Source: a virus. Taken from it: a stretch of 64,000 bases of DNA. The DNA lies in the IMG/VR virus record IMGVR_UViG_3300020731_000774, positions 13,734 through 77,733 of that record; one strand, written 5' to 3'. The translations under genes and the position numbers were made by a program. This document shows positions 1 through 64,000 of the stretch, in pieces. Numbering within the stretch: position 1 is the stretch's first letter; the number at the start of each line of letters is the position of its first letter. The notes under the pieces are model-generated. The model was not told where the DNA came from. It saw only the letters and a program-made list of their open reading frames with translations, and did no database searches.

Positions 1-156
1 CAAATCATTAGTTAATATCTCATATTCATTTGATTTATTTCTACCATCAAATACATCAAATACACGAATTTTACATCTACCTAGCTTTTTAGGATCTTTA
101 TTATCTTCTACTACACCTATATAGGTTTTACCGGTTTCAATTACTACTCTTGCCAT
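1..156 (-). CDS. Baseplate spike/hub protein, T4 gp5-like N-terminal OB fold (partial, runs off window)
   Basis: ATG at 156 gives MARVVIETGKTYIGVVEDNKDPKKLGRCKIRVF; the GVVEDNxDP-x2-LGR-x-KIRV pattern is typical of the gp5/VgrG OB fold. Confidence 0.8.
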   Translation of the reverse strand, partial: MARVVIETGKTYIGVVEDNKDPKKLGRCKIRVFDVFDGRNKSNEYEILTNDL

Positions 157-196
157 TTCTCTATATATTATATATGGGTTTTCTAGTTAAAGTTTA

Positions 197-2296
197 TTAA
201 TTTCCTTTACCATATTTTTTAACTATATCATTTAATGTGTTCTTGACATAATTAGCATTGGTATTAGCAACACCAGGAATTGAACTATATTTTTGAAGTA
301 TTGCACTTAATGGATTTGCACTAGGTTTCATTGGATTGTTATATGGATTTATAACATTATTAAACCCTGCTAAAGCACTTGCAACATCTTCACCAACAAA
401 ATTGAATAATTGATTTCTAACATCAAAATATATACCGAAACTAATAGGTGAATATGGCTTTGGGTATACATTTTTATCACCACTTATTCCTGTGCTACCT
501 AATCCAATTGCATTTTTAATTTTAGCAATTGTATTATTTAATAGCTGAACTCTTGTGCTTATTTGTTGATTTACTTCTCTTATTGCAAAATTGGCTACAT
601 TTTTAGCAGCATTTTTAGCAACTTTCTTAGCATTATTTTTCAAATTATCAAGAGCACTTGGTGTACTTGGAGTGGTTTTTGTTTGAGTTCCGTATAAATT
701 ATCATTAACAAGAGGTGTTTGTGTTGCTTGATTATCAACACCTGCTGGATTAATTGGATTATCACTAGATGTGCTTTGTAATATAACAGGATTTACCTCA
801 CCATTTTTATTATACACATCAGTAGTTTGCACAGTATGGAATAATGGATTTGGTGTACTTGTTTTTGATGCTCTTGCACCACTATTTCCTATTTTCCAAA
901 GAGAACCATTATTATAACCAACATATTGGCCAAATAATGGGGTTGTATTTTTATCACTACTTACTTCATTTTTAGATGGTACCCATTTTTCAAATTTAGT
1001 AGTTACATATTTATAATCAAATGTTACTTCATATGCACCTAAACCATCACCATATGCTTTAATATTACCCATATCTATTGAATCTTCATGTGGCATTTTA
1101 TCAAAATAGAACTGACATTCTTTTAAAGAATAAATGTATCTAGATACATTATCTTTTATAATTTCCAATGAGCTATCTGTATTATTGAAACTAACACTTT
1201 TTCTAACTCTGTTAAAATTTCTACATTCTGATACAATAATATCACAATTAAATCTAAGTAAATTTTCAGGGATCATACCTTTACCCAAAGGTTTTGACCA
1301 GTAAAGCAATTTATATAGATGTGCTAATGTTCCCATAGTTGATGATACATCCTCTGCAAATGATATTTTAATAACATCTTTACCATAATCAACTAAATAT
1401 TTATTACTATCTGGTTTATTAGATTCTGATAAATTATGCAATCCTTCTATTTTTTGTAAGTAATGTGATAAATATGCCTTTTTACCAAAATATTTTATAA
1501 GTGAGTTATTTGGGCTATTTGCTGAATCGTATAAAGGGTTACTATCTATGAATGGTACACTCATAAATTTACCATTGTTTTTATTAACAACACTATCTAA
1601 TAAAGTTGGTTCGGTATTTGTTGAAACAGTTCCCTTTGTTTTGAATAATTTAATAAATTGATTTTTGAAATCATAGTAAATAGTATTTCTTACTTGTAAT
1701 TCTGATACATCTGGATATAGTTTTAAAAAATCGTCTATAGATCCATTTAATAATGGTGAGGATACAGCATCTATTATTATTTCAAACCCATATACTATTG
1801 GATCTTGATTTTCATAATCAGAACCTTTAAAACTAGATAACCTAGCATTATTTAATCCAGCACCACCATCTGTAACATCACCAAATGGTGTTTTACCTGC
1901 TATATGTTGATCATGTAAAAAATAATCGGTGCTTGTATCATTAAATCTTAATAATGTATCTCTTTTGCTTAATATAGCACCACTATATGTACCAGAAGCT
2001 AATCCTTTACCATCAGTTCCTGTTTTTATATTGAAGTCGAACCTATCACTAGTACTTAAACTAATTAAGTTATTTTTTATTAAATTACCTATCCATCCAT
2101 TTGGTGCTATACTACTAGCAGTTGTTGATAAATATAGATAGTTTGGTGTAAAACCTGGTGTAAAATCAGGCAATGGTGGATTGGGTCTTAAATTATTCCC
2201 ATTACTTTTTTGATAACCAGAAGTATTATTTAGTAGTTGACTACCACCATCTTTACCATTTGGGTCTTTAAACCATTTAAATTCATCATTTGCCAT
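197..2296 (-). CDS. Putative baseplate/tail-tube-associated structural protein
   Basis: 699-aa ORF, TTAATATATA motif 4 nt upstream, baseplate gene context; no catalytic motif recognised. Confidence 0.45.
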   Translation of the reverse strand: MANDEFKWFKDPNGKDGGSQLLNNTSGYQKSNGNNLRPNPPLPDFTPGFTPNYLYLSTTASSIAPNGWIGNLIKNNLISLSTSDRFDFNIKTGTDGKGLASGTYSGAILSKRDTLLRFNDTSTDYFLHDQHIAGKTPFGDVTDGGAGLNNARLSSFKGSDYENQDPIVYGFEIIIDAVSSPLLNGSIDDFLKLYPDVSELQVRNTIYYDFKNQFIKLFKTKGTVSTNTEPTLLDSVVNKNNGKFMSVPFIDSNPLYDSANSPNNSLIKYFGKKAYLSHYLQKIEGLHNLSESNKPDSNKYLVDYGKDVIKISFAEDVSSTMGTLAHLYKLLYWSKPLGKGMIPENLLRFNCDIIVSECRNFNRVRKSVSFNNTDSSLEIIKDNVSRYIYSLKECQFYFDKMPHEDSIDMGNIKAYGDGLGAYEVTFDYKYVTTKFEKWVPSKNEVSSDKNTTPLFGQYVGYNNGSLWKIGNSGARASKTSTPNPLFHTVQTTDVYNKNGEVNPVILQSTSSDNPINPAGVDNQATQTPLVNDNLYGTQTKTTPSTPSALDNLKNNAKKVAKNAAKNVANFAIREVNQQISTRVQLLNNTIAKIKNAIGLGSTGISGDKNVYPKPYSPISFGIYFDVRNQLFNFVGEDVASALAGFNNVINPYNNPMKPSANPLSAILQKYSSIPGVANTNANYVKNTLNDIVKKYGKGN

Positions 2297-2311
2297 ATCT
2301 TATATATTAAT

Positions 2312-3337
2312 TTATACTATCGTTGTATTATAATAATCAGGTATAAAGATTGGTTTTTTACCAGAATAACCAATCCTAGCATTTATTAAACTAATACACA
2401 TCATTTTAACGGTTGTTTTAACATTTGATGGGTTTGGTCCAACACCACCAAAATAACCAGTATTACCAGAACCAGTATTCACGTTACCAACAATTTTGTT
2501 ATTCTTTAATAATATTGTTGGTAGTGATGCATAAAATTGGGATAGAGCTTGTACAGTATTAGTTAAATCATTACTACTACCACTATTTAATCCTTTTATA
2601 TAATTTTTAATTGAATTACTAGCTTTAAATAGTAAAAATTCAATGAATTGTTCTTGTGTTTTTTGATCAAATAATACATTATCACTTAATCCTAACTTAC
2701 CTTGAACACTAGCTAATGTTTTGGGTATGAATTGATACTTACCAACAGCAAACATTTCTCGTGTAGCTTGTTTACTTTTAATAAATCCGATTGATTGTGT
2801 TGATGGTTTTAAAGTATATGACACACCTTTTAAACCACTTACCCCTATATTATAGATGTCATAATTACCACGACTTTCATATTTTGCAATCAATTCCTTA
2901 AGATCATATAGACCTCTTGAACCACTATAAGTTCCTTGTATAAGTTGTGTATTTTCTAAATAGATAGAATTCTCTACTAGTGGTGTTGTGTCCATATCTA
3001 TTTGAATATCATCATTTGGTAATCCGGAATATGGTGTTTCTATGTATTCACTTGATAAATCATTTGAACCATCATCTAAATATGGGTTTAATATTTTCAA
3101 AATTTCTGGATCATATGGGTCTTCTTGCTTAACTATTGTTAATTCACCTAAATCTATTTTAGTTCCATCAGGTAGAGTTACAAACTTATCATTATTTGAA
3201 CCCATTCCTATAATTGAAAGTGTATTATCTTTTGTTACATCAAATTTAAAATCATCTTGTAATCGAATTGGTTGATATTTACTTGGTAAAGTACTAGTAT
3301 CAACTATAATTGGGTTATTATTTATATTATCAGACAT
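2312..3337 (-). CDS. Virion-associated lysozyme-like muramidase
   Basis: IAKYES..GNY and AVGKYQFIPKTL..FDQKTQE motifs of phage lysozyme-like domains; baseplate context. Confidence 0.7.
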   Translation of the reverse strand: MSDNINNNPIIVDTSTLPSKYQPIRLQDDFKFDVTKDNTLSIIGMGSNNDKFVTLPDGTKIDLGELTIVKQEDPYDPEILKILNPYLDDGSNDLSSEYIETPYSGLPNDDIQIDMDTTPLVENSIYLENTQLIQGTYSGSRGLYDLKELIAKYESRGNYDIYNIGVSGLKGVSYTLKPSTQSIGFIKSKQATREMFAVGKYQFIPKTLASVQGKLGLSDNVLFDQKTQEQFIEFLLFKASNSIKNYIKGLNSGSSNDLTNTVQALSQFYASLPTILLKNNKIVGNVNTGSGNTGYFGGVGPNPSNVKTTVKMMCISLINARIGYSGKKPIFIPDYYNTTIV

Positions 3338-3346
3338 ATTTTATAT

Positions 3347-5209
3347 TTAATTTTTAAGTATTACTGGTGTTGCTGATGGTTCTTGGCTCAATGTTGGTGC
3401 AAATGTACCAACTGATGTTAATTGTGCCACAATTGATTTACCATCATCACTTAAATTTTTAACATATATTAAAAATTCATTGTTATCCTTATCCTTAACT
3501 CTATAAATATCACTAATAGTGTAAATGCTATTTGGTAGTACTGGTGTTGGTGCTGGATTTTCATTTACTTTTGCATTTTTATCAGGATCTTTAGTTTCTA
3601 ATTTTTCATTTGCATTTATTTCAGCTGGTGTTTTACCTAATTCTTTTCTAACTAAGCGAACTTCTTGATAAAAATGTGTACCATCAAATATAAAAGATAT
3701 ATCTGCTATTATCCAATCTCCACTATTTCGCCATTCAATACGTTCACGATTTGTTATTGAATTCTCAGCATTTATTACCTTTACGTTTACCTTTTGGAAT
3801 TTATATAAATTAAAGTTTGTATTTGGTAATATTATTTTTAGTTCTAATTTTTGTAAATCTATTAAATTGCGTCTATTTTGTGTATAAGCATATGTGTAAT
3901 TACTATGTGTATTATCAGTATCTATTTTACCATTATTTTGTGTTGTGTAGCTATTTTCAAAATCTTCCTTATCCATCTTACTACCTTTTAATATGATGGT
4001 TTTATTATCATCAGATGTTTGAGAATCTACATCAAATACCTCAAAAGTTTTATTTAATCTATTATATGATTTTGTTATTGTCCTATTACCAACAGCTTTA
4101 GTGACAGCAGTTGCATTATTTTTTAATTTTTTATCACTTTCAAAATAGAATGCACTTTTATTCATTGATTCTTCATTTATTAATTGTAGTTTAACAATCT
4201 TTGATATATCATCTTTTTGATCTACACCAGTTTCTATACCAACATCAGATGTATTATCTCTTTTACTTTCTTTCTCAACATCAACATAATTAAAACAATA
4301 ATAGAAATCAATATATCCAACCATAAATGATTTATCAGATATATATGAGTAATTTATAATCTCTGTTATAGTCTCAAATGTTTTACTACCATTGAAACGC
4401 CAAACCATAGTATCATTTGTGGAAGTTATATTTGAATTAAAACCAAGACCCATATCTTTACTGATTTGTCTCAAAACTTCAAATGACGATCCTTTCATAC
4501 TACCATTATATAAACGATATAAATTAGATACATCCAATGTACCAATCACATTATACAATCCACCATTTACTTCTTTGAAGTTTTCTACTTTGAATTTTAA
4601 GTGTATAGATTTTAAACTATTTGATCTTGCATTAATAAATAAATCAAATTTAGTATCTGCTTGTGGAGCACCTATTGTTTTAATAAAATTTTGGGAATCA
4701 ACAAAACTAAATCTAACCTTAGGGACTATTCCCTCATGGTATAATTTTAAATTTAAAATATCTCTATCCTGTATAGGATTTCCAGACCAACTAATGAAAG
4801 GCAACATACCAACACTTGATGTAACCAATGTATTTGTTTGATCATTATCATCCTTTTGTATTTGTATTGGTGGTATCTTAATAGTTGGTATGTCAATTTG
4901 TGCTATTATTGGCCTTGTCCCACTTATATTGGTATTATCATCCTTGCCTCTTGATTCATCCTGACCTATTATTGTAGGTGCTGGTGTAACAGTTATTTTA
5001 AATTGTGTTGGTTCAACATCAGGTGAAGTACTTGTAACTGATACTACATAATCACCTGGTTGGTCAAATTGAATACCAGATACTACTACAGCATTAGGTA
5101 TTTTATCACCTATAACTATTTCGGTTTCACCTATTAATTCACCAGGTCCACTTACTTTTTTGAGTATTAGTTTACCGGATATTGTTGATGGATCTATTGT
5201 TGTTGCCAT
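3347..5209 (-). CDS. Putative baseplate hub/tail protein (gp27/GpD-like)
   Basis: 620 aa, late motif upstream, C-terminal SGDWIIADISF..FYQEVRLVRKEL like hub proteins; upstream of lysozyme and gp5. Confidence 0.45.
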   Translation of the reverse strand: MATTIDPSTISGKLILKKVSGPGELIGETEIVIGDKIPNAVVVSGIQFDQPGDYVVSVTSTSPDVEPTQFKITVTPAPTIIGQDESRGKDDNTNISGTRPIIAQIDIPTIKIPPIQIQKDDNDQTNTLVTSSVGMLPFISWSGNPIQDRDILNLKLYHEGIVPKVRFSFVDSQNFIKTIGAPQADTKFDLFINARSNSLKSIHLKFKVENFKEVNGGLYNVIGTLDVSNLYRLYNGSMKGSSFEVLRQISKDMGLGFNSNITSTNDTMVWRFNGSKTFETITEIINYSYISDKSFMVGYIDFYYCFNYVDVEKESKRDNTSDVGIETGVDQKDDISKIVKLQLINEESMNKSAFYFESDKKLKNNATAVTKAVGNRTITKSYNRLNKTFEVFDVDSQTSDDNKTIILKGSKMDKEDFENSYTTQNNGKIDTDNTHSNYTYAYTQNRRNLIDLQKLELKIILPNTNFNLYKFQKVNVKVINAENSITNRERIEWRNSGDWIIADISFIFDGTHFYQEVRLVRKELGKTPAEINANEKLETKDPDKNAKVNENPAPTPVLPNSIYTISDIYRVKDKDNNEFLIYVKNLSDDGKSIVAQLTSVGTFAPTLSQEPSATPVILKN

Positions 5210-5244
5210 AGTATTTTAATTTTAATAATTTATATATTAAAACC

Positions 5245-5433
5245 TTAATTTTCCGATAAGATATTGTTTATTTTTTTATCCCTGAAATCAATAATTATTT
5301 CTTTATTTAAAATATCAACCAAACTAACATCATCATTATTTGATAAAATATTAAAAATGTTTTCACAAGTATAATCAGTTACAATATTTTTATATACTAT
5401 AAAACCATTTTCATTTATAATTAAATCACTCAT
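5245..5433 (-). CDS. Small hypothetical protein with C-terminal RDxKIxxIL motif
   Basis: 62 aa, ATGA overlap with upstream uvsW fragment; ends FRDKKINNILSEN. Confidence 0.55.
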   Translation of the reverse strand: MSDLIINENGFIVYKNIVTDYTCENIFNILSNNDDVSLVDILNKEIIIDFRDKKINNILSEN

Positions 5434-5769
5434 AAATTTAATTTCAATATTTTAAATGGATATTTTCGTTTCACATAAAATCCCTCCCTCTCTTTATAAT
5501 GTCTAAATAGTGCATTGGTCATATCATTCGGATCAAATATATCTACTAAGTCAAAAATAGTTGCTTTATCCTTTAAAAAATGGAGCCTTAAGGACCTCCC
5601 CACACTTTGGATAATTATCTGCTCACTCTTAAATGAATCTGCGAATATTACGTTAAATATTGCATTTATTGACACACCTGTTGATAATGTACCGTCAATA
5701 TGAGGCAACTAAAACTTTAGTTGCCCCTTCTTCTCTAATTTCTTCTCTTTTGTCTATTATTCTAGCCAT
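5430..5769 (-). CDS. uvsW: UvsW-like SF2 helicase, C-terminal fragment (motifs V-VI); needs recoding at 5694-5697
   Basis: ATG 5769 (TAATG overlap with HNH stop) reads MARIIDKREEIREEGATKVLVASY-TGA-C, then GTLSTGVSI...QSVGRSLR in the +1 frame; joined it gives the helicase motif VASYGTLSTG. Confidence 0.8.
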
Positions 5770-6728
5770 TAGTATTTTATTGTTTTTATTATAGAATCTA
5801 ATAAAATATAATTATTTTCATTTAAATGATTTATTGAAACTTTATTATCAGTGTCTCTATATTTTCTTATTAGATGAGTGCTGAATTTATATTTTTTAAC
5901 TATATCCTCCATATTTTCAAAAACTTCAACATCTCCGTTATTTTTTATTATTTCTATTTTTAATCCATTTCGCTTTTTGCGATTTTTCATTTTTTCTAAA
6001 TAATCAGGATCTTCCCATTTCTTCTTTATCTTAATACCGGCATCAATTCTTTTAGTTTCATCTTTGTTTATTTTATCCATTTTTTCTTTAAAGTTTAGTC
6101 GGTATTCTTCATTCATACTATCCCATCTATCTTGTGTTTCTTTTCTTTTCTTTTCAACATTTTCAAAATTAGAATAATATTCGCTCATTTGTTTAGATTT
6201 CTCTATTCGTTTATCTTCGGTCCAATAACTTTTCATTTTATTACAAAAATCTATATACTCATCATCTGATATATTATCCCAAAAAATATTAGCTCTCCTT
6301 GTTTGTTCTTCTTTAGATATATTTTTCATAAACTCAGATCTACTTTTTCTCCAATTATTATATTTCTCTGTATCATTTTTTAAGTTGATCCATCCTTTTT
6401 TAGCAGCATTTGATGTTTCATAACTATTTTTATAATAATTCATCATCCAGTTTAATGGTCTTTGATAAGTTCTTATATTTATCGCTTTAAATAACCAAAG
6501 ATGTACTAAACGATGACTATCATAGTCTAGTTCAATAATATTCCAATATTCGTTTTCAAACTCAGGAAAAGTAGATCTTGGTAATATGTGGTGTTTTTCA
6601 GAATATTCTACACTTTCTGATATTTTATAATTGATTAAAAAGTTAATATATTTATCTAAGTATTCTGAATTATCAACACTTTCATGTCTTTTTATTAAAG
6701 CATCTTTTAAAAAATTATAATCTCTCAT
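5769..6728 (-). mobile_element. Free-standing HNH homing endonuclease inserted in uvsW
   Basis: EKHHILPRS..NIIEL..SHRLVH HNH motif, Trp/Lys-rich repeats, lies between the two helicase halves, TAATATATA 4 nt upstream. Confidence 0.85.
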
Positions 6729-6772
6729 AATGTATATATTATATTAATACTTACTCCTGTTGAAAAAGTATA

Positions 6773-8215
6773 TTATTTTTTTAGTTTTTCTAAAAAATCA
6801 TCATCAATATCATCATCTTTATTAATATCCTTTGCTAATTTATATTTACCATTAGATAATAATATTTGGGTATCTGATTTAACATCTATTTGGAAATTAC
6901 CAAAATTTAGAATTGTATATTCAACACTTTCTTTGGTTATTTCCATTAGTTTTTTAATTTCTTCTCTTTTTTTACCACTTACTTCACCATCTATATAATA
7001 GAACTCTTTATCTGTTATTTCACTTTTCAATTTATTGAATATTTTTTGACCATTTTCAATAGTATGAAAAAGTAGTAGAGTATTATTATTACATTTATTA
7101 ACTAAATTTTTGATAAATTCTAATCTTTTATCAGATTGGTGAATGTATGCTTTTTCAAAATCAAATGCTGCTTTACCATCTCCGCTTTTCCTGACCAATT
7201 TTAATCTTTCATGGAACTCTTTATCATTATGGTTAAGTAATAAAACTTTTATATCCATTGGTGTTATAATTCCTTTCTTTTTTAATTCATCTGCACTAAC
7301 TTCGGTTATTTTCGGACCAAGTACTGATTGTATTGTTAGTATTTCGCAACTATCATCAAGTGGGAATGTTCCAGATACACCAAATCTAGAATAGGCATGT
7401 CCAAATGTATTTTCCAATATTGTTGTTATGGTCTTTGCTTTAGCACCATGTGATTCGTCAACTGCTATTGTATGGAATTGTTGAAAGAATTTTTTAGGCC
7501 ATTTTTCAAGTGATTGATAAGTACCTATATAAATATTTGGGTTATCAGCACCTGAAAACTTTCTTGGTTTATCAGACATAACTTCTTCTATTCGTATAGT
7601 ATTATCTATATTTGATTTATCTTGTAAGTTATTTTCACCATAATAATATTCTAAAAAATTATCATAAAATTGTGTCACTAAGGTAATTGAGGGAACGATT
7701 ACGAGAAATTTAGCATCTTTTTTAATGTTTTTTAGAGTATAAAAAGCAACTATTGATATGATCAATGATTTACCACCAGAAGTAGCAACCTCTGCCATAC
7801 AAAAGCGATTTTTTAATATTTTATATGCTGCTTCAATTTGATGATCATAAGGCATGAATGAATTCCAACCACCTTCTTTATTTTTAACTTTATGATTTTT
7901 AAAAAAATCTTTACAGAAGTCTTGAACTTTTTCAAGTGTTACATCACGATTAATTGGAAAGTCTTCTTTATTTTCTAGAAGAAAAGGCATTTCAATTTCT
8001 TTACATCCTCTCATAGCTTCTTTCCATAGACCTAGATTTATTCTACCATTTTTGAAATGTGGAATATTCCCATCCCATATACCAGCTTTAACTAAAGGAT
8101 GATATTTCCAACCCTTTGGTTTTCTAGTAAGCCAAAGTTCCATTTGGAAATATTCAGTCCTAGTTGCCTCTGATACAACTAGTTCCTCTTTCTCTTTATC
8201 ATATCTAAATTTCAT
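6773..8215 (-). CDS. uvsW: UvsW-like SF2 helicase, N-terminal fragment (motifs I-IV)
   Basis: Q motif PYDHQ, Walker A ATSGGKS, DESH, SGT, LLLFH, YIDGEV; lacks motifs V-VI; ends in a ~50-aa non-helicase tail. Confidence 0.9.
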   Translation of the reverse strand: MKFRYDKEKEELVVSEATRTEYFQMELWLTRKPKGWKYHPLVKAGIWDGNIPHFKNGRINLGLWKEAMRGCKEIEMPFLLENKEDFPINRDVTLEKVQDFCKDFFKNHKVKNKEGGWNSFMPYDHQIEAAYKILKNRFCMAEVATSGGKSLIISIVAFYTLKNIKKDAKFLVIVPSITLVTQFYDNFLEYYYGENNLQDKSNIDNTIRIEEVMSDKPRKFSGADNPNIYIGTYQSLEKWPKKFFQQFHTIAVDESHGAKAKTITTILENTFGHAYSRFGVSGTFPLDDSCEILTIQSVLGPKITEVSADELKKKGIITPMDIKVLLLNHNDKEFHERLKLVRKSGDGKAAFDFEKAYIHQSDKRLEFIKNLVNKCNNNTLLLFHTIENGQKIFNKLKSEITDKEFYYIDGEVSGKKREEIKKLMEITKESVEYTILNFGNFQIDVKSDTQILLSNGKYKLAKDINKDDDIDDDFLEKLKK

Positions 8216-8221
8216 TTCATG

Positions 8222-8248
8222 TTATATATAAAAAATAAATAAATGTTT
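8222..8248 (-). promoter_or_regulatory. Putative middle promoter AAAC-N17-ATATAA (uvsW)
   Basis: Same bipartite motif upstream of polB, clamp, gp47-like and other genes. Confidence 0.55.
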
Positions 8249-8336
8249 ATTTAAATAAAAAAATATTATTTTTTGCTGGTTTTTTATAGAGGGAAGAAGA
8301 AAAAAGATATATATACATAAAAAATATTTAAAAATT

Positions 8337-8699
8337 ATGGGATTTATATCATGGCTTAAAGATCTTTTCAAAAGAGAGCATGAAGTACAAGCAGAAGTTA
8401 AAACTATTGCTGAGGAAGTTAAAACGGTTACAGATGAAGCTAAACCAGTTGTTGAAGATGTAAAAGTAGTTATTGACAAAGTTGAAAAAACTATCAATGA
8501 AGAACCAACTGAAAAAATTGTTGAAAGATTAGTTGAGGTTGCTAAGGATGAAAAAGTTACAGCTAAAGAAATTAAGGCTAAGGCTAAAAGAACTCCTAAA
8601 CCAAAAACTGAAACACCTACTGAGGTTGCACCTGAGGCTAAAACAGCTCCAAAAAAACCACGTAGAAAACCATCACCAAAAAAACCAAAAGGTGAATAA
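8337..8699 (+). CDS. Lys/Glu/Pro-rich low-complexity protein with basic histone-like tail
   Basis: N-terminal amphipathic MGFISWLKDLF, C-terminal APKKPRRKPSPKKPK; followed by a terminator. Confidence 0.65.
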   Translation: MGFISWLKDLFKREHEVQAEVKTIAEEVKTVTDEAKPVVEDVKVVIDKVEKTINEEPTEKIVERLVEVAKDEKVTAKEIKAKAKRTPKPKTETPTEVAPEAKTAPKKPRRKPSPKKPKGE

Positions 8700-8718
8700 T
8701 GTTTGCCAAAACATAAAT

Positions 8719-8750
8719 AAAAAACCACTCAATTTTGAGTGGTTTTTTTT
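8719..8750. terminator. Bidirectional intrinsic terminator
   Basis: AAAAAACCACTCAA-TT-TTGAGTGGTTTTTT between convergent genes. Confidence 0.8.
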
Positions 8751-8756
8751 ATTCTT

Positions 8757-9422
8757 TTATTTTAATCTATAAGATGGATTGAATATGTATATCTCTACTA
8801 CTAAGTTTTCTAATTGAGATAATTCCTCTAAACCATTTAAATTCAACCACTCATCTATATTTGCTTTTTTTGGTGGTTGTCCTAGCAATGATACATTACT
8901 AGGAATATTACGAGTTACGTTATTAACATTTTTATTTTTATATTTATACGTTAATTGTATTTCAAAACCAACATCAATTATCATGAATAATTTACTATAA
9001 ACCCCTTTGAGATCCATTACAAAATCTTTAAAATCCTTGTAATTAAAATCGGTTAATCCAATTTTATATTCACCTGATGTCAATAGAAATTTTTCATATA
9101 AATCATAACTATTATCTATAAATTCCTGAATATAATCTATTACTTCATCTTTAGTTGCATCAATATCAAATGCTTTAAAAAAAGAATTTGCATCTTGTAT
9201 AGTGCTACTTGCTTTTTTGATATAATCTTTGTTTACATTTCTAATAAAATCCACTAAATATTGAATAGTATCTTTAGTAAATAAACTAGGATGTGCTGCT
9301 AAAACACTATCTATTAGTGGTTGTATTCTAATATCCCAAAATTCTTTATTAACTAATGGGCTTCTTTTAAAAGAAGTTTGGTCATACTCATTTGACTCTA
9401 CTATTTTTGAAAATTTTCTCAT
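8757..9422 (-). CDS. Hypothetical late protein (MRKFSKIVES family)
   Basis: N-terminus shared with 20848 and 21594; TTAATATATA 4 nt upstream. Confidence 0.65.
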   Translation of the reverse strand: MRKFSKIVESNEYDQTSFKRSPLVNKEFWDIRIQPLIDSVLAAHPSLFTKDTIQYLVDFIRNVNKDYIKKASSTIQDANSFFKAFDIDATKDEVIDYIQEFIDNSYDLYEKFLLTSGEYKIGLTDFNYKDFKDFVMDLKGVYSKLFMIIDVGFEIQLTYKYKNKNVNNVTRNIPSNVSLLGQPPKKANIDEWLNLNGLEELSQLENLVVEIYIFNPSYRLK

Positions 9423-9441
9423 AATTTATATATTAAAAAAT

Positions 9442-9468
9442 AAAACCACATTTTTTAAATGTGGTTTT
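9442..9468 (-). terminator. Intrinsic terminator
   Basis: AAAACCACATTT..AAATGTGGTTTT inverted repeat after the serA-like gene. Confidence 0.7.
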
Positions 9469-9472
9469 ATTT

Positions 9473-10453
9473 TTAGAATGTTCCGAATTCGGCTTTTATT
9501 AATTCTGCTAATTCAAGTCCTATACGATCTTGTGCTTCTAATGTAGCAGCACCAATATGTGGTGTTACAGCTATTTTAGGATGATATAAAAGATCATTAT
9601 TTGGATTTGGCTCATCTTCAAATACATCTAATGCAGCTGCTGCTACCTGTCCATTTTCTAATGCTACCAATAAATCATCTTCATTTACTACACCACCTCT
9701 AGAGGCATTTACAATTCTAACACCTTTTTTCATTAGATTGAATTCTCGTTCATTAATAACAGAATCACCATTTTCTTGTTTTGGTATATGAACTGAAATA
9801 TAATCACATTTAGGTAGTAATTCATCAATACTAGTAGTTGTTTTAATATTTATACCTACTTGATTAGATACATCCTGTCCTTCAGATGTTGTCCAAGGTA
9901 AGTTTAAATAAACTGTTTCTGTTTTTTCTTCAATATCAACTGCTAATACTCTCATACCCATACCAATAGCATAACTTGCTAACGATTGACCAATTCTACC
10001 AAATCCAATTATACCTAATGTTTTGCCTCTTAATTCTATTCCACTTGCATAATATTTCTTCAAATAGTCAAAATCTTTTTTATTCATCTGTCTAGATGAA
10101 TCATATAATGATCTAGATATGGAAAACATTTGACCAATTACCAATTCCGCTACGGATTGTGAACTAGATGCGGGTGTATTAATTACTTTAATTCCTCTTT
10201 CTCTTGCATATGATACTGATATATTATCCATACCAACACCACCTCTACCGATTAATTTTAGATTAGGACAACCATCAATAATATCTTCTCTTATTTTTGT
10301 TGCACTTCTAACAAGAACTATTTCATAGTTTTCTTCATTAATTTTATTAATAAGATCTTTTTGATCTACTTTTTCAGTTACTACAGTGTAACCAGCATTT
10401 TCTAATGCTAATTTACCTTCATCTGAAATACCATCGTTTGCTAATATTTTCAT
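9473..10453 (-). CDS. serA: D-3-phosphoglycerate / D-2-hydroxyacid dehydrogenase (short form, no ACT domain)
   Basis: VRSATK, GRGGVGMDNI, Rossmann GIIGFGRIG, NASRG, DVFEDEP, TPHIGAAT. Confidence 0.85.
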   Translation of the reverse strand: MKILANDGISDEGKLALENAGYTVVTEKVDQKDLINKINEENYEIVLVRSATKIREDIIDGCPNLKLIGRGGVGMDNISVSYARERGIKVINTPASSSQSVAELVIGQMFSISRSLYDSSRQMNKKDFDYLKKYYASGIELRGKTLGIIGFGRIGQSLASYAIGMGMRVLAVDIEEKTETVYLNLPWTTSEGQDVSNQVGINIKTTTSIDELLPKCDYISVHIPKQENGDSVINEREFNLMKKGVRIVNASRGGVVNEDDLLVALENGQVAAAALDVFEDEPNPNNDLLYHPKIAVTPHIGAATLEAQDRIGLELAELIKAEFGTF

Positions 10454-10478
10454 ATATTTTTTATTTTTTTATTTTAAA

Positions 10479-11129
10479 TTATTCATTATATCTTATTTCA
10501 TTTTCATCAAATATAGATCTCAATTTAAAGTCTCTAATAAATGATTTGAACTTTTCACAAAATGCTTCAATATTTTTATCATTTTCTTTCTCCATTCTAA
10601 CTAACATCTTATTTAAAAAAGTTTCAATTGAATCATTGGTTGTTAAATTGTTTAAATTTTTACCTGGTCCTAAATATGAATTAAATAACTTTAATAGATT
10701 TGTTGAATTTCTAAAAGGTGAATTTTTATCTAGATTGCATTCATTTTCTATTTCAGAATATAATTCTCTAACTGCATTTACTGTTTCTTTATTACCCTCT
10801 AATGAGGAAAATTCTAAACCATTACATTCATGTAATTTGACCCAAAATTTAGCACCCCCTAATTCAACATTATTAGGATAATTTAATTTATCTGCTTTTG
10901 ATTTAACATTTGGTATAGAAAAAGTAATTGAACTAAACTGAGAACTTCCCTTTCTAATATAAATTCTTTCTACTTTAATTAGAGTTCCCTTTGGAATTTC
11001 AACAACTTGTGTGTGTTTTGATATATTTAATTTCTCATGTAGAGTATTTCTATATTCATTATATAAAGTAAATTGCCAATCTTGTTCTAGTTTTAGAATT
11101 GTTCCAATATCTGGTATAAATAGTTCCAT
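10479..11129 (-). CDS. Hypothetical protein
   Basis: 216 aa, in operon between clpP and serA; C-terminal IRDFKLRSIF motif. Confidence 0.65.
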   Translation of the reverse strand: MELFIPDIGTILKLEQDWQFTLYNEYRNTLHEKLNISKHTQVVEIPKGTLIKVERIYIRKGSSQFSSITFSIPNVKSKADKLNYPNNVELGGAKFWVKLHECNGLEFSSLEGNKETVNAVRELYSEIENECNLDKNSPFRNSTNLLKLFNSYLGPGKNLNNLTTNDSIETFLNKMLVRMEKENDKNIEAFCEKFKSFIRDFKLRSIFDENEIRYNE

Positions 11130-11133
11130 ATAA

Positions 11134-11784
11134 TTATTTTCTTTTTTGTATTATTTCATCAATCATTCCATATTTCTTAGCTTCAGTAGCACTCATCCAG
11201 TAATCACGATCACTATCTTTATATACTTTATCATATGTTTGACCAGTATTTTCAGAAATTATATCATATAATTCTTTTTTAAGAGAGTTTATTTCTTTTG
11301 CATCAATTTCTATATCAGATGCTTGTGCATAACTAGCACCAAAACCAAGTGGCTGATGAATCATAGTGCGACTTCTTTTAAGTGCTTTTCTCTTTCCCTT
11401 TGTGCCACCACATAAAAGAACTGCTGCCATAGATGCAGCAAGACCAGTATTAACTGTTATGATATCAGGTTTAACAAATTCCATAACATCAAGTAGTCCC
11501 AAACCGGAATAGACATCACCTCCACCAGAACAAATATAGAGTGTTATATCATTATCATTAAGACTTTCCATATATAATAATTGAGCTTTTATAAGATCAC
11601 ATATATAATCATCAACTTCTCCGGTTAACATAATTATTCTATCGTCTAATAATTTACTAAAAACATCTGTTGGGTGTAAAGTTGGTTCAAAAATACCACT
11701 TGTATTTTTTTTATAATAATTTATATAACTGCTGTTTATTTTTTTACTTTTTGCAAATTTTTCAAAATCAGTTGAATTATCCAT
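11134..11784 (-). CDS. clpP: ATP-dependent Clp protease proteolytic subunit
   Basis: DVFSKLLDDRII, AASM (Ser), MIHQP (His), DRDYWM (Asp): intact triad. Confidence 0.92.
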   Translation of the reverse strand: MDNSTDFEKFAKSKKINSSYINYYKKNTSGIFEPTLHPTDVFSKLLDDRIIMLTGEVDDYICDLIKAQLLYMESLNDNDITLYICSGGGDVYSGLGLLDVMEFVKPDIITVNTGLAASMAAVLLCGGTKGKRKALKRSRTMIHQPLGFGASYAQASDIEIDAKEINSLKKELYDIISENTGQTYDKVYKDSDRDYWMSATEAKKYGMIDEIIQKRK

Positions 11785-11879
11785 TAATTTATTTTTTTCT
11801 TTTTTATCTATAAATAATATAAAAGTTTAATTAAATATAGTTTTGAAAATTAATATATACTAAAAAATAAAATAATAAT

Positions 11880-12155
11880 ATGAAAACAACTGTAGAAATT
11901 AATGGATACTTTATTGATATTGAAGAAAAGGATGGAGTTATCTCTGTAACTGCAACTAAAGATGAAGAAGTTGTAGAAGAATTCTCAATTGATACTGAAG
12001 AAGGTCAAGAAGATGAAGAAGGTCAAGACGAAGATGCTCAATCATTTGATAAATTTGATAAAGAGGAAGAGGAAGAGGATTTTGAAGATGAAGATGAAGA
12101 AGATGAAGAAGGTAAATTAGAATCTTTTCAATCTTTTATCAATAAAAAGAAATAA
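11880..12155 (+). CDS. Highly acidic small late protein
   Basis: D/E-rich, ends KLESFQSFINKKK; TAATATATA upstream. Confidence 0.65.
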   Translation: MKTTVEINGYFIDIEEKDGVISVTATKDEEVVEEFSIDTEEGQEDEEGQDEDAQSFDKFDKEEEEEDFEDEDEEDEEGKLESFQSFINKKK

Positions 12156-12169
12156 TTAATTATTTTTTG

Positions 12170-12177
12170 TATATTTG
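12170..12177 (+). promoter_or_regulatory. Bacteroidota-type -7 promoter element TATATTTG
   Basis: Matches TAnnTTTG, 25 nt upstream of the 12203 ATG. Confidence 0.5.
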
Positions 12178-12202
12178 CAAATAAATATAAATAAATTGGT
12201 TT

Positions 12203-13318
12203 ATGAGTGATAAAAATGGATTAACTAAATCCAATGATAGTTTAAATAATAAGGATGTAATGTTTTATTATTCATTTGATTGGGATAATAATATTCTTGA
12301 TATGCCTACTAAAATCCATATGGAACACCTAATTGATGGTGATTGGATGCCTGAGGATGTGTCTACATCAGATTTTGCTATTGTTAGGTCAGATAATGAG
12401 AATTGGAGATTATTAAATAATGATCCAGCATCAGCTTTTTCAGAATTTAGAGATAATGGACCAAGGGGTGAAGATGCTTTTTTAGATGATGTTAAGATTG
12501 CTATATCTGAAAAAAAATTCGCACCATCTTGGGATGATTTTATAGAGTGTATTATAAATGGATCTGTATTTTCTATAATAACTGCACGTGGTCATGAACC
12601 TAGACCAATGAGAAAAGGAGTTGAATATATTATTGATAATATCTTAACTAATGATCAAAAAGATGAGATGTATAATCATCTATTAAAATTTGTATACCTT
12701 TTTAATGGGGATGGTATAGATACGATACCAAGATTTCTTGATACAAATACACCATCTAAGAATAAATTAGTAATTAACTATTTAGATAATTGTGATTTTA
12801 TTGGGGTTTCTGCTCCATCAAGAGGTGGTAATGCGAGTAATCCAGAAGAGGCTAAGGAGATGGCTCTTTTAGATTTCAAATCTAAAATTGATAAGTTTGC
12901 TAAAAATATTGGATTAAAAGCCAGAATTGGTTTTTCGGATGATGATTTAAAAAATGTTAAACACATTGAGTATTTAATGAATAATATAAATCATGAACGT
13001 TTTCCTAATATAGTAGAATTTGTAGTTAAAAATACAAATAATCCAAAAAATGTAACTAAATCTTCTAGAAAATTTGAAGGTATTAAAAAATATAAAGAAT
13101 TTAGAGAAAGTCAAGATCCTATGCAAACATCTACTATGTCTATGCAAACACCAAATGCTGCAATGTCTGGTGATATGAATAGTCAAGAGCCATTCATAGC
13201 AAGGATGATTGGGCAAACAAAACTTTTAACAAAATTATCAAATAATGCTGTTAAAAAAAAGAAAAAAATTAAAAAAATAATAACTAAAGATGATATTACA
13301 AATCCACCTAAAATATAG
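12203..13318 (+). CDS. HAD-superfamily hydrolase-like protein
   Basis: FDWDNNI (DxD motif I), IITARGH (motif II), GFSDDD (motif IV). Confidence 0.65.
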   Translation: MSDKNGLTKSNDSLNNKDVMFYYSFDWDNNILDMPTKIHMEHLIDGDWMPEDVSTSDFAIVRSDNENWRLLNNDPASAFSEFRDNGPRGEDAFLDDVKIAISEKKFAPSWDDFIECIINGSVFSIITARGHEPRPMRKGVEYIIDNILTNDQKDEMYNHLLKFVYLFNGDGIDTIPRFLDTNTPSKNKLVINYLDNCDFIGVSAPSRGGNASNPEEAKEMALLDFKSKIDKFAKNIGLKARIGFSDDDLKNVKHIEYLMNNINHERFPNIVEFVVKNTNNPKNVTKSSRKFEGIKKYKEFRESQDPMQTSTMSMQTPNAAMSGDMNSQEPFIARMIGQTKLLTKLSNNAVKKKKKIKKIITKDDITNPPKI

Positions 13319-13331
13319 GTGGATTTTTTTT
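13300..13331 (+). terminator. Intrinsic terminator
   Basis: AAATCCACCTA-AAATA-TAGGTGGATTT plus T-tract. Confidence 0.75.
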
Positions 13332-13372
13332 GAATATCAAAACTTATATAAAAATAAACATATATTATATAT

Positions 13373-14563
13373 ATGGATAAGGAATATATAAAAGGTTTAA
13401 TACAAAAAATACTAAATAAAGAATTTTCATCTTCTACTAGAAGACGTATTAATGATTTTAATGATAGATTTAATTTTTGTGCACCTTGTTGTGGTGATTC
13501 TCACAAAAATGAACATAAAAAAAGGGGTAATCTATATCTTAATAAATTGAGATACATTTGTTTCAATTGTGGTGCATCTATGACACTTGATAAACTATGT
13601 AAAAAATTTAATGAACAAGTAGATCCTGATAAAAAATTAGAAATGATAGAACACTTAAATAGTGTTGTCACTTATTCAGATTATGAAAATGATATGTCCG
13701 ATGCTAAATTAGAAAATCTAATTGATTTATCAGAACTTGAAAGAGTTTTCTCTAATAATTTAACACCCATATCAGATTTTAAACCAATACAATTAAATGG
13801 TGGTGTATATAAATACTTATTAAATAGAGGTATTGGTCCAGAATTACATGAAAATATTTATCAAGGTAAATATTGGAAAAATGAAGATGAATCAGAATGG
13901 ATAATAATAATGTTAAATAGGAGAGATGATAAAGTATTAGGTATGCAAATTCGTAATCTTAAAGAAGGTAAACGAAGAATGTTCAAAATATATAATTATG
14001 AAAATTTACATGAATGGGTCAGTATTGGAAAAGATGAACCTGATATTGATATAAATGAATTAGTTCTTTATAATAAATTGTCATATTATTTTAACATACT
14101 TAATGTTAACTTAGGTGATGTTATTACAGTTTTTGAAGGATATATAGATTCTATGTTTTATCCCAATTCGATTGGTTTAGTTGGAGTTAATACTGATAAT
14201 ACATTACTTGAGAATAATGGTCTAGATATAAGATATTTTTATGATAATGATGATGCAGGTTTTAAAAAATCCGAGCAAAAAATAAAAGCTGGTTATCCTG
14301 TTTTTCTATGGAAAAAATTATTCCAAGATATAGTGGATAAAAAGAAAACAGATGATCCTGATCGTTTATTACATAGGATAAGTAAAGTCAAGGATATGAA
14401 CAAATTAGCACAACTAGTAGAAGATCCATATAATAAATTAGGACTAGATGATTTTTTCAGTAAAGATGAATATGATTTGAAATGGATACCAAAAGTTGTA
14501 AGAGTTAATAAAATACAAGAAGTTGACTATAATAAAAAATTTAAATTTTTTGATTCTTTCTAA
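13373..14563 (+). CDS. DNA primase, T4 gp61-like
   Basis: Zn ribbon CCGDS..KKRG..CFNCG, YLLNRGI, TOPRIM VFEGYIDS and YFYDNDDAG, KDMN. Confidence 0.85.
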   Translation: MDKEYIKGLIQKILNKEFSSSTRRRINDFNDRFNFCAPCCGDSHKNEHKKRGNLYLNKLRYICFNCGASMTLDKLCKKFNEQVDPDKKLEMIEHLNSVVTYSDYENDMSDAKLENLIDLSELERVFSNNLTPISDFKPIQLNGGVYKYLLNRGIGPELHENIYQGKYWKNEDESEWIIIMLNRRDDKVLGMQIRNLKEGKRRMFKIYNYENLHEWVSIGKDEPDIDINELVLYNKLSYYFNILNVNLGDVITVFEGYIDSMFYPNSIGLVGVNTDNTLLENNGLDIRYFYDNDDAGFKKSEQKIKAGYPVFLWKKLFQDIVDKKKTDDPDRLLHRISKVKDMNKLAQLVEDPYNKLGLDDFFSKDEYDLKWIPKVVRVNKIQEVDYNKKFKFFDSF

Positions 14564-14606
14564 AATAGAATGTCATTTTATTTATATATAAAAATAAAAT
14601 GAAATT

Positions 14607-14963
14607 ATGAAAAATAAATTAATTGATAATATCAAGTGGTTTTTCACTGAGATAATGAATATTTACTCTAATAAAGAATCTTTTTTCTCTAAAAAAAGAA
14701 TTGAATCTGGAATTGGATTTATAATTGCTGAATGGGGTATGATATTCTTTTTGGTTAAAAAAATAGATGTTTTAGATGCTTATGGATTTGGTTTATGGGC
14801 ATCTATACAATTTTTTATAGCTGGTTATATTATTAAACAAATCCAAAAGGAGAAAAGTGATAATCAAAATATATCTGATATATCTACTTCTGATTCTTCA
14901 AATGAAACAACTAATCCCGAAACAACTAATACTGATGGAACATCAACAGATGTACAAAAATAA
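14607..14963 (+). CDS. Small membrane protein (holin-like candidate)
   Basis: Two hydrophobic segments after SKKRIES; late-type motif upstream. Confidence 0.45.
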   Translation: MKNKLIDNIKWFFTEIMNIYSNKESFFSKKRIESGIGFIIAEWGMIFFLVKKIDVLDAYGFGLWASIQFFIAGYIIKQIQKEKSDNQNISDISTSDSSNETTNPETTNTDGTSTDVQK

Positions 14964-14995
14964 AAAAAATCCACTCAAATGAGTGGATTTTTTTT
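14962..14995. terminator. Bidirectional intrinsic terminator
   Basis: A8-TCCACTCA-AA-TGAGTGGA-T8. Confidence 0.85.
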
Positions 14996-15395
14996 ATTTA
15001 CCAAATTTTCTTGTAGTTTTATAAGATTTACTCTCATTATACTTTTTTTCAATATTTACATACTTAATAACAGCATAAACATCATTAGTTTTTAGGTCAA
15101 CACCATCTACAACATAATTACCAGTCTCTGATGGTTGTTCTATTTCATAACCTTTATATGTAAGAATATTATTATGTAATTCAGAACCCTCTAATTTATC
15201 ATGTAAATATGATAAACCATCTTTATATCCAGCTAATGGATCATCTTGCACTGAAGGTCTCTCAGTTGGTATAACTGATGGTCTCATCGGTCTAGCTGGT
15301 TTAGGTGTAATTGTTGGTGCAGGTGTTGTTGTTGGTGCAGGTTTAGATTCAGAACCATATACAAACTCTTCATATTTTTTAACTATTTTTCCCAT
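14994..15395 (-). CDS. Hypothetical late protein, Pro/Thr-rich linker
   Basis: MGKIVKKYEEF N-terminal motif; late motif upstream. Confidence 0.6.
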   Translation of the reverse strand: MGKIVKKYEEFVYGSESKPAPTTTPAPTITPKPARPMRPSVIPTERPSVQDDPLAGYKDGLSYLHDKLEGSELHNNILTYKGYEIEQPSETGNYVVDGVDLKTNDVYAVIKYVNIEKKYNESKSYKTTRKFGK

Positions 15396-15428
15396 TGTTT
15401 TAGTTTATTTTTACTTATATATTAATAT

Positions 15429-15914
15429 CTATTTTTGTCTTTCTTGTATTTCATTAACAACAAAATCAAAAAATATATCTAACTCATACTCCAATCCCTC
15501 ACAAAAATCATATAAATCATATTTTTCATTCTTTATGAAAAATTCAGGTATTATAAATCCATCATTTAATAACACAATCTTACCCACCATTCTACCTGGT
15601 ATTCTTCTACCACTTGATAATTTTAAATCAGGGCAATATATAATACCAATATAGTGTGTTTCAATTTCAGATGTCTTTTTATTCCTTTTAACTTCCTTAT
15701 TTATGTATTCAAATTTAAATATCCCAAGATCATCTATAAAAGTCCTATCCGCCTCATCTTTTAATAAAATTTTAAGATACTCTAATTCTTCACCATTCTT
15801 AAAAGAATCTAAAAAATCAATTTCTAATTTACTTAGTGCTGAAATACCATGTTTAGATATCTTATCTAATAAACCATCCACCCTTTTCTGAATACCATAA
15901 TCATTATCTTCCAT
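15429..15914 (-). CDS. Hypothetical protein with N-terminal DUF6576-like motif
   Basis: VDGLLDKISKHGISALSKLEIDFL. Confidence 0.6.
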   Translation of the reverse strand: MEDNDYGIQKRVDGLLDKISKHGISALSKLEIDFLDSFKNGEELEYLKILLKDEADRTFIDDLGIFKFEYINKEVKRNKKTSEIETHYIGIIYCPDLKLSSGRRIPGRMVGKIVLLNDGFIIPEFFIKNEKYDLYDFCEGLEYELDIFFDFVVNEIQERQK

Positions 15915-15961
15915 AAGATATTTAATACTTTATAGTATATATTAATATTAGAATTAATATT

Positions 15962-16291
15962 TTATACAATTACTTTCCAGTTATTGAAATATGGTTCTTT
16001 ATCTAATAACCTATCTCTTACTGTTTTATAGACTAAGTCCAAATCACCAGAAGTTTGATAAATTGATATAAAATTATTGTTTATTTCACTAGGATTGAAA
16101 TCATTATATATATTGTTTAATATATTGTTTATTTTATTATCCCTTTCCCACTTCTTAACTTCAGTTGACCAACTATCAATAAAGAATATAAGAAAATCCT
16201 CAGTAGTATGATCTCTAATCATGTCAAAGTCTATCCCATCATAGAACCGAATAATAGATGTTGTAATATTTATCTCCTCAATTAATCTCAT
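15962..16291 (-). CDS. Hypothetical protein
   Basis: 109 aa; internal ERDNKINNIL motif. Confidence 0.6.
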   Translation of the reverse strand: MRLIEEINITTSIIRFYDGIDFDMIRDHTTEDFLIFFIDSWSTEVKKWERDNKINNILNNIYNDFNPSEINNNFISIYQTSGDLDLVYKTVRDRLLDKEPYFNNWKVIV

Positions 16292-16306
16292 AAAATAAAA
16301 TAAAAT

Positions 16307-16338
16307 AAAAATGATGTAGATTTTCTACATCATTTTTT
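16307..16338 (-). terminator. Intrinsic terminator after polB
   Basis: AAAAATGATGTAGA-TTT-TCTACATCATTTTT. Confidence 0.7.
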
Positions 16339-17805
16339 AGAAACCTTTCCAAATCCACCAAATATATCCTGTATAACTGATAATCTTTCTGTAATTTCTG
16401 GCATACCCAATGGTTCAATAATTGTATTGATTGGTGATAAAATAGATTTAGCAAATTGTATATCATAATCTATTTCAGGTGCTACCTCAATAGGTAATGA
16501 TCCCCTAATATAGGCAAATATATCACCATTTTTCTTATTCTTACAATAATAATACTTAATCTTTGTCCCAGACTTAATAAATTCATATCGTGTTTGTAAC
16601 TCCTTATTCTGTTTCAATAAATAATTATGATATGCACTTGCTTTAACTGCAAAGTGAGCACCATTAACAAACTTTAATGGCAATGAATTATCATCAATTA
16701 CCTTAGTATCATAATTAGAACAAGATGATTGCATTGAAATATCATCAATATCAGCTAACTCAAATTCCTTTCTAAGATTCTTAACCAATTTTAATAAGTC
16801 CTTTATGTTAAAGGTATCAGAATTCTCAAATAAATATTTAACAATTGTGATAATCTTTTCCCTTGCAAATAAAGGTGTGGAAGATCTTACCAATTCAACT
16901 CCCTTTGGAAATAAATATGTTAACCTATCGTAATTTATACCATCCTCAAATGAAACATGTTGAATATATTTCTTTTTTGCCAAACTGATAACCGATTCTG
17001 ATATACGTTCTAACTCAAAATCTTGTCTGTTCTCAACACCATATAAATCACCATAATCTACTAAACACTTTTTAAAATATCCACCATATCTGAAATGGTC
17101 TATACCTTGGATATAATCCAATTCTTTACACCAATTCCATTTAGGTTTAACCGTTAATGCACCATTATTTATTAAATCATTTAAACCATAATCCTTAACA
17201 AATACACCATCAATTAAAACCAAATCATATTCTAATGTTAATAACTTCTCAAATTCATCAACAGTTTTAGAAATACCTAAACAATTTGGATTATTAAAAC
17301 TTGGAAGTTCATTTGATAAAATGATAAATTTCTTACCAATGGAATTTAACATATTCGTGTTGAATATTAAATTCTTCCATTCTGAATGTCGAATTGCTGG
17401 TTCAAATGACACAAAAAGAGAATCTGTGTCCGCGTAAATACTTACATTTTCATCCTCATTAATTTTACTAACATTTTTTATACATAAATTCTTATGTAAT
17501 TCAACATCTAGATGCCATTGATTGTGCCAATAATCTTTATTAACCTTATCCATTGTTTGTGTAAGCTGCCTACCTTGTGCAGTTATACTTCCAGCAACCG
17601 CATTATTATATAATACGAAGTAGGAAGCTGCCATCGCTCCGTAAGAACCGTTCAATACTAATTTTAGTCTTTTACCCCCAATACATTGTATTGGGGGCTA
17701 CAAAAGAGCGAGCTGAAGGGCATTGTAATAGTCTGCCTCCTTCTTTAGCTCGCTCGCTTGTTTTTTTAAAGACTCGATCTTTAATTTTTTTTCTTCTCTA
17801 GTCAT
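16330..17805 (-). CDS. Family B DNA polymerase, C-terminal subunit of a split enzyme (gp43B-like), with a 39-nt stop-containing insert in motif B
   Basis: ATG 17805 reads MTREEKKLKIESLKKQASELKKEADYYNALQLAL[L*PPIQCIGGKRL]KLVLNGSYG; then ITAQGR, YADTDS, KKKY, KGVELVRSSTP; about 478 aa if the insert is skipped. Confidence 0.88.
17665..17755 (-). other. Candidate ribosomal bypass element: 5' stem-loop, UAG, 10-bp GC hairpin
   Basis: GAGCGAGCU/AGCUCGCUC stem (17706-17755), TAG at 17698-17700, CCCCCAAUAC-AAU-GUAUUGGGGG (17675-17697). Confidence 0.65.
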
Positions 17806-17810
17806 ATATA

Positions 17811-17837
17811 TTATATCAGAAATAATCAAATTAGTTT
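17811..17837 (-). promoter_or_regulatory. Putative middle promoter AAAC-N17-ATATAA (polB)
   Basis: Exact motif 5 nt upstream of ATG 17805, which supports that start. Confidence 0.55.
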
Positions 17838-17886
17838 TAAAGGGGGAGTATATTATTTTATATATAATTAAAATAGTATAAACGAT

Positions 17887-19005
17887 ATGATTAAAGAATA
17901 TAAGATTTTAATGAAGATAAATTATAGAAATGTATCACATTTTAGAAATTTAGGATATGAAATAGAAAATGGTGTTAAGGAAATGTATATTTCAGTTTGT
18001 GATTTGTTCCAGGGCTCAAATGTTAAGGTAACTGCGGTATGTGAAATATGTAGTTCTGAAAATATAATAAATTATAGTAAGTATTTAGTTAATTTTAATA
18101 GGAATGGTAAAAACTATTATTCTTGTTTTAAATGTAAAAATATTGAGAAAGAGAAAACATGTATGGAAAAATATGGTGTTAAATCATATTCAATGACAGA
18201 TGAATTTAGAGAAACAGAAAGTTTAAAATGGAAAGGCATTAAGAAAGGTGGTGATAAGGGTGAGAAAACTATGTTAGAGAGATATGGTGTAAGATCTTAT
18301 TTTGAAACGCAGGAAAGTAAGGACTATAATAGAAAGTGGATGTCATCTGATGAGTTTAGAAATAAAAGTAAGGATACATTGATAGAGAAATATGGAGTAG
18401 ATTCATATTCAAAAACTGATGAATTTAAAAATAGAATGGCCGAACAAAATGAAGTTTCAAAGGAAAAGTCAAAATCTACATTTTTGGAGAGATATGGTGT
18501 TGAGTGGTATACTCAATGTGAGGAATATAGGAATACTTGTATTGAAAAGAAAGATGAGACTATCTTAAAAAATAAGGAAACATGTATGGAAAGATATGGA
18601 GTTGATAATGTTAGTAAAGTTCCTGAAGTACAACAATCTATGAAAAATACTAAAATAGAAAGAGGATCTATACTACCTGATCATTTATTAAGTGAGTGGG
18701 AAATATATAAAAAGAATGTTAGACGAATAACTAATAAATTTGAAAAAGAATTATATGAAAACTGGGATGGAATTGATCATTATGATGGTGAGAATATAAA
18801 GGGATATTTTTCACATACTCATACACATCGTTTCTATCCGACAATAGATCATAAAAATTCAGTTTATTATGGATTTTTAAATAACATTGATCCAAGTGAA
18901 ATTGGTTCTATTGAAAATTTATGTATAACTAAAAGATATATAAATTCTACCAAATCCAGGATGATAGAGAAAGAATTCTTAGAAAAGTTAAAAAACCAAT
19001 CCTAA
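17887..19005 (+). mobile_element. Free-standing HNH endonuclease, divergent from polB
   Basis: CEIC/CFKC Zn motif, five (K/R)YGV repeats, C-terminal TIDHK..ENLCIT..INSTK HNH/HNN core. Confidence 0.75.
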
Positions 19006-19011
19006 TTCTGA

Positions 19012-19383
19012 TCATAAAACCACATTAGTATCACTATCCAACCCATTTTCATTGGTAAATTGGTTTTCATCCACATTTTCATTTATAATTAGTTTATCGT
19101 CTTTTATAATTTTACTAGGTCTTTTATAGTCTTTCATAACCTTAACTGGTTTTTCAATTATTATAATTTTTCTTCTATTTAATGAATTTATTATGGAATC
19201 TTTTTCTAGTATTTCGTATTGTAGTATTTCGTTATCTGTGATTAGTTCGTTATTGTCTTTATTCATATTATTCATAACATATAATAGTGATATTATCACT
19301 AGAATAAGCACATATGGAAATCTTGAATTTCTCACATTATTTCTATAATATGTTCGTCTATTATTCATATTCACTTTCATCAA
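19012..19383 (-). CDS. Hypothetical membrane-anchored protein
   Basis: One hydrophobic segment (YVLILVIISLLYVM) then coiled coil; start may be 19368. Confidence 0.5.
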   Translation of the reverse strand: MMKVNMNNRRTYYRNNVRNSRFPYVLILVIISLLYVMNNMNKDNNELITDNEILQYEILEKDSIINSLNRRKIIIIEKPVKVMKDYKRPSKIIKDDKLIINENVDENQFTNENGLDSDTNVVL

Positions 19384-20143
19384 AGCTTTGTTCGTAGGAT
19401 AGCATTAGATTTGTGGTATTATCTTTAATTAGCATAAAATTTTCAAATATACTAAAATCTATATCTTTGCTATCATCTATACATTTTAGGAATCTTTTAT
19501 TTAATATCATTGTTGAATTTCGGTCATCCATTGTATCAAATATATCTAATTCCCAAGCACCAGTTTCTGATATAACTACTTTTCCGTTATTTACATTTAT
19601 ATTGAGTAATTTATCACCATTTATAGATGATAATTTTTTAATATCATTAAAATCTTGTTTATATATGGTAAAATTCCATTTACGATGTCTTAGGTTAAGT
19701 CTATCATTTAATATATCTTTTGTGATATCTCTAATTTCATAGTGTTCACCGGCAACCCAATTAATTTTAAGTTTACCACCTGTTATTTGTATTGTTCTAG
19801 CAACCATTACATTATCATCATCTTGGGATGATTTATGTGTTAAGTTTATAACTACATTATCTGATTCTTTTAAGAAGTTTAAGTTTTTAACAAATTTTTT
19901 AGCATTTAATATAACTACATCGATTGAGTATTCAAGTTCATCAATAATGAAATAGTCATTTGTATCAATTAGATAATTTTTAAATGCTAAAAGCACTGCC
20001 CCACCCAATGTTGAGTACATCATAACATTATCGTTATCAATTTTGAGTTTAATAGTATCTGATATATCAGTTAGGTCTGCTAACTTTGATATAAAATCAG
20101 GGAACATATCAGATTTTACTTTTATTTTTGTTTTATTGCTCAT
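19361..20143 (-). CDS. Probable DNA sliding clamp (gp45/PCNA-like)
   Basis: About 260 aa, two repeated alpha/beta domains (FISKLADL..IKLKID; DFNDIKKLS..LNINV), near polB, AAAC-N17-ATATAT upstream of ATG 20143. Confidence 0.5.
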   Translation of the reverse strand: MSNKTKIKVKSDMFPDFISKLADLTDISDTIKLKIDNDNVMMYSTLGGAVLLAFKNYLIDTNDYFIIDELEYSIDVVILNAKKFVKNLNFLKESDNVVINLTHKSSQDDDNVMVARTIQITGGKLKINWVAGEHYEIRDITKDILNDRLNLRHRKWNFTIYKQDFNDIKKLSSINGDKLLNINVNNGKVVISETGAWELDIFDTMDDRNSTMILNKRFLKCIDDSKDIDFSIFENFMLIKDNTTNLMLSYEQSFDESEYE

Positions 20144-20212
20144 ATAATTTAATCTTATAAATAATATATTCAAAAAAGACATTTTTGTTTATTTTATTTT
20201 AATATATAATCT

Positions 20213-20848
20213 ATGATAAAAAAATGGAATAGATATATTTTAGAATTTGTTGATAATTCAAATAGTATGATAGATGCAAAAATGCAGGAAATTAGTGATT
20301 TGGTTAATAGTATTTCACAAAGTCAGGCACAAGCACAGGATCAATCAATATCATCAAATTTGATTTATGAGTGGGAGAATAAAAATGATCATGATTTGAT
20401 TGTTAATTTCACAAAAGATGATTTAGCTATTAAATATGAGTTTAGTATTGATGATCTTTATATAACAAAATATGCGGGTGATAGTATAGATTTTGAAAAA
20501 TCTGTTAAATCGGTTGATGAGGGCTTGGATATTATTGAAAAGGATATTCAATTTATTTTGGGTATATCAGAAAAAAAAATAAATAATGTTATGAAATTTA
20601 AATATTTAAAAGAGTATAAGAACTTTAACAGACATCCTGAGAATAGTTATGATTTGGATCCTAATGATAAGGAGAGAATAAGTCGTAAAGAGATGGAAAA
20701 GAGGTTAATTGATGTTTCATCATTTGATGAGAGCGATTTAAAAGCAATGAGTGATAGTGAGGTTAAAAAACTATATCATGCTATGGAAGTTGATGCAACA
20801 GCTGACAAAGAGGAGGATAAAGAGATAGATAAAGATATTAGAGATTAA
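20213..20848 (+). CDS. Hypothetical late protein
   Basis: TTAATATATA 4 nt upstream; MIKKWNRYILE and internal KYLKEYKNF motifs. Confidence 0.65.
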   Translation: MIKKWNRYILEFVDNSNSMIDAKMQEISDLVNSISQSQAQAQDQSISSNLIYEWENKNDHDLIVNFTKDDLAIKYEFSIDDLYITKYAGDSIDFEKSVKSVDEGLDIIEKDIQFILGISEKKINNVMKFKYLKEYKNFNRHPENSYDLDPNDKERISRKEMEKRLIDVSSFDESDLKAMSDSEVKKLYHAMEVDATADKEEDKEIDKDIRD

Positions 20849-21594
20849 TGAGAAAATTTACTAAAATAATAGAATCACTAGAAAGTGAGATTTATACTGA
20901 TATTAAAAATATATTTATTAATTTGATTGATAATGGATTTGAATTAAAAATTGATCATGCAAAACCTTTCTATTCTATACATCTTACTCGTTATGGTTCT
21001 AAAGATGATAATATGGATTATATGGAATGTATTAATGATATTTACATTGCTAATAAAAGATTATTTGATCTTGGTTTAGATTATTTTAAAGCTGATGAAA
21101 TGATAATAGGTAAGAAAACTAATGATGGAACATATTCTGATATTTTTTTGAGATATAATGATAGTACTTCTGTACCATCAAAGGATGTTCATGGTTGGAA
21201 AGAATTTAAATCATATGTTGAGAATGTTCTAGGTGTTAGTGGAATTGAAGGTAAGTTAAATGATGCAAGTTATTTTAGAATAGATGTTGCTAATGAAAAT
21301 GGTTGGAAAACACCAGAATATTTTGGTTGGCAAATAGATATAGATCGTTCTGTTGATAATGCTGTGGATGTGTTTGTTGCTGAATATCCAGGTTATGAAG
21401 ATTTTCTTAGAGGTATTCTTAAAAGAAGACTTGATTATGATGCTCTTTGGTCTAAACCAAGAAGAAAAGAGTATATAGGCAATGATGAAATAGGTAATCC
21501 ACTTAAATTTGATAAGGAAGGTATTGAAGTAGTTGAGAAGCTTTTGGAAATGGCTAAAAAGTTTCCAAATAAGATTAAAGTTAACAAATTATAA
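20848..21594 (+). CDS. Hypothetical late protein (MRKF..I.ES family)
   Basis: TAATG coupled; N-terminus paralogous to 21594 (IK.IFI.LIDNGF). Confidence 0.65.
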   Translation: MRKFTKIIESLESEIYTDIKNIFINLIDNGFELKIDHAKPFYSIHLTRYGSKDDNMDYMECINDIYIANKRLFDLGLDYFKADEMIIGKKTNDGTYSDIFLRYNDSTSVPSKDVHGWKEFKSYVENVLGVSGIEGKLNDASYFRIDVANENGWKTPEYFGWQIDIDRSVDNAVDVFVAEYPGYEDFLRGILKRRLDYDALWSKPRRKEYIGNDEIGNPLKFDKEGIEVVEKLLEMAKKFPNKIKVNKL

Positions 21595-21992
21595 TGAGAA
21601 AATTTAGTAGAATAGTAGAATCAAATGATCCAAATATAGAAGAGATAAAATGGATTTTTATTGATTTAATTGATAATGGATTTAAGATTGAGATTAAACC
21701 ATATTGGGAAGACGGTATGTTTTATTTATATAATAAAGAAAATCAACATTATGCTGATAAAAATAAAAATGGTTATTTAATAGTAGGTCACGCTGAGAAA
21801 TTGACAGAAGCCAATCCATTTAAAGCTCTTAGAGATTTTCTAAGCATAGAAAAGAGAATGTTAGATTTAGGTTATGAATTAGATGATGATGGTAAAAGTG
21901 CTGATAATTCTCTAATAGAAATTGGTGGTAGATGGGTTAATAACTATCAATTTCGTTTCCCATTTAAAGAAATAAAAAACGACACCAAATAG
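21594..21992 (+). CDS. Hypothetical late protein (MRKF..I.ES family)
   Basis: TAATG coupled; paralog of 20848. Confidence 0.65.
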   Translation: MRKFSRIVESNDPNIEEIKWIFIDLIDNGFKIEIKPYWEDGMFYLYNKENQHYADKNKNGYLIVGHAEKLTEANPFKALRDFLSIEKRMLDLGYELDDDGKSADNSLIEIGGRWVNNYQFRFPFKEIKNDTK

Positions 21993-22005
21993 TGTCGTTT
22001 TTTTT
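21974..22005. terminator. Bidirectional intrinsic terminator
   Basis: AAAAAACGACAC-CAAATA-GTGTCGTTTTTT. Confidence 0.8.
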
Positions 22006-23065
22006 ATTTTAATAATCTATCAAAGTATTCTTTAAATAGATCATGATTTACTGCAACTGATATTCTACTACAATTATCATGTATTCTCATTTTTAATAAT
22101 GAGAAATTATTAATTGGTACACTTGAAATTTTATACTCTAATAATTTCTCATAACCAATACTAATTACTGCAAATGGTCCAATTGGTATGCTTGTATATT
22201 CATTGAACAATAGCCCATTATCAGTTAGATATTTAATATTTTTAGTTATGTGTTCTACTGTTATATTTCTATAATTTGATATTACTTTTTTTTCTTTTAA
22301 CAATTCAGATATTATTATTTGGGGTAAAGTTGATATTGAATTATATTTATAAAGAGATCTTATTTTTAAAGTTTGATATAATCCGTTATTTTTAGTTGAA
22401 ATAAATCCGATTCTATATCCTGATAAACCTATTGATTTTGAAAAAGATGATACTAGAATTACATTATCATATAGAAGTTCAGATATTTCATTACTATTAA
22501 ATAAATGATAGTATGGTAAGTCTAATATAACAGTAATATTATTATCCTTTGTATAATCTATAAAAGTTTTTAATGTTTTAAAATCAGGACAATATCCGGT
22601 TGGATTAGATGGGTAGCACAACATAACAACACCACTTCTAGGTCTGAAATTATCTAGTGAGAAGTCATCAAATGTTTTTATATCCTTATCATGAGTTTTT
22701 AATATTTTATTCCAAGAGCCCCAGTGGAAATTTGGAATCCAAAATATATTATTATCAAGTGAGTTTATAATTAGATCTAATGCAGCCATTCCACCAGGTG
22801 TTATAATTATATTATCTTTTATATCAAAGTCCTCTCTAATGGCTTCTATTAGTTTGGGATGACCATCATTCCCACTATATTGTTGAGTAGTCAAGCTATT
22901 GAGGTCTAAATTAATATTAACTGAATTAATATCAATATTTGTAACATCCATAATACCTCTATGTAATTTAAGATATTTTAGACCTGTTTCATTTTCTAAT
23001 TTTTGTATTTCTTCACCTATTTTAACGATAGATGAATAGGTTACTGTTGCTTTATTTATTCTCAT
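22004..23065 (-). CDS. PLP-dependent aminotransferase, class I/II
   Basis: ITPGG, PSNPTG, DLPY, SFSKSIGLSGYRIG (PLP lysine), C-terminal RIS. Confidence 0.85.
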   Translation of the reverse strand: MRINKATVTYSSIVKIGEEIQKLENETGLKYLKLHRGIMDVTNIDINSVNINLDLNSLTTQQYSGNDGHPKLIEAIREDFDIKDNIIITPGGMAALDLIINSLDNNIFWIPNFHWGSWNKILKTHDKDIKTFDDFSLDNFRPRSGVVMLCYPSNPTGYCPDFKTLKTFIDYTKDNNITVILDLPYYHLFNSNEISELLYDNVILVSSFSKSIGLSGYRIGFISTKNNGLYQTLKIRSLYKYNSISTLPQIIISELLKEKKVISNYRNITVEHITKNIKYLTDNGLLFNEYTSIPIGPFAVISIGYEKLLEYKISSVPINNFSLLKMRIHDNCSRISVAVNHDLFKEYFDRLLK

Positions 23066-23433
23066 AACATATTAGGTATATTTTCATGTATAAATTTTTG
23101 TATTTCTTTTAATTTGGATTGTGTTGTGTTTACATCCAATTGTATTCTCCACTTTTTAGTATCTTCAATAATTTCATCATTTATTTCTTCAACAATTAAT
23201 TCAATTTCTTGCTCATTTATAGGTTCAAATAATGGTTCACCTGGTAAACCATCTTTTCCTATACCTTTTGCTGTAAGCATGTTATCATAACGAAGATACA
23301 TTTCCGAGCCATTAAGTCCTTTCATTAAATATCTACCATCCTCTGTTGGTGTGAATACTTGACCAGCATCATATATTTTAACTTTATCAAAAAAGTCTTC
23401 AACATACCAATCTTCTTTTAATCTAAATTTCAT
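23062..23433 (-). CDS. Hypothetical protein
   Basis: 123 aa, tightly coupled within the operon. Confidence 0.6.
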   Translation of the reverse strand: MKFRLKEDWYVEDFFDKVKIYDAGQVFTPTEDGRYLMKGLNGSEMYLRYDNMLTAKGIGKDGLPGEPLFEPINEQEIELIVEEINDEIIEDTKKWRIQLDVNTTQSKLKEIQKFIHENIPNML

Positions 23434-23435
23434 AT

Positions 23436-23930
23436 TTATCTTCCTAAATAATTTAATAATTCTATCATATTTTTAATAGTAAACCCAAATGCTTCTAGAT
23501 TTTTAACAGTATCTCTTAAAAAGGTTATGTAGCTTTCTATTAGTTCAATACAACGATCGTTCTCAGCTAAATGTGCATCTATTAGTATAGCTTTTTCGCC
23601 TGTATTTGTTTTAACTTGAAACCCGATTGCATAAAAAACAAATTTATCTTGTCTTATTTTTTTAATCTTGGTGGATTCTTTACTTCTTTTATTTAAAAAG
23701 AAATTTATATTTTCATTTATCATTTGTCTGTATGATAGTGCTAATGATTGTGCTTCTAATATTTTTTTCCCGTTAGAAGGATTAGAAAGATCCACTGTTA
23801 ATACTTTGAACAAAGGTTCAACATTATTATTCCATTCGGTTCTTTTATCATTAAAAAATTCTTCTAATTTATCATTAGTTTCTTTTATTTTACTAATTCT
23901 ATCCAGTTCTTCTTGATTATAAAGGTTCAT
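23436..23930 (-). CDS. uvsY: Probable UvsY-like recombination mediator
   Basis: All-helical 164 aa ending FLRDTVKNLEAFGFTIKNMIEL, like the UvsY C-terminal F-x-IKN-x-I signature. Confidence 0.55.
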   Translation of the reverse strand: MNLYNQEELDRISKIKETNDKLEEFFNDKRTEWNNNVEPLFKVLTVDLSNPSNGKKILEAQSLALSYRQMINENINFFLNKRSKESTKIKKIRQDKFVFYAIGFQVKTNTGEKAILIDAHLAENDRCIELIESYITFLRDTVKNLEAFGFTIKNMIELLNYLGR

Positions 23931-24327
23931 TTTTATCTAATATTTTTATCATTTTCCAATCTCTGATGAAATCTTTTTTATATGCATCTGAAAAAGCAGT
24001 ATTGATTAAGTTGTCAAATATTTCACTTTTTTTTGTTTCCAAATAATTTTCTATTTTTTCTGACCAAGTATCAATTAATGTATCATCTTTAAATGTCACT
24101 TCATCATCTTTACTATTACCATAACTTATTTCAATGAATTTAAATTCGCTACTAATGTAGATACTTAATCTATGGAAGTATTTATTTAACCCTTTATCAT
24201 CTTTTTGATCAGGAGTAAAGTATATATAGTAATTTGTATAATTACCACTTACTTCTGCTTTAAGTTCAACTCTATCATCTTCCCTACGTTCAAAGAGAAA
24301 TTCTAATAGTTCTTCAAGTTTTTCCAT
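23917..24327 (-). CDS. Hypothetical protein
   Basis: 136 aa; C-terminal IRDWKMIKIL; AAAC-N15-ATATAA upstream. Confidence 0.6.
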   Translation of the reverse strand: MEKLEELLEFLFERREDDRVELKAEVSGNYTNYYIYFTPDQKDDKGLNKYFHRLSIYISSEFKFIEISYGNSKDDEVTFKDDTLIDTWSEKIENYLETKKSEIFDNLINTAFSDAYKKDFIRDWKMIKILDKNEPL

Positions 24328-24433
24328 ATTAATTTTATATATAGTTATATTGAAAGTTTATTTTTTATAAATTAATTAGGATATTTCAAATTAATATTAT
24401 ATATTTGTTAAACAATCATTAAATATTTACACC

Positions 24434-24835
24434 ATGAAGATCTTCAAAATTAAAACTGATTTAACTAAAGAAAGAGATGAGATATTAACATCAAATTTCA
24501 CTAAAGATGAGGAAGATAGAATATTTAACTTTTTTGAAAATGGTAATAGATCGTATGATATGTTTGATGAAAATGGTCATATGTTTGTTTATTATTTATG
24601 TAATCAAGAAGCTTTAGAATATATAAAATATTTATTTTATAAATATGAAGTTAAATTTGATATAGATGATATAACTAATGATTTCTTAATTGGTAAAATT
24701 GATATTAGTGATAGCCATTTTCAAAATTATTTAATAGAAAATTTAAATGTTGATACAATCCTAGATAAGATTAATGAATTTGGATTTGAATCATTAACAA
24801 ATGTTGATAAAAAAATATTAAGTATTAATAAATGA
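24434..24835 (+). CDS. Hypothetical protein with C-terminal DUF6576-like motif (paralog of 26382)
   Basis: VDTILDKINEFGFESLTNVDKKIL; TATATTTG at 24400-24407. Confidence 0.65.
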   Translation: MKIFKIKTDLTKERDEILTSNFTKDEEDRIFNFFENGNRSYDMFDENGHMFVYYLCNQEALEYIKYLFYKYEVKFDIDDITNDFLIGKIDISDSHFQNYLIENLNVDTILDKINEFGFESLTNVDKKILSINK

Positions 24836-24884
24836 AAAAAAGAGATAAAAATTATCTATTTTTTTCATTTAAATGTTATTTGTT

Positions 24885-25289
24885 TTAATTTGAATCATTG
24901 ACACCACTCTTTCCTTTAACCAAAGTATTATCAATCCATTTTTCACCTTCTTTTACAACTGATTTACATCTATCAAAGTGCACTTTAGCGAATTCATCTT
25001 CTTTAACTGTTTTGTAATCAGCATTTTTATATAAATAAGCATAAACAGTTGGTGCTTGTTTACCTGCATAGTTTATTGCATTTTGTCCATCAAATCCAAA
25101 GCTTGAACCATATTGTTCAAATCGTTTCTTTAAAGATTCTTTAGAAAGTTTACCATCTTGTAATGATTTCCAATTCGTATTGATATCCTTAGACCACTCA
25201 CCATCTTTAGGACCAAACCAACCTTCTTCTATTATTTCATCTTTATAATTAAATGCATCAAAGGTTTTTAAGTATTTAAAATTTTGCAT
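24885..25289 (-). CDS. Hypothetical late protein (paralog of 25976)
   Basis: KYLKTFDAF N-terminus; LKK....Y..SFG...AP.V.A.L shared with 25976. Confidence 0.65.
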   Translation of the reverse strand: MQNFKYLKTFDAFNYKDEIIEEGWFGPKDGEWSKDINTNWKSLQDGKLSKESLKKRFEQYGSSFGFDGQNAINYAGKQAPTVYAYLYKNADYKTVKEDEFAKVHFDRCKSVVKEGEKWIDNTLVKGKSGVNDSN

Positions 25290-25337
25290 AATTTTTTTTA
25301 TTTTTATTATTTATATATTAACTTATAAATATCATTT

Positions 25338-25865
25338 TTATATGTTTTCTTGTGGATTATCACCTTTAAAGTCTTTAAAAGATTTTACTTCTGGTTCTTC
25401 TGAATTAGTAAAATCATCACTTTGTGTACCTGCTAAAAAATCGAAAACTTGTTCTAAGTTCTCACTTGCTACTGATATATGATTAGAAGCCCAATCATGA
25501 TCTTTAAGTAAATCATCTACATTATTTTCATCCATTTCCAACATTTCATCAACTAATCTTTTAATTGTTTTTAAATTACTAAAAAACATATAATTTTCAG
25601 TTTCCATACCTTCATTAGTAGCACCTTCACCTTTTTTCCAACCACCTTTTGCTCTTATAGCAAATATGATTTCACTCATTTTTTCTTTATTCTTTTTAGG
25701 AACATCTTTACCATCTTCTTGGTATTTATCATTTTCTTTTTTAAGATCTGATTTCATTTTTTTAAGTTCTGCTATAGTTTTATCAGCATATTCTCCTGTT
25801 TTTTGAACCTCAACTTCTTTACCTTTCCATTTCTCGTTAAGGGTATTGAATTTTTTTATTATCAT
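25338..25865 (-). CDS. Hypothetical late protein
   Basis: MIIKKFNTLNE N-terminus; TTAATATATA upstream. Confidence 0.65.
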   Translation of the reverse strand: MIIKKFNTLNEKWKGKEVEVQKTGEYADKTIAELKKMKSDLKKENDKYQEDGKDVPKKNKEKMSEIIFAIRAKGGWKKGEGATNEGMETENYMFFSNLKTIKRLVDEMLEMDENNVDDLLKDHDWASNHISVASENLEQVFDFLAGTQSDDFTNSEEPEVKSFKDFKGDNPQENI

Positions 25866-25975
25866 AGTAATTTATTTTATTTTTATTATATATTAATTTT
25901 TATTTTGAAGAAAAAGTTGAAAAAAGTAAGATTTTTAATTAAATATATAGATTATAAAAAAATATTAAAATTAAT

Positions 25976-26347
25976 ATGAAATATTTAAAAAATTTTGAAA
26001 GTTATTCAATAGATACAACTAATGAGGCTTTTTTAGGTGGTTTGAGACCACAAGCTGTTATAAAAGAAATTCTTGCAAATCTTGAAAAAGAAAAAGAAAC
26101 ACTTAAAAAAAAATATAATGATTATGCTGCTAGTTTTGGTGATAGATTTGATGTTGCTAAAAAAAATGCACCAAGTGTAGATGCTTTCTTGGGTGGAAAA
26201 ATAGGAGCAGATGCTGTTAATCCTTCAGATGTTGCAAAGGTAGTTATGAAGGCAAAAATAGTTAAACAAAAAGAGAATGGTGAATGGGAAGATGCTGGTA
26301 AATACGGTGGTCCAGAATCGGGAACTGGTGCTGAAGGAGCTTTTTAA
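25976..26347 (+). CDS. Hypothetical late protein (paralog of 24885)
   Basis: MKYLKNFESY N-terminus. Confidence 0.65.
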   Translation: MKYLKNFESYSIDTTNEAFLGGLRPQAVIKEILANLEKEKETLKKKYNDYAASFGDRFDVAKKNAPSVDAFLGGKIGADAVNPSDVAKVVMKAKIVKQKENGEWEDAGKYGGPESGTGAEGAF

Positions 26348-26351
26348 AAAT

Positions 26352-26378
26352 AAAAAACCATCTTTAAGATGGTTTTTT
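26352..26378. terminator. Bidirectional intrinsic terminator
   Basis: AAAAAACCATCT-TTA-AGATGGTTTTTT. Confidence 0.8.
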
Positions 26379-26381
26379 ATT

Positions 26382-26864
26382 TTATATATCCATTGGATGT
26401 TTTATTTTTTTATCTTGTAAAAATAATTTATCATTTTCACTCAAGCTATCTATTCCATATTTAGATATTTTGTCTAAGATATCATCTTTATCAAGAAAAT
26501 TTTCTCTATATTTATGAAAATCATGTTTCATATTATCCTCTGCAAAGCCATATATAGATGTATCGTGCATTGTATAAAGAATTTCATCAGTTATATCTTG
26601 AATTATTGTATATCCATCACAACCTTCGTGTATTTTGCTATCTAAATACTTAAAAAGTTCTAACCTATCTTCACCGAAGATGATGCCTAGCATCAAATGT
26701 CCATTTTCCCAATGACACACTTTACCATCAAACATATAAAAATTTGAATAAGGATCATTTTCAAATGAATCATATTGTTCAATTTCCGAATTACTTAATC
26801 TTATTAATCCATCAAAGGTATCTTCGTTGGAGAAACTAGATAATATTTTATAAACCCTTTTCAT
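26382..26864 (-). CDS. Hypothetical protein with C-terminal DUF6576-like motif (paralog of 24434)
   Basis: DDILDKISKYGIDSLSENDKLFL; TTTG-N19-TATATTTA upstream. Confidence 0.65.
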   Translation of the reverse strand: MKRVYKILSSFSNEDTFDGLIRLSNSEIEQYDSFENDPYSNFYMFDGKVCHWENGHLMLGIIFGEDRLELFKYLDSKIHEGCDGYTIIQDITDEILYTMHDTSIYGFAEDNMKHDFHKYRENFLDKDDILDKISKYGIDSLSENDKLFLQDKKIKHPMDI

Positions 26865-26929
26865 ATCTTATTTGTTTGTTTTATAAATATACAAATATTT
26901 TTTAAATAAACAAACATTTTTGATATTTA

Positions 26930-27832
26930 TTAAATCTTTTTATCAAAAATATAGAGATCATATATAGTATTTCCTTTTACATTCTTTATACTTTTAAGAA
27001 CTTGACCAGTTATTGAATCTAATACTTTATATACACCTAATTGATTATTTTTATCAGTATTTACTTTAACTGTATTTCCTGGTTGACCTAATGCACCTAA
27101 AACTGCTAGATATTTGTTACCATATACACTTTTAAGAAATGTAATTTTAAGACCAGCAACATCTTTTATATCGTTTATATATGCATTTTCAGCCACTTTG
27201 GTTAAGTCTAATTGACTTTCGGTATCTTTTACTATGATAGATGAAAATTTCTTCTCTGGTGTCCCTAATTCAACTTCTTCTCTAGGTTGTATTTTATTTT
27301 GATTAACAAGTGCTTGTTGATTTCTTCTAATTGCTGCAAAATCAGCTTTAGCTATAATACCACCTCTCATTCCTTTATCATTCATATTATAACCAGCTGG
27401 TGCTAATCTATAAAAAGACCCAGTAAATGTCATTGATAATATTCTATCTGTTCTGAACATTCTCCATATTTTATTAATATGTCTTCTATTAGAAATTGAC
27501 CATCCATTTAGATGCCACCCTCTAAGTAATGTTTTACCCTTAGCTGATCTACCTAAAACCATTGGGTAGATCACTCTCTCATGCCCAGCAAAGTGATCAT
27601 CTTCTGCGCCTTTATAATTTATAAGCATTACCATACCATATTTAATAGCTTTTATCATAACCTCATCAGAATATTTAATAGGTTCATTAATGGGAATATT
27701 TGCAATATCAGTTACATTTTTCAAGGAAAAACGAGGTATAAATTCATTATCTTCCTTAATAGGATAGTACTGTTTTACAACATATTCAACAGGTTTAAGA
27801 TTATAGTATGTTCTTGAATGTGATAAACTCAT
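26930..27832 (-). CDS. WYL-like domain protein
   Basis: INYKG..ERVIYPMVLG..LLRGW..WRMFRTDRI matches the WYL pattern. Confidence 0.6.
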   Translation of the reverse strand: MSLSHSRTYYNLKPVEYVVKQYYPIKEDNEFIPRFSLKNVTDIANIPINEPIKYSDEVMIKAIKYGMVMLINYKGAEDDHFAGHERVIYPMVLGRSAKGKTLLRGWHLNGWSISNRRHINKIWRMFRTDRILSMTFTGSFYRLAPAGYNMNDKGMRGGIIAKADFAAIRRNQQALVNQNKIQPREEVELGTPEKKFSSIIVKDTESQLDLTKVAENAYINDIKDVAGLKITFLKSVYGNKYLAVLGALGQPGNTVKVNTDKNNQLGVYKVLDSITGQVLKSIKNVKGNTIYDLYIFDKKI

Positions 27833-27903
27833 ATTCTATATATTAATTATATATTTTGTATTTTGTAATTTAATATATAATGAAATAAAAATAATTTTAA
27901 ATT

Positions 27904-28656
27904 ATGTCAATTAATAATAGAGAAGATGCTAATAGATATTATCAATTAGTAAATGAATTAGTGGATGATTACATGAACAAGAGTAAAATAAGACCATCTA
28001 ATTTGAAAAGATATTTACAACCAGGATCTGAAAGATTTAATAAATTTATATCAAGAAACAACTTAAAGGATGTAAGTGGTATTGAAAGAGTATTAGAAGA
28101 TGTAATAGATGATAGGGTTAATATGGAGGTTGATGGTGTATTAACTTTTGAGAATTTTAAATATTTCGAATCTGATGAATTTAAAGTAAGTTCACTTAAA
28201 CAATGTTTATATAAAGGTATTGAAAAATCAGATATAAATATGGAAAAAATATTAGCGGATGTATTTGATACTAATATAGGTTCTATTGATATTATTGATA
28301 CCGAAAGACATTTATTTGATATAAATGATTGGAATGGTAAAAATATAGAAGTTCTTATTTATTCTTTAGAAGAATTAAAAGTTATAGAGGGAAATATATT
28401 TGATTATTTATATAATGAACTTTGTAAAAAAGATATTGAATTAACTAGTAATATACGTGTTAAATTATCTGATTTAGTTAAAAGAGATATATTTGAAGAT
28501 AAAATGTATGGTATATTTAAAATAAATGAAGATGGAAATACACCTGATTTTTTGATAAAATTAATATCAGATCTGACTAATATGTCTTATCACAAATCAT
28601 TCAATAATTACTTCATTTGGGTTGAAAACATGCAACATCATGATATATATAAATAA
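27904..28656 (+). CDS. Hypothetical late protein
   Basis: 250 aa; TTAATATATA upstream; internal VLTFENFKYFES. Confidence 0.6.
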   Translation: MSINNREDANRYYQLVNELVDDYMNKSKIRPSNLKRYLQPGSERFNKFISRNNLKDVSGIERVLEDVIDDRVNMEVDGVLTFENFKYFESDEFKVSSLKQCLYKGIEKSDINMEKILADVFDTNIGSIDIIDTERHLFDINDWNGKNIEVLIYSLEELKVIEGNIFDYLYNELCKKDIELTSNIRVKLSDLVKRDIFEDKMYGIFKINEDGNTPDFLIKLISDLTNMSYHKSFNNYFIWVENMQHHDIYK

Positions 28657-28716
28657 TAATTTAGTTTTTCTTAATTTTTCTTAAATAATATATAAAGAAA
28701 AAATTAAGAAAAAATT

Positions 28717-29442
28717 ATGTTATTGAAAAATGGTTCAACAGGAGAAGATGTTAAGAAGCTTCAAGAAAAATTAGGTTTAAACCCAGATGGTTCCTATGGT
28801 TCTGGTACTGAAGGTGCAGTTAAGGAATGGCAATCAAAAAATGGATTAACTCCGGATGGTGTTGTAGGTGATAATACTTGGTCTAAGTTATTTGGTAATG
28901 ATACTGTAAAAAATCCAACGCCTATTAGTAGTGAGTTTAAATTAGAAAATTTAAAAACACATATTCCAGATTCTGTTATAGCACAGATACCTGATACAGC
29001 ATCTAAATTTAATATTACAAATAACTTAAGGTTAGCACATTTCTTAGCACAATGTGCTCATGAGAGTGGTGATTTTAAGTGGGTTGTGGAATTTGCATCA
29101 GGTAAAGCATATGAGGGTCGTAAGGATTTGGGTAATACTGAACCTGGTGATGGTGTTCGTTTTAAAGGACGTGGTTTTATACAATGTACAGGTAGAGTTA
29201 ATTATACGGCATTTTCTAAGTTTATTGGTGAAGATTGTGTAGCTAATCCTGATTTAGTTTCAACAAAATATCCTATGGCATCTGCTGCTTGGTTCTTTGA
29301 TAAGAATAAATTATGGTCAATATGTGATTTGGGATCAAGTGATGATGTTGTAACTAAGGTTACAAGACGTGTAAATGGTGGAACAAATGGTCTTGATTCT
29401 AGATTAGAAAGATTTCATAAATTTTGGGCTTTATTAAAATAG
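28717..29442 (+). CDS. Endolysin: peptidoglycan-binding domain plus GH19 catalytic domain
   Basis: LKNGSTGEDVKKLQ..DG.YG..T..AV..WQ..GL.PDGVVG; FLAQCAHES, FKGRGFIQCTGR.NY, VNGG.NGL. Confidence 0.9.
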   Translation: MLLKNGSTGEDVKKLQEKLGLNPDGSYGSGTEGAVKEWQSKNGLTPDGVVGDNTWSKLFGNDTVKNPTPISSEFKLENLKTHIPDSVIAQIPDTASKFNITNNLRLAHFLAQCAHESGDFKWVVEFASGKAYEGRKDLGNTEPGDGVRFKGRGFIQCTGRVNYTAFSKFIGEDCVANPDLVSTKYPMASAAWFFDKNKLWSICDLGSSDDVVTKVTRRVNGGTNGLDSRLERFHKFWALLK

Positions 29443-29452
29443 TCTAAGACGT

Positions 29453-29483
29453 AAAAAGGGTGCAATCAAGCACCCTTTTTTTT
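29453..29483. terminator. Bidirectional intrinsic terminator
   Basis: AAAAAGGGTGC-AATCAA-GCACCCTTTTT. Confidence 0.8.
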
Positions 29484-29690
29484 GAAACCATTTTCATGGT
29501 TTAATTTTTCTTTAAAATCTAAAAGAAATTGACATTTTTCATATTCTTCTTTTGTTTTAAAATATAATAACATTTCATCAATAAAATCAATTGTATATGG
29601 TTTTAGTTTTTCATCAAAAGGTTTATTATTTTTAATTCTACTGAAGCTATTATTGATTAAATAATCGTAACTATGTATTTTAATATCCAT
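29466..29690 (-). CDS. Small hypothetical protein (EEYEKC, UvrB/C-like helical motif)
   Basis: 74 aa, TAATG coupled. Confidence 0.55.
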   Translation of the reverse strand: MDIKIHSYDYLINNSFSRIKNNKPFDEKLKPYTIDFIDEMLLYFKTKEEYEKCQFLLDFKEKLNHENGFKKKGA

Positions 29691-30313
29691 TATTTGTCTT
29701 CTTTACTTAAGTGGTCTAGGAACTTTTTTTCATGATCTGAAAGGGTTTCATAACCCATTTCATTTATTTTATCTAATATTTCATTTAGATCTAATTTTCT
29801 TTCATTTTCAATAATTATTTTATCAACATCTGAATTAATATCATCTTGTTCTAATATATCATTGAAATTGAATTTTTCTTGTATTTCTGATAATTTATTT
29901 TGAAAATCAGTTTTGGAAATTGTATAACCCATTACTTCTATAGTATCATCTATGTCATTTGAATATATATTATATACCTCTTGTATAATTTCAGTTTTTA
30001 AGTCTATATCTATTAAGTCGGATGTATATAGGCATTTATCATCTTTAAATATGCAAAGCATTTGTTTATCTAGCATAAGAATAATTTTAACTTCTTTCCA
30101 GTCCTTTAATCTAGTGTCAATATATATTATATCATTAACTCTATTAATAAATTTTGTTTTACCAACTCTTAAATTATTTAAAATTTCGTTAAATTGATCA
30201 GAAACATCTTTAATTATTTTTTTATTTTGGAAATATTTTACACTTTTATTGAAAAAAGATGTAAATAAAATACCAAAAATAAATCCAAATCCTAATAAAT
30301 TAATTGTAGTCAT
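29690..30313 (-). CDS. Membrane-anchored protein with C-terminal DUF6576-like motif
   Basis: N-terminal TM segment; LNEILDKINEMGYETLSDHEKKFL. Confidence 0.65.
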   Translation of the reverse strand: MTTINLLGFGFIFGILFTSFFNKSVKYFQNKKIIKDVSDQFNEILNNLRVGKTKFINRVNDIIYIDTRLKDWKEVKIILMLDKQMLCIFKDDKCLYTSDLIDIDLKTEIIQEVYNIYSNDIDDTIEVMGYTISKTDFQNKLSEIQEKFNFNDILEQDDINSDVDKIIIENERKLDLNEILDKINEMGYETLSDHEKKFLDHLSKEDK

Positions 30314-30325
30314 ATTTTCCTATTT

Positions 30326-31510
30326 TTATATATTATATATATTTTTTCTTATTTTGATTAGTAAATCGTTAATAAAATCCATCTCAACTTTATCAGGTAG
30401 ATTAGAATTAGCGAATAATTCATCAATCTCTACCATTTCTTTCTCAACCTCATCAATTAAAGTTTGAAGATCTATTTCACCTCTTCTAATTGAGATTAAA
30501 TATTTAGCATCATCGCGTCTAACATTGATACCTTTACCTTCTGCGATCTCTCTTGCCATAGACATAAGGCGTTTGGAGTGCATCATATTCTTACCATCAA
30601 TTTTTTGACCGTGAGATTTAACATCGACCCATCTTGCTTCATTTTTATTTGCTAACCAATCTTCGTAAGATTTATAATCTTTACAATGTTCTGAATAACC
30701 ATCTTTATTATAAATAATGTTACAGATAGGTGTTTCGCCTTTTGGTATACTAGAAAGTCTTAATTGGTTTGATTCAGCAACATTTGAACCTTCACCGACT
30801 TTAATAATGCCCTTATATCCAAGACCAACAGCATCACCTTTTTCCTTGTAAATTTTCTTATTGTGTTCTCTATCTTCTACTGACTCAGATTCTGAAAAAC
30901 ACATGTGAGCCTTCAAATCATAATATACCGCATAAACATCTCTAGCGTTCGGTACATTTACAACGCCACAAAACTTTTCATCATATCTACCGTTGCTCCA
31001 TTTTTTCCAAGGAATAGATTTTGGTCCTTCAATAACATAAACAAAGTCAAGTACATCTTTACGAGTTACTTTATCTTTTTCCCAGTTTTGTTTTTTATTT
31101 TGACCTTTGGCTTTTTTAATTTGTTCGATTCCATAACCACCAAAAGATTTAGCACAAATTTTAGTGATAAATTTATCTCTATTATTTAGTACCTCATCAA
31201 AGATAGGATCTTTATAGATAATACAATCATCTGGTGTATTAAGTAATTCTAAAATATTTGGATTATTTGATGCTAATAGATCTAGAAATCTTCTTATCTC
31301 ATAGATAACTGTATCATTTTTTTCATCATTGATTTGTTCGGTGTAATTAAACCCAAGTATATCATCAATCTTTTGAATAAATACACCTGCGTAGTCAGTA
31401 TCTGAATTTTCAACATTAGTACCATATGCTTGTGATCCTCTAATAACTAGCAACAGGGGTTTGGCACCAGGTGATTTTTCTTGTATGAGTTTAAATAGTT
31501 GTTGTAGCAT
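30326..31510 (-). CDS. Pol-beta-superfamily nucleotidyltransferase (YcgL/RlaP-like)
   Basis: RGSQAYGT..SDTDYAGVF, NPNILELL, K.MMH..RL, IRRG. Confidence 0.8.
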   Translation of the reverse strand: MLQQLFKLIQEKSPGAKPLLLVIRGSQAYGTNVENSDTDYAGVFIQKIDDILGFNYTEQINDEKNDTVIYEIRRFLDLLASNNPNILELLNTPDDCIIYKDPIFDEVLNNRDKFITKICAKSFGGYGIEQIKKAKGQNKKQNWEKDKVTRKDVLDFVYVIEGPKSIPWKKWSNGRYDEKFCGVVNVPNARDVYAVYYDLKAHMCFSESESVEDREHNKKIYKEKGDAVGLGYKGIIKVGEGSNVAESNQLRLSSIPKGETPICNIIYNKDGYSEHCKDYKSYEDWLANKNEARWVDVKSHGQKIDGKNMMHSKRLMSMAREIAEGKGINVRRDDAKYLISIRRGEIDLQTLIDEVEKEMVEIDELFANSNLPDKVEMDFINDLLIKIRKNIYNI

Positions 31511-31531
31511 AGTTTAATAATTAATTATTTA

Positions 31532-31562
31532 CAAATATAGTAATTATTTACAAAAGACCAAA
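31532..31562 (-). promoter_or_regulatory. Bacteroidota sigma70 promoter TTTG-N19-TATATTTG
   Basis: Full -33/-7 consensus upstream of the nucleotidyltransferase. Confidence 0.65.
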
Positions 31563-31599
31563 GTAAAATTTAATATATAATAAAAAATAATAAAATTTT

Positions 31600-32601
31600 A
31601 TGCCAGGAACAGGTAGTTATATTGGTCCAAATGTTAATTCTGATTATATAGGTGATATTGGTACTTTACTTTCAGAGATAAAGGATAATTCTTCACAATT
31701 GATTAAACCTAAAGATGTTAGAGATTCTGTTTGGACGTTATGGAATAGAATTGATGATATTCAGATAATTGCTAGTCAATCAGCAACCTCATCAAATGCA
31801 GTTTACTATAGTAATAGTAATCCAACAACACAAACTGTTGGAGGTATTTCATTAGGTACATCATTTAGTGGTACATATTCTATTCAACAAATGTTTGATA
31901 TGTTATTATATCCATATGTTGCACCAATATCAAGTATATCAATTCCTATTAACAACCCTAGACAATTTGGTGGATCAACTTCTGTTAGTATTAACTGGGT
32001 TGCAACTAAAACTAAAAATAATATAACGAGTATTAAAGTTGATGGTTTGACTGTAGCACCAACTGGTAATACTCAAACTGGTGTTAAAACATCTGTTGGT
32101 ACTTATAGTCTTAATCCAGGTGTCCAAGAAGTTCAATCATTTACAATGTCAGTTGGTGATGGTACTTCAACTGTTACATCAACAACTACATTAGTTTGGC
32201 AAAATAAAATTTATTGGGGTAAAGTTGATTTAAGTACTTTATCTAATCCAAATCTAACAACTGATCCATCATATTCTAATTCTGTTGGTTCTTTTATAAG
32301 TGATAGTGTTATAAAATCATTAAATGGTGCAGGTGTATCACCTGGTTATGTGTTAACAAATACGTTTTCAAAAACATATGTGAATATAAATGGTGGGGGT
32401 ATGTATTTGGTATTTGCTTGGCCTAGTGTATTTGGAACTCCTAGTTTTGTTGTTAATGGGTTATTAAGTACAGCCTTTACAAAGGTTAGGGGTGTATCTA
32501 ATTTAAATTCATTTACAAATGAACTTGGTTTTACATCTAATTATGATGTGTGGGTTAGTAACACTGCTCAAAACTCACCACTTACAATAATAATAAGTTA
32601 A
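31600..32601 (+). CDS. Putative virion structural/fibre-associated protein
   Basis: S/T/G/N-rich beta protein; TTAATATATA upstream. Confidence 0.55.
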   Translation: MPGTGSYIGPNVNSDYIGDIGTLLSEIKDNSSQLIKPKDVRDSVWTLWNRIDDIQIIASQSATSSNAVYYSNSNPTTQTVGGISLGTSFSGTYSIQQMFDMLLYPYVAPISSISIPINNPRQFGGSTSVSINWVATKTKNNITSIKVDGLTVAPTGNTQTGVKTSVGTYSLNPGVQEVQSFTMSVGDGTSTVTSTTTLVWQNKIYWGKVDLSTLSNPNLTTDPSYSNSVGSFISDSVIKSLNGAGVSPGYVLTNTFSKTYVNINGGGMYLVFAWPSVFGTPSFVVNGLLSTAFTKVRGVSNLNSFTNELGFTSNYDVWVSNTAQNSPLTIIIS

Positions 32602-32615
32602 AATAAATATAAGAT

Positions 32616-33905
32616 ATGCAAAATACAGGAACTTTAATATCATCATCAATAAGACCAAATAATCCAAGTGATGCTATAGCAACCGTTTATGCTGTTGAAG
32701 CTAAAGGTGGTCATCATTCATATGCTTTATTAACTGATAGAGATTCAATTATTAAAGAAAGAAGAGAATGGGGTATGATTTGTAGTGTATACAATGATGT
32801 TAACCCATTGAATAATGGTACATATCAATTGAAATATGGTTATGTTGATTCTAATATAAATAATAATTTAAATTGGGTTAAATTCGTAACAGGTGGTTCA
32901 TCTACTAGTGGTGATACTTATTGGTTAGATCCAATTATATCAGTAGCTAGTGTTGAATATATCTCTCCTAGTGATGGAGATCGTTATTTATTGGGTGATT
33001 CTCCAAGTGGAGTTAATTGGGGAGTTTTAGTTAAAGGTGATATAGTTCAGTGGAATGCAACTAAGGGTATTTGGGTAGTAACTACACCAAAGGATGGTAT
33101 GTCAGTTAGAGTTAATAACCAAGATAATATAATATTTCGTTATGACTTAGGTAAGGGTTTTTGGGTAAAGGAGAAAGAGAATCAAATATTACCAATAAGT
33201 GCTGTTACTAGTGATGGTATTGTTTTCACATCTACTTGTGATAATTTATTTACATATCAACTTGATACGATATATATTGTTCAATTTTCTACTACTAATA
33301 ATAGTACTACATTAACATTGAATATAAATGGATTAGGTGCTAAAACTTTGAAAAATCAGAGTAGTGCAGGTTTGGGTGATTTTGTAAAAGGTGAGATTAA
33401 TCCTAATGTTTTGTATAATATTCAATATGATGGTACTTATTTTAGATTAACTAAACCTAGTAGTGATCCGACATTAGTTCGTTATAATATAAGATCAAAT
33501 GAAACCGTTATAGTTCCAGCATATCAGGAGTATTTAGTTTATGGTGACATGGTAGTTAATGGTAATTTGAATATAGATAATAATGGTAAAGTTGTTGTTA
33601 TTAATGGTTCGTTTAATGTTGGTGTTGGTGGGACTGTATCAAATTATGGTAATGTTCAATTATTGAATATTCCATTGGGGACAGGTAGTGGTCTAGTTAG
33701 TAAATATTCTGTTAGTATTTCATTGGTTTCTAATACTCCATATACACTTACACATAATCTTAATTCATTAAGTGTTGGTGTTACATGTTGGAATGATAGT
33801 ACACAAAATATGTTTTATCCATCTATAAGTAGAAATGGTTCTAATAGTGTTGTGATTACTTCTACTAGTTCAGTATCAAGTGCTACTATAGTTGTTATGG
33901 GTTAG
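32616..33905 (+). CDS. Putative tail fibre protein (DUF2793-like segment)
   Basis: SPSDGDRYLL..W..GDIVQW..W..PKDGM, TLNINGLGAK and THNLNS fibre motifs. Confidence 0.6.
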   Translation: MQNTGTLISSSIRPNNPSDAIATVYAVEAKGGHHSYALLTDRDSIIKERREWGMICSVYNDVNPLNNGTYQLKYGYVDSNINNNLNWVKFVTGGSSTSGDTYWLDPIISVASVEYISPSDGDRYLLGDSPSGVNWGVLVKGDIVQWNATKGIWVVTTPKDGMSVRVNNQDNIIFRYDLGKGFWVKEKENQILPISAVTSDGIVFTSTCDNLFTYQLDTIYIVQFSTTNNSTTLTLNINGLGAKTLKNQSSAGLGDFVKGEINPNVLYNIQYDGTYFRLTKPSSDPTLVRYNIRSNETVIVPAYQEYLVYGDMVVNGNLNIDNNGKVVVINGSFNVGVGGTVSNYGNVQLLNIPLGTGSGLVSKYSVSISLVSNTPYTLTHNLNSLSVGVTCWNDSTQNMFYPSISRNGSNSVVITSTSSVSSATIVVMG

Positions 33906-34177
33906 AAATTTAAAATTGTTTCTATATTTTCTAAATTAAAACCATCTAGTGGTTTACCACCATTTTTAAGATAGTTTTGATACATATCATTATAATCATC
34001 TTCTGAATAAAATTTATTATCAGATGCTAGTATAACATCAGTATCATGATAATTTATTGTATTTGGGCTTTTCTGTGTACCATATGATGGTCCAAAATAA
34101 CTGAAGTTTGGATTTGTGGGTATTTCAGTACCTGATATGGATTCTTTTACAAATTTATTAAATCTTTTAATCTTCAT
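33902..34177 (-). CDS. Small late protein
   Basis: MKIKRFNKFVKES N-terminal motif. Confidence 0.6.
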   Translation of the reverse strand: MKIKRFNKFVKESISGTEIPTNPNFSYFGPSYGTQKSPNTINYHDTDVILASDNKFYSEDDYNDMYQNYLKNGGKPLDGFNLENIETILNF

Positions 34178-34643
34178 TATTATTGGCTTCTATTTTTTCG
34201 AAATATTCATCTTGTATTTCAAGTGAATAACTTTTTTTCCCTATATTATAAATTAAATTGTATAAATATTTATCTTCTAGATAATGTTTTTCATTTCCCC
34301 TCATGTATATTATAGCTTTATCATCTTCAAAATCATTTTCAATATTTAGTATTTCTAATCTAAATGCACCATCTTGATCTTCCAGATTGCATATTATTTT
34401 TATGTTTGATTTTAATAATTCTTTAATTTTAGATGATGTTGTATTTTTTGATAATAGCATATAATCATTTAAAATATCATTTTTAGTTGCTTCGTATAGG
34501 TCAATAAAATTCTTTTCCCTTTCAGAGAGTTTCTTCTTTTTATTAATCTTTGTAAGAATTCTATCTAATTCTATATCCTTTAAAGACTCACCTAGAAGAT
34601 AATATTTAATTATTTTTTTAATTTTCATATTTTCTGTTAACAT
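34167..34643 (-). CDS. Hypothetical protein (degenerate DUF6576-like motif); start may be 34628
   Basis: LDRILTKINKKKKLSEREKNFI; late motif overlaps the 34643 ATG. Confidence 0.6.
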   Translation of the reverse strand: MLTENMKIKKIIKYYLLGESLKDIELDRILTKINKKKKLSEREKNFIDLYEATKNDILNDYMLLSKNTTSSKIKELLKSNIKIICNLEDQDGAFRLEILNIENDFEDDKAIIYMRGNEKHYLEDKYLYNLIYNIGKKSYSLEIQDEYFEKIEANNNED

Positions 34644-34697
34644 ATATATTAAGAAGTATAATCGTTTTTTATATATACTATGTAAAAATTATATTAA

Positions 34698-37600
34698 ATG
34701 ATGGATAAGAAGTTACTAGATGCTCTCAATAATTTATCACTTGCACTGAGTGAGATATCAGATGCATTGAAAAAAGATGATAAGGCGAAGAAATCAGCAA
34801 CTACACAGGCACTTCAGGGTGGTAATTTTATTAAAGAAATTAAAGAAATTAATATTGGTGTAAAAGCTCTGCAGAGAGATACTAAGGCAATATTAAAAAA
34901 TCAACAAACTATAATAGAACTTTCTAAAAGTAGAGGTGATAATAAATCAACATTTGAAAAAGTTGGTGGTAGTAAAAAGCAAGAAAATGATATCAAAAAA
35001 GGTGTTGGTACAATACTTCTAATAGCTGTTGCTGTTCTTGCAATTGGAATGGCTTTTAAATTGGTTGGTGGTATTAATTTTTTATCTGTTATAGGCTTGT
35101 CAATTGCTATGTTTATACTTGCACAGACATTTGAAAAGATTGGAGCATTAAAGTTAACTATGAAACAAGCATTGGTTGCATCAGCAACTATGGTTTTAAT
35201 ATCAATTGCTGTTACTTTATCATCTTGGGTATTACAAGCAATTCAACCTATTACATTTCCACAAGCAGTGACAGGTATATTAATAGCTGGTATGTTTTTG
35301 GTTATATCGTATAATTTAGATAAAATTGCAAAGGGTGTAGCAGCTTTTGATAAAGCAAATGTTAAGCCTAGTGATTTATTAATGTGTTTGGTTGGAGTAG
35401 CTGTTGCAATTACTTTATCATCTTGGGCATTGGCATTTATAGTACCGATGACATTGGGTCAGGCTATAACTGGTATTTTGATAAGTGCTATGTTTATGAT
35501 TATATCATATAATTTAGATAAAATTGCAATGGGTGTTGTTGCATTTGATAAAGCTAATGTTAAACCAAAAGATCTATTGATGTGTTTAGTTGGTATAGCA
35601 GTTGCAATTACTGCTTCATCTTGGGTATTATCATTAATCAAACCACTAGACTTACCTACATTTATTACAGCTTTGGGTATAGCTCTTTTATTTGGATTAA
35701 TGTCATATGTTATGCCTGAGATGGCAATTGGTATAGTGATAATGGATAAAACTATTGGTTCTAAAAAAATGTTAGCTGTTGTTCCATTAGTATTCGTTGC
35801 TATTTCATTGGCTATAATGTTATCATCACACATATTAGCAATGAGTAAACCGATAGAGTTTGGTTTATTACTAAAGATAGCTGTTTTTGGTGTTGTTTTA
35901 GGTCTTTGTTTATTGGCTGTTTTGCCAGCTGTTTTGGGTGTTGGTATAGTTGCTGCTAGTGGTGTTGGTATGGCTGCTATTGGTTTGGGTGTTATTGCTA
36001 TACCTCTTATTGCTGGTGCAATTGCAATATCATCTAATATTTTAGCAATGGGAACATATAAAAAATATCCTGGTTTAGGTTGGGCAGTTTCAGTAGGATT
36101 GACTATGATTGGTTTTGGTGCTGCTGTTCTTGCATTGGGTACTATAGCTGTTACTGGTATTGGTGCAGTTGCAATAGTAGCTGGTGCATTATTAGTTCCA
36201 TTAATTGCAAAATCAATTGTTGATAGTGATGATATAATATCCAAAGGTAAATATGATAAATATCCTGGTTTAGGTTGGGTTTTGAGTGTTGGTTCTACTA
36301 TGTTGGGATTTGGATTGGCTGTTGTTGCTTTGGGTGCATTAGCAGTTACTGGTATCGGAGCAGTTGCAATTTTTGTTGGTACTAAAATGATACCAATGGT
36401 TGCACAATCAATTGTTGATGTTGATAGAATAATATCCAAGGGTAAATATGATAAATATCCTGGTTGGGAATGGGCATTGAGTGTTGGTGGGTTGATGACA
36501 GGTTTTGGATTAGCTGTTATTACATTAGGAACATATGTTGTTGGTACTTTGGGTTTAGGTGGTCTAGCCATCAAAGCAGGTGCTAATGCTGTTAGAACTA
36601 TTGCACATTCAATTGTTGATGTTGCATGGATATTTAAAGCTTCATCGAATGCCTTTACAGGTGGTCCGAAAAAAGAATGGGCTGAGGGTGTTTCATTGGC
36701 AATAGGTGCTTTTGCACCTATTTATAAGATGATGATGAGAGGTGGTATAGTTAGTTTATTTATGGGTAGTGGTCCGAGTGTTGGTGCATTTACTGATGCT
36801 ATACGTACTATATCACAAGGAATAGTTGATGCTGCATTATTTTTCCAAGCTGGTAAAGTTGCTTTTACTGGTGGTCCTAGTAAAGAATGGGCTGAGGGTG
36901 TTGGTAATGCAATTGGTGCTTTTGCACCAGTTTATAAAATATTATCTGATGAGAGTGGTATTTTCGGTACAGGTGTTGGTATTGAAGAATTTAAAAATGC
37001 TATAATGACTATATCACATGGTATAGTTGCATCTGCTGGTATTTTTGCGATGAGTAAGGTTGGGTTTAATGAAGGAACTTATCCAACTAAAGAGTGGAGT
37101 GTTGGTGTTGGTAATGCTCTTTCTGCATTCTCACCTGTTTTCAAGGCACTTAGTGGTAAAGGTTGGTTTGAGAGTGGTAAGGAAGCTATTGGTGATATGG
37201 TTTATGGTGTTAAACAAATGGCATATGCTATTGTTAAAGTTGGTCGTATATTCTCATTATCAAAAGTAAATTGGGATCCTAAAAATATGCCTGATAAAAA
37301 TTGGGGAGTTAGTGTATTAAATTCATTTAAATATTTTAGTAGATTACAGAATATGGTTGCTGATTCTGATGTTGGTTTCTTGAATAGGGATCTTATTATT
37401 AAAAGTGCTAAAGGTATGGTTAATTTTGCAAAAGAATTGCAAAAGGGAGTGGATGCTTTTCAAATAAAAATTGATCCAAATTTCATGAAAAATATGTCAT
37501 CTAATATTTATTATTATATGACACTTGCTAATAAATTAAATAGTGGTAATGGTTTGAAAAGTTTGGTTAAGGGTGCTGTTTTTGGTGATCCAATGACAAA

Positions 37601-38021
37601 TATAGCTAGTAGTATGACTAAGTTAGCAATAGCTTATGATAAAATGGGTAATTCATTAATGAAGTTTAATAAAGCTGTTAATTCGTTGGATGAGAAGAAA
37701 ATAAGTGCTTTTAAAGGTCTTAATAGTAATATGATTAATAGAGTTATTAAGAATTCGGATAGTAATGTTAATAACACAAATCCCAATGCTTCTAATATCG
37801 GATTAGTTGGTGGTGCTATTGGAAATTTGACATCTATTGCAGTGCCTGGTGATAAGAGAAAAGATGGTGGTAAAAAGGAATCTAGGGGTAAGCATGGTAC
37901 AACTAATGAACAAAATGATAAAATGATAGATTTGTTATATAAACTTATTCATAATACAGGTTATCTTGATAAATATTTGAAAGAGAAATTGAATGGTGAT
38001 GATGGAAATAATACTTATTAA
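34698..38021 (+). CDS. Tape-measure-like protein with hydrophobic 65-70-aa repeats
   Basis: 1107 aa, Ala/Gly/Ile-rich; YNLDKIA repeat 198 nt apart, KYPG repeats 195 nt apart, GGPxKEWAEGV 210 nt apart. Confidence 0.6.
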   Translation: MMDKKLLDALNNLSLALSEISDALKKDDKAKKSATTQALQGGNFIKEIKEINIGVKALQRDTKAILKNQQTIIELSKSRGDNKSTFEKVGGSKKQENDIKKGVGTILLIAVAVLAIGMAFKLVGGINFLSVIGLSIAMFILAQTFEKIGALKLTMKQALVASATMVLISIAVTLSSWVLQAIQPITFPQAVTGILIAGMFLVISYNLDKIAKGVAAFDKANVKPSDLLMCLVGVAVAITLSSWALAFIVPMTLGQAITGILISAMFMIISYNLDKIAMGVVAFDKANVKPKDLLMCLVGIAVAITASSWVLSLIKPLDLPTFITALGIALLFGLMSYVMPEMAIGIVIMDKTIGSKKMLAVVPLVFVAISLAIMLSSHILAMSKPIEFGLLLKIAVFGVVLGLCLLAVLPAVLGVGIVAASGVGMAAIGLGVIAIPLIAGAIAISSNILAMGTYKKYPGLGWAVSVGLTMIGFGAAVLALGTIAVTGIGAVAIVAGALLVPLIAKSIVDSDDIISKGKYDKYPGLGWVLSVGSTMLGFGLAVVALGALAVTGIGAVAIFVGTKMIPMVAQSIVDVDRIISKGKYDKYPGWEWALSVGGLMTGFGLAVITLGTYVVGTLGLGGLAIKAGANAVRTIAHSIVDVAWIFKASSNAFTGGPKKEWAEGVSLAIGAFAPIYKMMMRGGIVSLFMGSGPSVGAFTDAIRTISQGIVDAALFFQAGKVAFTGGPSKEWAEGVGNAIGAFAPVYKILSDESGIFGTGVGIEEFKNAIMTISHGIVASAGIFAMSKVGFNEGTYPTKEWSVGVGNALSAFSPVFKALSGKGWFESGKEAIGDMVYGVKQMAYAIVKVGRIFSLSKVNWDPKNMPDKNWGVSVLNSFKYFSRLQNMVADSDVGFLNRDLIIKSAKGMVNFAKELQKGVDAFQIKIDPNFMKNMSSNIYYYMTLANKLNSGNGLKSLVKGAVFGDPMTNIASSMTKLAIAYDKMGNSLMKFNKAVNSLDEKKISAFKGLNSNMINRVIKNSDSNVNNTNPNASNIGLVGGAIGNLTSIAVPGDKRKDGGKKESRGKHGTTNEQNDKMIDLLYKLIHNTGYLDKYLKEKLNGDDGNNTY

Positions 38022-38057
38022 GTATAAACTTTAACTATTATATGTCATATAACTTTT

Positions 38058-38495
38058 ATGAATAAAAATATATCTTTCCTTAAAAAACTTAAAATGTATT
38101 CTCAGTTCAAAAAAATGATAAAGGAGAATAGATTAGAATTAGAAAATAGATTCAATTTGAGAATTGATGAAGCTAATCGTTTATATACTGTTATAAATGT
38201 GCCACCTGATGTAGTTGGTGAGGCATACTCTTTGAAAAAATCAGATATTGATAGAATTGCTGAGAATTTCATAAAGGAATATTCTAGTGAATTGGGTATC
38301 TTTTTGAATTCAAAGGGTCTTAATGAATTGTATGATTTTTATGATTTAAAAAAGGTTGATAAATATTCATATTTAGTAGTGGTTGGATTTTCAATGTTTA
38401 GATCTGATGAACGTAGAGCACGTATATTTAAAATATGGATACCTATTATTTCAGCATTAGTTATTCTAGGAACTTTATTTTTCACTTTAAGATAA
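38058..38495 (+). CDS. Hypothetical protein with C-terminal TM helix
   Basis: AAAC-N17-ATATAA at 38026-38052. Confidence 0.6.
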   Translation: MNKNISFLKKLKMYSQFKKMIKENRLELENRFNLRIDEANRLYTVINVPPDVVGEAYSLKKSDIDRIAENFIKEYSSELGIFLNSKGLNELYDFYDLKKVDKYSYLVVVGFSMFRSDERRARIFKIWIPIISALVILGTLFFTLR

Positions 38496-38543
38496 ACTTT
38501 TTAAACAATATACATTATAAATTAAAACTAATATTTAAAAATT

Positions 38544-38990
38544 ATGGCAAAAGAAACAAAAGAAACGTTTTATGAGTTAGATGAAACAACAGAGGAATTA
38601 TTTATGGAAGTTTTTAATAAAAAAACTATTCCAGTTAACCTTAAATTCCTTTTTATTGGTAATTCTAAACAAAAACAATTGGTTAAAGTTAAAAAAATTG
38701 CAGATGATTATGCATTCGCACTTGGTAAAGAGTTAATGATCTCAATAAATGAAGATTTATTGAATGTTTTTGATGATGAATCTGTTACAATTCTAATTGA
38801 ACAAGAAATTGATAAGATCACCGTTAATATGGAAAGTGGTAAAATTAAATTAGTAGGAACTGATTTGAATACATTCTCTTCTATTGTAAATAAATATGGT
38901 GTGGATAAGGTTAGTCGTGCAAATGCTGTTGAAATCTTATATGTAGAGCAACAACAAGATGCAAAAACTGATGAGGAATTTATTATTTAA
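38544..38990 (+). CDS. Hypothetical protein (possibly degenerate phage metallopeptidase fold)
   Basis: ISINED..ILIEQEIDKI resembles the family but lacks HExxH. Confidence 0.45.
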   Translation: MAKETKETFYELDETTEELFMEVFNKKTIPVNLKFLFIGNSKQKQLVKVKKIADDYAFALGKELMISINEDLLNVFDDESVTILIEQEIDKITVNMESGKIKLVGTDLNTFSSIVNKYGVDKVSRANAVEILYVEQQQDAKTDEEFII

Positions 38991-38995
38991 TTATT

Positions 38996-39235
38996 ATGAT
39001 AAGAAATAGATATATAAATGCTTTACGAAAAAAGTATGAAGCAGAAATGGCAGAAGCTGAGGCTAATTTAGGATTATATTTATCTAGTAGTAACTTAGCT
39101 GCAATTGGTGAACATTCTGATTTAATGGAGGAGCAAGATAAGTGGATTGAAAAATACACAAATGCAAAAGATAAATTAGAAACATTGAATTCTCTAAATT
39201 TCAGAGATGATTCAAATGAAAAAATAAACAGCTAG
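38996..39235 (+). CDS. Small coiled-coil phage protein
   Basis: AEANL..Y...AIGEHSDL motif common in T4-like phages. Confidence 0.6.
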   Translation: MIRNRYINALRKKYEAEMAEAEANLGLYLSSSNLAAIGEHSDLMEEQDKWIEKYTNAKDKLETLNSLNFRDDSNEKINS

Positions 39236-39261
39236 TCTGTATAAAAATAAAATAAAAATAT

Positions 39262-39942
39262 ATGTCAAATATACAAACAAATGTAGTAAAACCAGAAGTT
39301 AAGATTACTCTTAACGATAAAGATTATTTCTTATTTGCTGAAGGTGATGAGAATATCTTAGAAAATAATGTATCTAACATTGAAAATTTCATCAAACAAG
39401 ATGGTAAAGGTAAATCTGAGGATGTTAAAAATCAACTTTATGCTGATGCTCAAAATTTATGGAGAGAATATGCTGATTCAATGAAAACTGTTAAATATAA
39501 TTTTCATTTGAATAGACCACAATGGAAATTCTTAACTGATCTTTTATTATCTAAATTAGAATATGATGTTAATACTGTTTTCTTTGCTATTGAATTAACT
39601 CATTTATTGGGATCAATGAGAGAAACTAGTAAATATACAAATGATACTGATTTGCAAGCATTTCCAGTGACTGCAACTGAAATCACTTATATTTACCATT
39701 TGATTTCTAATCATAAAATTAAAGGATTGACAAAAGATGCTTTCTTATTTAGTGAAGTATTAGTTAGAATTGGTAATATTAGTAAAGTTCTTAACTATTA
39801 TGATGCTCTTGGGAAAAGTTTATCAAGTGATATCCAAGATTGGGTTGCAGCTTTTGAAGATGGTGTAACAATTGAAGGTAGAGAGACTGAAACTGTTAAT
39901 GGTGAGGTTTTAGAACCAGAAAATACAGAAAGTGCTAATTAA
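39262..39942 (+). CDS. Hypothetical protein
   Basis: 226 aa with highly expressed-type codon usage; terminator hairpin at 39929-39955. Confidence 0.65.
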   Translation: MSNIQTNVVKPEVKITLNDKDYFLFAEGDENILENNVSNIENFIKQDGKGKSEDVKNQLYADAQNLWREYADSMKTVKYNFHLNRPQWKFLTDLLLSKLEYDVNTVFFAIELTHLLGSMRETSKYTNDTDLQAFPVTATEITYIYHLISNHKIKGLTKDAFLFSEVLVRIGNISKVLNYYDALGKSLSSDIQDWVAAFEDGVTIEGRETETVNGEVLEPENTESAN

Positions 39943-39973
39943 TTAGCACTTTTTTAAATTATATAGTAGTTAG

Positions 39974-40886
39974 ATGAATGTGTTAAGTCTTTTTTGATGG
40001 TATGTCTTGTGGGCAAATTGCTCTAAATAGAGCTGGTATAGAGTATAATAACTATTATGCTAGTGAGATTGATAAACATGCTATCAAAGTGGCTAATCAC
40101 AATTATCCAAATACTATCCAAATAGGTAGTGTTTTGGATGTTGTAGGATCTAATTTACCTAAAATAGATTTATTGATTGGTGGTAGTCCATGTCAGGGTT
40201 TCAGCTTTTCGGGGAAACAATTAAATTTTGAAGATCCTAGGAGTAAATTATTCTTTGAGTATGTTAGATTGTTAAAAGAGTGTGAACCTAAGTATTTTTT
40301 ATTAGAAAATGTTGTAATGAAAAAGGAGTATCAAGATGTTATTAGTGAGCATCTAGGTGTAGAACCTATTTTGATTAATAGTAGTCTTGTTTCTGCACAA
40401 AATCGCCAACGATTATATTGGACTAATATACCTAATATTCAACAGCCTGATGATAAGAATATTAATTTGGTTGATATTTTAGAAGATGATGTTATGATAG
40501 GACCTAGTGCAATAAGGGGTAGAAGATTGAATAAGGCAACTATACTAGGTAGAAGATTAGATGATAATGGTATTAGAAAGGATTATGATAAAGATGTACC
40601 CATTACACAATGTCTTGAAGTTAGAGCTACTAACAGAAATAAAAGTAATTGTCTAACTACGGTTGCTAAGGATAATGTTTTAACTACAATGCCAGTGGGT
40701 CGTCATCCTGATGCTTTTAAATTACAATTACCATTTAGATATTATACTATTAAGGAATATTGTAGATTACAAACCGTTCCTGATAATTATTTTGATGGTG
40801 TTGCTAGTGATAATCAAATTAGAAAAATGATTGGTAATGGTTGGACTGTTGATGTAATTGCTCATATATTTAAAAATATAAAATAA
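39974..40886 (+). pseudogene. DNA (cytosine-5) methyltransferase copy 1, +1 T frameshift in motif I
   Basis: ATG 39974 MNVLSLF then TGA; T6 run at 39990-39995 versus T5 in copies 2 and 3; remainder has GGSPCQ, ENV, QNRQRLYW, GNGW. Confidence 0.75.
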
Positions 40887-41745
40887 TTATATGAATGTTT
40901 TAAGTCTTTTTGATGGTATGTCTTGTGGGCAAATAGCTTTAAATAGAGCAGGTATTAAATATGATAAATATTTTGCCTCTGAAATTGATACTCATGCTAT
41001 GAAAGTAACTTTAGATAACTATCCAGATACAATTCAATTGGGGAGTGTTTTGGATTTAAATGGATCTGAATTACCGAAAATTGATTTACTTATAGGTGGT
41101 AGTCCATGTCAATCGTTTTCAAGAGCTGGTAATGGTACTGGTTTTGATGGTAAATCAGGTTTATTTTGGGAATATGTTAGGATTAAAAATGAAATTAATC
41201 CTAAATATTTTCTATTAGAAAATGTTAAGATGAAAAAGGAATGGGAGGATATAATCACTAAAGAACTTGGTGTTGAACCTATAATGATTAATAGTAATCT
41301 TGTTTCTGCTCAGAATAGAGAAAGATTATATTGGACTAATATACCTATTATTAACTTACCAGAAGATAGAGGAATTTTAATTAAAGATATAGTAGATCTA
41401 AATAGTAATGATTTTGAATATATAGATGATTATAAAACAAAAATCCGTGTGTTTAAAAAGAATTATTTACAATATGATATAAATGGTACAGGTCATGGTA
41501 GTCAAGATCAGAGAGCTTATTATTTAAGTGGTAAACATGGTTGTTTAGATACTGGTGCTAGTGGTAAGGCTAAGATTTTAGAAAATGATGGTAGGGTTAG
41601 AAAAATAACAAGAAATGAGGGAGAGAGATTACAATGTGTTCCTATTGATTATACTATTTCAGTAAGTAGATCACAGGCATTGAAAATGCTTGGTAATGGT
41701 TGGACTGTTGATGTAATTGCTCATATATTTAAAAATATAAAATAA
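40831..41745 (+). repeat. Direct repeats at MTase 3' ends
   Basis: 56-nt identical repeat at 40831-40886 and 41690-41745; 38 nt of it recurs at 42607-42644. Confidence 0.9.
40891..41745 (+). CDS. DNA (cytosine-5) methyltransferase copy 2 (intact)
   Basis: LFDG, GGSPCQ, ENV, QNRERLYW, GNGW. Confidence 0.92.
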   Translation: MNVLSLFDGMSCGQIALNRAGIKYDKYFASEIDTHAMKVTLDNYPDTIQLGSVLDLNGSELPKIDLLIGGSPCQSFSRAGNGTGFDGKSGLFWEYVRIKNEINPKYFLLENVKMKKEWEDIITKELGVEPIMINSNLVSAQNRERLYWTNIPIINLPEDRGILIKDIVDLNSNDFEYIDDYKTKIRVFKKNYLQYDINGTGHGSQDQRAYYLSGKHGCLDTGASGKAKILENDGRVRKITRNEGERLQCVPIDYTISVSRSQALKMLGNGWTVDVIAHIFKNIK

Positions 41746-41750
41746 AAATT

Positions 41751-42656
41751 ATGAATGTATTAAGTCTTTTTGATGGAATGAGTTGTGGTAGAATAGCTCT
41801 TGAGAAAGCGGGTGTTGATGTTACTAATTATTTCAGTAGTGAAATTAAAGATTATGCTATAAAGGTAGCTGATATTAATTATCCACAAGATACTCCTAAT
41901 AGATTAGGAGATATTACTAAGATAAATGGTAAAGATTTGCCTAAAATAGACCTATTGATAGGTGGATCACCATGTCAAGATTTTTCTGGTGCTAATAAAG
42001 AGAGACTTGGTGTTGATGGTACTAAGAGTGGTTTATTCTTTGAATATGTTAGATTATTAGAGGAGACAAATCCAAAATATTTCTTATTGGAGAATGTTAG
42101 GATGAAAAAAGAGCATCAGGATTTTATTAGTTAAATGATGGGGTGTGAGCCAGTTGTTATAAATTCTGAATTAGTTGCACCACATTTAAGACATCGTTTA
42201 TATTGGACTAATATACCAGGTATTACACTTCCTGAAAATAAAAAAATGAAATTGAATGATTTTTTGATTAATGGTTATTCTGATAGAGATAAGGCTAGAA
42301 CTTTACTTGAATCGGATTCTAGACCATTATCAACTCCCATTAAAATGTGTCATAGATATTTCAATACCGGTTTCACTACTCTTATATTTAAATCAAAGGA
42401 ACATTATGAAGAATTAAAGAAACATTTTGATGTAAATTTTAAAGGTAAAAGTGCTGCTGAAATTGATGAGTTATCAAAGGGTATGGATTTGAGTGTGTAT
42501 AGTGGTGTTAGATATATGAATAATAGGGAACGTGAGTTTTGCCAAACTGTTCCGAGTGGATATACTGATAACTTAACCCAAAACGAGGCAGCTTGTATAT
42601 TGGGTGATGGTTGGACTGTTGATGTAATTGCTCATATATTTAAAGGTTTAAAATAA
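41751..42656 (+). pseudogene. DNA (cytosine-5) methyltransferase copy 3, in-frame TAA at 42132-42134 (pseudogene or split enzyme)
   Basis: Motifs I-VI in 41751-42134; motifs VIII-X in the same frame from ATG 42135. Confidence 0.75.
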
Positions 42657-42657
42657 T

Positions 42658-42689
42658 AAAAACCCCTTAGAAAATTCTAAGGGGTTTTT
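42658..42689. terminator. Bidirectional intrinsic terminator
   Basis: AAAAACCCCTTAGAA-AA-TTCTAAGGGGTTTTT. Confidence 0.85.
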
Positions 42690-42691
42690 GT

Positions 42692-45600
42692 TTATATTAT
42701 TGTTATTGGAACAAATGGTCCAATTTGTTCTATAGGTATGACCTTATCTGTTAAATCTTTTATACCTCTAATCTCATAGTTTTTCTTATCATTGTAAATA
42801 GAACCATAGCCATTATCACTTGTGATTTCAATTGTTATAAATGGGTCTAAATTTGAATCTATTGTGAAATTGTATGGTGGTATTTGGTTCAATAATGTAG
42901 TTGATTGTGTCACACCAATACTATATGTTGTTGTTATTCTTCTATATTCATCTATTGTTTGTACTGGTTCATAATTAATTTTAGACCACTCTGTTATATC
43001 TAACCAATTTGCATTATCACCTTGATCTAATACTGGTGGGTTTATTGAAGCAGTTGATCCTAAACCACTATATACATAAATTCTATTAGAATATTCAGCT
43101 AAACTAGTAGGTGTATATGTTATATTAGAAGACCAAGGTGATACACTATCATATTTTTGTGGATTATTTGTCCTGTTATTATTGATAGTGGATTCGTATA
43201 AGTAACCATAATATATAATTTTATCACCTTTTTGGTAACTAGTGAATGGTGTCCATTCTTTATATGTTTTATAAGTTCTTATTTTAATATTAAAATAATC
43301 TGGTAATTTAAGTTCTACACCATTTAATGGTTTGGGTGGTGTGGTAAGACCTGTTGGGTTCTTATCTGCTCCTACACCATCTATAATTGAATAAAAATCA
43401 ATGACACAATTATATACAGTTGATCCTGTGTTTACCGGCATTAGATATGCTTCATTTAGTTTACCTGTTATTGGTGTCATATTTTCATTAATGTTAAATA
43501 TTCTAACGTCATGCATTTTATGTGTTATTTGATTACCACCTTTGAAATATGTTTTACCTGTTATATCTAATATCTTATGTGTTAAAGGTATTATATTTTT
43601 TGATAGCCAATATTTTAGACCTTGTAGTTTTATAGTAACATCATCAATACTGTATAATAGTATATTATTTCCACTTTTATCAGTTATATCATATGTTAGA
43701 TTAAGAAGATTTGTTTCTTCAAAATTTGCATTAGGATATGTGTGTTTTAGGAAATCACCATCGGTTGACCATCCTTGTACTGTGTTATCAAATATGTCTG
43801 GTATTTCTACTTTAAATAACTTGGAAAAATCTTTTGATTGTGGGTTGATGTTTCTATAATATTCATTTAATTCTAAATCATTATATCCAAAGAAATTAAT
43901 TGCATTTATTATTGATTTATATGCACCTATATATGGGTATATAAGATTTTTATTCATCAACATTTCTTTTCTTTTTATGTTTAAGAAATTCCAATCAATA
44001 CCACCCTCTAATATATCATAATCCTTGAATATGAATACCTCACTTGGTCCAATATTCTTTCCTATATTATTAAGTTGGATTTTGTATCTAAAATCTTCAA
44101 TTTCAGTTTGTGCGTATGTGTTAAATCTACCAATTTCTCTATCTATTATTTGGAATGTTGTTTTTAGATAAGTGGTTTTACCAACTGTTGGGTAATCTTG
44201 TATAATACTAGTTTCGGGATATATGTAATCAGTTGATATATTGAAAAAATCTAATACTAATGTATTTGTGTATATGTCTCTTATTTTAAATAATGATCCA
44301 TTATTATGTGATGTGTACTGGTTATTTATATTGGAAACATCTTTTATATACAAAACAATGGTTTGCTCTTGTTTTAATCCTTTGTTTGTAAACATTTCAT
44401 CCGACATATTATTTATTTTTATTTGACCGTATGTTAATCCGGTTGAATCAACCTCGGTTGAAAATGTTAATATAGTGTTATTCGTTGATGTACTTGTTAT
44501 ATCAAATTCAATAGTTTCTTTTTTATAAAGTTGTAAAATAGATTGTTTTGGTCCTTCATCCTCTGATCTAAATCCTATAAATAATTGCATAGCCTCTGGC
44601 TCATTGTATATATTTTCACTATCATTTATATAATCTAAATTTTGTGTTATAGTGTTAAAAATAGTTTGTTGATATTGTGGTATTGAAACTTTTGTTATAT
44701 CACTATTTGGATATTTATTTAATCCAACATCTAATAAAGGTTTTGGTCCTGTGTATGAATAACTACCTATTGTTTGTAATTGATCACCAGACATATCATA
44801 TAAGAAGAAATCAGGTGTTTGATCATCAATCCATTTCCAATAGAATTGGACTTGTGTATCATTGATATAATTCTCTCTAGGTCTTCTAAGATATTCTCTT
44901 GATTTTAGCCATATATCCTCATGTGGTGTATATTCACTATGTAGTGTTCCATAATTCTGATCTTCTATTGATATAGAATTAGTAGTTGTGGTTGTAATGT
45001 TTGTTTCTATTGTAGTTGTAATTTCAACAACATTATTTATACTTGGTTGTATAGCACATACCGAGTTTCTAGCTGGGTTATATATTATTTTAGTGGATAT
45101 TGCACTAAAATGTGTGGTTTCTATATTCCAACCATTTGATGGGTTTATTGTTAGTATTGAATTGGTTGTTTGTGATGTTAGGTATACCATTCCATCATAT
45201 TGGTTTAGTGTTATATAACCATATGCATCAATATTTTCACTTAGATTTAAATTATTATTTAAATCAAAAGATTTAAATGAATTTTCATCAGATATATTTA
45301 CTTCACCTGTTAAATTGTTATATAGCATATCAGTGAATGGTGTTGGTGAAATATTATCAATTTGTGATATAGTATTATCATTTATTTTATATAGATATGA
45401 ATTATCATAGATATATATTGTATCATTGATGGGTTCGTAGAATATAAAATCTATTTTTAAATTAGGTATGTTGTATGTTTGATGTATAGTCCTATTTAAA
45501 TTTATAACTAATATATCACCACTATCAGTGGTTATGAAAGTTGTCTCACTTTTTGTATTATATGTTAATTTACCAGTTTTTGTATCTGTTGATGATGGTG

Positions 45601-48481
45601 TTGTTATTGTTACAACTAATGTATTGGTGTGATCATATATTGATATAGTTGGGCTATTTTCGTATGTTATGTAAATATCACCATTTGTTGATATTGACAT
45701 ATCATATGCTATATTTGTAAGTGATATATTATCAATTATAACATTTATTAATGGATCTATTACCCAAATATTTGTTTTTGATAAACAGTATAGATAATTA
45801 TTATAATTATTGAACTGTATTTTCAAACTATCTATATTATTTGGTAAATCAATATAAGATTTATATGTAAAATTAATTGCATCTAATATTACTAAATTTT
45901 CACCAAGTATGTATATTGAATCTGATAGTTGGATATATACTAAATCAACCATATTTATTGATCCTTGTATATTATTTAAGTCTATATTAGTATTTTGATA
46001 AGTTGATGAATTTAAAAACATTGAGAAAGCAGTGTTATCAAATTGATTTAGATCAAATGGGCTTGAACCACTTCCTGATACTATAGGTGCACAGGCGGTT
46101 TGACCAAATCCAGTATTGAAGGCTAGTGTTACATATGGTGATGTGTTACAAAGTGAACTTGTTGAGCCCCAAAATGGTCCTTGATAGCTTAAGTTAAGGG
46201 TATTTTGATCTAAATATTGTATTGTGTATTCTTGATTATCATATGGGTATAATGTGTTATTCAATGAGAAAACCATACCTGTTGCAAAACCAGCATCTTC
46301 AAATGATGCTGTTGCTGTGCTCGGTAATACAACTTCATTTGATGATATTAAAGTACCAATTGATCCCGGTAGTTTATTTGTGATTATATAATCATCTAAA
46401 CCAGGTATATTTAATTTTCCATTTTGTATTGTGTATTCAAATATTATATCGGTTCTAGTTATATCAAACTTTAAAAGATTGTTTATACTAGTAGGTATAA
46501 GTCCAAATGTTGTTAAGTATTCACCATAAGTATTTACCCAAGCTTCTAATGTAGCTGGTATATCAGCCATTTTATATGATGCAGTTCCTGATTGTGTTGC
46601 AAATATAGTTGATTGTTGATAATCTTTATTATTTATTATTATATTTATATAACTACCTATAGAATTGGGGTTAGTAAATAATATTCTAGAATGTTCAATG
46701 TGGAAACTCGCAACAGATCCAACTTCAACACTATTTAATAACATTGGTACATTTGGGTATTGTGATTTAATAATAATAGAATTGAAATATAATGATGATG
46801 AGTTTCCAATATAGTCAAGTTCAGCATTTATACCTAATAAATTTAATTGTATATAATATCTATCCAACCAATTTCTGATGGTTCTATCAATGGTTCTTTC
46901 CATATCAATAAACTCCCCACTAAATATGAAATCAACCTCTTCTTGATATACTTCTTTGTTTAATGTTATTTTTATACCAAAATCATCTAATTCATCAAAT
47001 ACAATATTGTATTTAAAATTTTCACTTAAGTTATAATTTAATTCAGAAGTTAATTCTTCTGATACTTCAATTAATCGCTCATTTGTTTTATATATTTGTC
47101 CAATTGATTGTGTTAAACTATTTGCGTAAAAATTAACCTCAGCATAATTACTTGGATATATTAAATCAGCTTTTAGTGCACCATCTTTATAATATAAATC
47201 TATATTAAATGAACTAAAATCCGAACTAAATAATTCTGCTGCTGATGCTAATGTTATTACTGAGCTTTGTGTATATCCATAATTGAAATATAGTATATTT
47301 GATGTTAAATATGCTTGTGAGTTTAATAGTGTCTCATTATATGTAATTTGATCCACTATTACATAATTTGAAGGTTTCCAATAGTATGTATTATATGGAT
47401 TAACATTCAGTGTATTAATATCTGCATAGCTTTGTGTATAAGCTAATACACATTCAAATATTTTATTATCATATAATACTTGTGATTGTGTTGCGTAAAA
47501 AGTTTTTTGTGTGTTTGATATAAATGATTGAATATCAGATACCATTAGGAAATTAGTATTTAAAGTAGATCCAACAATTTTAAATTCAGTGCCTGGTTTT
47601 ATTATATCAGGTAATCCTTTTTGGAATATTATTCTATTATCATCGGTTATTGTGATTGCTCCATTATATATGTTTGGTAGATCTGTTTTACTTTTATACT
47701 CTATTATTAAATCTTGATTATCAGGTAGATTATTTACATAGTATTCATAATTAACACTATCTGTTAATTCGAAGTCAGTAACAGTTACAACACTGTCATT
47801 ACTTTTACTATTTACTATATTCAATTTTTTACCATTGTAAAATTTATCATAGAAATTTGGCTCAGACCAATAAGATAAATTGTTATTATAATTAGAATCT
47901 ATATAATCATAAACACCGATTGCATTTATTCCTGTTAAATATAACAATGGGGTATTGTTGTTTATATAATTTGATTTATTTGTATAATCTGTATAATAAT
48001 TTGTTTCAAATGATGCATTGTCAATATCACTAATGATCATTATTGCTCCTTTTTTATTAGCAACAACCGTATATGCTTTGTTACTATTGGTAAATTCCAA
48101 AAATGAATTATTGAATTTAACAACTGAACCAATTGGAAATAGTGTATCAAAATTATCCCCATATATCCATTTTGAGTGGAAGTCTGGATCATTATTAACT
48201 GGCTCAATCATTGTGATTGGGTATGGATTCTGTGTCCCACTATAGAAATGGAAACCATACTCATTGAATAGTTGGAATTTATTTAAAGATAATACACCCG
48301 GATCTTCAAATTCAAATGAAGGAATTCTTTCCATTGTGTATATTCCATATGTTTTATATGTATCTGATGAATTTTCATCAAAAAGGATATCTCCTTCAAA
48401 TCTATCAGTTGTATCATTATAGTTGAAGTTTAGTGAATCTCCTTGGCTATTGAAGAAAATTAGATTTTTATGATTAGACAT
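42692..48481 (-). CDS. Large baseplate wedge/structural protein (1929 aa)
   Basis: YIGAYKSIINAINFFGY wedge-like motif, propeller-like repeats, W-x4-Y-x2-GD-x3-Y-x-G CBM5/12-like motifs; TTAATATATA upstream. Confidence 0.6.
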   Translation of the reverse strand: MSNHKNLIFFNSQGDSLNFNYNDTTDRFEGDILFDENSSDTYKTYGIYTMERIPSFEFEDPGVLSLNKFQLFNEYGFHFYSGTQNPYPITMIEPVNNDPDFHSKWIYGDNFDTLFPIGSVVKFNNSFLEFTNSNKAYTVVANKKGAIMIISDIDNASFETNYYTDYTNKSNYINNNTPLLYLTGINAIGVYDYIDSNYNNNLSYWSEPNFYDKFYNGKKLNIVNSKSNDSVVTVTDFELTDSVNYEYYVNNLPDNQDLIIEYKSKTDLPNIYNGAITITDDNRIIFQKGLPDIIKPGTEFKIVGSTLNTNFLMVSDIQSFISNTQKTFYATQSQVLYDNKIFECVLAYTQSYADINTLNVNPYNTYYWKPSNYVIVDQITYNETLLNSQAYLTSNILYFNYGYTQSSVITLASAAELFSSDFSSFNIDLYYKDGALKADLIYPSNYAEVNFYANSLTQSIGQIYKTNERLIEVSEELTSELNYNLSENFKYNIVFDELDDFGIKITLNKEVYQEEVDFIFSGEFIDMERTIDRTIRNWLDRYYIQLNLLGINAELDYIGNSSSLYFNSIIIKSQYPNVPMLLNSVEVGSVASFHIEHSRILFTNPNSIGSYINIIINNKDYQQSTIFATQSGTASYKMADIPATLEAWVNTYGEYLTTFGLIPTSINNLLKFDITRTDIIFEYTIQNGKLNIPGLDDYIITNKLPGSIGTLISSNEVVLPSTATASFEDAGFATGMVFSLNNTLYPYDNQEYTIQYLDQNTLNLSYQGPFWGSTSSLCNTSPYVTLAFNTGFGQTACAPIVSGSGSSPFDLNQFDNTAFSMFLNSSTYQNTNIDLNNIQGSINMVDLVYIQLSDSIYILGENLVILDAINFTYKSYIDLPNNIDSLKIQFNNYNNYLYCLSKTNIWVIDPLINVIIDNISLTNIAYDMSISTNGDIYITYENSPTISIYDHTNTLVVTITTPSSTDTKTGKLTYNTKSETTFITTDSGDILVINLNRTIHQTYNIPNLKIDFIFYEPINDTIYIYDNSYLYKINDNTISQIDNISPTPFTDMLYNNLTGEVNISDENSFKSFDLNNNLNLSENIDAYGYITLNQYDGMVYLTSQTTNSILTINPSNGWNIETTHFSAISTKIIYNPARNSVCAIQPSINNVVEITTTIETNITTTTTNSISIEDQNYGTLHSEYTPHEDIWLKSREYLRRPRENYINDTQVQFYWKWIDDQTPDFFLYDMSGDQLQTIGSYSYTGPKPLLDVGLNKYPNSDITKVSIPQYQQTIFNTITQNLDYINDSENIYNEPEAMQLFIGFRSEDEGPKQSILQLYKKETIEFDITSTSTNNTILTFSTEVDSTGLTYGQIKINNMSDEMFTNKGLKQEQTIVLYIKDVSNINNQYTSHNNGSLFKIRDIYTNTLVLDFFNISTDYIYPETSIIQDYPTVGKTTYLKTTFQIIDREIGRFNTYAQTEIEDFRYKIQLNNIGKNIGPSEVFIFKDYDILEGGIDWNFLNIKRKEMLMNKNLIYPYIGAYKSIINAINFFGYNDLELNEYYRNINPQSKDFSKLFKVEIPDIFDNTVQGWSTDGDFLKHTYPNANFEETNLLNLTYDITDKSGNNILLYSIDDVTIKLQGLKYWLSKNIIPLTHKILDITGKTYFKGGNQITHKMHDVRIFNINENMTPITGKLNEAYLMPVNTGSTVYNCVIDFYSIIDGVGADKNPTGLTTPPKPLNGVELKLPDYFNIKIRTYKTYKEWTPFTSYQKGDKIIYYGYLYESTINNNRTNNPQKYDSVSPWSSNITYTPTSLAEYSNRIYVYSGLGSTASINPPVLDQGDNANWLDITEWSKINYEPVQTIDEYRRITTTYSIGVTQSTTLLNQIPPYNFTIDSNLDPFITIEITSDNGYGSIYNDKKNYEIRGIKDLTDKVIPIEQIGPFVPITII

Positions 48482-48568
48482 TTAATATAAATACTTTTTG
48501 TTATATATTAAAAAACCATTTCTTGGTATTTAAAAATAATATATAGTATATAAAAAAAGAATTATTAT

Positions 48569-49018
48569 ATGTATATTAAAAGATTTAATGAAACTAAATC
48601 TAAAGAAGATGAGGTTACAAGTGTTGATATTAAATCATTTGAGGATGATAAAGATGTTATTGGTTTTGTAAGAAATAATGATGAATTAACAGATGCTGCC
48701 GAGAAAAAACTTAAAAAGGAAATTCAAAATGATGGTGGTACACCTGGTTTGAAAACTGCTATTAAAAAATTTGAAGATTTTTCAGTTAAGATAACAATTG
48801 ATGAAGATGGTGAAGCTTCAGTTGAAACAGGAGAAGGTGATAATTGTGCTGAAGAATGTTGTCAAGAGTGTGGTTGTGAACCTTGTGAATGTCAAGGTGA
48901 TTTAGAGCCTAGTGTTGTTTGTGATGCTTGTAATTGTGAACCATGTGAATGTGAACAAGAAGTAGTTCCTAATAATAATGTTGTTCCATTTGCTGATTTT
49001 TTAAAAGGGATTTTATAA
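48569..49018 (+). CDS. Late protein with Cys-rich metallothionein-like segment
   Basis: MYIKRFNE; CAEECCQECGCEPCEC..CDACNCEPCEC. Confidence 0.65.
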   Translation: MYIKRFNETKSKEDEVTSVDIKSFEDDKDVIGFVRNNDELTDAAEKKLKKEIQNDGGTPGLKTAIKKFEDFSVKITIDEDGEASVETGEGDNCAEECCQECGCEPCECQGDLEPSVVCDACNCEPCECEQEVVPNNNVVPFADFLKGIL

Positions 49019-49019
49019 T

Positions 49020-49592
49020 ATGAAACATTTGGTAAATTTTGATAATTTTTCAGAAAGTTTGAAATATCATTTGGTTAATGCTATGCCAATAACTGAAAAT
49101 GTATTTAGACCAGGTTCTGATGAGTTCTTTGCTATCTTAGAAGAAGCTAGGAATTTATATGATGGTGGTTTATTAGAACTTAAAGGTATTGATAAAGAAC
49201 TTTATGATACAACTGATATTGGTAAGTTTGGTATCTTTGAGGGTGCTAGAGTTGCTTTAGATATTCCAATGGAGGTTATTGAGGAATTAAATGAAGCTGA
49301 ATACCATGGTAAAGAAGTTAAATTAAACCACCCAATGAGAAATAATGGTTCTGGTAAAAAGTACTATGTGTATGTTAATGATCCAAAAACTGGTAAAGTA
49401 AAAAAGATTACATTTGGTGATGTTCATGGTGGATTAAGTGCTAAAATATCAGACCCTAAGGCTAGAAAAAGTTTTGCAGCACGACATAAATGTGATACAA
49501 AGAAAGATAAGACTACGCCAGGGTATTTTGCTTGTCGTTTAACAAAATATGGTCACTTATTTGGTGGTAAAACGTATCCTGGGTACTGGTAA
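49020..49592 (+). CDS. Conserved phage protein (DUF5754-like C-terminus)
   Basis: KKYYVYV..GKVKKITFGD..ARKSFAARHKC..PGY. Confidence 0.6.
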   Translation: MKHLVNFDNFSESLKYHLVNAMPITENVFRPGSDEFFAILEEARNLYDGGLLELKGIDKELYDTTDIGKFGIFEGARVALDIPMEVIEELNEAEYHGKEVKLNHPMRNNGSGKKYYVYVNDPKTGKVKKITFGDVHGGLSAKISDPKARKSFAARHKCDTKKDKTTPGYFACRLTKYGHLFGGKTYPGYW

Positions 49593-49606
49593 AAAAAATA
49601 AGATTT

Positions 49607-49999
49607 ATGAAATATTTAAAACCATATAAGATATTTGAATCAGTTAATAGAAAGTTTATTAGTGATTTTCTACTTGACTTTGGTTTTATGATTACTATGA
49701 AGTTTTCTCAAATTACTAAGATGGGTATTGATGAAGCTGCAACCAAAGAATTGACTTCTATGATGAAGAGATTGAGAGAACCTCTTATAAATGGTAAAAA
49801 ATATACTGATTTGATAGATAATGTAAATGATCTTTATAAAAGTCCTAAAATGTTATCAGCTTTGTTTGGTCAAATAAGAGAGCTATTGATTTATATTGAG
49901 CCTAGAATTAAAAAGTTTGTAGTTGAAGGTGATGGTAAGGATAATTGGTTAGAAAAAATTAAAGAACTAAAAGAAAATTATAAAAAAATTGTATCATAA
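49607..49999 (+). CDS. Hypothetical late protein
   Basis: MKYLKPYKIFES N-terminus. Confidence 0.65.
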   Translation: MKYLKPYKIFESVNRKFISDFLLDFGFMITMKFSQITKMGIDEAATKELTSMMKRLREPLINGKKYTDLIDNVNDLYKSPKMLSALFGQIRELLIYIEPRIKKFVVEGDGKDNWLEKIKELKENYKKIVS

Positions 50000-50110
50000 T
50001 GTTACCATTTAAAGAAATTAAAATAAGTGATAATACATTTATCAGAGAGTTTGGTCAAGATACCGACTCTGGTGAAAATTATTTCAACAAAACACCGAGA
50101 TAGAGAAGAC
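49999..50110 (+). pseudogene. Truncated, frameshifted 5' remnant of a small cupin-like gene
   Basis: TAATG-coupled MLPFKEIKISDNTFIREFGQDTDSGE, 16 nt, then out-of-frame HRDRED; homologous to LPFSEE..LMWHRDRED at 50997-51098. Confidence 0.7.
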
Positions 50111-50129
50111 ACCTTTTAATATATACTTT

Positions 50130-51260
50130 ATGAATTTAGAAATAATATACAAAAGTATATGTGATCGTGGTCAAATTAGAGTATTGGATAAATCAGTATA
50201 TACTGAGAAGCATCATATAATACCGGTTTGTATGGGTGGTGATAATAAAAAAAACAACCTAACAAAACTGACCGCTAAAGAACATTTTATCTGTCATAAA
50301 ATATTATGTAAACTATATCCAGATAATGAGAAGTTGAGATATGCTTTTTGGGCTATGTGTAATCAGAAAGTTAATAGAAATTATATTGTATCCTCAAGAG
50401 ATTATGAATTTGCTAAACTTTTGTGTCTTGAAATGTGGAAAAGGCCAAAATCTAAAAATGTGATTAATAAAATAATTGAGACAAAAAAATATAATAAAGT
50501 TTTAAGACAATTAAATGGTGAAAAAATCAATAGAGAACAAAATGGTGAATTAAATCACAATTTTAATAAAAAATGGATAACTAATATTTTAACTAATGAG
50601 TCTAAGATGATAATGGGTGATATTCCGGATGGGTGGAAATTAGGTAGAGTTAAAATTGGTAGTTTGGGTAAATCTAATTCAATTGGTAAAAAATGGTATC
50701 ATAATCCAGAAACAAATGAGGAAAGATACTTTAGTGGTGATGCTCCTATGAATTGGATAAGTGGTAGATCTAAAAATATAAAATTGGGTGGTGATAATTT
50801 ATCTGGTAAAGTTTGTTATTTTAATACATCTTTAAATAAAGAAAGATATTTTAGTAATAGTGATGTAATACCTAATGGTTGGATAAAAGGTAAATTAAAA
50901 AGTAGAGTTTGGTTTTATAATCCTGAGTTAAATGTTGAGAAGTTATTTAATTTGGACTCGGTGGAATTTGGATTTATTAGAGGTAGATTGTCCAAATTAC
51001 CATTTAGTGAAGAGATTAAAAACTCAAATGAATCTATAAGAATTTTTAAAAGTGATATAGATGATGAATCTCTTATGTGGCATAGAGACCGAGAAGATCG
51101 TATAATTGAATCTATTGGTGATACTGATTGGATGATACAATTAGATAATGAACTTCCTAAGAAGATTGGGGGTGAAGTTTTTATACCAATGGGTATTTAT
51201 CATAGATTGATTAAGGGTACTGGTGACTTAAAAATAAAATTAATAAAAAAAGACCAATAA
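50130..51260 (+). mobile_element. HNH homing endonuclease fused to a full-length copy of the cupin-like target gene
   Basis: EKHHIIP..NLTKLTAKEHFICH; KW(I/Y)xN..PxGWxxG repeats; C-terminal WHRD..FIP.G.YHR.IKG cupin-like domain. Confidence 0.8.
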
Positions 51261-51277
51261 AATTATTGGTCTTTTTT
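51245..51277. terminator. Bidirectional intrinsic terminator
   Basis: AAAAAAGACCAATAA-AA-TTATTGGTCTTTTTT. Confidence 0.8.
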
Positions 51278-51284
51278 ATTATAA

Positions 51285-51566
51285 TTAATCTAATTGATTT
51301 ACTACGTTGTCTATAATCATATTCTTCATATATTCTTTACCTTCTTCATCGCTAAATCCTTCCACTGAATCTGGATTTGAAATTACTATTGATAGCACGT
51401 TTAGAGTTTCGTGTGTTAATAAGATAAACTCTTTTGTGAAGTTTGCTTTCAACATCTCTTTATTTTCAACAAGTGTTTCTTTTTCATTCATTAAGTTGAA
51501 TACGAATTCCACTTTATCTCTTTTTGATTTGTTTTTGATTTCGTTTACTAATTCTTGATTTTCCAT
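51285..51566 (-). CDS. Hypothetical protein
   Basis: 93 aa; A-rich leader, TATATTTA upstream. Confidence 0.55.
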   Translation of the reverse strand: MENQELVNEIKNKSKRDKVEFVFNLMNEKETLVENKEMLKANFTKEFILLTHETLNVLSIVISNPDSVEGFSDEEGKEYMKNMIIDNVVNQLD

Positions 51567-51620
51567 TTTTTTATTTTAATTTTATAATGTAAATATATGA
51601 ATATTTTTGATAAAAAGTAT

Positions 51621-51782
51621 TTATTTTTTATTTTTTAGATTTATTATATTGCCAATGAATATAATTGTTATTGCTAACCATAATGGTGATAATACAATTG
51701 ACCAAGACCAATTTATGGATCCGATCAGTTTAAGGATTATTAATACAATTAATAATGGTCCTAAGAAGTTTACTCTTTTCAT
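51621..51782 (-). CDS. Small membrane protein (53 aa, not in ORF track)
   Basis: MKRVNFLGPLLIVLIILKLIGSINWSWSIVLSPLWLAITIIFIGNIINLKNKK; LKL.G.I.WSW..V.SPLW phage membrane motif; TATATTTG at 51809-51816. Confidence 0.7.
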   Translation of the reverse strand: MKRVNFLGPLLIVLIILKLIGSINWSWSIVLSPLWLAITIIFIGNIINLKNKK

Positions 51783-51851
51783 ATTTTTAAGTTTTAATGT
51801 TTATAATACAAATATAAACATATGTACTGAAATATAAGTTCAGTTTGAATT

Positions 51852-52982
51852 TTAATCAACTTTTGATTTGTAATTTTCATTATAAATTCTAATTACTTCA
51901 TCAAATTCTTTTAGAATACCATTTTTATAGTTTTCATTTTCATAATTTTTTTTCTGAATATATTCTCTGATATATGATTCATATTCTAGTTGGATTGATA
52001 TATCAATTAAACCATCTTCTGTTTCAACTGATTCAATGATCGGTTCGCCCTCATCGTTTGTTTTCACAATATCGTCTATGTATTCAACTGATGCAAAATT
52101 TCCATTTTCTAACATTGCTTCTAATTTTCTACGTAATTTTCTATTACTAACTAATAAGTTATTTGATATAGATAAATCTATGTAATCTTTTGTATTTTTT
52201 AATGTGTCTAACTCATCAATGGATTTTTCATCAACGACTTTATATTTTTTGAAAACCGGTGATACATTATTTGGATAGAATTCTTCAGTGTCATTTTCGG
52301 TATCTATAACAAATATTCCTTTTTGATCACCAGTATCATTTCTATCCATTTGGAAAATAGAACCAACGAATGTAAATGCCTTATTACTCTGAACAAGATG
52401 GATGTGACCGGATCTAACTTTTTTAAATGATTTGAAATCGTCAATATCGATTTTATCTGAGTTTCTATGTGCAACAGATGTTAAGTGCATTTTACAACCA
52501 TTTAAATCGGAATGGCAGAATAAATAATCACAGCCTTTATTCTCATTTATTTGTTTAATCTGTTCTAATCTATTCTCTATATATGGCATCATTAGTAGAT
52601 TTAAGCCATTATATTCTATTTTAGTAGTCTTGTTATACACAAATACATTTGGTATGTATCTGAATGGTCTGACACTATTTATATCACTTGCACTTTTGGA
52701 GTATAGATCATGATTTCCTATTATAATATGTAGAGGTGCTATTTTTGATATTTCTTCAACAATATCCATTCCATAATTGAGTATATTAATTGGTATAGTG
52801 TTTCTATTATCAAATAAATCTCCTAAATGTATGATGATATCTCCCTCCTTTACTTCTCTCTTTAATAATGGTATTAGGAAGTCTCTAAAGTATTCTATAT
52901 GAACTTTATGCCATTTATCTGTTGTATTTGGAAAGCCTAAACCTAGGTGAGTGTCACCTATCATGAAAATTCTTTTACTCAT
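51852..52982 (-). CDS. Recombination endonuclease subunit, T4 gp47/SbcD/Mre11-like
   Basis: GDTHLG, LGDLFDNR, GNHD, CH, SGHIH; true start 52982 follows AAAC-N17-ATATAA at 53002-53028. Confidence 0.88.
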   Translation of the reverse strand: MSKRIFMIGDTHLGLGFPNTTDKWHKVHIEYFRDFLIPLLKREVKEGDIIIHLGDLFDNRNTIPINILNYGMDIVEEISKIAPLHIIIGNHDLYSKSASDINSVRPFRYIPNVFVYNKTTKIEYNGLNLLMMPYIENRLEQIKQINENKGCDYLFCHSDLNGCKMHLTSVAHRNSDKIDIDDFKSFKKVRSGHIHLVQSNKAFTFVGSIFQMDRNDTGDQKGIFVIDTENDTEEFYPNNVSPVFKKYKVVDEKSIDELDTLKNTKDYIDLSISNNLLVSNRKLRRKLEAMLENGNFASVEYIDDIVKTNDEGEPIIESVETEDGLIDISIQLEYESYIREYIQKKNYENENYKNGILKEFDEVIRIYNENYKSKVD

Positions 52983-53172
52983 ATAAATAATTTCTTTTTG
53001 TTTATATGAATAAATAATAACATAGTTTGTTATAATTCTCAATAAAATGGAAAAAAATAGGTTTTTTATTATAATATATACATTATATAAAATTGTAAAA
53101 ACAAGAGGTAAAAATATTAAAATATATACTTTATGATTGTTTAACAATTAAATAAAAAATAATTAAAAAAAC

Positions 53173-53796
53173 ATGGCATTACCACATTATACGCAGTTGC
53201 AGGGAGTTGGATCACCAGGTGGTCCAGGTACATTACCTGATGAAGTAGTATACACTAATCTATTTGAGATTACATTTATCTTACCGGTTATTTTGACTGC
53301 TCAAAAAAGAGATCCTATTTTACTTTTAGAGAATGCAACTAAAATAGATCTAGGAAACTTAACAAGTTTTGATGTTGCTGCAAAAGAGCAAAGATTTAAG
53401 TATTCTACAAGACAATTTCAAACAACACCAACTAAAACTAGTGGTGAACTTACCATTCCTTTCCAGGTTAATGTTAACCAAAATGGGTCAATGGAGACTT
53501 GGGCTACTATGAAAGCTTGGTATGATTTGTTATTTAACTCTCAAAATGGTACTTTACATTATAAAAGTGATTTAATTGGTACTATTATTGTTAATCAACA
53601 TGATAAAAAAGGTGTTATTTTGAGACGTGTTACTTTCCAAAACTGTCAAATATCTAAATTAACAGGTTGGGCATTGGATTGGGCTACTAGTGAGATTGTA
53701 CAATCAGTTGATGCAACATTCCTATATGATTATTTCGTTGATGAGTATATTGATCAAAACTTTACAATATCACCACCACTTATTAAAGGTTATTAA
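53173..53796 (+). CDS. Tail tube protein, gp19-like
   Basis: NLFEITF..P, WYDL, GTIIVNQHDKKG..RRVTF..C, LDW..F.YDYF. Confidence 0.7.
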   Translation: MALPHYTQLQGVGSPGGPGTLPDEVVYTNLFEITFILPVILTAQKRDPILLLENATKIDLGNLTSFDVAAKEQRFKYSTRQFQTTPTKTSGELTIPFQVNVNQNGSMETWATMKAWYDLLFNSQNGTLHYKSDLIGTIIVNQHDKKGVILRRVTFQNCQISKLTGWALDWATSEIVQSVDATFLYDYFVDEYIDQNFTISPPLIKGY

Positions 53797-53800
53797 TAAT

Positions 53801-53864
53801 AAAAAACTCGCAATCTATGCGAGTTTTTTTGTATATAGAAAACCCACCAATTGGTGGGTTTTCT
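53801..53864. terminator. Two tandem terminator hairpins between convergent genes
   Basis: AAAAAACTCGCA..TGCGAGTTTTTT and AGAAAACCCACCAA/TTGGTGGGTTTTCT. Confidence 0.85.
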
Positions 53865-53866
53865 GT

Positions 53867-54112
53867 TTAAAATTTAGGCATATTATTAGTCATACTTGAA
53901 GCATTTTTCATCATTGAACTAGTATCAGGCATTGATGCCTTCTGACCTTCTTCTTCTGTTTTTCTATGCTTCTCCTCTTCCTCTATTATTTGGTTTACTA
54001 TTTTAATGTTTTCTTCTAGCATCCAGAAAGGCCATTTATCCATCGCTTCTTCTTGTGTGTTAAAATGTTTTTGTAACATTAATTTACTCCGCAATAAATG
54101 AGTCAAAGGCAT
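53867..54112 (-). CDS. Baseplate hub assembly protein, gp51-like
   Basis: LQKHF..EAMDKWPFW..I..IEEE pattern; overlaps the 3' end of the gp26-like gene. Confidence 0.6.
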   Translation of the reverse strand: MPLTHLLRSKLMLQKHFNTQEEAMDKWPFWMLEENIKIVNQIIEEEEKHRKTEEEGQKASMPDTSSMMKNASSMTNNMPKF

Positions 54113-55046
54113 CTGGAATAACGAAAATTCCTGACGCACCGTTGGGAAATTGCATATCAGTGTGGATCTCCTGACCACACGTACAAGTTTTCTTAAGTTC
54201 TTTTATACCAAATGTCATTTTACCAACAGCAGCATTTAGAAATTGAAATGAGATATCATCCATTTCTTGGAATTCTTTCAATTTCAATTTAATACCCTCA
54301 TAAGTTATATTAGATCTTCCTGCTAACATGAATGGTATTATTTTCAAGAATGAAAGATTTGGTGTATTCTTATCATTATTTTCTCTTACTATGTAATCAG
54401 TAAATGCTTTTTGTATACCGATGTTAGGTGGTGTTAACTCAAATGTTTTTCCATTAACTGCTTTGAAGTGATAGCTACCTGTATTGCGATTGTAATATTT
54501 TTGTAATTTTTCATCAATTGTGTGGAATTCAAAGTTTTCTCTTTTTAATTCTATTTGGTGCTCTTCTCCACAAGAAGGACACTTTGCATTTACACTAAGA
54601 TTATTTCCTTGTTGGAAAGTAAGTTCTCTAATTAAAAATACCAAATATAATCTATCTTGATCTTTGATATCTAAAAACGAGCCGATTTTACCATCAGCAT
54701 ATTTGATTCTGACACAAGCTTGTAGCATATCATTCATTTTTTCAACGATATCATAAAAATTATTATCATCAACCATTGAATATGCTTGTATTTCCCTAAC
54801 TTGTGCAGGTCTTACCATAAATAAAGAACCTTGTGGATAAAATTCACCACATGGTAGTTCTCTAATATCAAAATTAAAAAATTGAAGATCACTAACCTTT
54901 GTGTTTTCTGATATACTTGCACTTACATTAAATGGTATATCAGAGTTGATCTGTGTTTCTTGTGTTAAGGTTCTTTTACCTTCTTCTTGGTCTAGAAGAT
55001 GTCTTCTTAAGTAATCTTCTTCGCTCATTTCATTATTATTTGACAT
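54084..55046 (-). CDS. Baseplate hub/tail assembly chaperone, gp26-like
   Basis: LPCGEFYP, VRPA.V.E, DRLYLVFLIRELT, CPSC and CTC Zn motifs. Confidence 0.7.
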   Translation of the reverse strand: MSNNNEMSEEDYLRRHLLDQEEGKRTLTQETQINSDIPFNVSASISENTKVSDLQFFNFDIRELPCGEFYPQGSLFMVRPAQVREIQAYSMVDDNNFYDIVEKMNDMLQACVRIKYADGKIGSFLDIKDQDRLYLVFLIRELTFQQGNNLSVNAKCPSCGEEHQIELKRENFEFHTIDEKLQKYYNRNTGSYHFKAVNGKTFELTPPNIGIQKAFTDYIVRENNDKNTPNLSFLKIIPFMLAGRSNITYEGIKLKLKEFQEMDDISFQFLNAAVGKMTFGIKELKKTCTCGQEIHTDMQFPNGASGIFVIPDAFDSFIAE

Positions 55047-55096
55047 AAATAAGTTTTTGTTTTTTGATTATATATTACTTATCATGCTCTCCCTTT

Positions 55097-56800
55097 TTAT
55101 AAAATAATATTGAATTTATATATCCATTTTTTATTCCCGGCATTATATATTTTATGATAGCCTAATTCTGACATTATTTCCTCTTCTGTTTTATTTGGAT
55201 CATAACCCATTTTAATTAGTTTTTGTTTTCTCCAATTAAACCTATGTTCTCTTATACCATCAATTACATACCAATAACCAGGATTAGATGTATGTGAATA
55301 TTCAAAACCTAGTTTCTCATATAAATATCCATCCGATATAAGATTATCGGAATATGTTTCTATTTGTAATGGTTTATATTTATTAATGAAATAATTCAAT
55401 ATCTTTGATGCACCACCTACAACATTTGTGTTTAATATATTACAAAATCTAGTCAATTCATAATGTTTTTCTTTATTTCTATTTATTTCTTTTCTTTGTA
55501 GAGGTAGTCTTAGTTTAGAAAATGTCATTAATGATACAAGTATATCATTGTTAAATAGACCAATTCTTGTAGATGATTTACAATCACCTTGTAAGTGATT
55601 TTTGTATAAAAAATCTTTAGATTCATTGTATGATATTTCTTTTATAATACAATTTCTAGCATATATTTTCTTATCAGTTTTATTTAGTTTATTGATAATG
55701 AATGATTCACATATTTCTCTGTTTTTGAGCCAATCATCTTCCCATATAGTTATTAATTTTATACCATTTTCATTAGCCTTTTCATATTTATCTAAATGGT
55801 AATTATTTGGTTTGTATTTATCAGAGTGCCACCAAACACCATTAAATTCAAAGCCTAAATTTAATTTGGGTATATAAATATCTATTTCATATGGTTTTAT
55901 TATATTTTTATAGTCTGATATAATTTCACCATCATAGTTATTTTTTATGAAATTATATAGCTCAATTTGTGATATTGAGGCATTCTCTGATATTGGGAAA
56001 CAATTTGTGCATATATGTGTGTTATTGTTTATTCTACTATAAAATTGATATGGTAGTATATGAAAATCATTCTCACATTCTTTACATTTAAATATTAAAT
56101 TGGTTGTCATTCCCTTATTGAAGCCTTTAAATTCAAATTTATTGTGATCTATTTTATCTTCTATTCTTTCTTTATAGGATTGGTAAAAGAAATCTATAGT
56201 TTTTTTATGTATATCTTTATTCATCCAAGGGTGTTCTGTGCCATATCTTTCCAATGATGTATTTTTGTAAGTTTCTTTATGATTGCTAGTTTTGAAACTC
56301 TCTATCCTTCTTTTTGATATATCTTCTGAATGGCTTGGGCAAGTTACTCCATAGTTTTTTAATAAAGTTTGTTTTGATTTCTCTTGTGTATCATTTGATG
56401 ACATTGGTGAATTTCCACCATATCTAATATTATTAGTTTTGATTATTTTGTCCTTTATTTCTTTTGATTGAGATGGTGTTTTTGTGCCAAATTTTTCAAT
56501 AGATTTAATTTCTTTTCTTAAAATAATGTTTGGATCACTGCTAATACATTTTTTTGAACAATAATTTAAATATCCTATGGTTGAGTTTTTAAATTTAACA
56601 CTATTGTTACAATTGGGATTTTGGCATTTTGGTGTATCATTTAATCCATTAATAACTATATAAACTTTTTCTTTAAATGGTATATCTAATTTACAATTAT
56701 CTATAATAAAATTATATTCTTCTGTGTGATTTTTACACACATAAGATTCCTTAGCCATTTTACCTGATTTGTCTTCTGTTCTAAATATATTTAAATCCAT
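55097..56800 (-). mobile_element. Free-standing endonuclease (Hef-like PD-(D/E)xK) with YG repeats
   Basis: Zn motifs, (K/R/N)(F/Y)G repeats, EIDIYIP..FEFNG.WWHS..IWEDDW, C-terminal YARNC..YELTRFC domain. Confidence 0.7.
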
Positions 56801-56836
56801 TATTATTATATTAATTTAATTTTAATATGTTTATAT

Positions 56837-56871
56837 AAAAAAAGGCTTCTAAATAATTAGAAGCCTTTTTT
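56837..56871 (-). terminator. Terminator after tail sheath
   Basis: AAAAAAGGCTTCTAA..TTAGAAGCCTTTTTT. Confidence 0.8.
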
Positions 56872-56890
56872 ATATTTTTATATTTTTGAT

Positions 56891-59800
56891 TTATAAGAAA
56901 CCTCCTGCTGCAATAGCACCTGTTCTAAGTATAGTTACGTTATTAACTATTATTCCCATACCCTTAACTGGTTCAACATATGTGTCTAATACTCCTATCT
57001 GATTATCTATTATATCAGAAGTGTTATTTTCTTCATCCATTTTATTAAAATAGTTATAAAGACCACCTTTATTTACATATGTTTCACAGATAACATCTGC
57101 TCTCATTTTAATTTCAGCTCTTGTATCTGATGTATTGAATTTCCATTGGAAGTCTAATAACATATCGGATAATTCTCTTTCTAATTCAATTAAAACTTCT
57201 CTTACGTGGATATAAGAAAGTGCAGATTTGTATAGAGTTTGAGCTGTGTTTTCGGTTTCAATAACATTTCCTCTGTTTCTTTTGAAAACAATTGGGTTCA
57301 TTTGAGCACCATTAAGGAAATCAATATCATCTGGTGTGAAATCCATCTCTAATCCAGAAATATTAGTAATTCTACCATTGGTAACACCTGCTGCAATAGT
57401 CCAAGGAGTTATTCCACCAACATTTGAATTTTGTTTTTTCATATATGTTGTTGCAACGTGTGATGCTGGTGGCATATTAAGAGGTCTACCATTATCATCT
57501 ACTGTTAAGTAAGGTAAGAAATAACCAACTGCTGTTGTACCAGGACCATCACCAAATGAGTATAAGAATGCTGGGCTACTTTGTGGGTCAGCACCATTTG
57601 CGATATATTCTGCTTGTAATACTCCATCAGAATCAACGAATGATGGTGAAGTAGAGTTTTTGAAGTCTTTCATAGATGGCATGTTTATAAAACCAAATGC
57701 ATCTAATCTATCACCACAAATATCAACTAATTGTTGTTTAGATCTTTCAATTAGACCATTACCGAAAGCATCTACTAAATATCTGAAATCAAAAGATTCT
57801 TTATTTGTTATTGCTTTGAATAAAGGAGTTCCTTTTGCAATTAGGTTTAATATTTCGCTTTGTTTAGTTTCTGTTCCATCTGGTAGAGAAGCTTGTCTAA
57901 CTCTGAAACCTGTCATAGTAACACCTTTATAAGTGTTTGCATAGTTTTCAACTTTTTGGTATCTAGTTACTTGGTAAGAAGAACCTGAAAAAGATTTTTT
58001 AATAGATGAATCACAAGTAATTTCAATTAATGATGAATCACCACTATATTGTTTTTTTGATAGAATTCTTGTTAATTTTCTAGCAACTTCACCAATTTCT
58101 AATATTGTGCTATCATATTCAGCATCTAGGAAGTCTCCAACAACAACTTCTGTATATCTCGAACCATTAACAAGTATTTTGTTAGGAACTTCAACATAAT
58201 TAGCAGGAACAACAATATCCAATGTTTGTTTATAGTTAGAATCCGCTGATTGTACATAGAAAGTGTTGATATTATTAGTTATTGTAAATGGATTGTTGGA
58301 TTGTAATAAGCTATCCATGAAATTAACTGTCATAATACCTGTTGTATCATCGTATATTTTCAAATAACGTTTTGTAGCATCTAGTGTATTATTTACTTGT
58401 GTAATATTATTAGCAACTTCATAAGAAGTATTCTCGTTTACTTGGTAATAATAAGTATTAGATGATGTGTCACCAAATAGTGATTTAGAAACTTCACTTA
58501 ATATAGTGAACGTACCTGTATTTGAAATAGCACCTCTTATTTGTATTTGGTCACCTGTAATTAACATAGGATCTACTGAACCTTCAAATGATATATAGTC
58601 ATTTCCTGCAATTAATGAGTAAGTAACACCTGTTGCTAAGCCAGAAACATAAGATGGTGTTTCACCTGGTAAGAAAGTTATAGTATATCCACCATTTGCA
58701 ATTACTGTATTAGGAACTTTATTTTCATAGATGAAATCACCTGTGTTGATATAACCATCATAGAATTTAGTATAAAGATCAGAATATTGTGCTACAACAC
58801 CACTTGCAGTTGCTGAATTGCTAGTATCAGCTACAGTGTTTTTTGTTATTAATCCAGCTGAACCTAAGATAAGCTCGTTGTCCACTGTATAGAATGCTAA
58901 TAAACCGTTTAATACATCTGTTAATTGAGAATTATCTAAACCTGTGTTAAAATCAAATGCTTTATTTTGTGTTGTAGATGTTATTATGTTTGATATGGTC
59001 ATTCCACTTAATGAAACTTTATCCATATTAATATTTAATAACATTGTCATTTTATCTTTGTTAGGTCCATCTAATAAATCTACCAATCTATTAAAGATTT
59101 TAAATCTTCTATATTGTGCATAGTTTGATGTCACAGCTGTGTTATTAGTGTTTAAGAAAGTAACTGTGATTGATCCATTTGATCCTGATGTAATTGTATA
59201 ATCTGTACCAAAAACAAGATTTTTATAACCAGAATTATCAACATATACACTGTTAATTGTAGGTGTTGCTCCTACAAAATTTTGTTTATAAACATTTGCT
59301 GTTGCATATCCTAAAACAATATCAGTTGGTGCAACTGATGGTGGTGTTGAACTTACTAAACTATTAACAACTTTGATTGTACCTGTTGTATCAAGAACAA
59401 ATGTTGATATAAATGATTGTGTAGCTGAGCTAGAAGCATATATATTAGAGTTTACTGATACATTGAATGTAGAACCAGTTGCAATTTGTATATAATTATC
59501 ACCAACAACTGAATAAGCTATATTAGCATCAGTTGTGAATGTGAAAGACATAGTTGATGATGTATATGTGCTAGCAGATGTTGCTACTGTAACACCATTT
59601 ACTATATCCTCTGCAAAGTATGTAGTTCTATTACCATTTTCAACAACACCTGTTTGTGTAGGTGTTCCAAATGCGTGATCATTAGATGTGAAATTTGAAT
59701 ATGTTCCAATTAAAGCAGTTACGTTTCCAGGTAAGTCTAATGGTTTATTAGTGAAAGAAACTTCTTCTATGATAGTTTCGTTATAAGATAGGAAATTGAT

Positions 59801-60760
59801 ATTAGAAACATTTTCACCAGCAATTGTATTACCTATAAGGTCAATTTTACCATTGTAGAAATCAGCTTCAACTATATCATTATTAAAAGCACAGAAAATA
59901 CCTGTTTTATCAGTATCTCTATTGATAGTTGTTTCAATAAAAATGTTAGTTCCGTTAGCATCTCTAAAATAAGGGATTAAAGAAAGCCCCTCATAATAAG
60001 CTAATGTTGTTACATTTCTATCATTTGCAAAATTTCTAATTTGTTCTTTTCTAAGTCCTGTTGTGTTAAAATATGCACCCCATCTTGGGTCAATTGAAAG
60101 TTTTTGGTAATCAGACCAATCACCTGAAACAATAACAACGTCAACCATATAATCAGATGCCCAATCATTTGTGCTAACGTATGGTGGTACTTTTTCAGCA
60201 GCTCCATACCATTCTATAAGAGTTCTATCAAACCCTGAAACTTGTGTGTGGAATACAAAAACAGTAGCATATCTATCAGAAAGATTTGTTAAATTAAATG
60301 CTCTATCAGCATAACCTGTATTAGATTTAGTTAAATTGATAAAAGATTCAGTGTCTCTTTTCCAGAAACCTGTTGTATCATGAAATCTTCTATACGGACC
60401 AACTCTTTCTATGTCATTAGAAACATTAGCCGATGATGATAATGATTTATATTCTATTGTGTCTAAGGTGTCATCTGTTAACAATAAGTTTATTGCATAA
60501 ACAGGAGAGCTTTCTAACATCTTAGAAATAGTTCTGTGGAAGAAAGAACCTTTTCTTTCTAATCCTCTATCCAATTGACCGAAGATGCTTTCCAAATCGT
60601 TGGTATTAGTTAATCTAATTGGTGTATTAACTGGTCCCTTTTTAGAGACACCAATTACCAAGTTAGTTATACCATCAACTATTGGAGCAGATATAACAGA
60701 GTTATCATATTCCTCTAAAAATATCCCAGGTCTTTTGTATTTTCCTATTTGAATTCCCAT
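56891..60760 (-). CDS. Tail sheath protein, gp18-like (1289 aa)
   Basis: YKRPGIFLEEYD..KGP.NTP..FG N-terminus; PPA, AG..NG, SALS.IHVRE, MDEENNT..ID..VEPVK C-terminus. Confidence 0.9.
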   Translation of the reverse strand: MGIQIGKYKRPGIFLEEYDNSVISAPIVDGITNLVIGVSKKGPVNTPIRLTNTNDLESIFGQLDRGLERKGSFFHRTISKMLESSPVYAINLLLTDDTLDTIEYKSLSSSANVSNDIERVGPYRRFHDTTGFWKRDTESFINLTKSNTGYADRAFNLTNLSDRYATVFVFHTQVSGFDRTLIEWYGAAEKVPPYVSTNDWASDYMVDVVIVSGDWSDYQKLSIDPRWGAYFNTTGLRKEQIRNFANDRNVTTLAYYEGLSLIPYFRDANGTNIFIETTINRDTDKTGIFCAFNNDIVEADFYNGKIDLIGNTIAGENVSNINFLSYNETIIEEVSFTNKPLDLPGNVTALIGTYSNFTSNDHAFGTPTQTGVVENGNRTTYFAEDIVNGVTVATSASTYTSSTMSFTFTTDANIAYSVVGDNYIQIATGSTFNVSVNSNIYASSSATQSFISTFVLDTTGTIKVVNSLVSSTPPSVAPTDIVLGYATANVYKQNFVGATPTINSVYVDNSGYKNLVFGTDYTITSGSNGSITVTFLNTNNTAVTSNYAQYRRFKIFNRLVDLLDGPNKDKMTMLLNINMDKVSLSGMTISNIITSTTQNKAFDFNTGLDNSQLTDVLNGLLAFYTVDNELILGSAGLITKNTVADTSNSATASGVVAQYSDLYTKFYDGYINTGDFIYENKVPNTVIANGGYTITFLPGETPSYVSGLATGVTYSLIAGNDYISFEGSVDPMLITGDQIQIRGAISNTGTFTILSEVSKSLFGDTSSNTYYYQVNENTSYEVANNITQVNNTLDATKRYLKIYDDTTGIMTVNFMDSLLQSNNPFTITNNINTFYVQSADSNYKQTLDIVVPANYVEVPNKILVNGSRYTEVVVGDFLDAEYDSTILEIGEVARKLTRILSKKQYSGDSSLIEITCDSSIKKSFSGSSYQVTRYQKVENYANTYKGVTMTGFRVRQASLPDGTETKQSEILNLIAKGTPLFKAITNKESFDFRYLVDAFGNGLIERSKQQLVDICGDRLDAFGFINMPSMKDFKNSTSPSFVDSDGVLQAEYIANGADPQSSPAFLYSFGDGPGTTAVGYFLPYLTVDDNGRPLNMPPASHVATTYMKKQNSNVGGITPWTIAAGVTNGRITNISGLEMDFTPDDIDFLNGAQMNPIVFKRNRGNVIETENTAQTLYKSALSYIHVREVLIELERELSDMLLDFQWKFNTSDTRAEIKMRADVICETYVNKGGLYNYFNKMDEENNTSDIIDNQIGVLDTYVEPVKGMGIIVNNVTILRTGAIAAGGFL

Positions 60761-60820
60761 ACTTTTATTTTAATTTTTTTTAGTTAATGTATATATAAAA
60801 TGAAAAAAACGATATTTTTC

Positions 60821-61402
60821 TTATTTTTGTGGTATATTTTTCAAATTCGTTTCTGAATCCTTTAAATCTTTAATTATCTTATTCATTTTATCATCAAAAT
60901 CTTTCTTTGATTTATTATAATCTGCTGTTAGTTTAGATATAGAAGTGTTATTTAGGTTATCTCTATCATCTATCTCTTTTATTTTTTTTGTGATAGAATC
61001 AATTGCACTTTTATCCGTTTCAGCATTTTTATCTTGATTTAGATCATCTTTTGTTAATTTATCATCTAAATTACTTTTCTGTAAAGTTTCTATTTTTCTT
61101 TGTAAGTTAAGAACTGTTGTTAGTTCTTGTAAGAATGGATTTCTATCTTTATCAGTTTTATCATCTGATTTTCCTAATATCTTTTCTACTTCTGTTTTTA
61201 AAGATGTATCATCATAAAGTAAACTACCATCCGTATTTTTGGCAGTATATATTTTAATTAATTGATCCTTATATGTATTGTAGTCCTTAAGATATTCATC
61301 ATTTGTGTTGATATCTTGTTTCTCCATTTTTGTAGTTGGATCATCCGATAGATTTATTGTTAAATCCTCAAAGAACTTTTTATATGTTTTTAAATTTCTC
61401 AT
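60821..61402 (-). CDS. Coiled-coil late protein
   Basis: MRNLKTYKKFFE N-terminus; ATGA coupled. Confidence 0.65.
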   Translation of the reverse strand: MRNLKTYKKFFEDLTINLSDDPTTKMEKQDINTNDEYLKDYNTYKDQLIKIYTAKNTDGSLLYDDTSLKTEVEKILGKSDDKTDKDRNPFLQELTTVLNLQRKIETLQKSNLDDKLTKDDLNQDKNAETDKSAIDSITKKIKEIDDRDNLNNTSISKLTADYNKSKKDFDDKMNKIIKDLKDSETNLKNIPQK

Positions 61403-63873
61403 AATCTTTGGATATTTGTGTTATTGCTATTTTTAACCTTGGCTGTATTATTATCAACTGGTAAATTTGGTGTATATAATGTGTTATCATTATCAGTGCT
61501 TTGAGTTAACCAATAGAAGTTTTTAACAGTAACTGTTTCCGTTTTAATTTTAAACTCATTATCCAAATATGTTATTTTGGATCTATTTCCAAGTGTTAGG
61601 AATTCAGTTAATTTAGAAGCAGATGTATATTTAATTATATAACTCATTTCTTTATCCTCACTATTTTTAAATTTTTTATTTAAATTTAATTTTGCTAAAT
61701 CACCTTTATCAGTTCGTTTTATTCTACCGTCTTGAGCATCTTTATTTTTAGCATTTTTAACTAAATCATTAAAGAAACCATATGTTTTTGACATTGATAA
61801 GTAAATCTTATTATCATTGGATAGAACTCTGAAATATAATTGATCAGGTTTATTATTTTCATCTAAAATATCCACAGCAAATAATTGATTAGCTTTAACA
61901 TCTTCATTTTTAAAACCTTTTGTAAATCTTAGTTTTATTTCATTTTCTATTATTTTTTCAGCATTTTGTGAGTTCACAATACCTTCTTCTTTTGTTAATG
62001 TTAATGGGTTTTTACTTGTGTCTATATCAACGTCAAAATATTTGTTTATAAATTTAGCTTGTGCACCCTCTTTGCTATTTCCTGATATTCTATATAATTC
62101 TTCACCATCTAGTATATCATTCATAAATCTTCTTAGATTGGAACCAGCACCATCCTTTTCTTCATATTTATCATTAGATGTTTTAACTCTTAGTTTAGCT
62201 CTAAAAATTGGTGCATATTTTTTATCACCTAATATTTTTAAAACAGCATCTTCCCATATGTTGAATATTTTGTTATTTCTATATGGTCCGGACCAGCCAT
62301 TAAGTTGTCCACCTGATTGTTTAGAACCATAGGATGTGTATTCACCAAATGTTCTTGGGTCAACAGTCCCATTAGATCTTTTAGTTATGGTTGCAACAGT
62401 GAATATTTTATAAGCTCTATTAAATAATCTTATTATTTCAATAATTGGATCCATACCATTGATAACTATATTATCTGGATCTTTTGCAAGTTCTTCTAAA
62501 TTATTTTTTATTTTATCAGCTTCAGTTCTATCAATTACATAATCTTTGATTGTTTTGCAATTTTTATTAAAATAGTCATTTATTTTTTCTGATATAGTTC
62601 CTGTTTCTGGATCACTAGCACTTGTTTTATTTTCTTCCTCTTTTGTTTGAACTTCCTCTTCTGTTTGAACTTCTTGTTCGTTTATTTTAAGGAATGTTTT
62701 ATAGTTGAAAATTTTACTTTCTTGTTTAGCTTGTGGTTCTTCAACTTTTTTAGCAACTGGTCTAGCTTTATTAATAACTCTCATTGTTTCAATAAACTTT
62801 TTAAGAGGGTTTCCAAGATCACCTAAAAATTGGTATAAGTCTTCTTTTTCAAATTGGAAAGCTCTCTTAGCAAATTTTGCAATTTTTTCAGCAATTTGAT
62901 CAAGACCCTTATTTAAAATAAGATTTGTATCAGCCTCATATAATTTATCAGGTTCATAATTTAAAGTCTTTGCTTTATCACCTATTAAGAAGCGATTAAC
63001 CTCTGTGTATAATTTAATAATAGTATCTTTGTATTGATCAGCTTGGTTGATTATATTATTTAACAAATCCAAATCAACAGCTACTTTAATTTTCTTGTCT
63101 TTAAGATTATTAATACTAGCATTTAACTTTGTTAAAGCTTGTTCGCCATGTACTTGCTGGATATTTGTTTCAGATTCCTGAAGTTTTGCTACCGGTGCAG
63201 TTGCTGGTGTTGTTTGTTTTTGTGTATTTATTGTGGTTGATATATCTGTGTTTTCTCTATTATCTATGTTGGTTACTGTTGAATGTTGAACTATTAAAGA
63301 AAGTGCTTTTAAATTTTCAATCATAGATGGATACACAGCACTTATATCACTAACCTCTTCTTTCTCTTCAACCACTTTATTATCTTCCTTTAAACCATCT
63401 AAAAATGCTTTAAATGCCTCTAGTTCTTTGGTTAACTCTTCCTTTTTTTCTATTTCATTTTTATTAAGGAAAGTTATAGCTTCTGTTATTAATTTTAGAA
63501 TAACTTCTTTCTCTTCGTTTTTTTCAACAGCCACCTTAATAGAACTAAATATTTCACCAAGCATAACCCAATTAACATTCTTTTCAGTTTCTTCACCTGC
63601 TTTAGCAACAACCCCTTCTGCTAGAATTCTATCAAATTCAGAATATAATCTATTTATAACCGGTTTTATTTGTGTCATTGAAAGAGCAACTTGTGCCTTT
63701 CTTATATAATGATTGATTAATCTACCCAATATAGAATCATTCCAACCTGTTTCATTATAAAATGGACCACCATCTTCTTTTATTAATTCATATTTATTTA
63801 AAATGAAATCATTTTTAGTTTCATTTAGTTTGGTATTTCTTATGAAGTCGTCTCTTCTTGATAAATATTTCAT
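61399..63873 (-). CDS. Large hypothetical late (probably virion) protein
   Basis: 824 aa; MKYL..LNE and internal IFNYKTFLKINE motifs; TTAATATATA upstream. Confidence 0.65.
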   Translation of the reverse strand: MKYLSRRDDFIRNTKLNETKNDFILNKYELIKEDGGPFYNETGWNDSILGRLINHYIRKAQVALSMTQIKPVINRLYSEFDRILAEGVVAKAGEETEKNVNWVMLGEIFSSIKVAVEKNEEKEVILKLITEAITFLNKNEIEKKEELTKELEAFKAFLDGLKEDNKVVEEKEEVSDISAVYPSMIENLKALSLIVQHSTVTNIDNRENTDISTTINTQKQTTPATAPVAKLQESETNIQQVHGEQALTKLNASINNLKDKKIKVAVDLDLLNNIINQADQYKDTIIKLYTEVNRFLIGDKAKTLNYEPDKLYEADTNLILNKGLDQIAEKIAKFAKRAFQFEKEDLYQFLGDLGNPLKKFIETMRVINKARPVAKKVEEPQAKQESKIFNYKTFLKINEQEVQTEEEVQTKEEENKTSASDPETGTISEKINDYFNKNCKTIKDYVIDRTEADKIKNNLEELAKDPDNIVINGMDPIIEIIRLFNRAYKIFTVATITKRSNGTVDPRTFGEYTSYGSKQSGGQLNGWSGPYRNNKIFNIWEDAVLKILGDKKYAPIFRAKLRVKTSNDKYEEKDGAGSNLRRFMNDILDGEELYRISGNSKEGAQAKFINKYFDVDIDTSKNPLTLTKEEGIVNSQNAEKIIENEIKLRFTKGFKNEDVKANQLFAVDILDENNKPDQLYFRVLSNDNKIYLSMSKTYGFFNDLVKNAKNKDAQDGRIKRTDKGDLAKLNLNKKFKNSEDKEMSYIIKYTSASKLTEFLTLGNRSKITYLDNEFKIKTETVTVKNFYWLTQSTDNDNTLYTPNLPVDNNTAKVKNSNNTNIQRL

Positions 63874-64000
63874 GTTTGTAAATTATATTTTTATTATATA
63901 TTAAATAATTTAATGGTAAAATGTAATTTATTTTTAAAAAAAGTTTGGAAATATAAAAATGAATATATATATTTATAAAAAATAAGAAACTATGGAAGCT

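Follow-up and report, generated by a model that had tools for sequence, protein, structure and literature searches.

Can two replication genes of a huge freshwater phage be expressed when each is interrupted by a short insert that carries a stop codon? This question is raised by the window, i.e. the whole 64,000-nucleotide stretch of DNA analysed here, in which the DNA polymerase gene polB and a UvsW-like helicase gene each lie next to an HNH homing-endonuclease gene. An earlier note, made from the sequence alone, had placed the inserts in conserved motifs, 24-35 codons after the start and just 3' of a hairpin, and had proposed that they are passed by translational recoding, not by splicing, and render homing targets immune. 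In our view, the window probably carries two independent bypass cassettes similar to gene 60/mobA of phage T4.

The C piece of polB is encoded on the minus strand. Its pre-gap ORF (17704..17805) comprises 34 codons from ATG 17805 and ends with QLAL. Codon 34, CTT (17706-17704), is the proposed take-off codon and is followed by a coding gap (17665..17703) composed of TTG TAG, a hairpin, a 7-nt spacer and CTA (17667-17665), the proposed landing triplet. The gap hairpin (17675-17697) has 11 bp with a CCCCC/GGGGG clamp. Directly after CTA, the sequence AAA TTA GTA... encodes KLVLNGSYG, and the post-gap ORF (16330..17664) runs from this AAA, the Lys codon of motif B, through motif C to the C terminus. 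It matches Pfam DNA_pol_B and is 58-75% identical to its relatives. Because relatives read QLALKLVLNGSYG uninterrupted, the gap interrupting PolB motif B is exactly 39 nt long (17703-17665). A further, long-range 5' stem-loop (17706..17755; arms 17747-17755 and 17706-17714) has its 3' end within the take-off codon; together with the gap hairpin it folds at -47.4 kcal/mol (z -7.3). The 39-nt gap was found again in X4 and X9 contigs. The inserts of both loci are real: contigs from other lake metagenome studies span the two gaps without indels.

Gaps of this kind form a family. Among related polB sequences, 52 distinct junctions were compared, 33 with and 19 without a gap. The gaps measure 36-48 nt, mostly not multiples of three, and occupy six codon registers within 10 codons of one helix. 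They share a common anatomy: take-off codon, 5-6 nt, a hairpin of 10-12 bp (dG -17 to -31), a spacer that mostly measures 4-8 nt, and the landing triplet. In 27/33 gaps, an in-frame stop occurs at +1 or +2 past the take-off codon, usually with one sense codon between the two. The frame that would join the downstream ORF is closed in 26/33 gaps, and in 11 no frame at all is open. The gap hairpin covaries, inner stem levels 6-10 displaying 5-8 pair types with 87-97% pairing. The 5' stem-loop is 93% paired in 18 gapped loci, with five compensatory pairs; the same positions in 16 gap-free loci are 44% paired, which equals the shuffle value. The ORF from ATG to take-off codon is intact in all 33 gapped loci, and post-gap ORFs in full-length loci encode 354-462 aa, barring contig ends or a second split. 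Such a second split, at motif C, occurs in eight distinct (ten in all) polB relatives.

The gap of the window itself is in frame and has a single TAG, so that TAG might be read as an amino acid, as in the Lak phages, which are among the distant relatives. The 39 nt would then encode a 13-residue insertion in motif B (peptide ...QLALLQPPIQCIGGKRLK...). We find such a reassignment (code 15 or 4) scarcely credible. Coding density in the window is high under table 11, where TAG terminates ORFs, no suppressor tRNA was found within it, and a Pro-Pro...Gly-Gly insert directly preceding the catalytic motif B Lys would, we infer, hardly be tolerated. Moreover, relatives have TAA or TGA at this place and gaps of 38, 40, 41, 43, 44 or 46 nt; since the stop is TAG, TAA or TGA depending on the locus, a reassigned stop does not explain the polB gaps.

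The helicase locus, also on the minus strand, has a different geometry. The N piece (6773..8215) contains motifs I-IV and matches Pfam ResIII/DEAD and T4 UvsW (2OCA, E 2.6e-28); from K428 (6934 downward) it consists of a cassette-borne C-terminal extension. The ATG of the C piece (5769-5767) overlaps the stop of the HNH gene as TAATG. Its pre-gap ORF (5698..5769) is ATG plus 23 codons, namely an N-terminal extension, MARIIDKREEIREEG, and then ATKVLVASY, and is conserved in five relatives (L080, L088, L097, L113 and L120). The last of these 24 codons, TAT (5700-5698), is the proposed take-off codon. It is followed by a gap of 4 nt, TGAC (5694..5697), i.e. the stop TGA (5697-5695) and a C, so that GAC immediately precedes the resume codon. 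The conserved GTLSTGVSI...QSVGRSLR picks up at GGT 5693 in the +1 frame, at the beginning of the post-gap ORF (5430..5693) with motifs V and VI. Some relatives carry the helicase as a one-piece gene, and DNA alignment with two of the intact genes reveals that motif V is split by exactly these four nucleotides between TAT and GGT. An 11-bp 5' stem-loop (5702..5727; z -4.4) stops 1 nt short of TAT. In six gapped loci 10-11 of its 11 positions are paired, including an A-T/G-C swap with a G.T intermediate, compared with 57% pairing of the same codons in 17 intact genes. Gaps at this site were found in six lineages and are 4, 7, 7, 7, 7 and 17 nt long.

Both inserts thus lie in the motifs named by the earlier note, where intact relatives align, at codon distances within its range (34 for polB, 24 for the helicase), and each follows a stem-loop ending at the take-off codon or 1 nt before it. 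Its distinction of two loci with different geometries, a 39-nt gap with a hairpin and the 4-nt TGAC, was likewise borne out.

For the 4-nt helicase gap of the window, taken alone, a +1 frameshift is not excluded. Slippage at UAU UGA C, as in RF2, would add a single Asp (VLVASY-D-GTLSTG). A gap of 4 or 7 nt is equivalent to +1, the window has an open +1 frame here, and the RF2 frameshift site likewise has its stop in the context UGA C. We consider this reading, which concerns the window only, unlikely but not negligible. tRNA-Tyr cannot re-pair on AUU, and the added residues would vary (D, ED, EY, EN) in a motif that is invariant among intact genes. In the L113 relative, no frameshift can work across the 17-nt gap, because TAA directly precedes the resume codon in the target frame. 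Further, a NAC or TAA triplet just before the resume codon is conserved among the gapped relatives. A frameshift predicts the extra Asp; the junction peptide without it would be VLVASYGTLSTG.

Might the interrupted genes be dead, damaged by a homing endonuclease and replaced by other copies or by host functions? The contig represents only 12% of its genome, and a second copy in this phage itself cannot be excluded for that reason. Two 98%-complete relatives lack any second copy and carry polB solely in gapped form. Still, a pseudogene origin is very improbable. Pre- and post-gap ORFs are intact across 33 polB lineages at the protein identity given above, and the structures with compensatory changes are specific to gapped alleles. 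At the helicase locus, the X9 contig has nine listed substitutions in the roughly 45 nt that follow the gap, every one at a third codon position. Similarly improbable is that each gap is merely a further split, with the pre-gap ORF as a separate micro-protein and the post-gap ORF started independently. Both genes are already in pieces in this clade and an in-frame stop does close the pre-gap ORF, but no conserved ATG, GTG or TTG is present between gap and resume codon (L080 has none at all), the polB resume codon encodes the essential motif B Lys, and such splits would have to strike one helix at six separate residues in a stretch of 10 codons.

The final gap triplet bears on the mode of decoding. 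In 23 of the 33 polB gaps, it is synonymous with the codon before the gap, and this holds in five independent registers: Ala (GCT to GCT or GCA), Leu (CTT, CTC or CTG to CTA), Val (GTT to GTA or GTT), Ser (TCT to TCA) and Gly (GGT to GGT). Take-off codons overall are CTT, GCT, GTT, TCT, GGT and TAT. After take-off from Tyr codons, i.e. in the polB Tyr register and the helicase, an exact Tyr landing codon is found in only 2/15 gaps and NAC in 10/15; non-Tyr landing triplets are AAC, GAC, TAA, CAA and AGC. As most of these triplets are not Tyr codons, re-pairing after Tyr take-off would often be near-cognate.

Removal of the gaps from mRNA before translation, by an unknown endonuclease with a ligase or by another step recognising the hairpin, would need no matching landing triplet, which suits the Tyr register, and the constant, covarying hairpin could serve as its processing signal. 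We nevertheless regard excision as unlikely. No consensus is common to the junctions of the different registers, the last gap triplet following the pre-gap codon instead; excision has no need of stops after the take-off codon (27/33) or of a 5' stem-loop at this codon, both being features of bypassing; and the 4-nt helicase gap has no structure of its own. No self-splicing RNA is known to be as small as 4-48 nt, and Rfam searches were blank. In agreement with the earlier note, group I and group II introns and inteins were rejected, here on account of insert size, the mostly disrupted frame and the lack of an Rfam match; a ribozyme fold would take at least about 200 nt, an intein an in-frame Hint domain.

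We examined how the gaps are distributed with respect to HNH genes. A free-standing HNH gene (5769..6728, minus strand; PHROG families of homing endonucleases, phrog_12434 and phrog_655; motif HHILPR...H...H) lies between the helicase halves, and L120 holds a 91% homolog in the same context. The HNH/DUF7487 gene at polB (17887..19005, plus strand; Pfam DUF7487; phrog_3339, 12131 and 5104) is divergent and located upstream of the C piece. Its homologs precede 18 of the 33 gapped polB loci, with remnants in three more and none in 12, and its subfamily follows the register: class H accompanies Ala, Leu and Val, class h accompanies Tyr, Ser and Gly. The expectation of the earlier note that inserts and endonucleases co-occur held in one direction only. 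HNH genes were found in 0/19 gap-free polB loci, but gaps without HNH occur in 12/33 polB loci and in four of six helicase lineages. For the earlier note, inserts independent of the endonucleases would have spoken against its idea, but such orphan gaps match the known decay of T4 MobA elements. Polymerase genes are in pieces in all relatives, with or without HNH; hence it was not this HNH that split polB.

Both loci behave as free-standing HNH cassettes, each combining an ORF of the HNH family with co-conversion of its flanks and with presence/absence polymorphism in close relatives. In the polB tree, gap states are interleaved and near-identical pairs differ in state. Alignments with closely related gap-free loci lose homology at the 3' edge of the gap, and identity clusters by gap status in the 5' but not in the 3' segment. 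For the helicase, a near-identical strain from another study (X4) has an unsplit gene. Its contig departs from the window at 6936 and has 46 nt (1 + 15 codons) in place of a 1254-nt cassette made up of the C-terminal extension, the HNH gene, the N-terminal extension and the gap. That the gap destroys the HNH target and makes carriers immune (a "shield") is inferred, as are cleavage and the sparing of the own allele, for which the correlation of HNH class with gap register is the sole, indirect support. Such a role is not the sole reason for persistence of the gaps, because they occur without HNH in many lineages.

Judging by the comparative data, both gaps are functional. A gap that defies decoding in every useful frame, in a gene otherwise intact and under selection, is seen in polB relatives and in helicase L113, and a stop in the A-site region coincides with mRNA structure at the take-off codon, the gap hairpin and the 5' stem-loop both covarying. 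These are two marks of programmed bypassing; take-off and landing codons match only in part. Of the translational recoding proposed earlier, gap anatomy, conservation with covariation, failure of ordinary decoding and cassette linkage were observed. The hop itself and re-pairing of the peptidyl-tRNA remain inferred, as there are no RNA or protein data and no RNA run contains the locus.

In the bypassing that we favour, the cassette would consist of a free-standing HNH gene, a short 5' segment of the neighbouring gene that is carried by the cassette and forms the 5' stem-loop, and a gap in a conserved catalytic motif. The ribosome would decode 34 codons (polB) or 24 codons (helicase) and stall with peptidyl-tRNA on the take-off codon, CUU or UAU, respectively. 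At polB, a stop two codons past take-off and the GC-clamped hairpin starting 5-6 nt past it may provide the stall context; at the helicase, UGA directly after the take-off codon. The ribosome would then slide over 39 or 4 nt without decoding, and the peptidyl-tRNA would re-pair on a synonymous or near-cognate triplet, CUA in polB and GAC in the helicase. Decoding is predicted to restart at the next codon of the motif, yielding canonical proteins with the junctions QLAL-KLVLNGSYG and VLVASY-GTLSTG. Since the phage does not use Shine-Dalgarno sequences, SD-assisted landing as in gene 60 is probably inapplicable. With somewhat less assurance than for the window itself, we think it likely that huge freshwater phages harbour at least two further natural bypass families, with modular gaps placed by homing-endonuclease cassettes at the best conserved codons of replication genes (six registers of PolB motif B, and UvsW motif V), hairpin-driven and SD-independent hops on non-enterobacterial ribosomes, near-cognate re-pairing and hops down to 4 nt.

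To our knowledge, efficient programmed bypassing has been proven at the bench only in T4 gene 60 and in one yeast mitochondrial lineage. Published phage homologues of the gene 60 bypass all reside in one topoisomerase gene, and no published account of the polB and UvsW gaps was found in the literature. If our reading is true, bypassing would not be a T4 oddity. The same logic of a selfish nuclease, a target made untranslatable yet decodable, would apply to two other essential genes of one phage, self-protection being inferred. The loci form a ready mutational series on the requirements of a ribosome hop, with dozens of natural variants that differ in gap length, register, take-off codon and hairpin sequence. 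Gene callers will label such polymerases and helicases broken.

Several known systems resemble the loci described here. Fractured genes, in which split inteins flank a free-standing homing endonuclease (Dassa et al. 2009, PMC2677866), occur likewise in uncultured phages and in the same gene classes. Relatives L101, L105, L110 and L113 do have a true split intein in this helicase, at motif II, whereas the helicase tails in the window are too short and lack intein catalytic residues, and the polB gaps are not protein-coding. In Aeromonas phage Aeh1, the free-standing HNH endonuclease MobE splits the essential gene nrdA and the tailed halves form a complex; by analogy, a working complex of the two helicase halves is probable here too, but nrdA has no recoding gap. 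The helicase site shares the pattern xxU UGA C, a poor stop context and an upstream stimulator with the +1 frameshift site of RF2 (prfB). It differs in tRNA-Tyr without slippery re-pairing, in an upstream hairpin instead of SD and in relatives with 17-nt gaps that cannot use +1.

Closer are the mitochondrial 'byp' bypass elements that Lang et al. reportedly described in Magnusiomyces capitatus in 2014. These elements, too, are numerous, mobile and short (27-55 nt); they may or may not keep the frame and enclose a hairpin, and their take-off and landing codons match over a wide choice of codons, as they do in part here. Unlike the phage gaps, they belong to mitochondrial translation, are scattered over many genes and are unlinked to homing endonucleases.

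In the T4 gene 39/mobA/gene 60 region, a 50-nt translational bypass with homologues in topoisomerase genes has been described (Manning & Atkins, bioRxiv 10.1101/2022.08.31.505936; Bonocora et al. 2011 cited there). The MobA element comprises C- and N-terminal extensions, an endonuclease and the bypass, and the endonuclease can be lost while the bypass is retained. Here the gaps sit in PolB motif B and in UvsW motif V instead of the Toprim site of topoisomerase II, and there is no homology of gap sequences. The polB hairpin lies wholly within the gap and does not contain the take-off codon; six take-off codons and registers are used instead of GGA only; and gaps of 36-48 nt (polB) or 4-17 nt (helicase) replace one of roughly 50 nt with an SD-like element, SD-guided landing being doubtful here in the absence of SD use. 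The polB HNH is divergent and did not create the polB split, in contrast to mobA. In other respects the systems agree. An HNH endonuclease adjoins the gene, the gap lies in a conserved region tens of codons into the downstream piece, and pieces of the helicase locus carry cassette-borne C- and N-terminal extensions. A stop after the take-off codon and a 5' stem-loop are common to both, the match of take-off and landing codons being only partial here, and in both the endonuclease is often lost and the gap persists.

The family-B polymerase gene (polB) is split throughout the clade, and its C piece forms an ORF by itself, whose Met start is shared with relatives. In the window this piece lies on the minus strand and runs for 34 codons to ...YYNALQLAL, the last codon being CTT, and then meets TTG TAG. 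These triplets are followed by an 11-bp hairpin with a CCCCC/GGGGG clamp, seven bases and the triplet CTA, after which the conserved motif continues as AAA TTA GTA... (KLVLNGSYG). Since polB of relatives reads QLALKLVLNGSYG, 39 nt (17665-17703) are extra in the window. We refer to such a short untranslatable insert as a gap, to the codon before it as the take-off codon and to its last triplet as the landing triplet. A long-range 5' stem of 9 bp (GAGCGAGCU/AGCUCGCUC) ends in the take-off codon; stem and hairpin together reach -47.4 kcal/mol (z -7.3). Upstream of the C piece and divergent from it is a homing-endonuclease gene of the HNH/DUF7487 type (17887-19005). Between it and a conserved upstream gene (19361-20182) there is a 123-aa ORF (19012-19383, minus strand), which lacks homologs in all related loci and matches nothing in Pfam or PHROG; it could be either cargo of the cassette or non-coding sequence. 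The sole other CCCC...GGGG hairpin in the window (42663-42684) is intergenic between convergent genes and terminator-like, hence the hairpin of the polB gap is no dispersed repeat in this stretch.

The second gap is found in a UvsW-type helicase. Its N part (ORF 6773-8215, minus strand; Pfam ResIII/DEAD; T4 UvsW 2OCA, E 2.6e-28) ends in a C-terminal tail of ~50 residues not present in intact relatives, and is followed on its 3' side by an HNH homing-endonuclease gene (5769-6728, minus strand). A 24-codon ORF overlapping the stop of this gene (TAATG) encodes MARIIDKREEIREEGATKVLVASY and then meets TGA. Helicase motifs V and VI (GTLSTGVSI...QSVGRSLR) resume at GGT 5693, in the +1 frame. The uninterrupted single gene of relatives reads ...VLIASYGTLSTG..., and DNA alignment with intact relatives leaves exactly 4 additional bases in the window, TGAC (5694-5697). 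An 11-bp stem-loop ends 1 base 5' of the Tyr codon (z -4.4). The earlier note had claimed stop-containing inserts in conserved motifs, and this is what we observe: 39 nt splitting PolB motif B and TGAC splitting helicase motif V, both sites being uninterrupted in relatives.

A scan of viral contigs retrieved 71 related polB loci with 52 distinct junction sequences, 19 of them uninterrupted and 33 carrying an interruption of 36-48 nt. Lengths of 36, 38, 39, 40, 41, 42, 43, 44, 46 and 48 nt occur, and two loci (41 vs 42 nt) are distinguished solely by one G in a G-run. The anatomy is constant: a motif codon, 5-6 nt, a hairpin of 10-12 bp (dG -17 to -31 kcal/mol), 4-8 nt in most gaps, a triplet and the next motif codon. 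In 27/33 gaps an in-frame stop (TAA, TAG or TGA) appears 1-2 codons past the take-off codon. RNAalifold predicted no pairs on MAFFT-aligned bare hairpins, in which unequal loop lengths were misaligned; pairing was instead counted by stem level from the hairpin base. Inner stem positions show 87-97% pairing with five to eight pair types. The 5' stem is 93% paired in 18 gapped loci, with five compensatory pairs, a level reached by 0/500 shuffles; the same codons in 16 gap-free loci are 44% paired, which equals the shuffle value. The peptide preceding the gap contains Ser (IESLK) in 26/33 gapped vs 0/19 ungapped alleles, a difference that could stem from cassette ancestry or from a signal in the nascent peptide.

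Gaps occupy six registers, that is, they sit after QLA, QLAL, KLV, NG, NGS or NGSY. In the five non-Tyr registers (23/33 gaps) take-off and landing are synonymous: GCT is paired with GCT or GCA, CTT, CTC or CTG with CTA, GTT with GTA or GTT, GGT with GGT and TCT with TCA. Landing triplets of the Tyr register are AAC (4), TAA (2), GAC, CAA and AGC. Over both genes, Tyr take-off is followed by NAC in 10/15 cases and by TAA in 3/15; these triplets fit two-of-three re-pairing of tRNA-Tyr better than chance, though the matching is not exact.

Most relatives have one intact helicase gene. Five further distinct lineages are split like the window, share its N-terminal peptide and carry, after TAY TGA, a gap of either 7 nt (landing GAC, TAC, TAC or AAC) or 17 nt (landing TAA). 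Of the 11 pairs of the 5' stem, 10-11 form in 6/6 gapped lineages, and synonymous sites show both an A-T/G-C swap and a G.T intermediate; in 17 intact genes, these codons are 57% paired. A second stem (UAUUGAC...GUCAAUA) is not counted as belonging to the signal: it is present in related locus L088 and not clearly so in L080, L097 and L113.

In four related loci (L101, L105, L110 and L113) the same helicase gene is truly fractured, at motif II (about positions 4300-5500 in each locus). The N piece has an intein-N-like tail (...ITGNHKV...), an ORF of ~285 aa follows, and the C piece starts intein-C-like (...VSNC) before HQAKAK; L113 combines this fracture with the motif V split and gap. The tails at the motif V split have a Hint-like resemblance to this true split intein, but catalytic residues are absent and the C piece has only ~15 aa, so that a split intein was rejected here.

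Ordinary decoding does not account for the gaps. The frame joining the downstream polB ORF has a stop within the gap in 26/33 cases, and all three frames are closed in 11. Gap lengths and the use of all three stops exclude a reassigned stop codon; the same lengths, and the different stop codons that relatives use here, also rule out read-through of TAG as Gln. No start codon is conserved 3' of the gap. A +1 frameshift could carry the ribosome past the window's own 4-nt helicase gap, behind which the motif resumes in the +1 frame, and is an option for that gap only; no frameshift can rescue the 17-nt gap, because, in the target frame, TAA directly precedes the codon of resumption. Size, frame and the lack of any match in a gathering-threshold Rfam scan of the whole window exclude introns and inteins, as the earlier note had supposed for self-splicing elements. 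The main rival that remains is excision of the gap at the RNA level, which we consider unlikely. Programmed bypassing at both sites, polB and helicase, is in our view the probable reading, inferred without RNA or protein data.

The genes appear to be maintained. The polB ORF is intact from ATG to gap in 33/33 gapped loci, and post-gap ORFs are full-length (354-462 residues) except at contig ends or where a second split occurs at motif C. Judged from these sequences, polB genes are predicted to be functional despite their gaps. The second split, near motif C, was seen in eight distinct relatives, ten in all (L046, L051, L056-58, L060, L065, L073-75); the piece is then about 185-195 aa long and has ...FRDGxKxEVKPSEILKTDKIL as its tail. 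In L066 the C piece is a single ORF of 599 aa, possibly with an intein. An intact second copy, which would have refuted the earlier note, was sought in near-complete relatives, since the window's own contig (77.7 kb, 12% complete) is uninformative; in two of these, 98% complete and 483 and 465 kb long, the gapped polB copy is the only one. In both, the exonuclease (N) part is encoded by an ORF of its own of ~500 aa (172482-172766 in G001 and 233665-234216 in G002; loci L117 and L115), which lies some 95-130 kb away from the C piece. In this clade the polymerase is therefore encoded by two genes, independently of the HNH.

Further, we examined linkage between gaps and endonucleases. Homologs of the polB HNH lie upstream of 33 distinct gapped loci as full genes in 18, as remnants in 3 and not at all in 12; they are found in 0/19 ungapped loci. 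Those of 48-62% identity accompany Ala, Leu and Val registers, those of 31-39% Tyr, Ser and Gly registers. In the polB tree gap states are fully interleaved, well-supported branches force at least 8 changes, and nearly identical polymerases can differ in gap state or register. DNA homology between gapped and ungapped near relatives breaks off at the gap's 3' boundary. Segments 5' of the gap are more alike among loci of the same gap status (identity 0.73 and 0.68) than between gapped and ungapped loci (0.64); segments 3' of it are equally alike in all comparisons (0.71).

At the helicase locus, a further contig has a 91%-identical HNH and, behind it, the same arrangement, the gap being 7 nt long; four lineages keep split and gap without any HNH. 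Like decay, with the endonuclease lost and the bypass retained, has been described for T4 MobA elements. The proposed co-occurrence of inserts and HNH genes thus holds in one direction: no ungapped polB locus has the HNH, but 12/33 gapped ones and four helicase lineages lack it. That the gap shields its carrier from the HNH has only indirect support: HNH class correlates with register, and breakpoints lie at the gap; immunity is inferred from sequence comparison.

An unsplit helicase allele was found in a contig of another study (X4). It matches the window to codon 427 of the N piece, continues with 46 other bases (1 + 15 codons, giving an unsplit gene) and rejoins four codons past the gap. 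Tail, HNH, N-terminal extension, stem and gap are absent as one 1254-nt unit. This comparison is by contigs only and uses only the joint with a 255-nt side; many short-sided joints (side about 21) were left out as probable cross-matches from other organisms. At the end of contig L119 (2400-2868), a homolog of the helicase HNH (64% identical) directly follows an unrelated ORF ending ...NGTLTTGVSVNFIY, which is motif V-like; it may be an ectopic copy carrying a piece of its homing site.

With ~27% G+C, the window is densely packed with genes when read in the standard code, and ARAGORN detected no tRNA. Its closest named relatives are 'uncultured phage' genomes of 634-642 kb (~70% nucleotide identity). 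Freshwater and lake metagenomes from at least 18 studies contain its DNA; among the sequencing runs listed for it there is none of RNA, which has no bearing on expression or on RNA-level processing. At 8732-8735, the boundary of ORFs 8222-8728 and 8757-9422, contigs of four runs differ by -2, -1 or +1 bases, probably in a homopolymer or simple tract between genes. In the 22 nt upstream of 60 ORF starts G is scarce, not exceeding 10% at most positions and reaching 13% at -3; T is the preferred base at -1, and no AGGAGG-like or Shine-Dalgarno motif was found. Initiation of translation in this phage is independent of such sequences.

From the first base of the proposed polB take-off codon to the base of the hairpin there are 9-10 nt, a distance that we take to put the hairpin at about the mRNA entry of the ribosome when this codon is in the P site. 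The GC clamp at the entry, and then the stop as a backstop, would be expected to block translocation. Forward movement could be favoured by the 5' stem re-forming behind the ribosome, as is proposed for gene 60 in a preprint (bioRxiv 10.1101/2024.12.09.627546). Landing would be set by re-pairing of peptidyl-tRNA, inferred like the preceding steps. The GGGGG run was considered as a Shine-Dalgarno-like landing aid; its spacing fits (5-9 nt), but the phage's lack of such signals undermines it.

A literature search gave no account of polB or helicase gaps of this sort. The one paper retrieved on gene 60 bypass homologues in nature places them exclusively in topoisomerase genes, polymerases and helicases being unmentioned (bioRxiv 10.1101/2022.08.31.505936). 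Landing in gene 60 of T4 is Shine-Dalgarno-assisted, whereas such assistance is not assumed here because no such sequence precedes the 60 ORFs of this phage that were compared. New features here are the presence of both cassettes in one phage, the unsplit helicase allele in a near-identical strain, an HNH class tied to gap register and gap-free controls for both 5' stems.

Follow-up and report, generated by a model that had tools for sequence, protein, structure and literature searches.

The window, that is, the whole 64,000-nucleotide stretch of DNA analysed, is part of a 77.7-kb viral contig whose closest database relatives are uncultured phages of 634-642 kb, and the stretch was found in freshwater or lake metagenome runs from many studies, with no RNA run among those listed for it. 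A helicase locus on its minus strand comprises three elements, namely a helicase ORF (ORF1), an HNH ORF and a small C-terminal ORF, with the following features:

8215-6773, minus strand: UvsW-like SF2 helicase ORF (N-terminal piece plus tail), 480 aa
6926-8215, minus strand: host-derived N-terminal piece of the UvsW-like helicase, motifs I-IV, collinear with the uninterrupted homologs L001-L003
6773-6925, minus strand: cassette-encoded C-terminal extension of ORF1, about 50 aa, plus the stop codon (VEYTILNFG..KSD..ILLSNG..DDIDD..)
5769-6728, minus strand: free-standing HNH homing endonuclease, assigned to the T4 Mob family, 319 aa, stop in range
5698-5769, minus strand: leader (N-terminal extension) of the C-terminal piece, 24 codons, its ATG overlapping the HNH stop
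5700-5729, minus strand: hairpin with an 11-bp core (5727-5717 with 5712-5702) and loop AGUU, extendable to 13 bp
5698-5700, minus strand: proposed take-off codon UAU (Tyr), Tyr in 41 of 41 gap-class sequences
5694-5697, minus strand: coding gap TGAC, made of the UGA stop at 5697-5695 and C at 5694
5696-5694, minus strand: candidate landing codon GAC, the last three bases of the gap
5430-5693, minus strand: host-derived C-terminal part of the helicase, 87 codons plus stop, motifs V and VI (QSxGRxxR)
5706-5708, minus strand: TTG in the +1 frame, start of a gene-caller ORF of 92 aa, rejected as a general start

The N-terminal helicase piece matches Pfam ResIII/DEAD (3e-16) and the PHROG DNA helicase profile (5e-53), and the C-terminal part matches PHROG DNA helicase (7e-24) and, weakly, Pfam Helicase_C. 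The spacing between ORF1 and the HNH gene is only about 45 nt, and the HNH stop and the start of the C-terminal piece share the bases TAATG, with the ATG at 5769-5767. From this ATG, the 24 leader codons read MARIIDKREEIREEGATKVLVASY and end in KVLVASY. The final TAT (5700-5698) is followed by TGA (5697-5695) and an extra C (5694), after which GGT ACA TTA starts at 5693 in the +1 frame and continues as GTLSTGVSINAIF... for 87 codons up to a stop codon at 5432-5430. The product of the C-terminal piece would be 111 aa long if the gap is skipped and 112 aa long if it is read by a +1 shift. A further weak hairpin is predicted from the GGU, at 5693-5671.

The tail of ORF1 is present in every cassette-bearing locus, with 22 invariant columns among 20 sequences, and is absent from the uninterrupted homologs. 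Profile searches of the tail against PDB sequences and Pfam returned no Hint, intein or other family (best PDB hit E ~1, to Rad52), and we dropped a split-intein or Hint-like identity on these insignificant hits. By eye, the tail also resembles motifs V/VI (KSD..ILLSNG against KSEQIIIQSIG); we set aside the idea of a decayed copy, as the tail is strongly conserved as a protein across cassettes. For the HNH protein, we obtained matches to PHROG 12434 (HNH endonuclease, 2e-14) and PHROG 655 (homing endonuclease, 6e-10), tblastn matches to MobD-like and MobE genes of T4-like phages (E ~2e-8), and a match of the core HHILPRS to the T4 mobA remnant (E 0.018 in a small database), while Pfam gave nothing at E 0.01. 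On these matches the protein is best assigned to the Mob family; orthology to MobA itself would go beyond them. The end of the leader, KVLVASY, stands in for the host segment KVL(V/I)AS(Y/F) that was deleted at insertion. Across 37 gap-class loci the leader has a dN/dS of 0.09 at a median dS of 0.82, and the full-length HNH proteins are 50-68% identical to that of the window; because of this divergence, we consider the arrangement to be old.

We compared the junction with uninterrupted homologs (L001, L002, L003 and 44 distinct viral loci), in which the helicase is a single ORF of 524-586 aa with KVL(V/I)AS(Y/F)GTLSTG and the reading AS(Y/F)GTLSTG holds no extra base. The window therefore carries exactly 4 extra nucleotides, TGAC, and its first 20 bases past the gap are those of L001. 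Contigs from independent freshwater runs span the junction without any indel. In a further run, a strain variant keeps the 4-nt gap with an unchanged leader, and its 9 changes just 3′ of the gap all fall at third-codon positions of the +1 frame. Since independent contigs show the gap free of indels and 41 distinct relatives are gapped at the same junction, it is not an assembly error. The gap is genuine and widespread in relatives; in the phage collection, all the relatives found were uninterrupted. An earlier note on this DNA had described the coupling of ATG 5769 to the HNH stop through TAATG, the reading KVLVASY-UGA-C-GGU with an excess of 4 nt, and a hairpin at 5727-5702 with loop AGUU ending 4 bases short of the UGA. 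All of these were recovered on the minus strand, the hairpin as part of the predicted minimum-energy structure; the alignment with uninterrupted homologs that the note had proposed bore out the extra nucleotides, and the bases at 5694-5697, which it had suggested checking for an assembly error, are the same four in the independent contigs.

The relatives were gathered by way of the leader-junction peptide and by scanning metagenomes for a degenerate pattern placed on leader codons 17-24 only, and a scan of viral contigs with a leader-start pattern contributed one extra cassette, L186. This yielded 42 distinct cassette sequences from viral and metagenome contigs, 41 of them gapped, with gaps of the following kinds:

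4 nt, 8 sequences: TGAC (six), TAAC, CAAC
6 nt, 1 sequence: TAGTAA (L010)
7 nt, 27 sequences: TGAG followed by TAC, TAT, GAC, GAT, AAC or TAG; TAAGGAC
9 nt, 1 sequence: TGAGGCTAA (L144; TGA-GGC-TAA)
10 nt, 2 sequences: TGAGGTTAAC, TGAGGTTTAT
17 nt, 2 sequences: L079, L130

A stop codon opens 39 of the 41 gaps, and it is TGA in 36 of those; the long ORFs of the window end in TAA (31), TAG (3) and TGA (3). Gaps without an initial stop begin with the rare codon CCC (1.8 per 1000) or with CAA followed by CGG (0 per 16,419 codons). The codon 5′ of the gap encodes Tyr in all 41 sequences even though the search pattern admitted Phe as well, compared with 25 Tyr and 15 Phe at the same position of ungapped in-frame leaders (Fisher p 5e-6 against the gapped ones) and 22 Tyr and 24 Phe in uninterrupted genes. 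The codon before GGN has A as its middle base throughout (UAC/UAU in 13 sequences, UAA/UAG in 6, GAC/GAU/AAC in 22). The putative take-off and landing codons match in full (UAY to UAY) in 13 of 41, and the rest match at 2 of 3 positions. The protein database added 174 short C-terminal fragments. They include 40 clusters of 111-113 aa in which GTLSTG continues the leader in frame, about 48 clusters of 92-94 aa that start with (M/L)P(H/L).. and are +1-frame read-outs of gapped junctions, and one cluster, P0104, with an in-frame insert of two residues (ASYQYGTL). The ungapped cassette class is thus seen as 40 protein clusters, and at the DNA level only as L009/L163.

A hairpin of 11-13 bp abuts the Tyr codon in all the gapped relatives and shows compensatory changes. 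In the window its arms are GGGGCAACUAA and UUAGUUGCCUC (5727-5702), and the 106-nt stretch around it has a z-score of -2.6. Leader nucleotides 43-53 pair with nucleotides 58-68 in 39 of the 42 sequences, and two more pairs are possible, reaching the U of the Tyr codon. Under the 13-bp model, 97.1% of cells in the 42 sequences are paired, against 37-57% in controls with slid partners, and 23 cells have changed on both sides, a number reached by none of 500 shuffles. In the metagenome subset, leader nucleotides 49-53, 58-62, 64-65 and 67-68 were fixed by the search pattern, and because of this only the 5′ arm and two positions of the 3′ arm are unbiased. One pattern-free pair, joining two synonymous third positions, is GC in 14, AU in 7, GU in 6 and UA in 5 of 32 distinct rows, with 0 mismatches. 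Codon 16, also outside the pattern, encodes Ala or Val, as the stem needs, in 41 of 41 gapped leaders and is variable in 40 ungapped ones. The median minimum free energy over 45 nt is -18.3 kcal/mol in cassettes and -4.9 kcal/mol in 44 uninterrupted genes (p 3e-15). The rare codon GGG is used in the hairpin. In both 17-nt gaps (L079 and L130), the predicted helix runs over the Tyr codon into the gap, and in L130 a CGG Arg codon, seen in 0 of 16,419 window codons, pairs with the gap. This pattern, with its covariation, shows a hairpin that is maintained and is specific to cassettes as compared with uninterrupted genes. Its specificity to gapped cassettes draws mostly on protein-level comparison, because one ungapped cassette is known as DNA; that cassette, L009, has the weakest helix (-8.5).

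The 87-codon downstream frame is unbroken in all 37-38 complete gap-class loci, and its dN/dS is 0.16 overall. About 16 of these loci have a full-length HNH gene, several have a truncated one and about 14 show a clean deletion, which makes it lost or truncated in about half; after deletion, the ORF1 stop is separated from the leader ATG by 11-250 nt. In L007, as in the strain variant, sequence identity breaks off right at the gap, and the cassette is often far less diverged than its flank. The break indicates that cassettes move between hosts, and therefore some of the downstream conservation predates invasion. Because recent homing could explain much of that conservation, we base the argument for selection on loci in which the HNH gene is missing or decayed. 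Between L096, which keeps an HNH remnant, and L127/L159, which have no HNH, the C-terminal part shows 3 nonsynonymous and 20-21 synonymous changes (omega 0.03), and the gaps themselves differ (TAAC vs TGAGTAC). A close pair, L093 and L130, is separated by 1 nonsynonymous and 9 synonymous changes, while the gap measures 4 nt in the former and 17 nt in the latter. Neutral decay of the downstream ORF, which had been named as an outcome that would speak against recoding, is not what these values (omega 0.03-0.16) describe. They indicate purifying selection, and the downstream frame appears to be still functional.

An HNH cassette has split the UvsW-like helicase at motif V, and we consider it likely, from these comparisons, that ribosomes hop over the gap it left. 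A mobile cassette, made up of the ORF1 tail of about 50 aa, the Mob-type HNH gene, the 24-codon leader and a short non-coding gap, has inserted into the gene of the UvsW-like helicase of a freshwater huge phage, within motif V. Translation of the C-terminal piece would begin at the ATG of the leader, which is coupled to the stop of the HNH gene, and would pause after 24 codons with UAU occupied by peptidyl-tRNA-Tyr and the A site facing a poor stop, UGA. At that point the 3′ arm of the 11-13 bp hairpin would still lie inside the ribosome; the hairpin may then re-form behind it and pull the mRNA forward. The tRNA-Tyr would re-pair on the codon 5′ of GGU, GAC in the window, with 2 of 3 pairs, and decoding would restart at GGU to give a 111-aa subunit with a wild-type motif V. 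The junction peptide expected from such a hop is ...VLVASYGTLSTGVSINAIFNVIFADSFK; a +1 shift would give the same with D (or ED, EY) after Y. For the window, a shift to ASY-D-GTL (112 aa) would be an equally possible result of the same pause. The two helicase pieces would assemble, by analogy with other genes split by homing endonucleases. The gap is probably kept as immunity, since it breaks the endonuclease target that the host-like leader would otherwise recreate, again by analogy, here with T4 MobA/gene 60. Recoding at this site, either by +1 shift or by stop-hop and yielding 111-112 aa with motifs V and VI, was what the earlier note had put forward, and the conserved gap, stop and Tyr codon and the covarying hairpin speak in its favor. 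Its comparison with prfB has fared less well, since AUU offers tRNA-Tyr no +1 re-pairing, a Shine-Dalgarno sequence is missing at the prfB spacing, and the relatives mostly have UGA-G.

The hop is favored across the family because 6 of the 41 sequences (5 of the 16 gap types, in at least five lineages) are not decodable by any +1 shift. In L010 (TAG TAA) and L144 (TGA GGC TAA) the gaps are in frame and hold two stops each; L079 and L130 have gaps of 3n+2; and in L086 and L117 (TGAG-TAG) a UAG is met in the +1 frame. All six have UAA or UAG immediately 5′ of GGN, and this frame is therefore closed to any upstream shift, while the same codon could still serve as a P-site landing codon with 2 of 3 pairs. 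L086 and L117 are diverged from each other, so the state with UAG before GGN has persisted. The only single mechanism that would read every member is for peptidyl-tRNA-Tyr to slide forward onto the codon before GGN. A programmed +1 frameshift at UAY-UGA, of the prfB or antizyme type, in which the leftover gap bases add 1-3 residues, seems unlikely to account for the family. It can claim 35 of the 41 gaps, which are 3n+1 with an open +1 frame and include all those ending in GAC, GAU or AAC, as well as the weak UGA-C context of the window, the stop as a slow A-site codon, and the ASYQYGTL insert of P0104, which suggests that small inserts may be tolerated here. On the other hand, the downstream frames of the six undecodable sequences are intact and conserved, tRNA-Tyr would have no re-pairing on AUU or ACU, and no Shine-Dalgarno sequence lies at the prfB spacing. 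The extra residues, which fall within motif V, would vary (D, N, ED, EY, EN, EVN), and the strict Tyr and the UA- or -AY landing codons would be left unexplained. Landing codons GAC, GAU and AAC, about half of all, have a first-position mismatch to tRNA-Tyr. Among gap types with these endings, 0 of 8 depart from 3n+1, compared with 4 of 8 of the UA-ended types (p 0.08), and because the +1 frame is open across all of these gaps, each of them 3n+1 in length, a +1 shift may be what some members of the family use, the window among them.

We regard it as improbable that no recoding takes place, with the gap being a scar or an immunity lesion, the leader peptide simply ending, and the downstream frame a pseudogene or re-initiated, for example, at TTG 5708. 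Gene callers do give ORFs of 92-94 aa from this TTG, and as cassettes cross between diverged hosts, intact downstream frames could partly reflect recent invasion. The TTG, however, is present in only 19 of 41 sequences, and we rejected it as a real start on that count; it also lies inside the 3′ arm of the hairpin. A +1-frame TAG stands at leader nucleotides 59-61 in 41 of 41, the sequences lacking the TTG have no start at all from there to GGN, and the in-frame double-stop gaps provide none. None of the 37-38 downstream frames is broken in spite of HNH loss or truncation at about half of the loci, nor does the omega of 0.03 between HNH-less lineages fit a pseudogene. Without recoding, there would be no role for the TGA preference, the Tyr codon or the conserved hairpin, and a working helicase is unlikely to result when a 24-aa peptide has one part of motif V and an 87-aa fragment the other. 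It is hardly credible that the gap is lost before translation, through splicing, editing, transcriptional slippage or a DNA variant, or that a group I intron or split intein makes up the cassette. It is common for phage homing endonucleases to reside within introns or inteins, the tail of ORF1 is superficially like an intein block, and L079 has a split-intein-like insertion elsewhere in the same gene. Yet Rfam gave no match, including none to a group I intron core, for 5000-8500 at E up to 10, the spacing between ORF1 and HNH is about 45 nt, and the leader is under protein-coding selection. The tail has no Cys or Ser nucleophile, its first residue being Asp or Glu, and the leader ends in Tyr with no terminal Asn. 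As for slippage or a DNA variant, there is no homopolymer run and no indel variation in contigs from four runs. Two further routes were also set aside: a hop from UAU onto the UAC that lies in frame 9 nt further on would remain in frame 0 and meet a stop soon after, and a suppressor or quadruplet-decoding tRNA has no tRNA gene in the window to supply it and could not read the gaps that end in UAG or UAA.

The reading that we prefer, a ribosome hop over the cassette-borne gap, has its closest parallel in the MobA element of T4-like phages, which carries an HNH endonuclease, a conserved in-frame C-terminal extension of ORF1, and an ORF2 whose N-terminal extension ends in a segment homologous to the deleted host sequence (Manning and Atkins, 2022, bioRxiv 10.1101/2022.08.31.505936). 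Its bypass cassette begins at a stop or hungry codon and finishes at the landing codon, and the endonuclease is often lost with the bypass retained (10.1101/2022.08.31.505936). The T4 gene 60/MobA mobile bypass cassette was also treated by Bonocora et al. (2011), as cited in that paper. Here too, a free-standing Mob-family HNH gene splits an essential replication gene, and the ORF1 tail and the KVLVASY leader end would be the counterparts of what are called CTE and HomR in the MobA element. The gap likewise opens with a stop, or in rare cases a sense or hungry codon, and would close at a landing codon; it often outlasts the endonuclease gene, which has then decayed or been deleted, and ungapped split forms exist. 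The architecture thus seems to match the MobA element part for part, with new variation in the gene, the gap length and the place of the hairpin. MobA elements are found in topoisomerase genes only, with gaps of 50 nt or, in one clade, 20 nt, and their take-off stem-loop is conserved and the 5′ stem-loop poorly so (10.1101/2022.08.31.505936). In contrast, the host gene here is a UvsW-like SF2 helicase of freshwater huge phages instead of the large subunit of topoisomerase II, the gaps are 4-17 nt against 50 nt (the shortest known being 20 nt), the proposed take-off codon is Tyr instead of Gly or Asp, and the leader has 24 aa against about 45. There is no take-off stem-loop within the gap, because 4-10 nt cannot hold one, and the conserved hairpin lies upstream instead, abutting the take-off codon. 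The mini Shine-Dalgarno sequence 5-7 nt before the landing codon is also absent, the GAG or GAGG of the gaps directly abutting the landing codon. Pairing of the exiting mRNA has been argued to drive forward bypassing (Wills, Parsawar and Atkins, 10.1101/2024.12.09.627546), and the helix described here, with its extension in the 17-nt gaps, is consistent with that model. The pulling force would be small, because a move of 4 nt lets only a few apical A-U-rich pairs form outside the ribosome.

Common to this site and prfB (RF2) are the UGA stop that occupies the A site (UGA-C in the window) and frames related by +1. The prfB shift relies on slippery CUU-U re-pairing, a Shine-Dalgarno element 3 nt upstream and the weak stop context UGA-C. 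Here, the corresponding bases are UAU-U or UAC-U, a G-rich run is first met about 24 nt upstream, in the 5′ arm of the hairpin, the relatives mostly have UGA-G, and several gaps are not 3n+1. Stop-hopping in E. coli is unprogrammed and inefficient, at about 1%. As in the short-distance tRNA hopping and stop-hopping of Weiss et al. (1987) and O'Connor et al. (1989), peptidyl-tRNA would quit a codon beside a slow or stop codon and re-pair a few bases downstream, independently of frame, but in the present case a natural essential gene conserves both a fixed take-off codon and a dedicated hairpin that covaries. In nrdA/mobE of Aeromonas phage Aeh1, a homing endonuclease leaves the gene in pieces (Friedrich et al.); there too a Mob-type endonuclease makes two ORFs whose products are expected to assemble, whereas that case has neither a coding gap nor a recoding signal. 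In the literature searched, we found no description of a split UvsW with a coding gap.

A second candidate for the same device lies in the window. A C-terminal piece of PolB reads ...YYNALQLALL and is followed by TAG and a perfect GC-rich hairpin, after which motif B resumes as LKLVLNGSYGAM; many PolB relatives have a stop and a hairpin with a covarying stem at the same site, and others read straight through. A broader proposal, on which we are evenly divided, is that the 24-codon leader, the hairpin at the Tyr codon and the stop form a minimal, portable bypass element that would allow a hop of 4-17 nt without a take-off hairpin in the gap, the distance being set by the reach of the helix behind the ribosome, and, taken with the PolB gap, that homing endonuclease cassettes of huge phages routinely carry skippable immunity gaps.

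In the bypassing literature examined, programmed translational bypassing is described in yeast mitochondria and, among bacterial viruses, in a single gene family, that of T4 gene 60 with its topoisomerase homologs. If true, the present case would be a second bypass family, large and natural, with about 40 sequence variants in a different gene, gaps of 4-17 nt and a tightly conserved upstream hairpin. The gap variants would amount to a ready-made mutational series bearing on the disputed idea that pairing of the mRNA at the ribosome exit drives forward movement, and the whole signal, at about 90 nt, is easily placed in reporters. There is also a consequence for annotation, as gene callers show such genes as broken, with 92-aa fragments from a spurious TTG, and replication genes of huge phages that resemble pseudogenes may be intact. 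Were the minimal-element reading to hold, programmed bypassing would be a common device, beyond the curiosity of a single gene.

Codon usage is extremely AT-biased in all the long ORFs of the window, where CGG is used 0 times in 16,419 codons and the stop codons are TAA (31), TAG (3) and TGA (3); no tRNA genes were found in the 64-kb window. In L130, one of the two related loci in which the coding gap of the helicase gene is 17 nt long, a CGG codon, otherwise unused, would serve to extend the hairpin of the leader, the first codons of the helicase C-terminal piece. We predicted this structure in both such loci:

L130:601-695, predicted leader hairpin region
L079:3031-3125, predicted leader hairpin region

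The leader hairpin is predicted to reach into the gap in both (2/2), forming in L130 an extended stem of ~18 bp (MFE −41 kcal/mol, z −6.5) and pairing GGG with CCC in the extension of L079. In the window itself, a further hairpin was predicted at the resume codon:

5671-5693, minus strand, predicted weak 8-bp hairpin with many G-U pairs

Its first base lies exactly at the resume codon GGU, a location reminiscent of the barrier to forward slippage in T4 gene 60.

Two of the related helicase loci carry additional insertions:

L079:252-2986, further interruption, in the helicase N-terminal piece
L006:3201-4004, extra 267-aa ORF between the helicase N-terminal piece and the HNH gene

The former resembles a split intein, with a 290-aa ORF in between; one N-terminal fragment has a block-B-like end (...ITGNHKV...) and the following one starts with MKINKIEKIKYDGDVYNL...NHNYFADGLCVSN. 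The L006 ORF ends in a motif V remnant (...NGTLTTGVSVNFIYRI), suggesting that insertions are nested at a single hot spot.

One ORF lies near the replication genes:

9473-10453, minus strand, 326-aa ORF

Judged by eye, its product looks like a D-3-phosphoglycerate/2-hydroxyacid dehydrogenase, and the putative enzyme is possibly encoded by an auxiliary metabolic gene.

Finally, the window holds a second gapped gene, PolB:

17655-17829, minus strand, gap region of the PolB C-terminal piece
17887-19005, plus strand, HNH ORF near the gap

The piece reads ...YYNALQLALL before a TAG, 3′ of which lies a perfect hairpin (CCCCCAAUAC...GUAUUGGGGG), and PolB motif B picks up again 3′ of the hairpin (LKLVLNGSYGAM). 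At this site, a stop and a GC-rich hairpin with a covarying stem and a variable loop recur in many related viral loci; in others PolB is uninterrupted there. The likeness to T4 gene 60 is closer than for the helicase gap, and the PolB gaps make up a second family of coding gaps within this phage lineage.

Follow-up and report, generated by a model that had tools for sequence, protein, structure and literature searches.

The gene for the C-terminal half of a family B DNA polymerase (polB-C) in a very large phage is interrupted, inside the codons for motif B, by 39 nt that contain an in-frame UAG stop codon and a stable hairpin. The evidence presented below makes it probable that these 39 nt are a coding gap, which is skipped by programmed translational bypass, and that the gap, the gene of an HNH-like endonuclease and the first ~100 nt of polB-C together form one mobile cassette. 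Bypass from CUU to CUA had been proposed by the initial annotation of this DNA, and the comparative evidence fits this proposal better than any of its rivals. The bypass itself, every mechanistic step and the target of the endonuclease are inferred because no RNA or protein data are available.

The stretch of DNA that was analysed (the window) is 64,000 nucleotides long and has a GC content of 27%. It belongs to a 77.7-kb IMG/VR record, the completeness of which is put at 12% by CheckV, and the window thus represents a fragment of a very large phage. A tail-sheath gene is located at 56891-60760 of the window. The elements of the polB-C region are as follows:

17805-17803, minus strand: ATG of polB-C
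17704..17805, minus strand: first coding segment of polB-C, 34 codons that begin with M and end in ...YYNALQLAL; its homologous counterpart is the start of the uninterrupted homologues
17706..17755, minus strand: 5' stem-loop, 50 nt, predicted fold -24 kcal/mol
17706-17704, minus strand: candidate take-off codon CUU, the last codon of the first segment
17665..17703, minus strand: coding gap, 39 nt, consisting of UUG, UAG, the hairpin, the spacer UAAAAGA and the landing codon CUA
17703-17701, minus strand: UUG, the first codon of the gap
17698..17700, minus strand: in-frame UAG stop, the second codon after take-off
17675..17697, minus strand: gap hairpin with its C5...G5 core, 10 Watson-Crick bp and a closing G-U pair (17674/17698)
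17667-17665, minus strand: landing codon CUA
16330..17664, minus strand: second coding segment of polB-C, with matches to Pfam DNA_pol_B and to the PHROG DNA polymerase family
17806..17886, no strand: intergenic region of 81 nt between the divergent endonuclease and polB-C genes
17887..19005, plus strand: free-standing homing endonuclease gene, 372 aa, divergent from polB-C, with DUF7487 and PHROG homing endonuclease matches

The second coding segment starts with KLVLNGSYG (motif B) at AAA 17664-17662; it includes YADTDS (motif C) and the thumb and finishes at the stop codon. Both motif B (K-x3-N-S/G-x-Y-G) and motif C (Y-x-DTDS) are therefore present; Pfam PF00136 and phrog_262 match the gene, and the phrog_262 match crosses the UAG without a break. 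A profile of the uninterrupted homologues aligns with motifs B and C of the solved herpesvirus, archaeal, RB69-type and Pol alpha polymerases. These structures are matched only by the profile search, and a single-sequence search of the PDB with an uninterrupted polB-C returned nothing useful. The gene of the window encodes only the C-terminal half of the enzyme, and the exonuclease (N-terminal) half was not found on the 77.7-kb record. No Shine-Dalgarno motif precedes either the endonuclease gene or the polB-C gene. The split of polB and the adjoining endonuclease are both absent from the initial annotation.

The 39-nt insert with a UAG inside motif B, described earlier from the sequence of the window, is present on the minus strand with all its elements, including the 10-bp hairpin after the stop and the Leu codons CUU and CUA that flank it. 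The gap alone has a predicted folding energy of -18.4 kcal/mol, its hairpin starts 5-6 nt past the take-off codon, and the 171-nt region folds with a z-score of -6.8 relative to dinucleotide shuffles. The hairpin occurs once in the window. A dispersed repeat or MITE can be ruled out, as the hairpin is single both in the window and in a 483-kb relative. A transcription terminator was also rejected: there is no T-run after the hairpin, and a terminator scan gave no call. A search of Rfam found no match at E <= 1 within 16300-19100. A contig from another sample contains an identical stretch including the insert, and a contig from a 2012 run aligns to it without gaps and is 95% identical; inside the insert, the two differ only in the loop and in the spacer base after the G-run. 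The presence of the insert in independent contigs means that it is real DNA and not the assembly artefact that would have refuted the original proposal.

A scan of viral contigs identified 71 loci from huge phages, with polB-C genes 57-75% identical, which form 46 clusters at 95% nucleotide identity. In 16 related lineages the joined motif (...YYNALQLALKLVLNGSYGAF) is uninterrupted. Skipping of the 39 nt had been claimed to restore the motif spacing of family B polymerases, and it is precisely this joined motif that the 16 lineages carry. A hairpin gap of 36-48 nt is found in 31 lineages. It is placed after the codon for Ala (motif codon 8), Leu (9, the site in the window), Val (12), Gly (15), Ser (16) or Tyr (17), and these six sites span no more than 27 nt of motif B. 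The lengths of the 32 distinct inserts leave a remainder of 0 in 10, of 1 in 14 and of 2 in 8 upon division by three, and one lineage is polymorphic, having gaps of both 41 and 42 nt. Such frame-shifting lengths, and the 41/42-nt pair, mean that the gaps cannot be translated; as two thirds of them are not multiples of three, readthrough is excluded as a general mechanism. The hairpins of the relatives have 9-16 bp and predicted energies of -17 to -31 kcal/mol. Their stem sequences differ, with the pairing kept, and in most lineages the hairpin core lies 5-6 nt past the take-off codon. The anatomy of the gap and its conservation are thus directly observed. As the cassettes are related by descent, the lineage counts given here are only partly independent of one another.

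The closest entries in GenBank belong to uncultured phages of 634 and 642 kb in which the gene is uninterrupted; among cultured phages, the nearest relatives have Chryseobacterium, Flavobacterium and Prevotella (Bacteroidota) as hosts. With 93% identity, the closest protein in the database shows the same truncation as the gene of the window, and no near-identical insert-free form of 474 residues was found among database proteins. The lengths of polB-C proteins in the database are bimodal (440-450 and 475 residues), which shows that gene callers truncate such polymerase genes.

The two ends of the gap carry matched synonymous codons in 22 lineages, and five amino acids (Leu, Ala, Val, Gly and Ser) are involved. 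The take-off and landing pairs are CUU, CUG or CUC with CUA; GCU with GCA or GCU; GUU with GUA or GUU; GGU with GGU; and UCU with UCA. Every pair falls inside one four-codon box, and one tRNA could read both codons of each such pair. The codon following CUU varies among the relatives (UUG, GUU, UUU, UAA, UGU, CCG), while CUU and CUA are kept. This variability makes CUU the consistent take-off reading and disfavours UUG, which the initial annotation had left as an alternative. A stop codon lies within two codons of take-off in the upstream frame of 25 of the 31 lineages, compared with 0/31 and 1/31 in the other frames (Fisher 6e-16). Among the interrupted lineages there is no conserved in-frame start codon past the landing site: the first in-frame ATG, GTG or TTG is 1-39 codons downstream, and in half of the lineages it is past motif B. 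Triplets cognate to the take-off codon were not observed in the spacers between hairpin and landing codon, where 2.2 would be expected; this depletion is not significant (P = 0.11).

The G-run that makes up the 3' arm of the hairpin is positioned 5-9 nt before the landing codon, much as the mini-SD of gene 60 is found about 6 nt 5' of landing. An SD-like motif is found upstream of only 4 of 60 genes of the window, which is the background level. As the genes of the window do not use SD sites and the cultured relatives infect Bacteroidota, the G-run is treated here as a hairpin arm and not as an established landing signal, and a Shine-Dalgarno role for it appears doubtful on sequence grounds.

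The nine lineages with the gap after Tyr (site 17) have no matched landing codon, and the triplet in front of GGA is AAC, GAC, UAA, AGC or CAA. These lineages do not have a strong 5' stem-loop, and the stem of the hairpin often begins at the first base of the gap. Either the rules are different in the Tyr class, or the bypass model is incomplete.

In the window, the 3' arm of the 5' stem-loop extends as far as the first base of CUU, the take-off codon. The arms are formed by codons that are rare in the window: GCG (2% of Ala), AGC (4% of Ser), GCC (4% of Ala) and CTC (1% of Leu). The earlier description of a 50-nt upstream stem-loop built from rare codons thus holds for both the fold and the codon rarity. 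Covariation across homologues, which had been named as a check of the proposal, was found in the 13 site-9 lineages, where 6 of 13 stem pairs have compensatory double changes; none of 500 shuffles attains the observed value. The same positions of the stem are only 42% paired in the uninterrupted homologues, in which the 5' stem-loop is absent. For gaps at sites 8, 9 and 12, the 66-nt segment with the take-off codon at its 3' end has a mean predicted fold of -21 to -24 kcal/mol, as against about -7 kcal/mol for the equivalent 66 nt of uninterrupted homologues with the same peptide.

The protein encoded next to polB-C consists of an N-terminal part with a CxxC..CxxC pattern, DUF7487 repeats and an HNH-like C-terminal domain, and its residues D321, H322, N344 and N353 are invariant. 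A single-sequence search of the PDB with it gave nothing useful. The best fold matches of its structure model (pLDDT 86) are all HNH domains (Cas9 HNH, the Gme HNH nickase and PacI), with weak E-values of 0.07-0.3. Based on this model, on the invariant residues and on the PHROG family names, the 372-aa protein fits an HNH homing endonuclease, which is characterised by a beta-beta-alpha-metal fold and catalytic His and Asn residues, and may be called HNH-like; its ability to cleave DNA is inferred. Among the 31 interrupted lineages, 20 have a homologue of the endonuclease in the same divergent position (a remnant in one case), whereas the 16 uninterrupted lineages have none (Fisher 9e-6); this establishes the linkage of the endonuclease to the gap.

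Comparison of closely related phages demonstrates that the cassette is mobile. Lineages L017 and L021 are syntenic and 91-95% identical, and differ by the 860-bp endonuclease gene and the 39-nt gap. Downstream of motif B, lineages L015 and L018 share 95-98% identity, and their gaps are at different codons. Between close relatives of this kind, identity is 71-84% over the 96 nt in front of motif B and rises to 92-98% immediately behind it. From this difference in identity it follows that the mobile unit comprises not only the gap but also the endonuclease gene and the 5' end of polB-C, where the stem-loop codons lie. Interrupted and uninterrupted genes are scattered over a quick maximum-likelihood tree of polB-C and cluster no more than shuffled labels do, which points to frequent gain, loss or exchange.

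The interrupted gene appears to be in use. The frame downstream of the gap is intact for 353-458 codons in 24 interrupted lineages and has a median dN/dS of 0.13 in them, with synonymous sites near saturation. The downstream frame is under purifying selection. The lack of a downstream product, which would have spoken against the original proposal, was taken not to apply in view of this intact and conserved frame, in the absence of protein data. The other objection raised with that proposal, a decaying polB with an intact copy elsewhere, is not borne out in near-complete relatives: in each of the two interrupted ones (483 and 465 kb), polB consists of a single N-terminal and a single C-terminal piece. 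In four near-complete relatives (465-597 kb) the halves of polB are single-copy and roughly 100-210 kb apart, and searches of five near-complete relatives revealed no polymerase of family A or C. The 483-kb relative has one copy of the insert, and the only other comparable hairpin in it is a terminator. It has only three tRNAs, for Cys, Met and Gln, with no suppressor, and no tRNA genes for the take-off codons or for suppressors were found in the window. An alternative genetic code was ruled out, as long frames are intact under table 11; the stop codons used in the window are TAA (31), TAG (3) and TGA (3).

The main rival to bypass that remains is excision at the RNA level. The hairpin would be cut out of the mRNA and the ends religated by enzymes of the host or the phage, as in an unconventional mini-intron resembling IRE1/RtcB or tRNA-type splicing. 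A hairpin that brings both junctions together suits processing by an endonuclease and a ligase, and gaps that are not multiples of three are explained by excision as well as by bypass. The Tyr class, with stems often starting at the first gap base and no matching landing codon, also agrees with it. However, excision predicts neither a stop right after the junction that is specific for the upstream frame, nor a synonymous codon duplicated at the gap ends, nor a 5' stem-loop that ends at the junction codon. A conserved splice-site sequence is not seen, and the region has no family match in Rfam, as mentioned above. RNA ligases are encoded by some of the relatives, but both RtcB and Rnl-type ligases are missing from the interrupted 483-kb relative, and two uninterrupted relatives have ligases. 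A phage RtcB or RNA ligase was rejected as the splicing ligase, since its presence is uncorrelated with the insert. Taken together, excision is considered unlikely, but it cannot be dismissed.

The other explanations have far less in their favor. Readthrough of the UAG in the phage of the window only, with the 39 nt translated as a 13-residue insertion in motif B, could draw on a gap that is a multiple of three with a single stop and a stable hairpin directly after it. Such a mechanism is impossible for 22 of the 32 related inserts, which shift the frame, and the inserted residues would break the Q-x3-K spacing of the catalytic helix. Moreover, TAG is an ordinary stop in the window, the window has no tRNA genes and a near-complete relative has no suppressor tRNA, and readthrough is thus very improbable. 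Termination at the UAG followed by a separate C-terminal polypeptide, begun after the hairpin, would give a three-piece polymerase. This is hardly more plausible, even if two genes already encode polB in this clade and the G-run looks like a suitably spaced ribosome-binding site: none of the codons at which reading resumes (CUA, GCU, GUU, GGU and UCA) is a start codon, the first possible in-frame starts are up to 39 codons away and in half of the lineages beyond motif B, the genes do not use SD sites, and the matched codons are left unexplained. A decaying pseudogene or an assembly error has been largely refuted and retains only a minimal chance. With the record 12% complete, another copy of polB-C in the genome of the window is not excluded, but the insert is found in independent contigs, the interrupted lineages keep their long downstream frames under the low dN/dS given above, and the gene is single-copy in near-complete interrupted relatives.

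If programmed bypass is the correct reading, the process may be envisaged as follows. The ribosome would translate the 34 codons of the first segment until CUU enters the P site. At this point the stable hairpin, 5-6 nt downstream and hence at the mRNA entry, would block its advance, and the UAG one codon ahead would leave it no productive way forward. The peptidyl-tRNA(Leu) would then unpair from CUU. The 5' stem-loop would close behind the ribosome and pull the mRNA forward; as its 3' arm is 13 nt that end in the take-off codon, it can close only after the take-off region has exited the ribosome. The same tRNA would re-pair with CUA, the first cognate codon past the hairpin, and translation would resume at AAA, restoring QLAL-KLVLNGSYG. 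At the DNA level, the insert would split the presumed target of the endonuclease. With the presumed target split and every gap site confined to 27 nt of motif B, a phage that carries the cassette would be protected, while the endonuclease would cut the uninterrupted polB of co-infecting phages.

It is possible, though at present no more than a tentative suggestion, that these elements constitute a large, actively mobile, endonuclease-linked family of bypass cassettes, which targets motif B of polB in huge freshwater phages (with hosts that are probably Bacteroidota) and uses at least six take-off codons. In the Tyr class, which has neither a codon match nor a 5' stem-loop, landing might be guided by the hairpin and need neither anticodon re-pairing nor SD pairing. 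Were this so, landing in the Tyr class would represent a bypass mode that has not yet been described.

The cassettes of the gene 60 type, of which dozens are known, are found exclusively in the Topo2L topoisomerase gene, and all are part of MobA (Manning and Atkins, bioRxiv 10.1101/2022.08.31.505936). Their common features are codons that match, take-off followed by a stop or hungry codon, a 5' stem-loop in addition to the one at take-off, and a mini-SD, and some have lost the endonuclease and retained the gap (bioRxiv 10.1101/2022.08.31.505936). The polB element resembles T4 gene 60 in several respects: 1) an essential enzyme gene is split, and a short untranslatable gap follows after ~35-45 codons of its second half; 2) the codons are matched, a stop is near take-off, a stem-loop is at the start of the gap and another one is 5' of it; 3) a free-standing HNH-type endonuclease is linked to the gap, and some lineages keep the gap without it; 4) the 5' end of the gene is co-converted with the cassette.

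The differences are equally clear. The interrupted gene is polB, at motif B, and not a topoisomerase gene, and the gaps measure 36-48 nt, unlike that of T4 gene 60. The long C5/G5 stem starts 5-6 nt past take-off, and not at the A-site codon as in gene 60, and the stop is usually the second codon and not the one adjacent to take-off; these two properties speak against the bypass reading. The polB system has at least six take-off codons, and the T4 relatives two. The endonuclease gene is divergent and intergenic, and it is not the origin of the gene split as in T4, because the halves of polB are >100 kb apart. Finally, the hosts of the polB phages, unlike that of T4, probably do not use SD pairing. 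The polB element shares the logic of gene 60 and would work like it, but it is not a member of the MobA/gene 60 family, which is defined by insertion in Topo2L with conserved tail sequences.

A further comparison is possible with the byps of Magnusiomyces capitatus mitochondria, 81 copies of which are present in 12 genes (Lang et al. 2014, cited in bioRxiv 10.1101/2022.08.31.505936). Both the byps and the polB element are GC-rich hairpin inserts (27-55 nt in the case of the byps) in AT-rich coding sequence, both have take-off and landing codons that match with tolerated deviations, and the length of neither has a frame constraint. The byps are dispersed, whereas the polB element is single and site-specific per genome (in the window and in the 483-kb relative), is tied to a homing endonuclease and would depend on bacterial, not mitochondrial, translation.

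Group I introns and inteins with homing endonucleases, e.g. I-PfoP3I, occur in phage polymerase genes. The likeness lies in a selfish endonuclease that persists because insertion into a conserved motif destroys its own target and spares the protein. Unlike introns and inteins, the polB insert is only 39 nt long, contains no ribozyme or intein and has no Rfam match, and its removal presumably takes place during translation, without splicing of RNA or protein. A split family B polymerase is found in T4-related phages such as Aeh1, in which gp43A and gp43B correspond to an N-terminal exonuclease gene and a C-terminal fingers/palm/thumb gene. The polB genes studied here are separated into N-terminal and C-terminal genes in the same manner. 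In contrast to Aeh1, the halves are 100-210 kb apart in the four relatives that have both, and the C-terminal half carries a gap.

A search of the full-text literature, which did not cover subscription journals, found no description of bypass in a polymerase gene. The established natural examples of bypass are two, the T4 gene 60 family, which is confined to topoisomerase genes, and the yeast mitochondrial byps. If the reading proposed here is true, the polB cassettes would be a second, non-homologous phage system, and the combination of a homing endonuclease with a coding gap would be a recurrent evolutionary solution. More than 30 natural variants are available, with six take-off codons, varied gap lengths, and with or without a 5' stem-loop and a matched landing codon. 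These variants represent a ready-made mutational series for the analysis of take-off, sliding and landing of the ribosome, and the system would extend the work on bypass to ribosomes that probably operate without Shine-Dalgarno pairing.

Near-identical copies of polB-C, the gene for the C-terminal half of the family B DNA polymerase, provide a natural test of whether the length of the hairpin gap near motif B matters. In three such loci (L053, L054 and L055, about positions 5990-6035), a single-G difference in the G-run of the hairpin results in gaps of 41 or 42 nt. These loci show that gap length modulo 3 is irrelevant. The polB-C gene is also about 520 nt longer than that of the window in L053 (6001-7835) and in L063 (5890-7815), being broken into two ORFs in the former and forming one ORF of 641 residues in the latter. 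The extra stretch may represent yet another insertion, an additional domain or one resembling an intein.

The polymerase is divided at a larger scale as well. The two halves were scored in the four near-complete relative genomes G001-G004 (465-597 kb; L075-L078 and L080-L083), where the N-terminal and C-terminal parts are separate single-copy genes located ~100-210 kb apart. The HNH-like endonuclease beside polB-C did not create this split. Five lineages have a second break in polB-C, roughly after residues 43-159; there an ORF of ~370 residues, for which no clear Pfam family was found, separates the pieces. This ORF may be another mobile element.

ORF within the doubly split polB-C:
L043: 4761-5873
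L048: 4824-5921
L057: 4749-5858
L062: 4468-5580
L070: 4785-5885

The genes adjoining polB-C vary. In one subclade, the phage gene immediately upstream encodes a homologue of the translation initiation factor IF3 that has both an IF3_N and an IF3_C domain. In L058 and L045, of which one polB-C is interrupted by the hairpin gap and the other is not, the upstream slot is occupied by a different endonuclease (GIY-YIG plus NUMOD3). An adenylosuccinate lyase gene adjoins polB-C in three lineages (e.g. L067:4453-5823).

Upstream neighbors of polB-C:
L017: 5305-5838, IF3 homologue (homologues in L012, L018, L019, L021, L022, L023, L029 and L056)
L058: 5008-5772, GIY-YIG plus NUMOD3 endonuclease
L045: 5049-5810, GIY-YIG plus NUMOD3 endonuclease

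Apart from the gap hairpin, the window has just one C4...G4 hairpin (42663-42684), a probable terminator flanked by convergent ORFs. The tail sheath homologue (56891-60760) is unusually long, 1289 residues; the best-scoring sheath family matches only its C-terminal ~380 residues, and a weaker sheath family match extends back to residue 760.

Throughout the window (1-64000), the genes lack Shine-Dalgarno motifs: one is found at only 4 of 60 gene starts, which is the background level, and the genes are preceded by A/T-rich leaders. The nearest cultured relatives, as judged by polB-C, infect Chryseobacterium, Flavobacterium and Prevotella. The host of the window phage probably belongs to the Bacteroidota.
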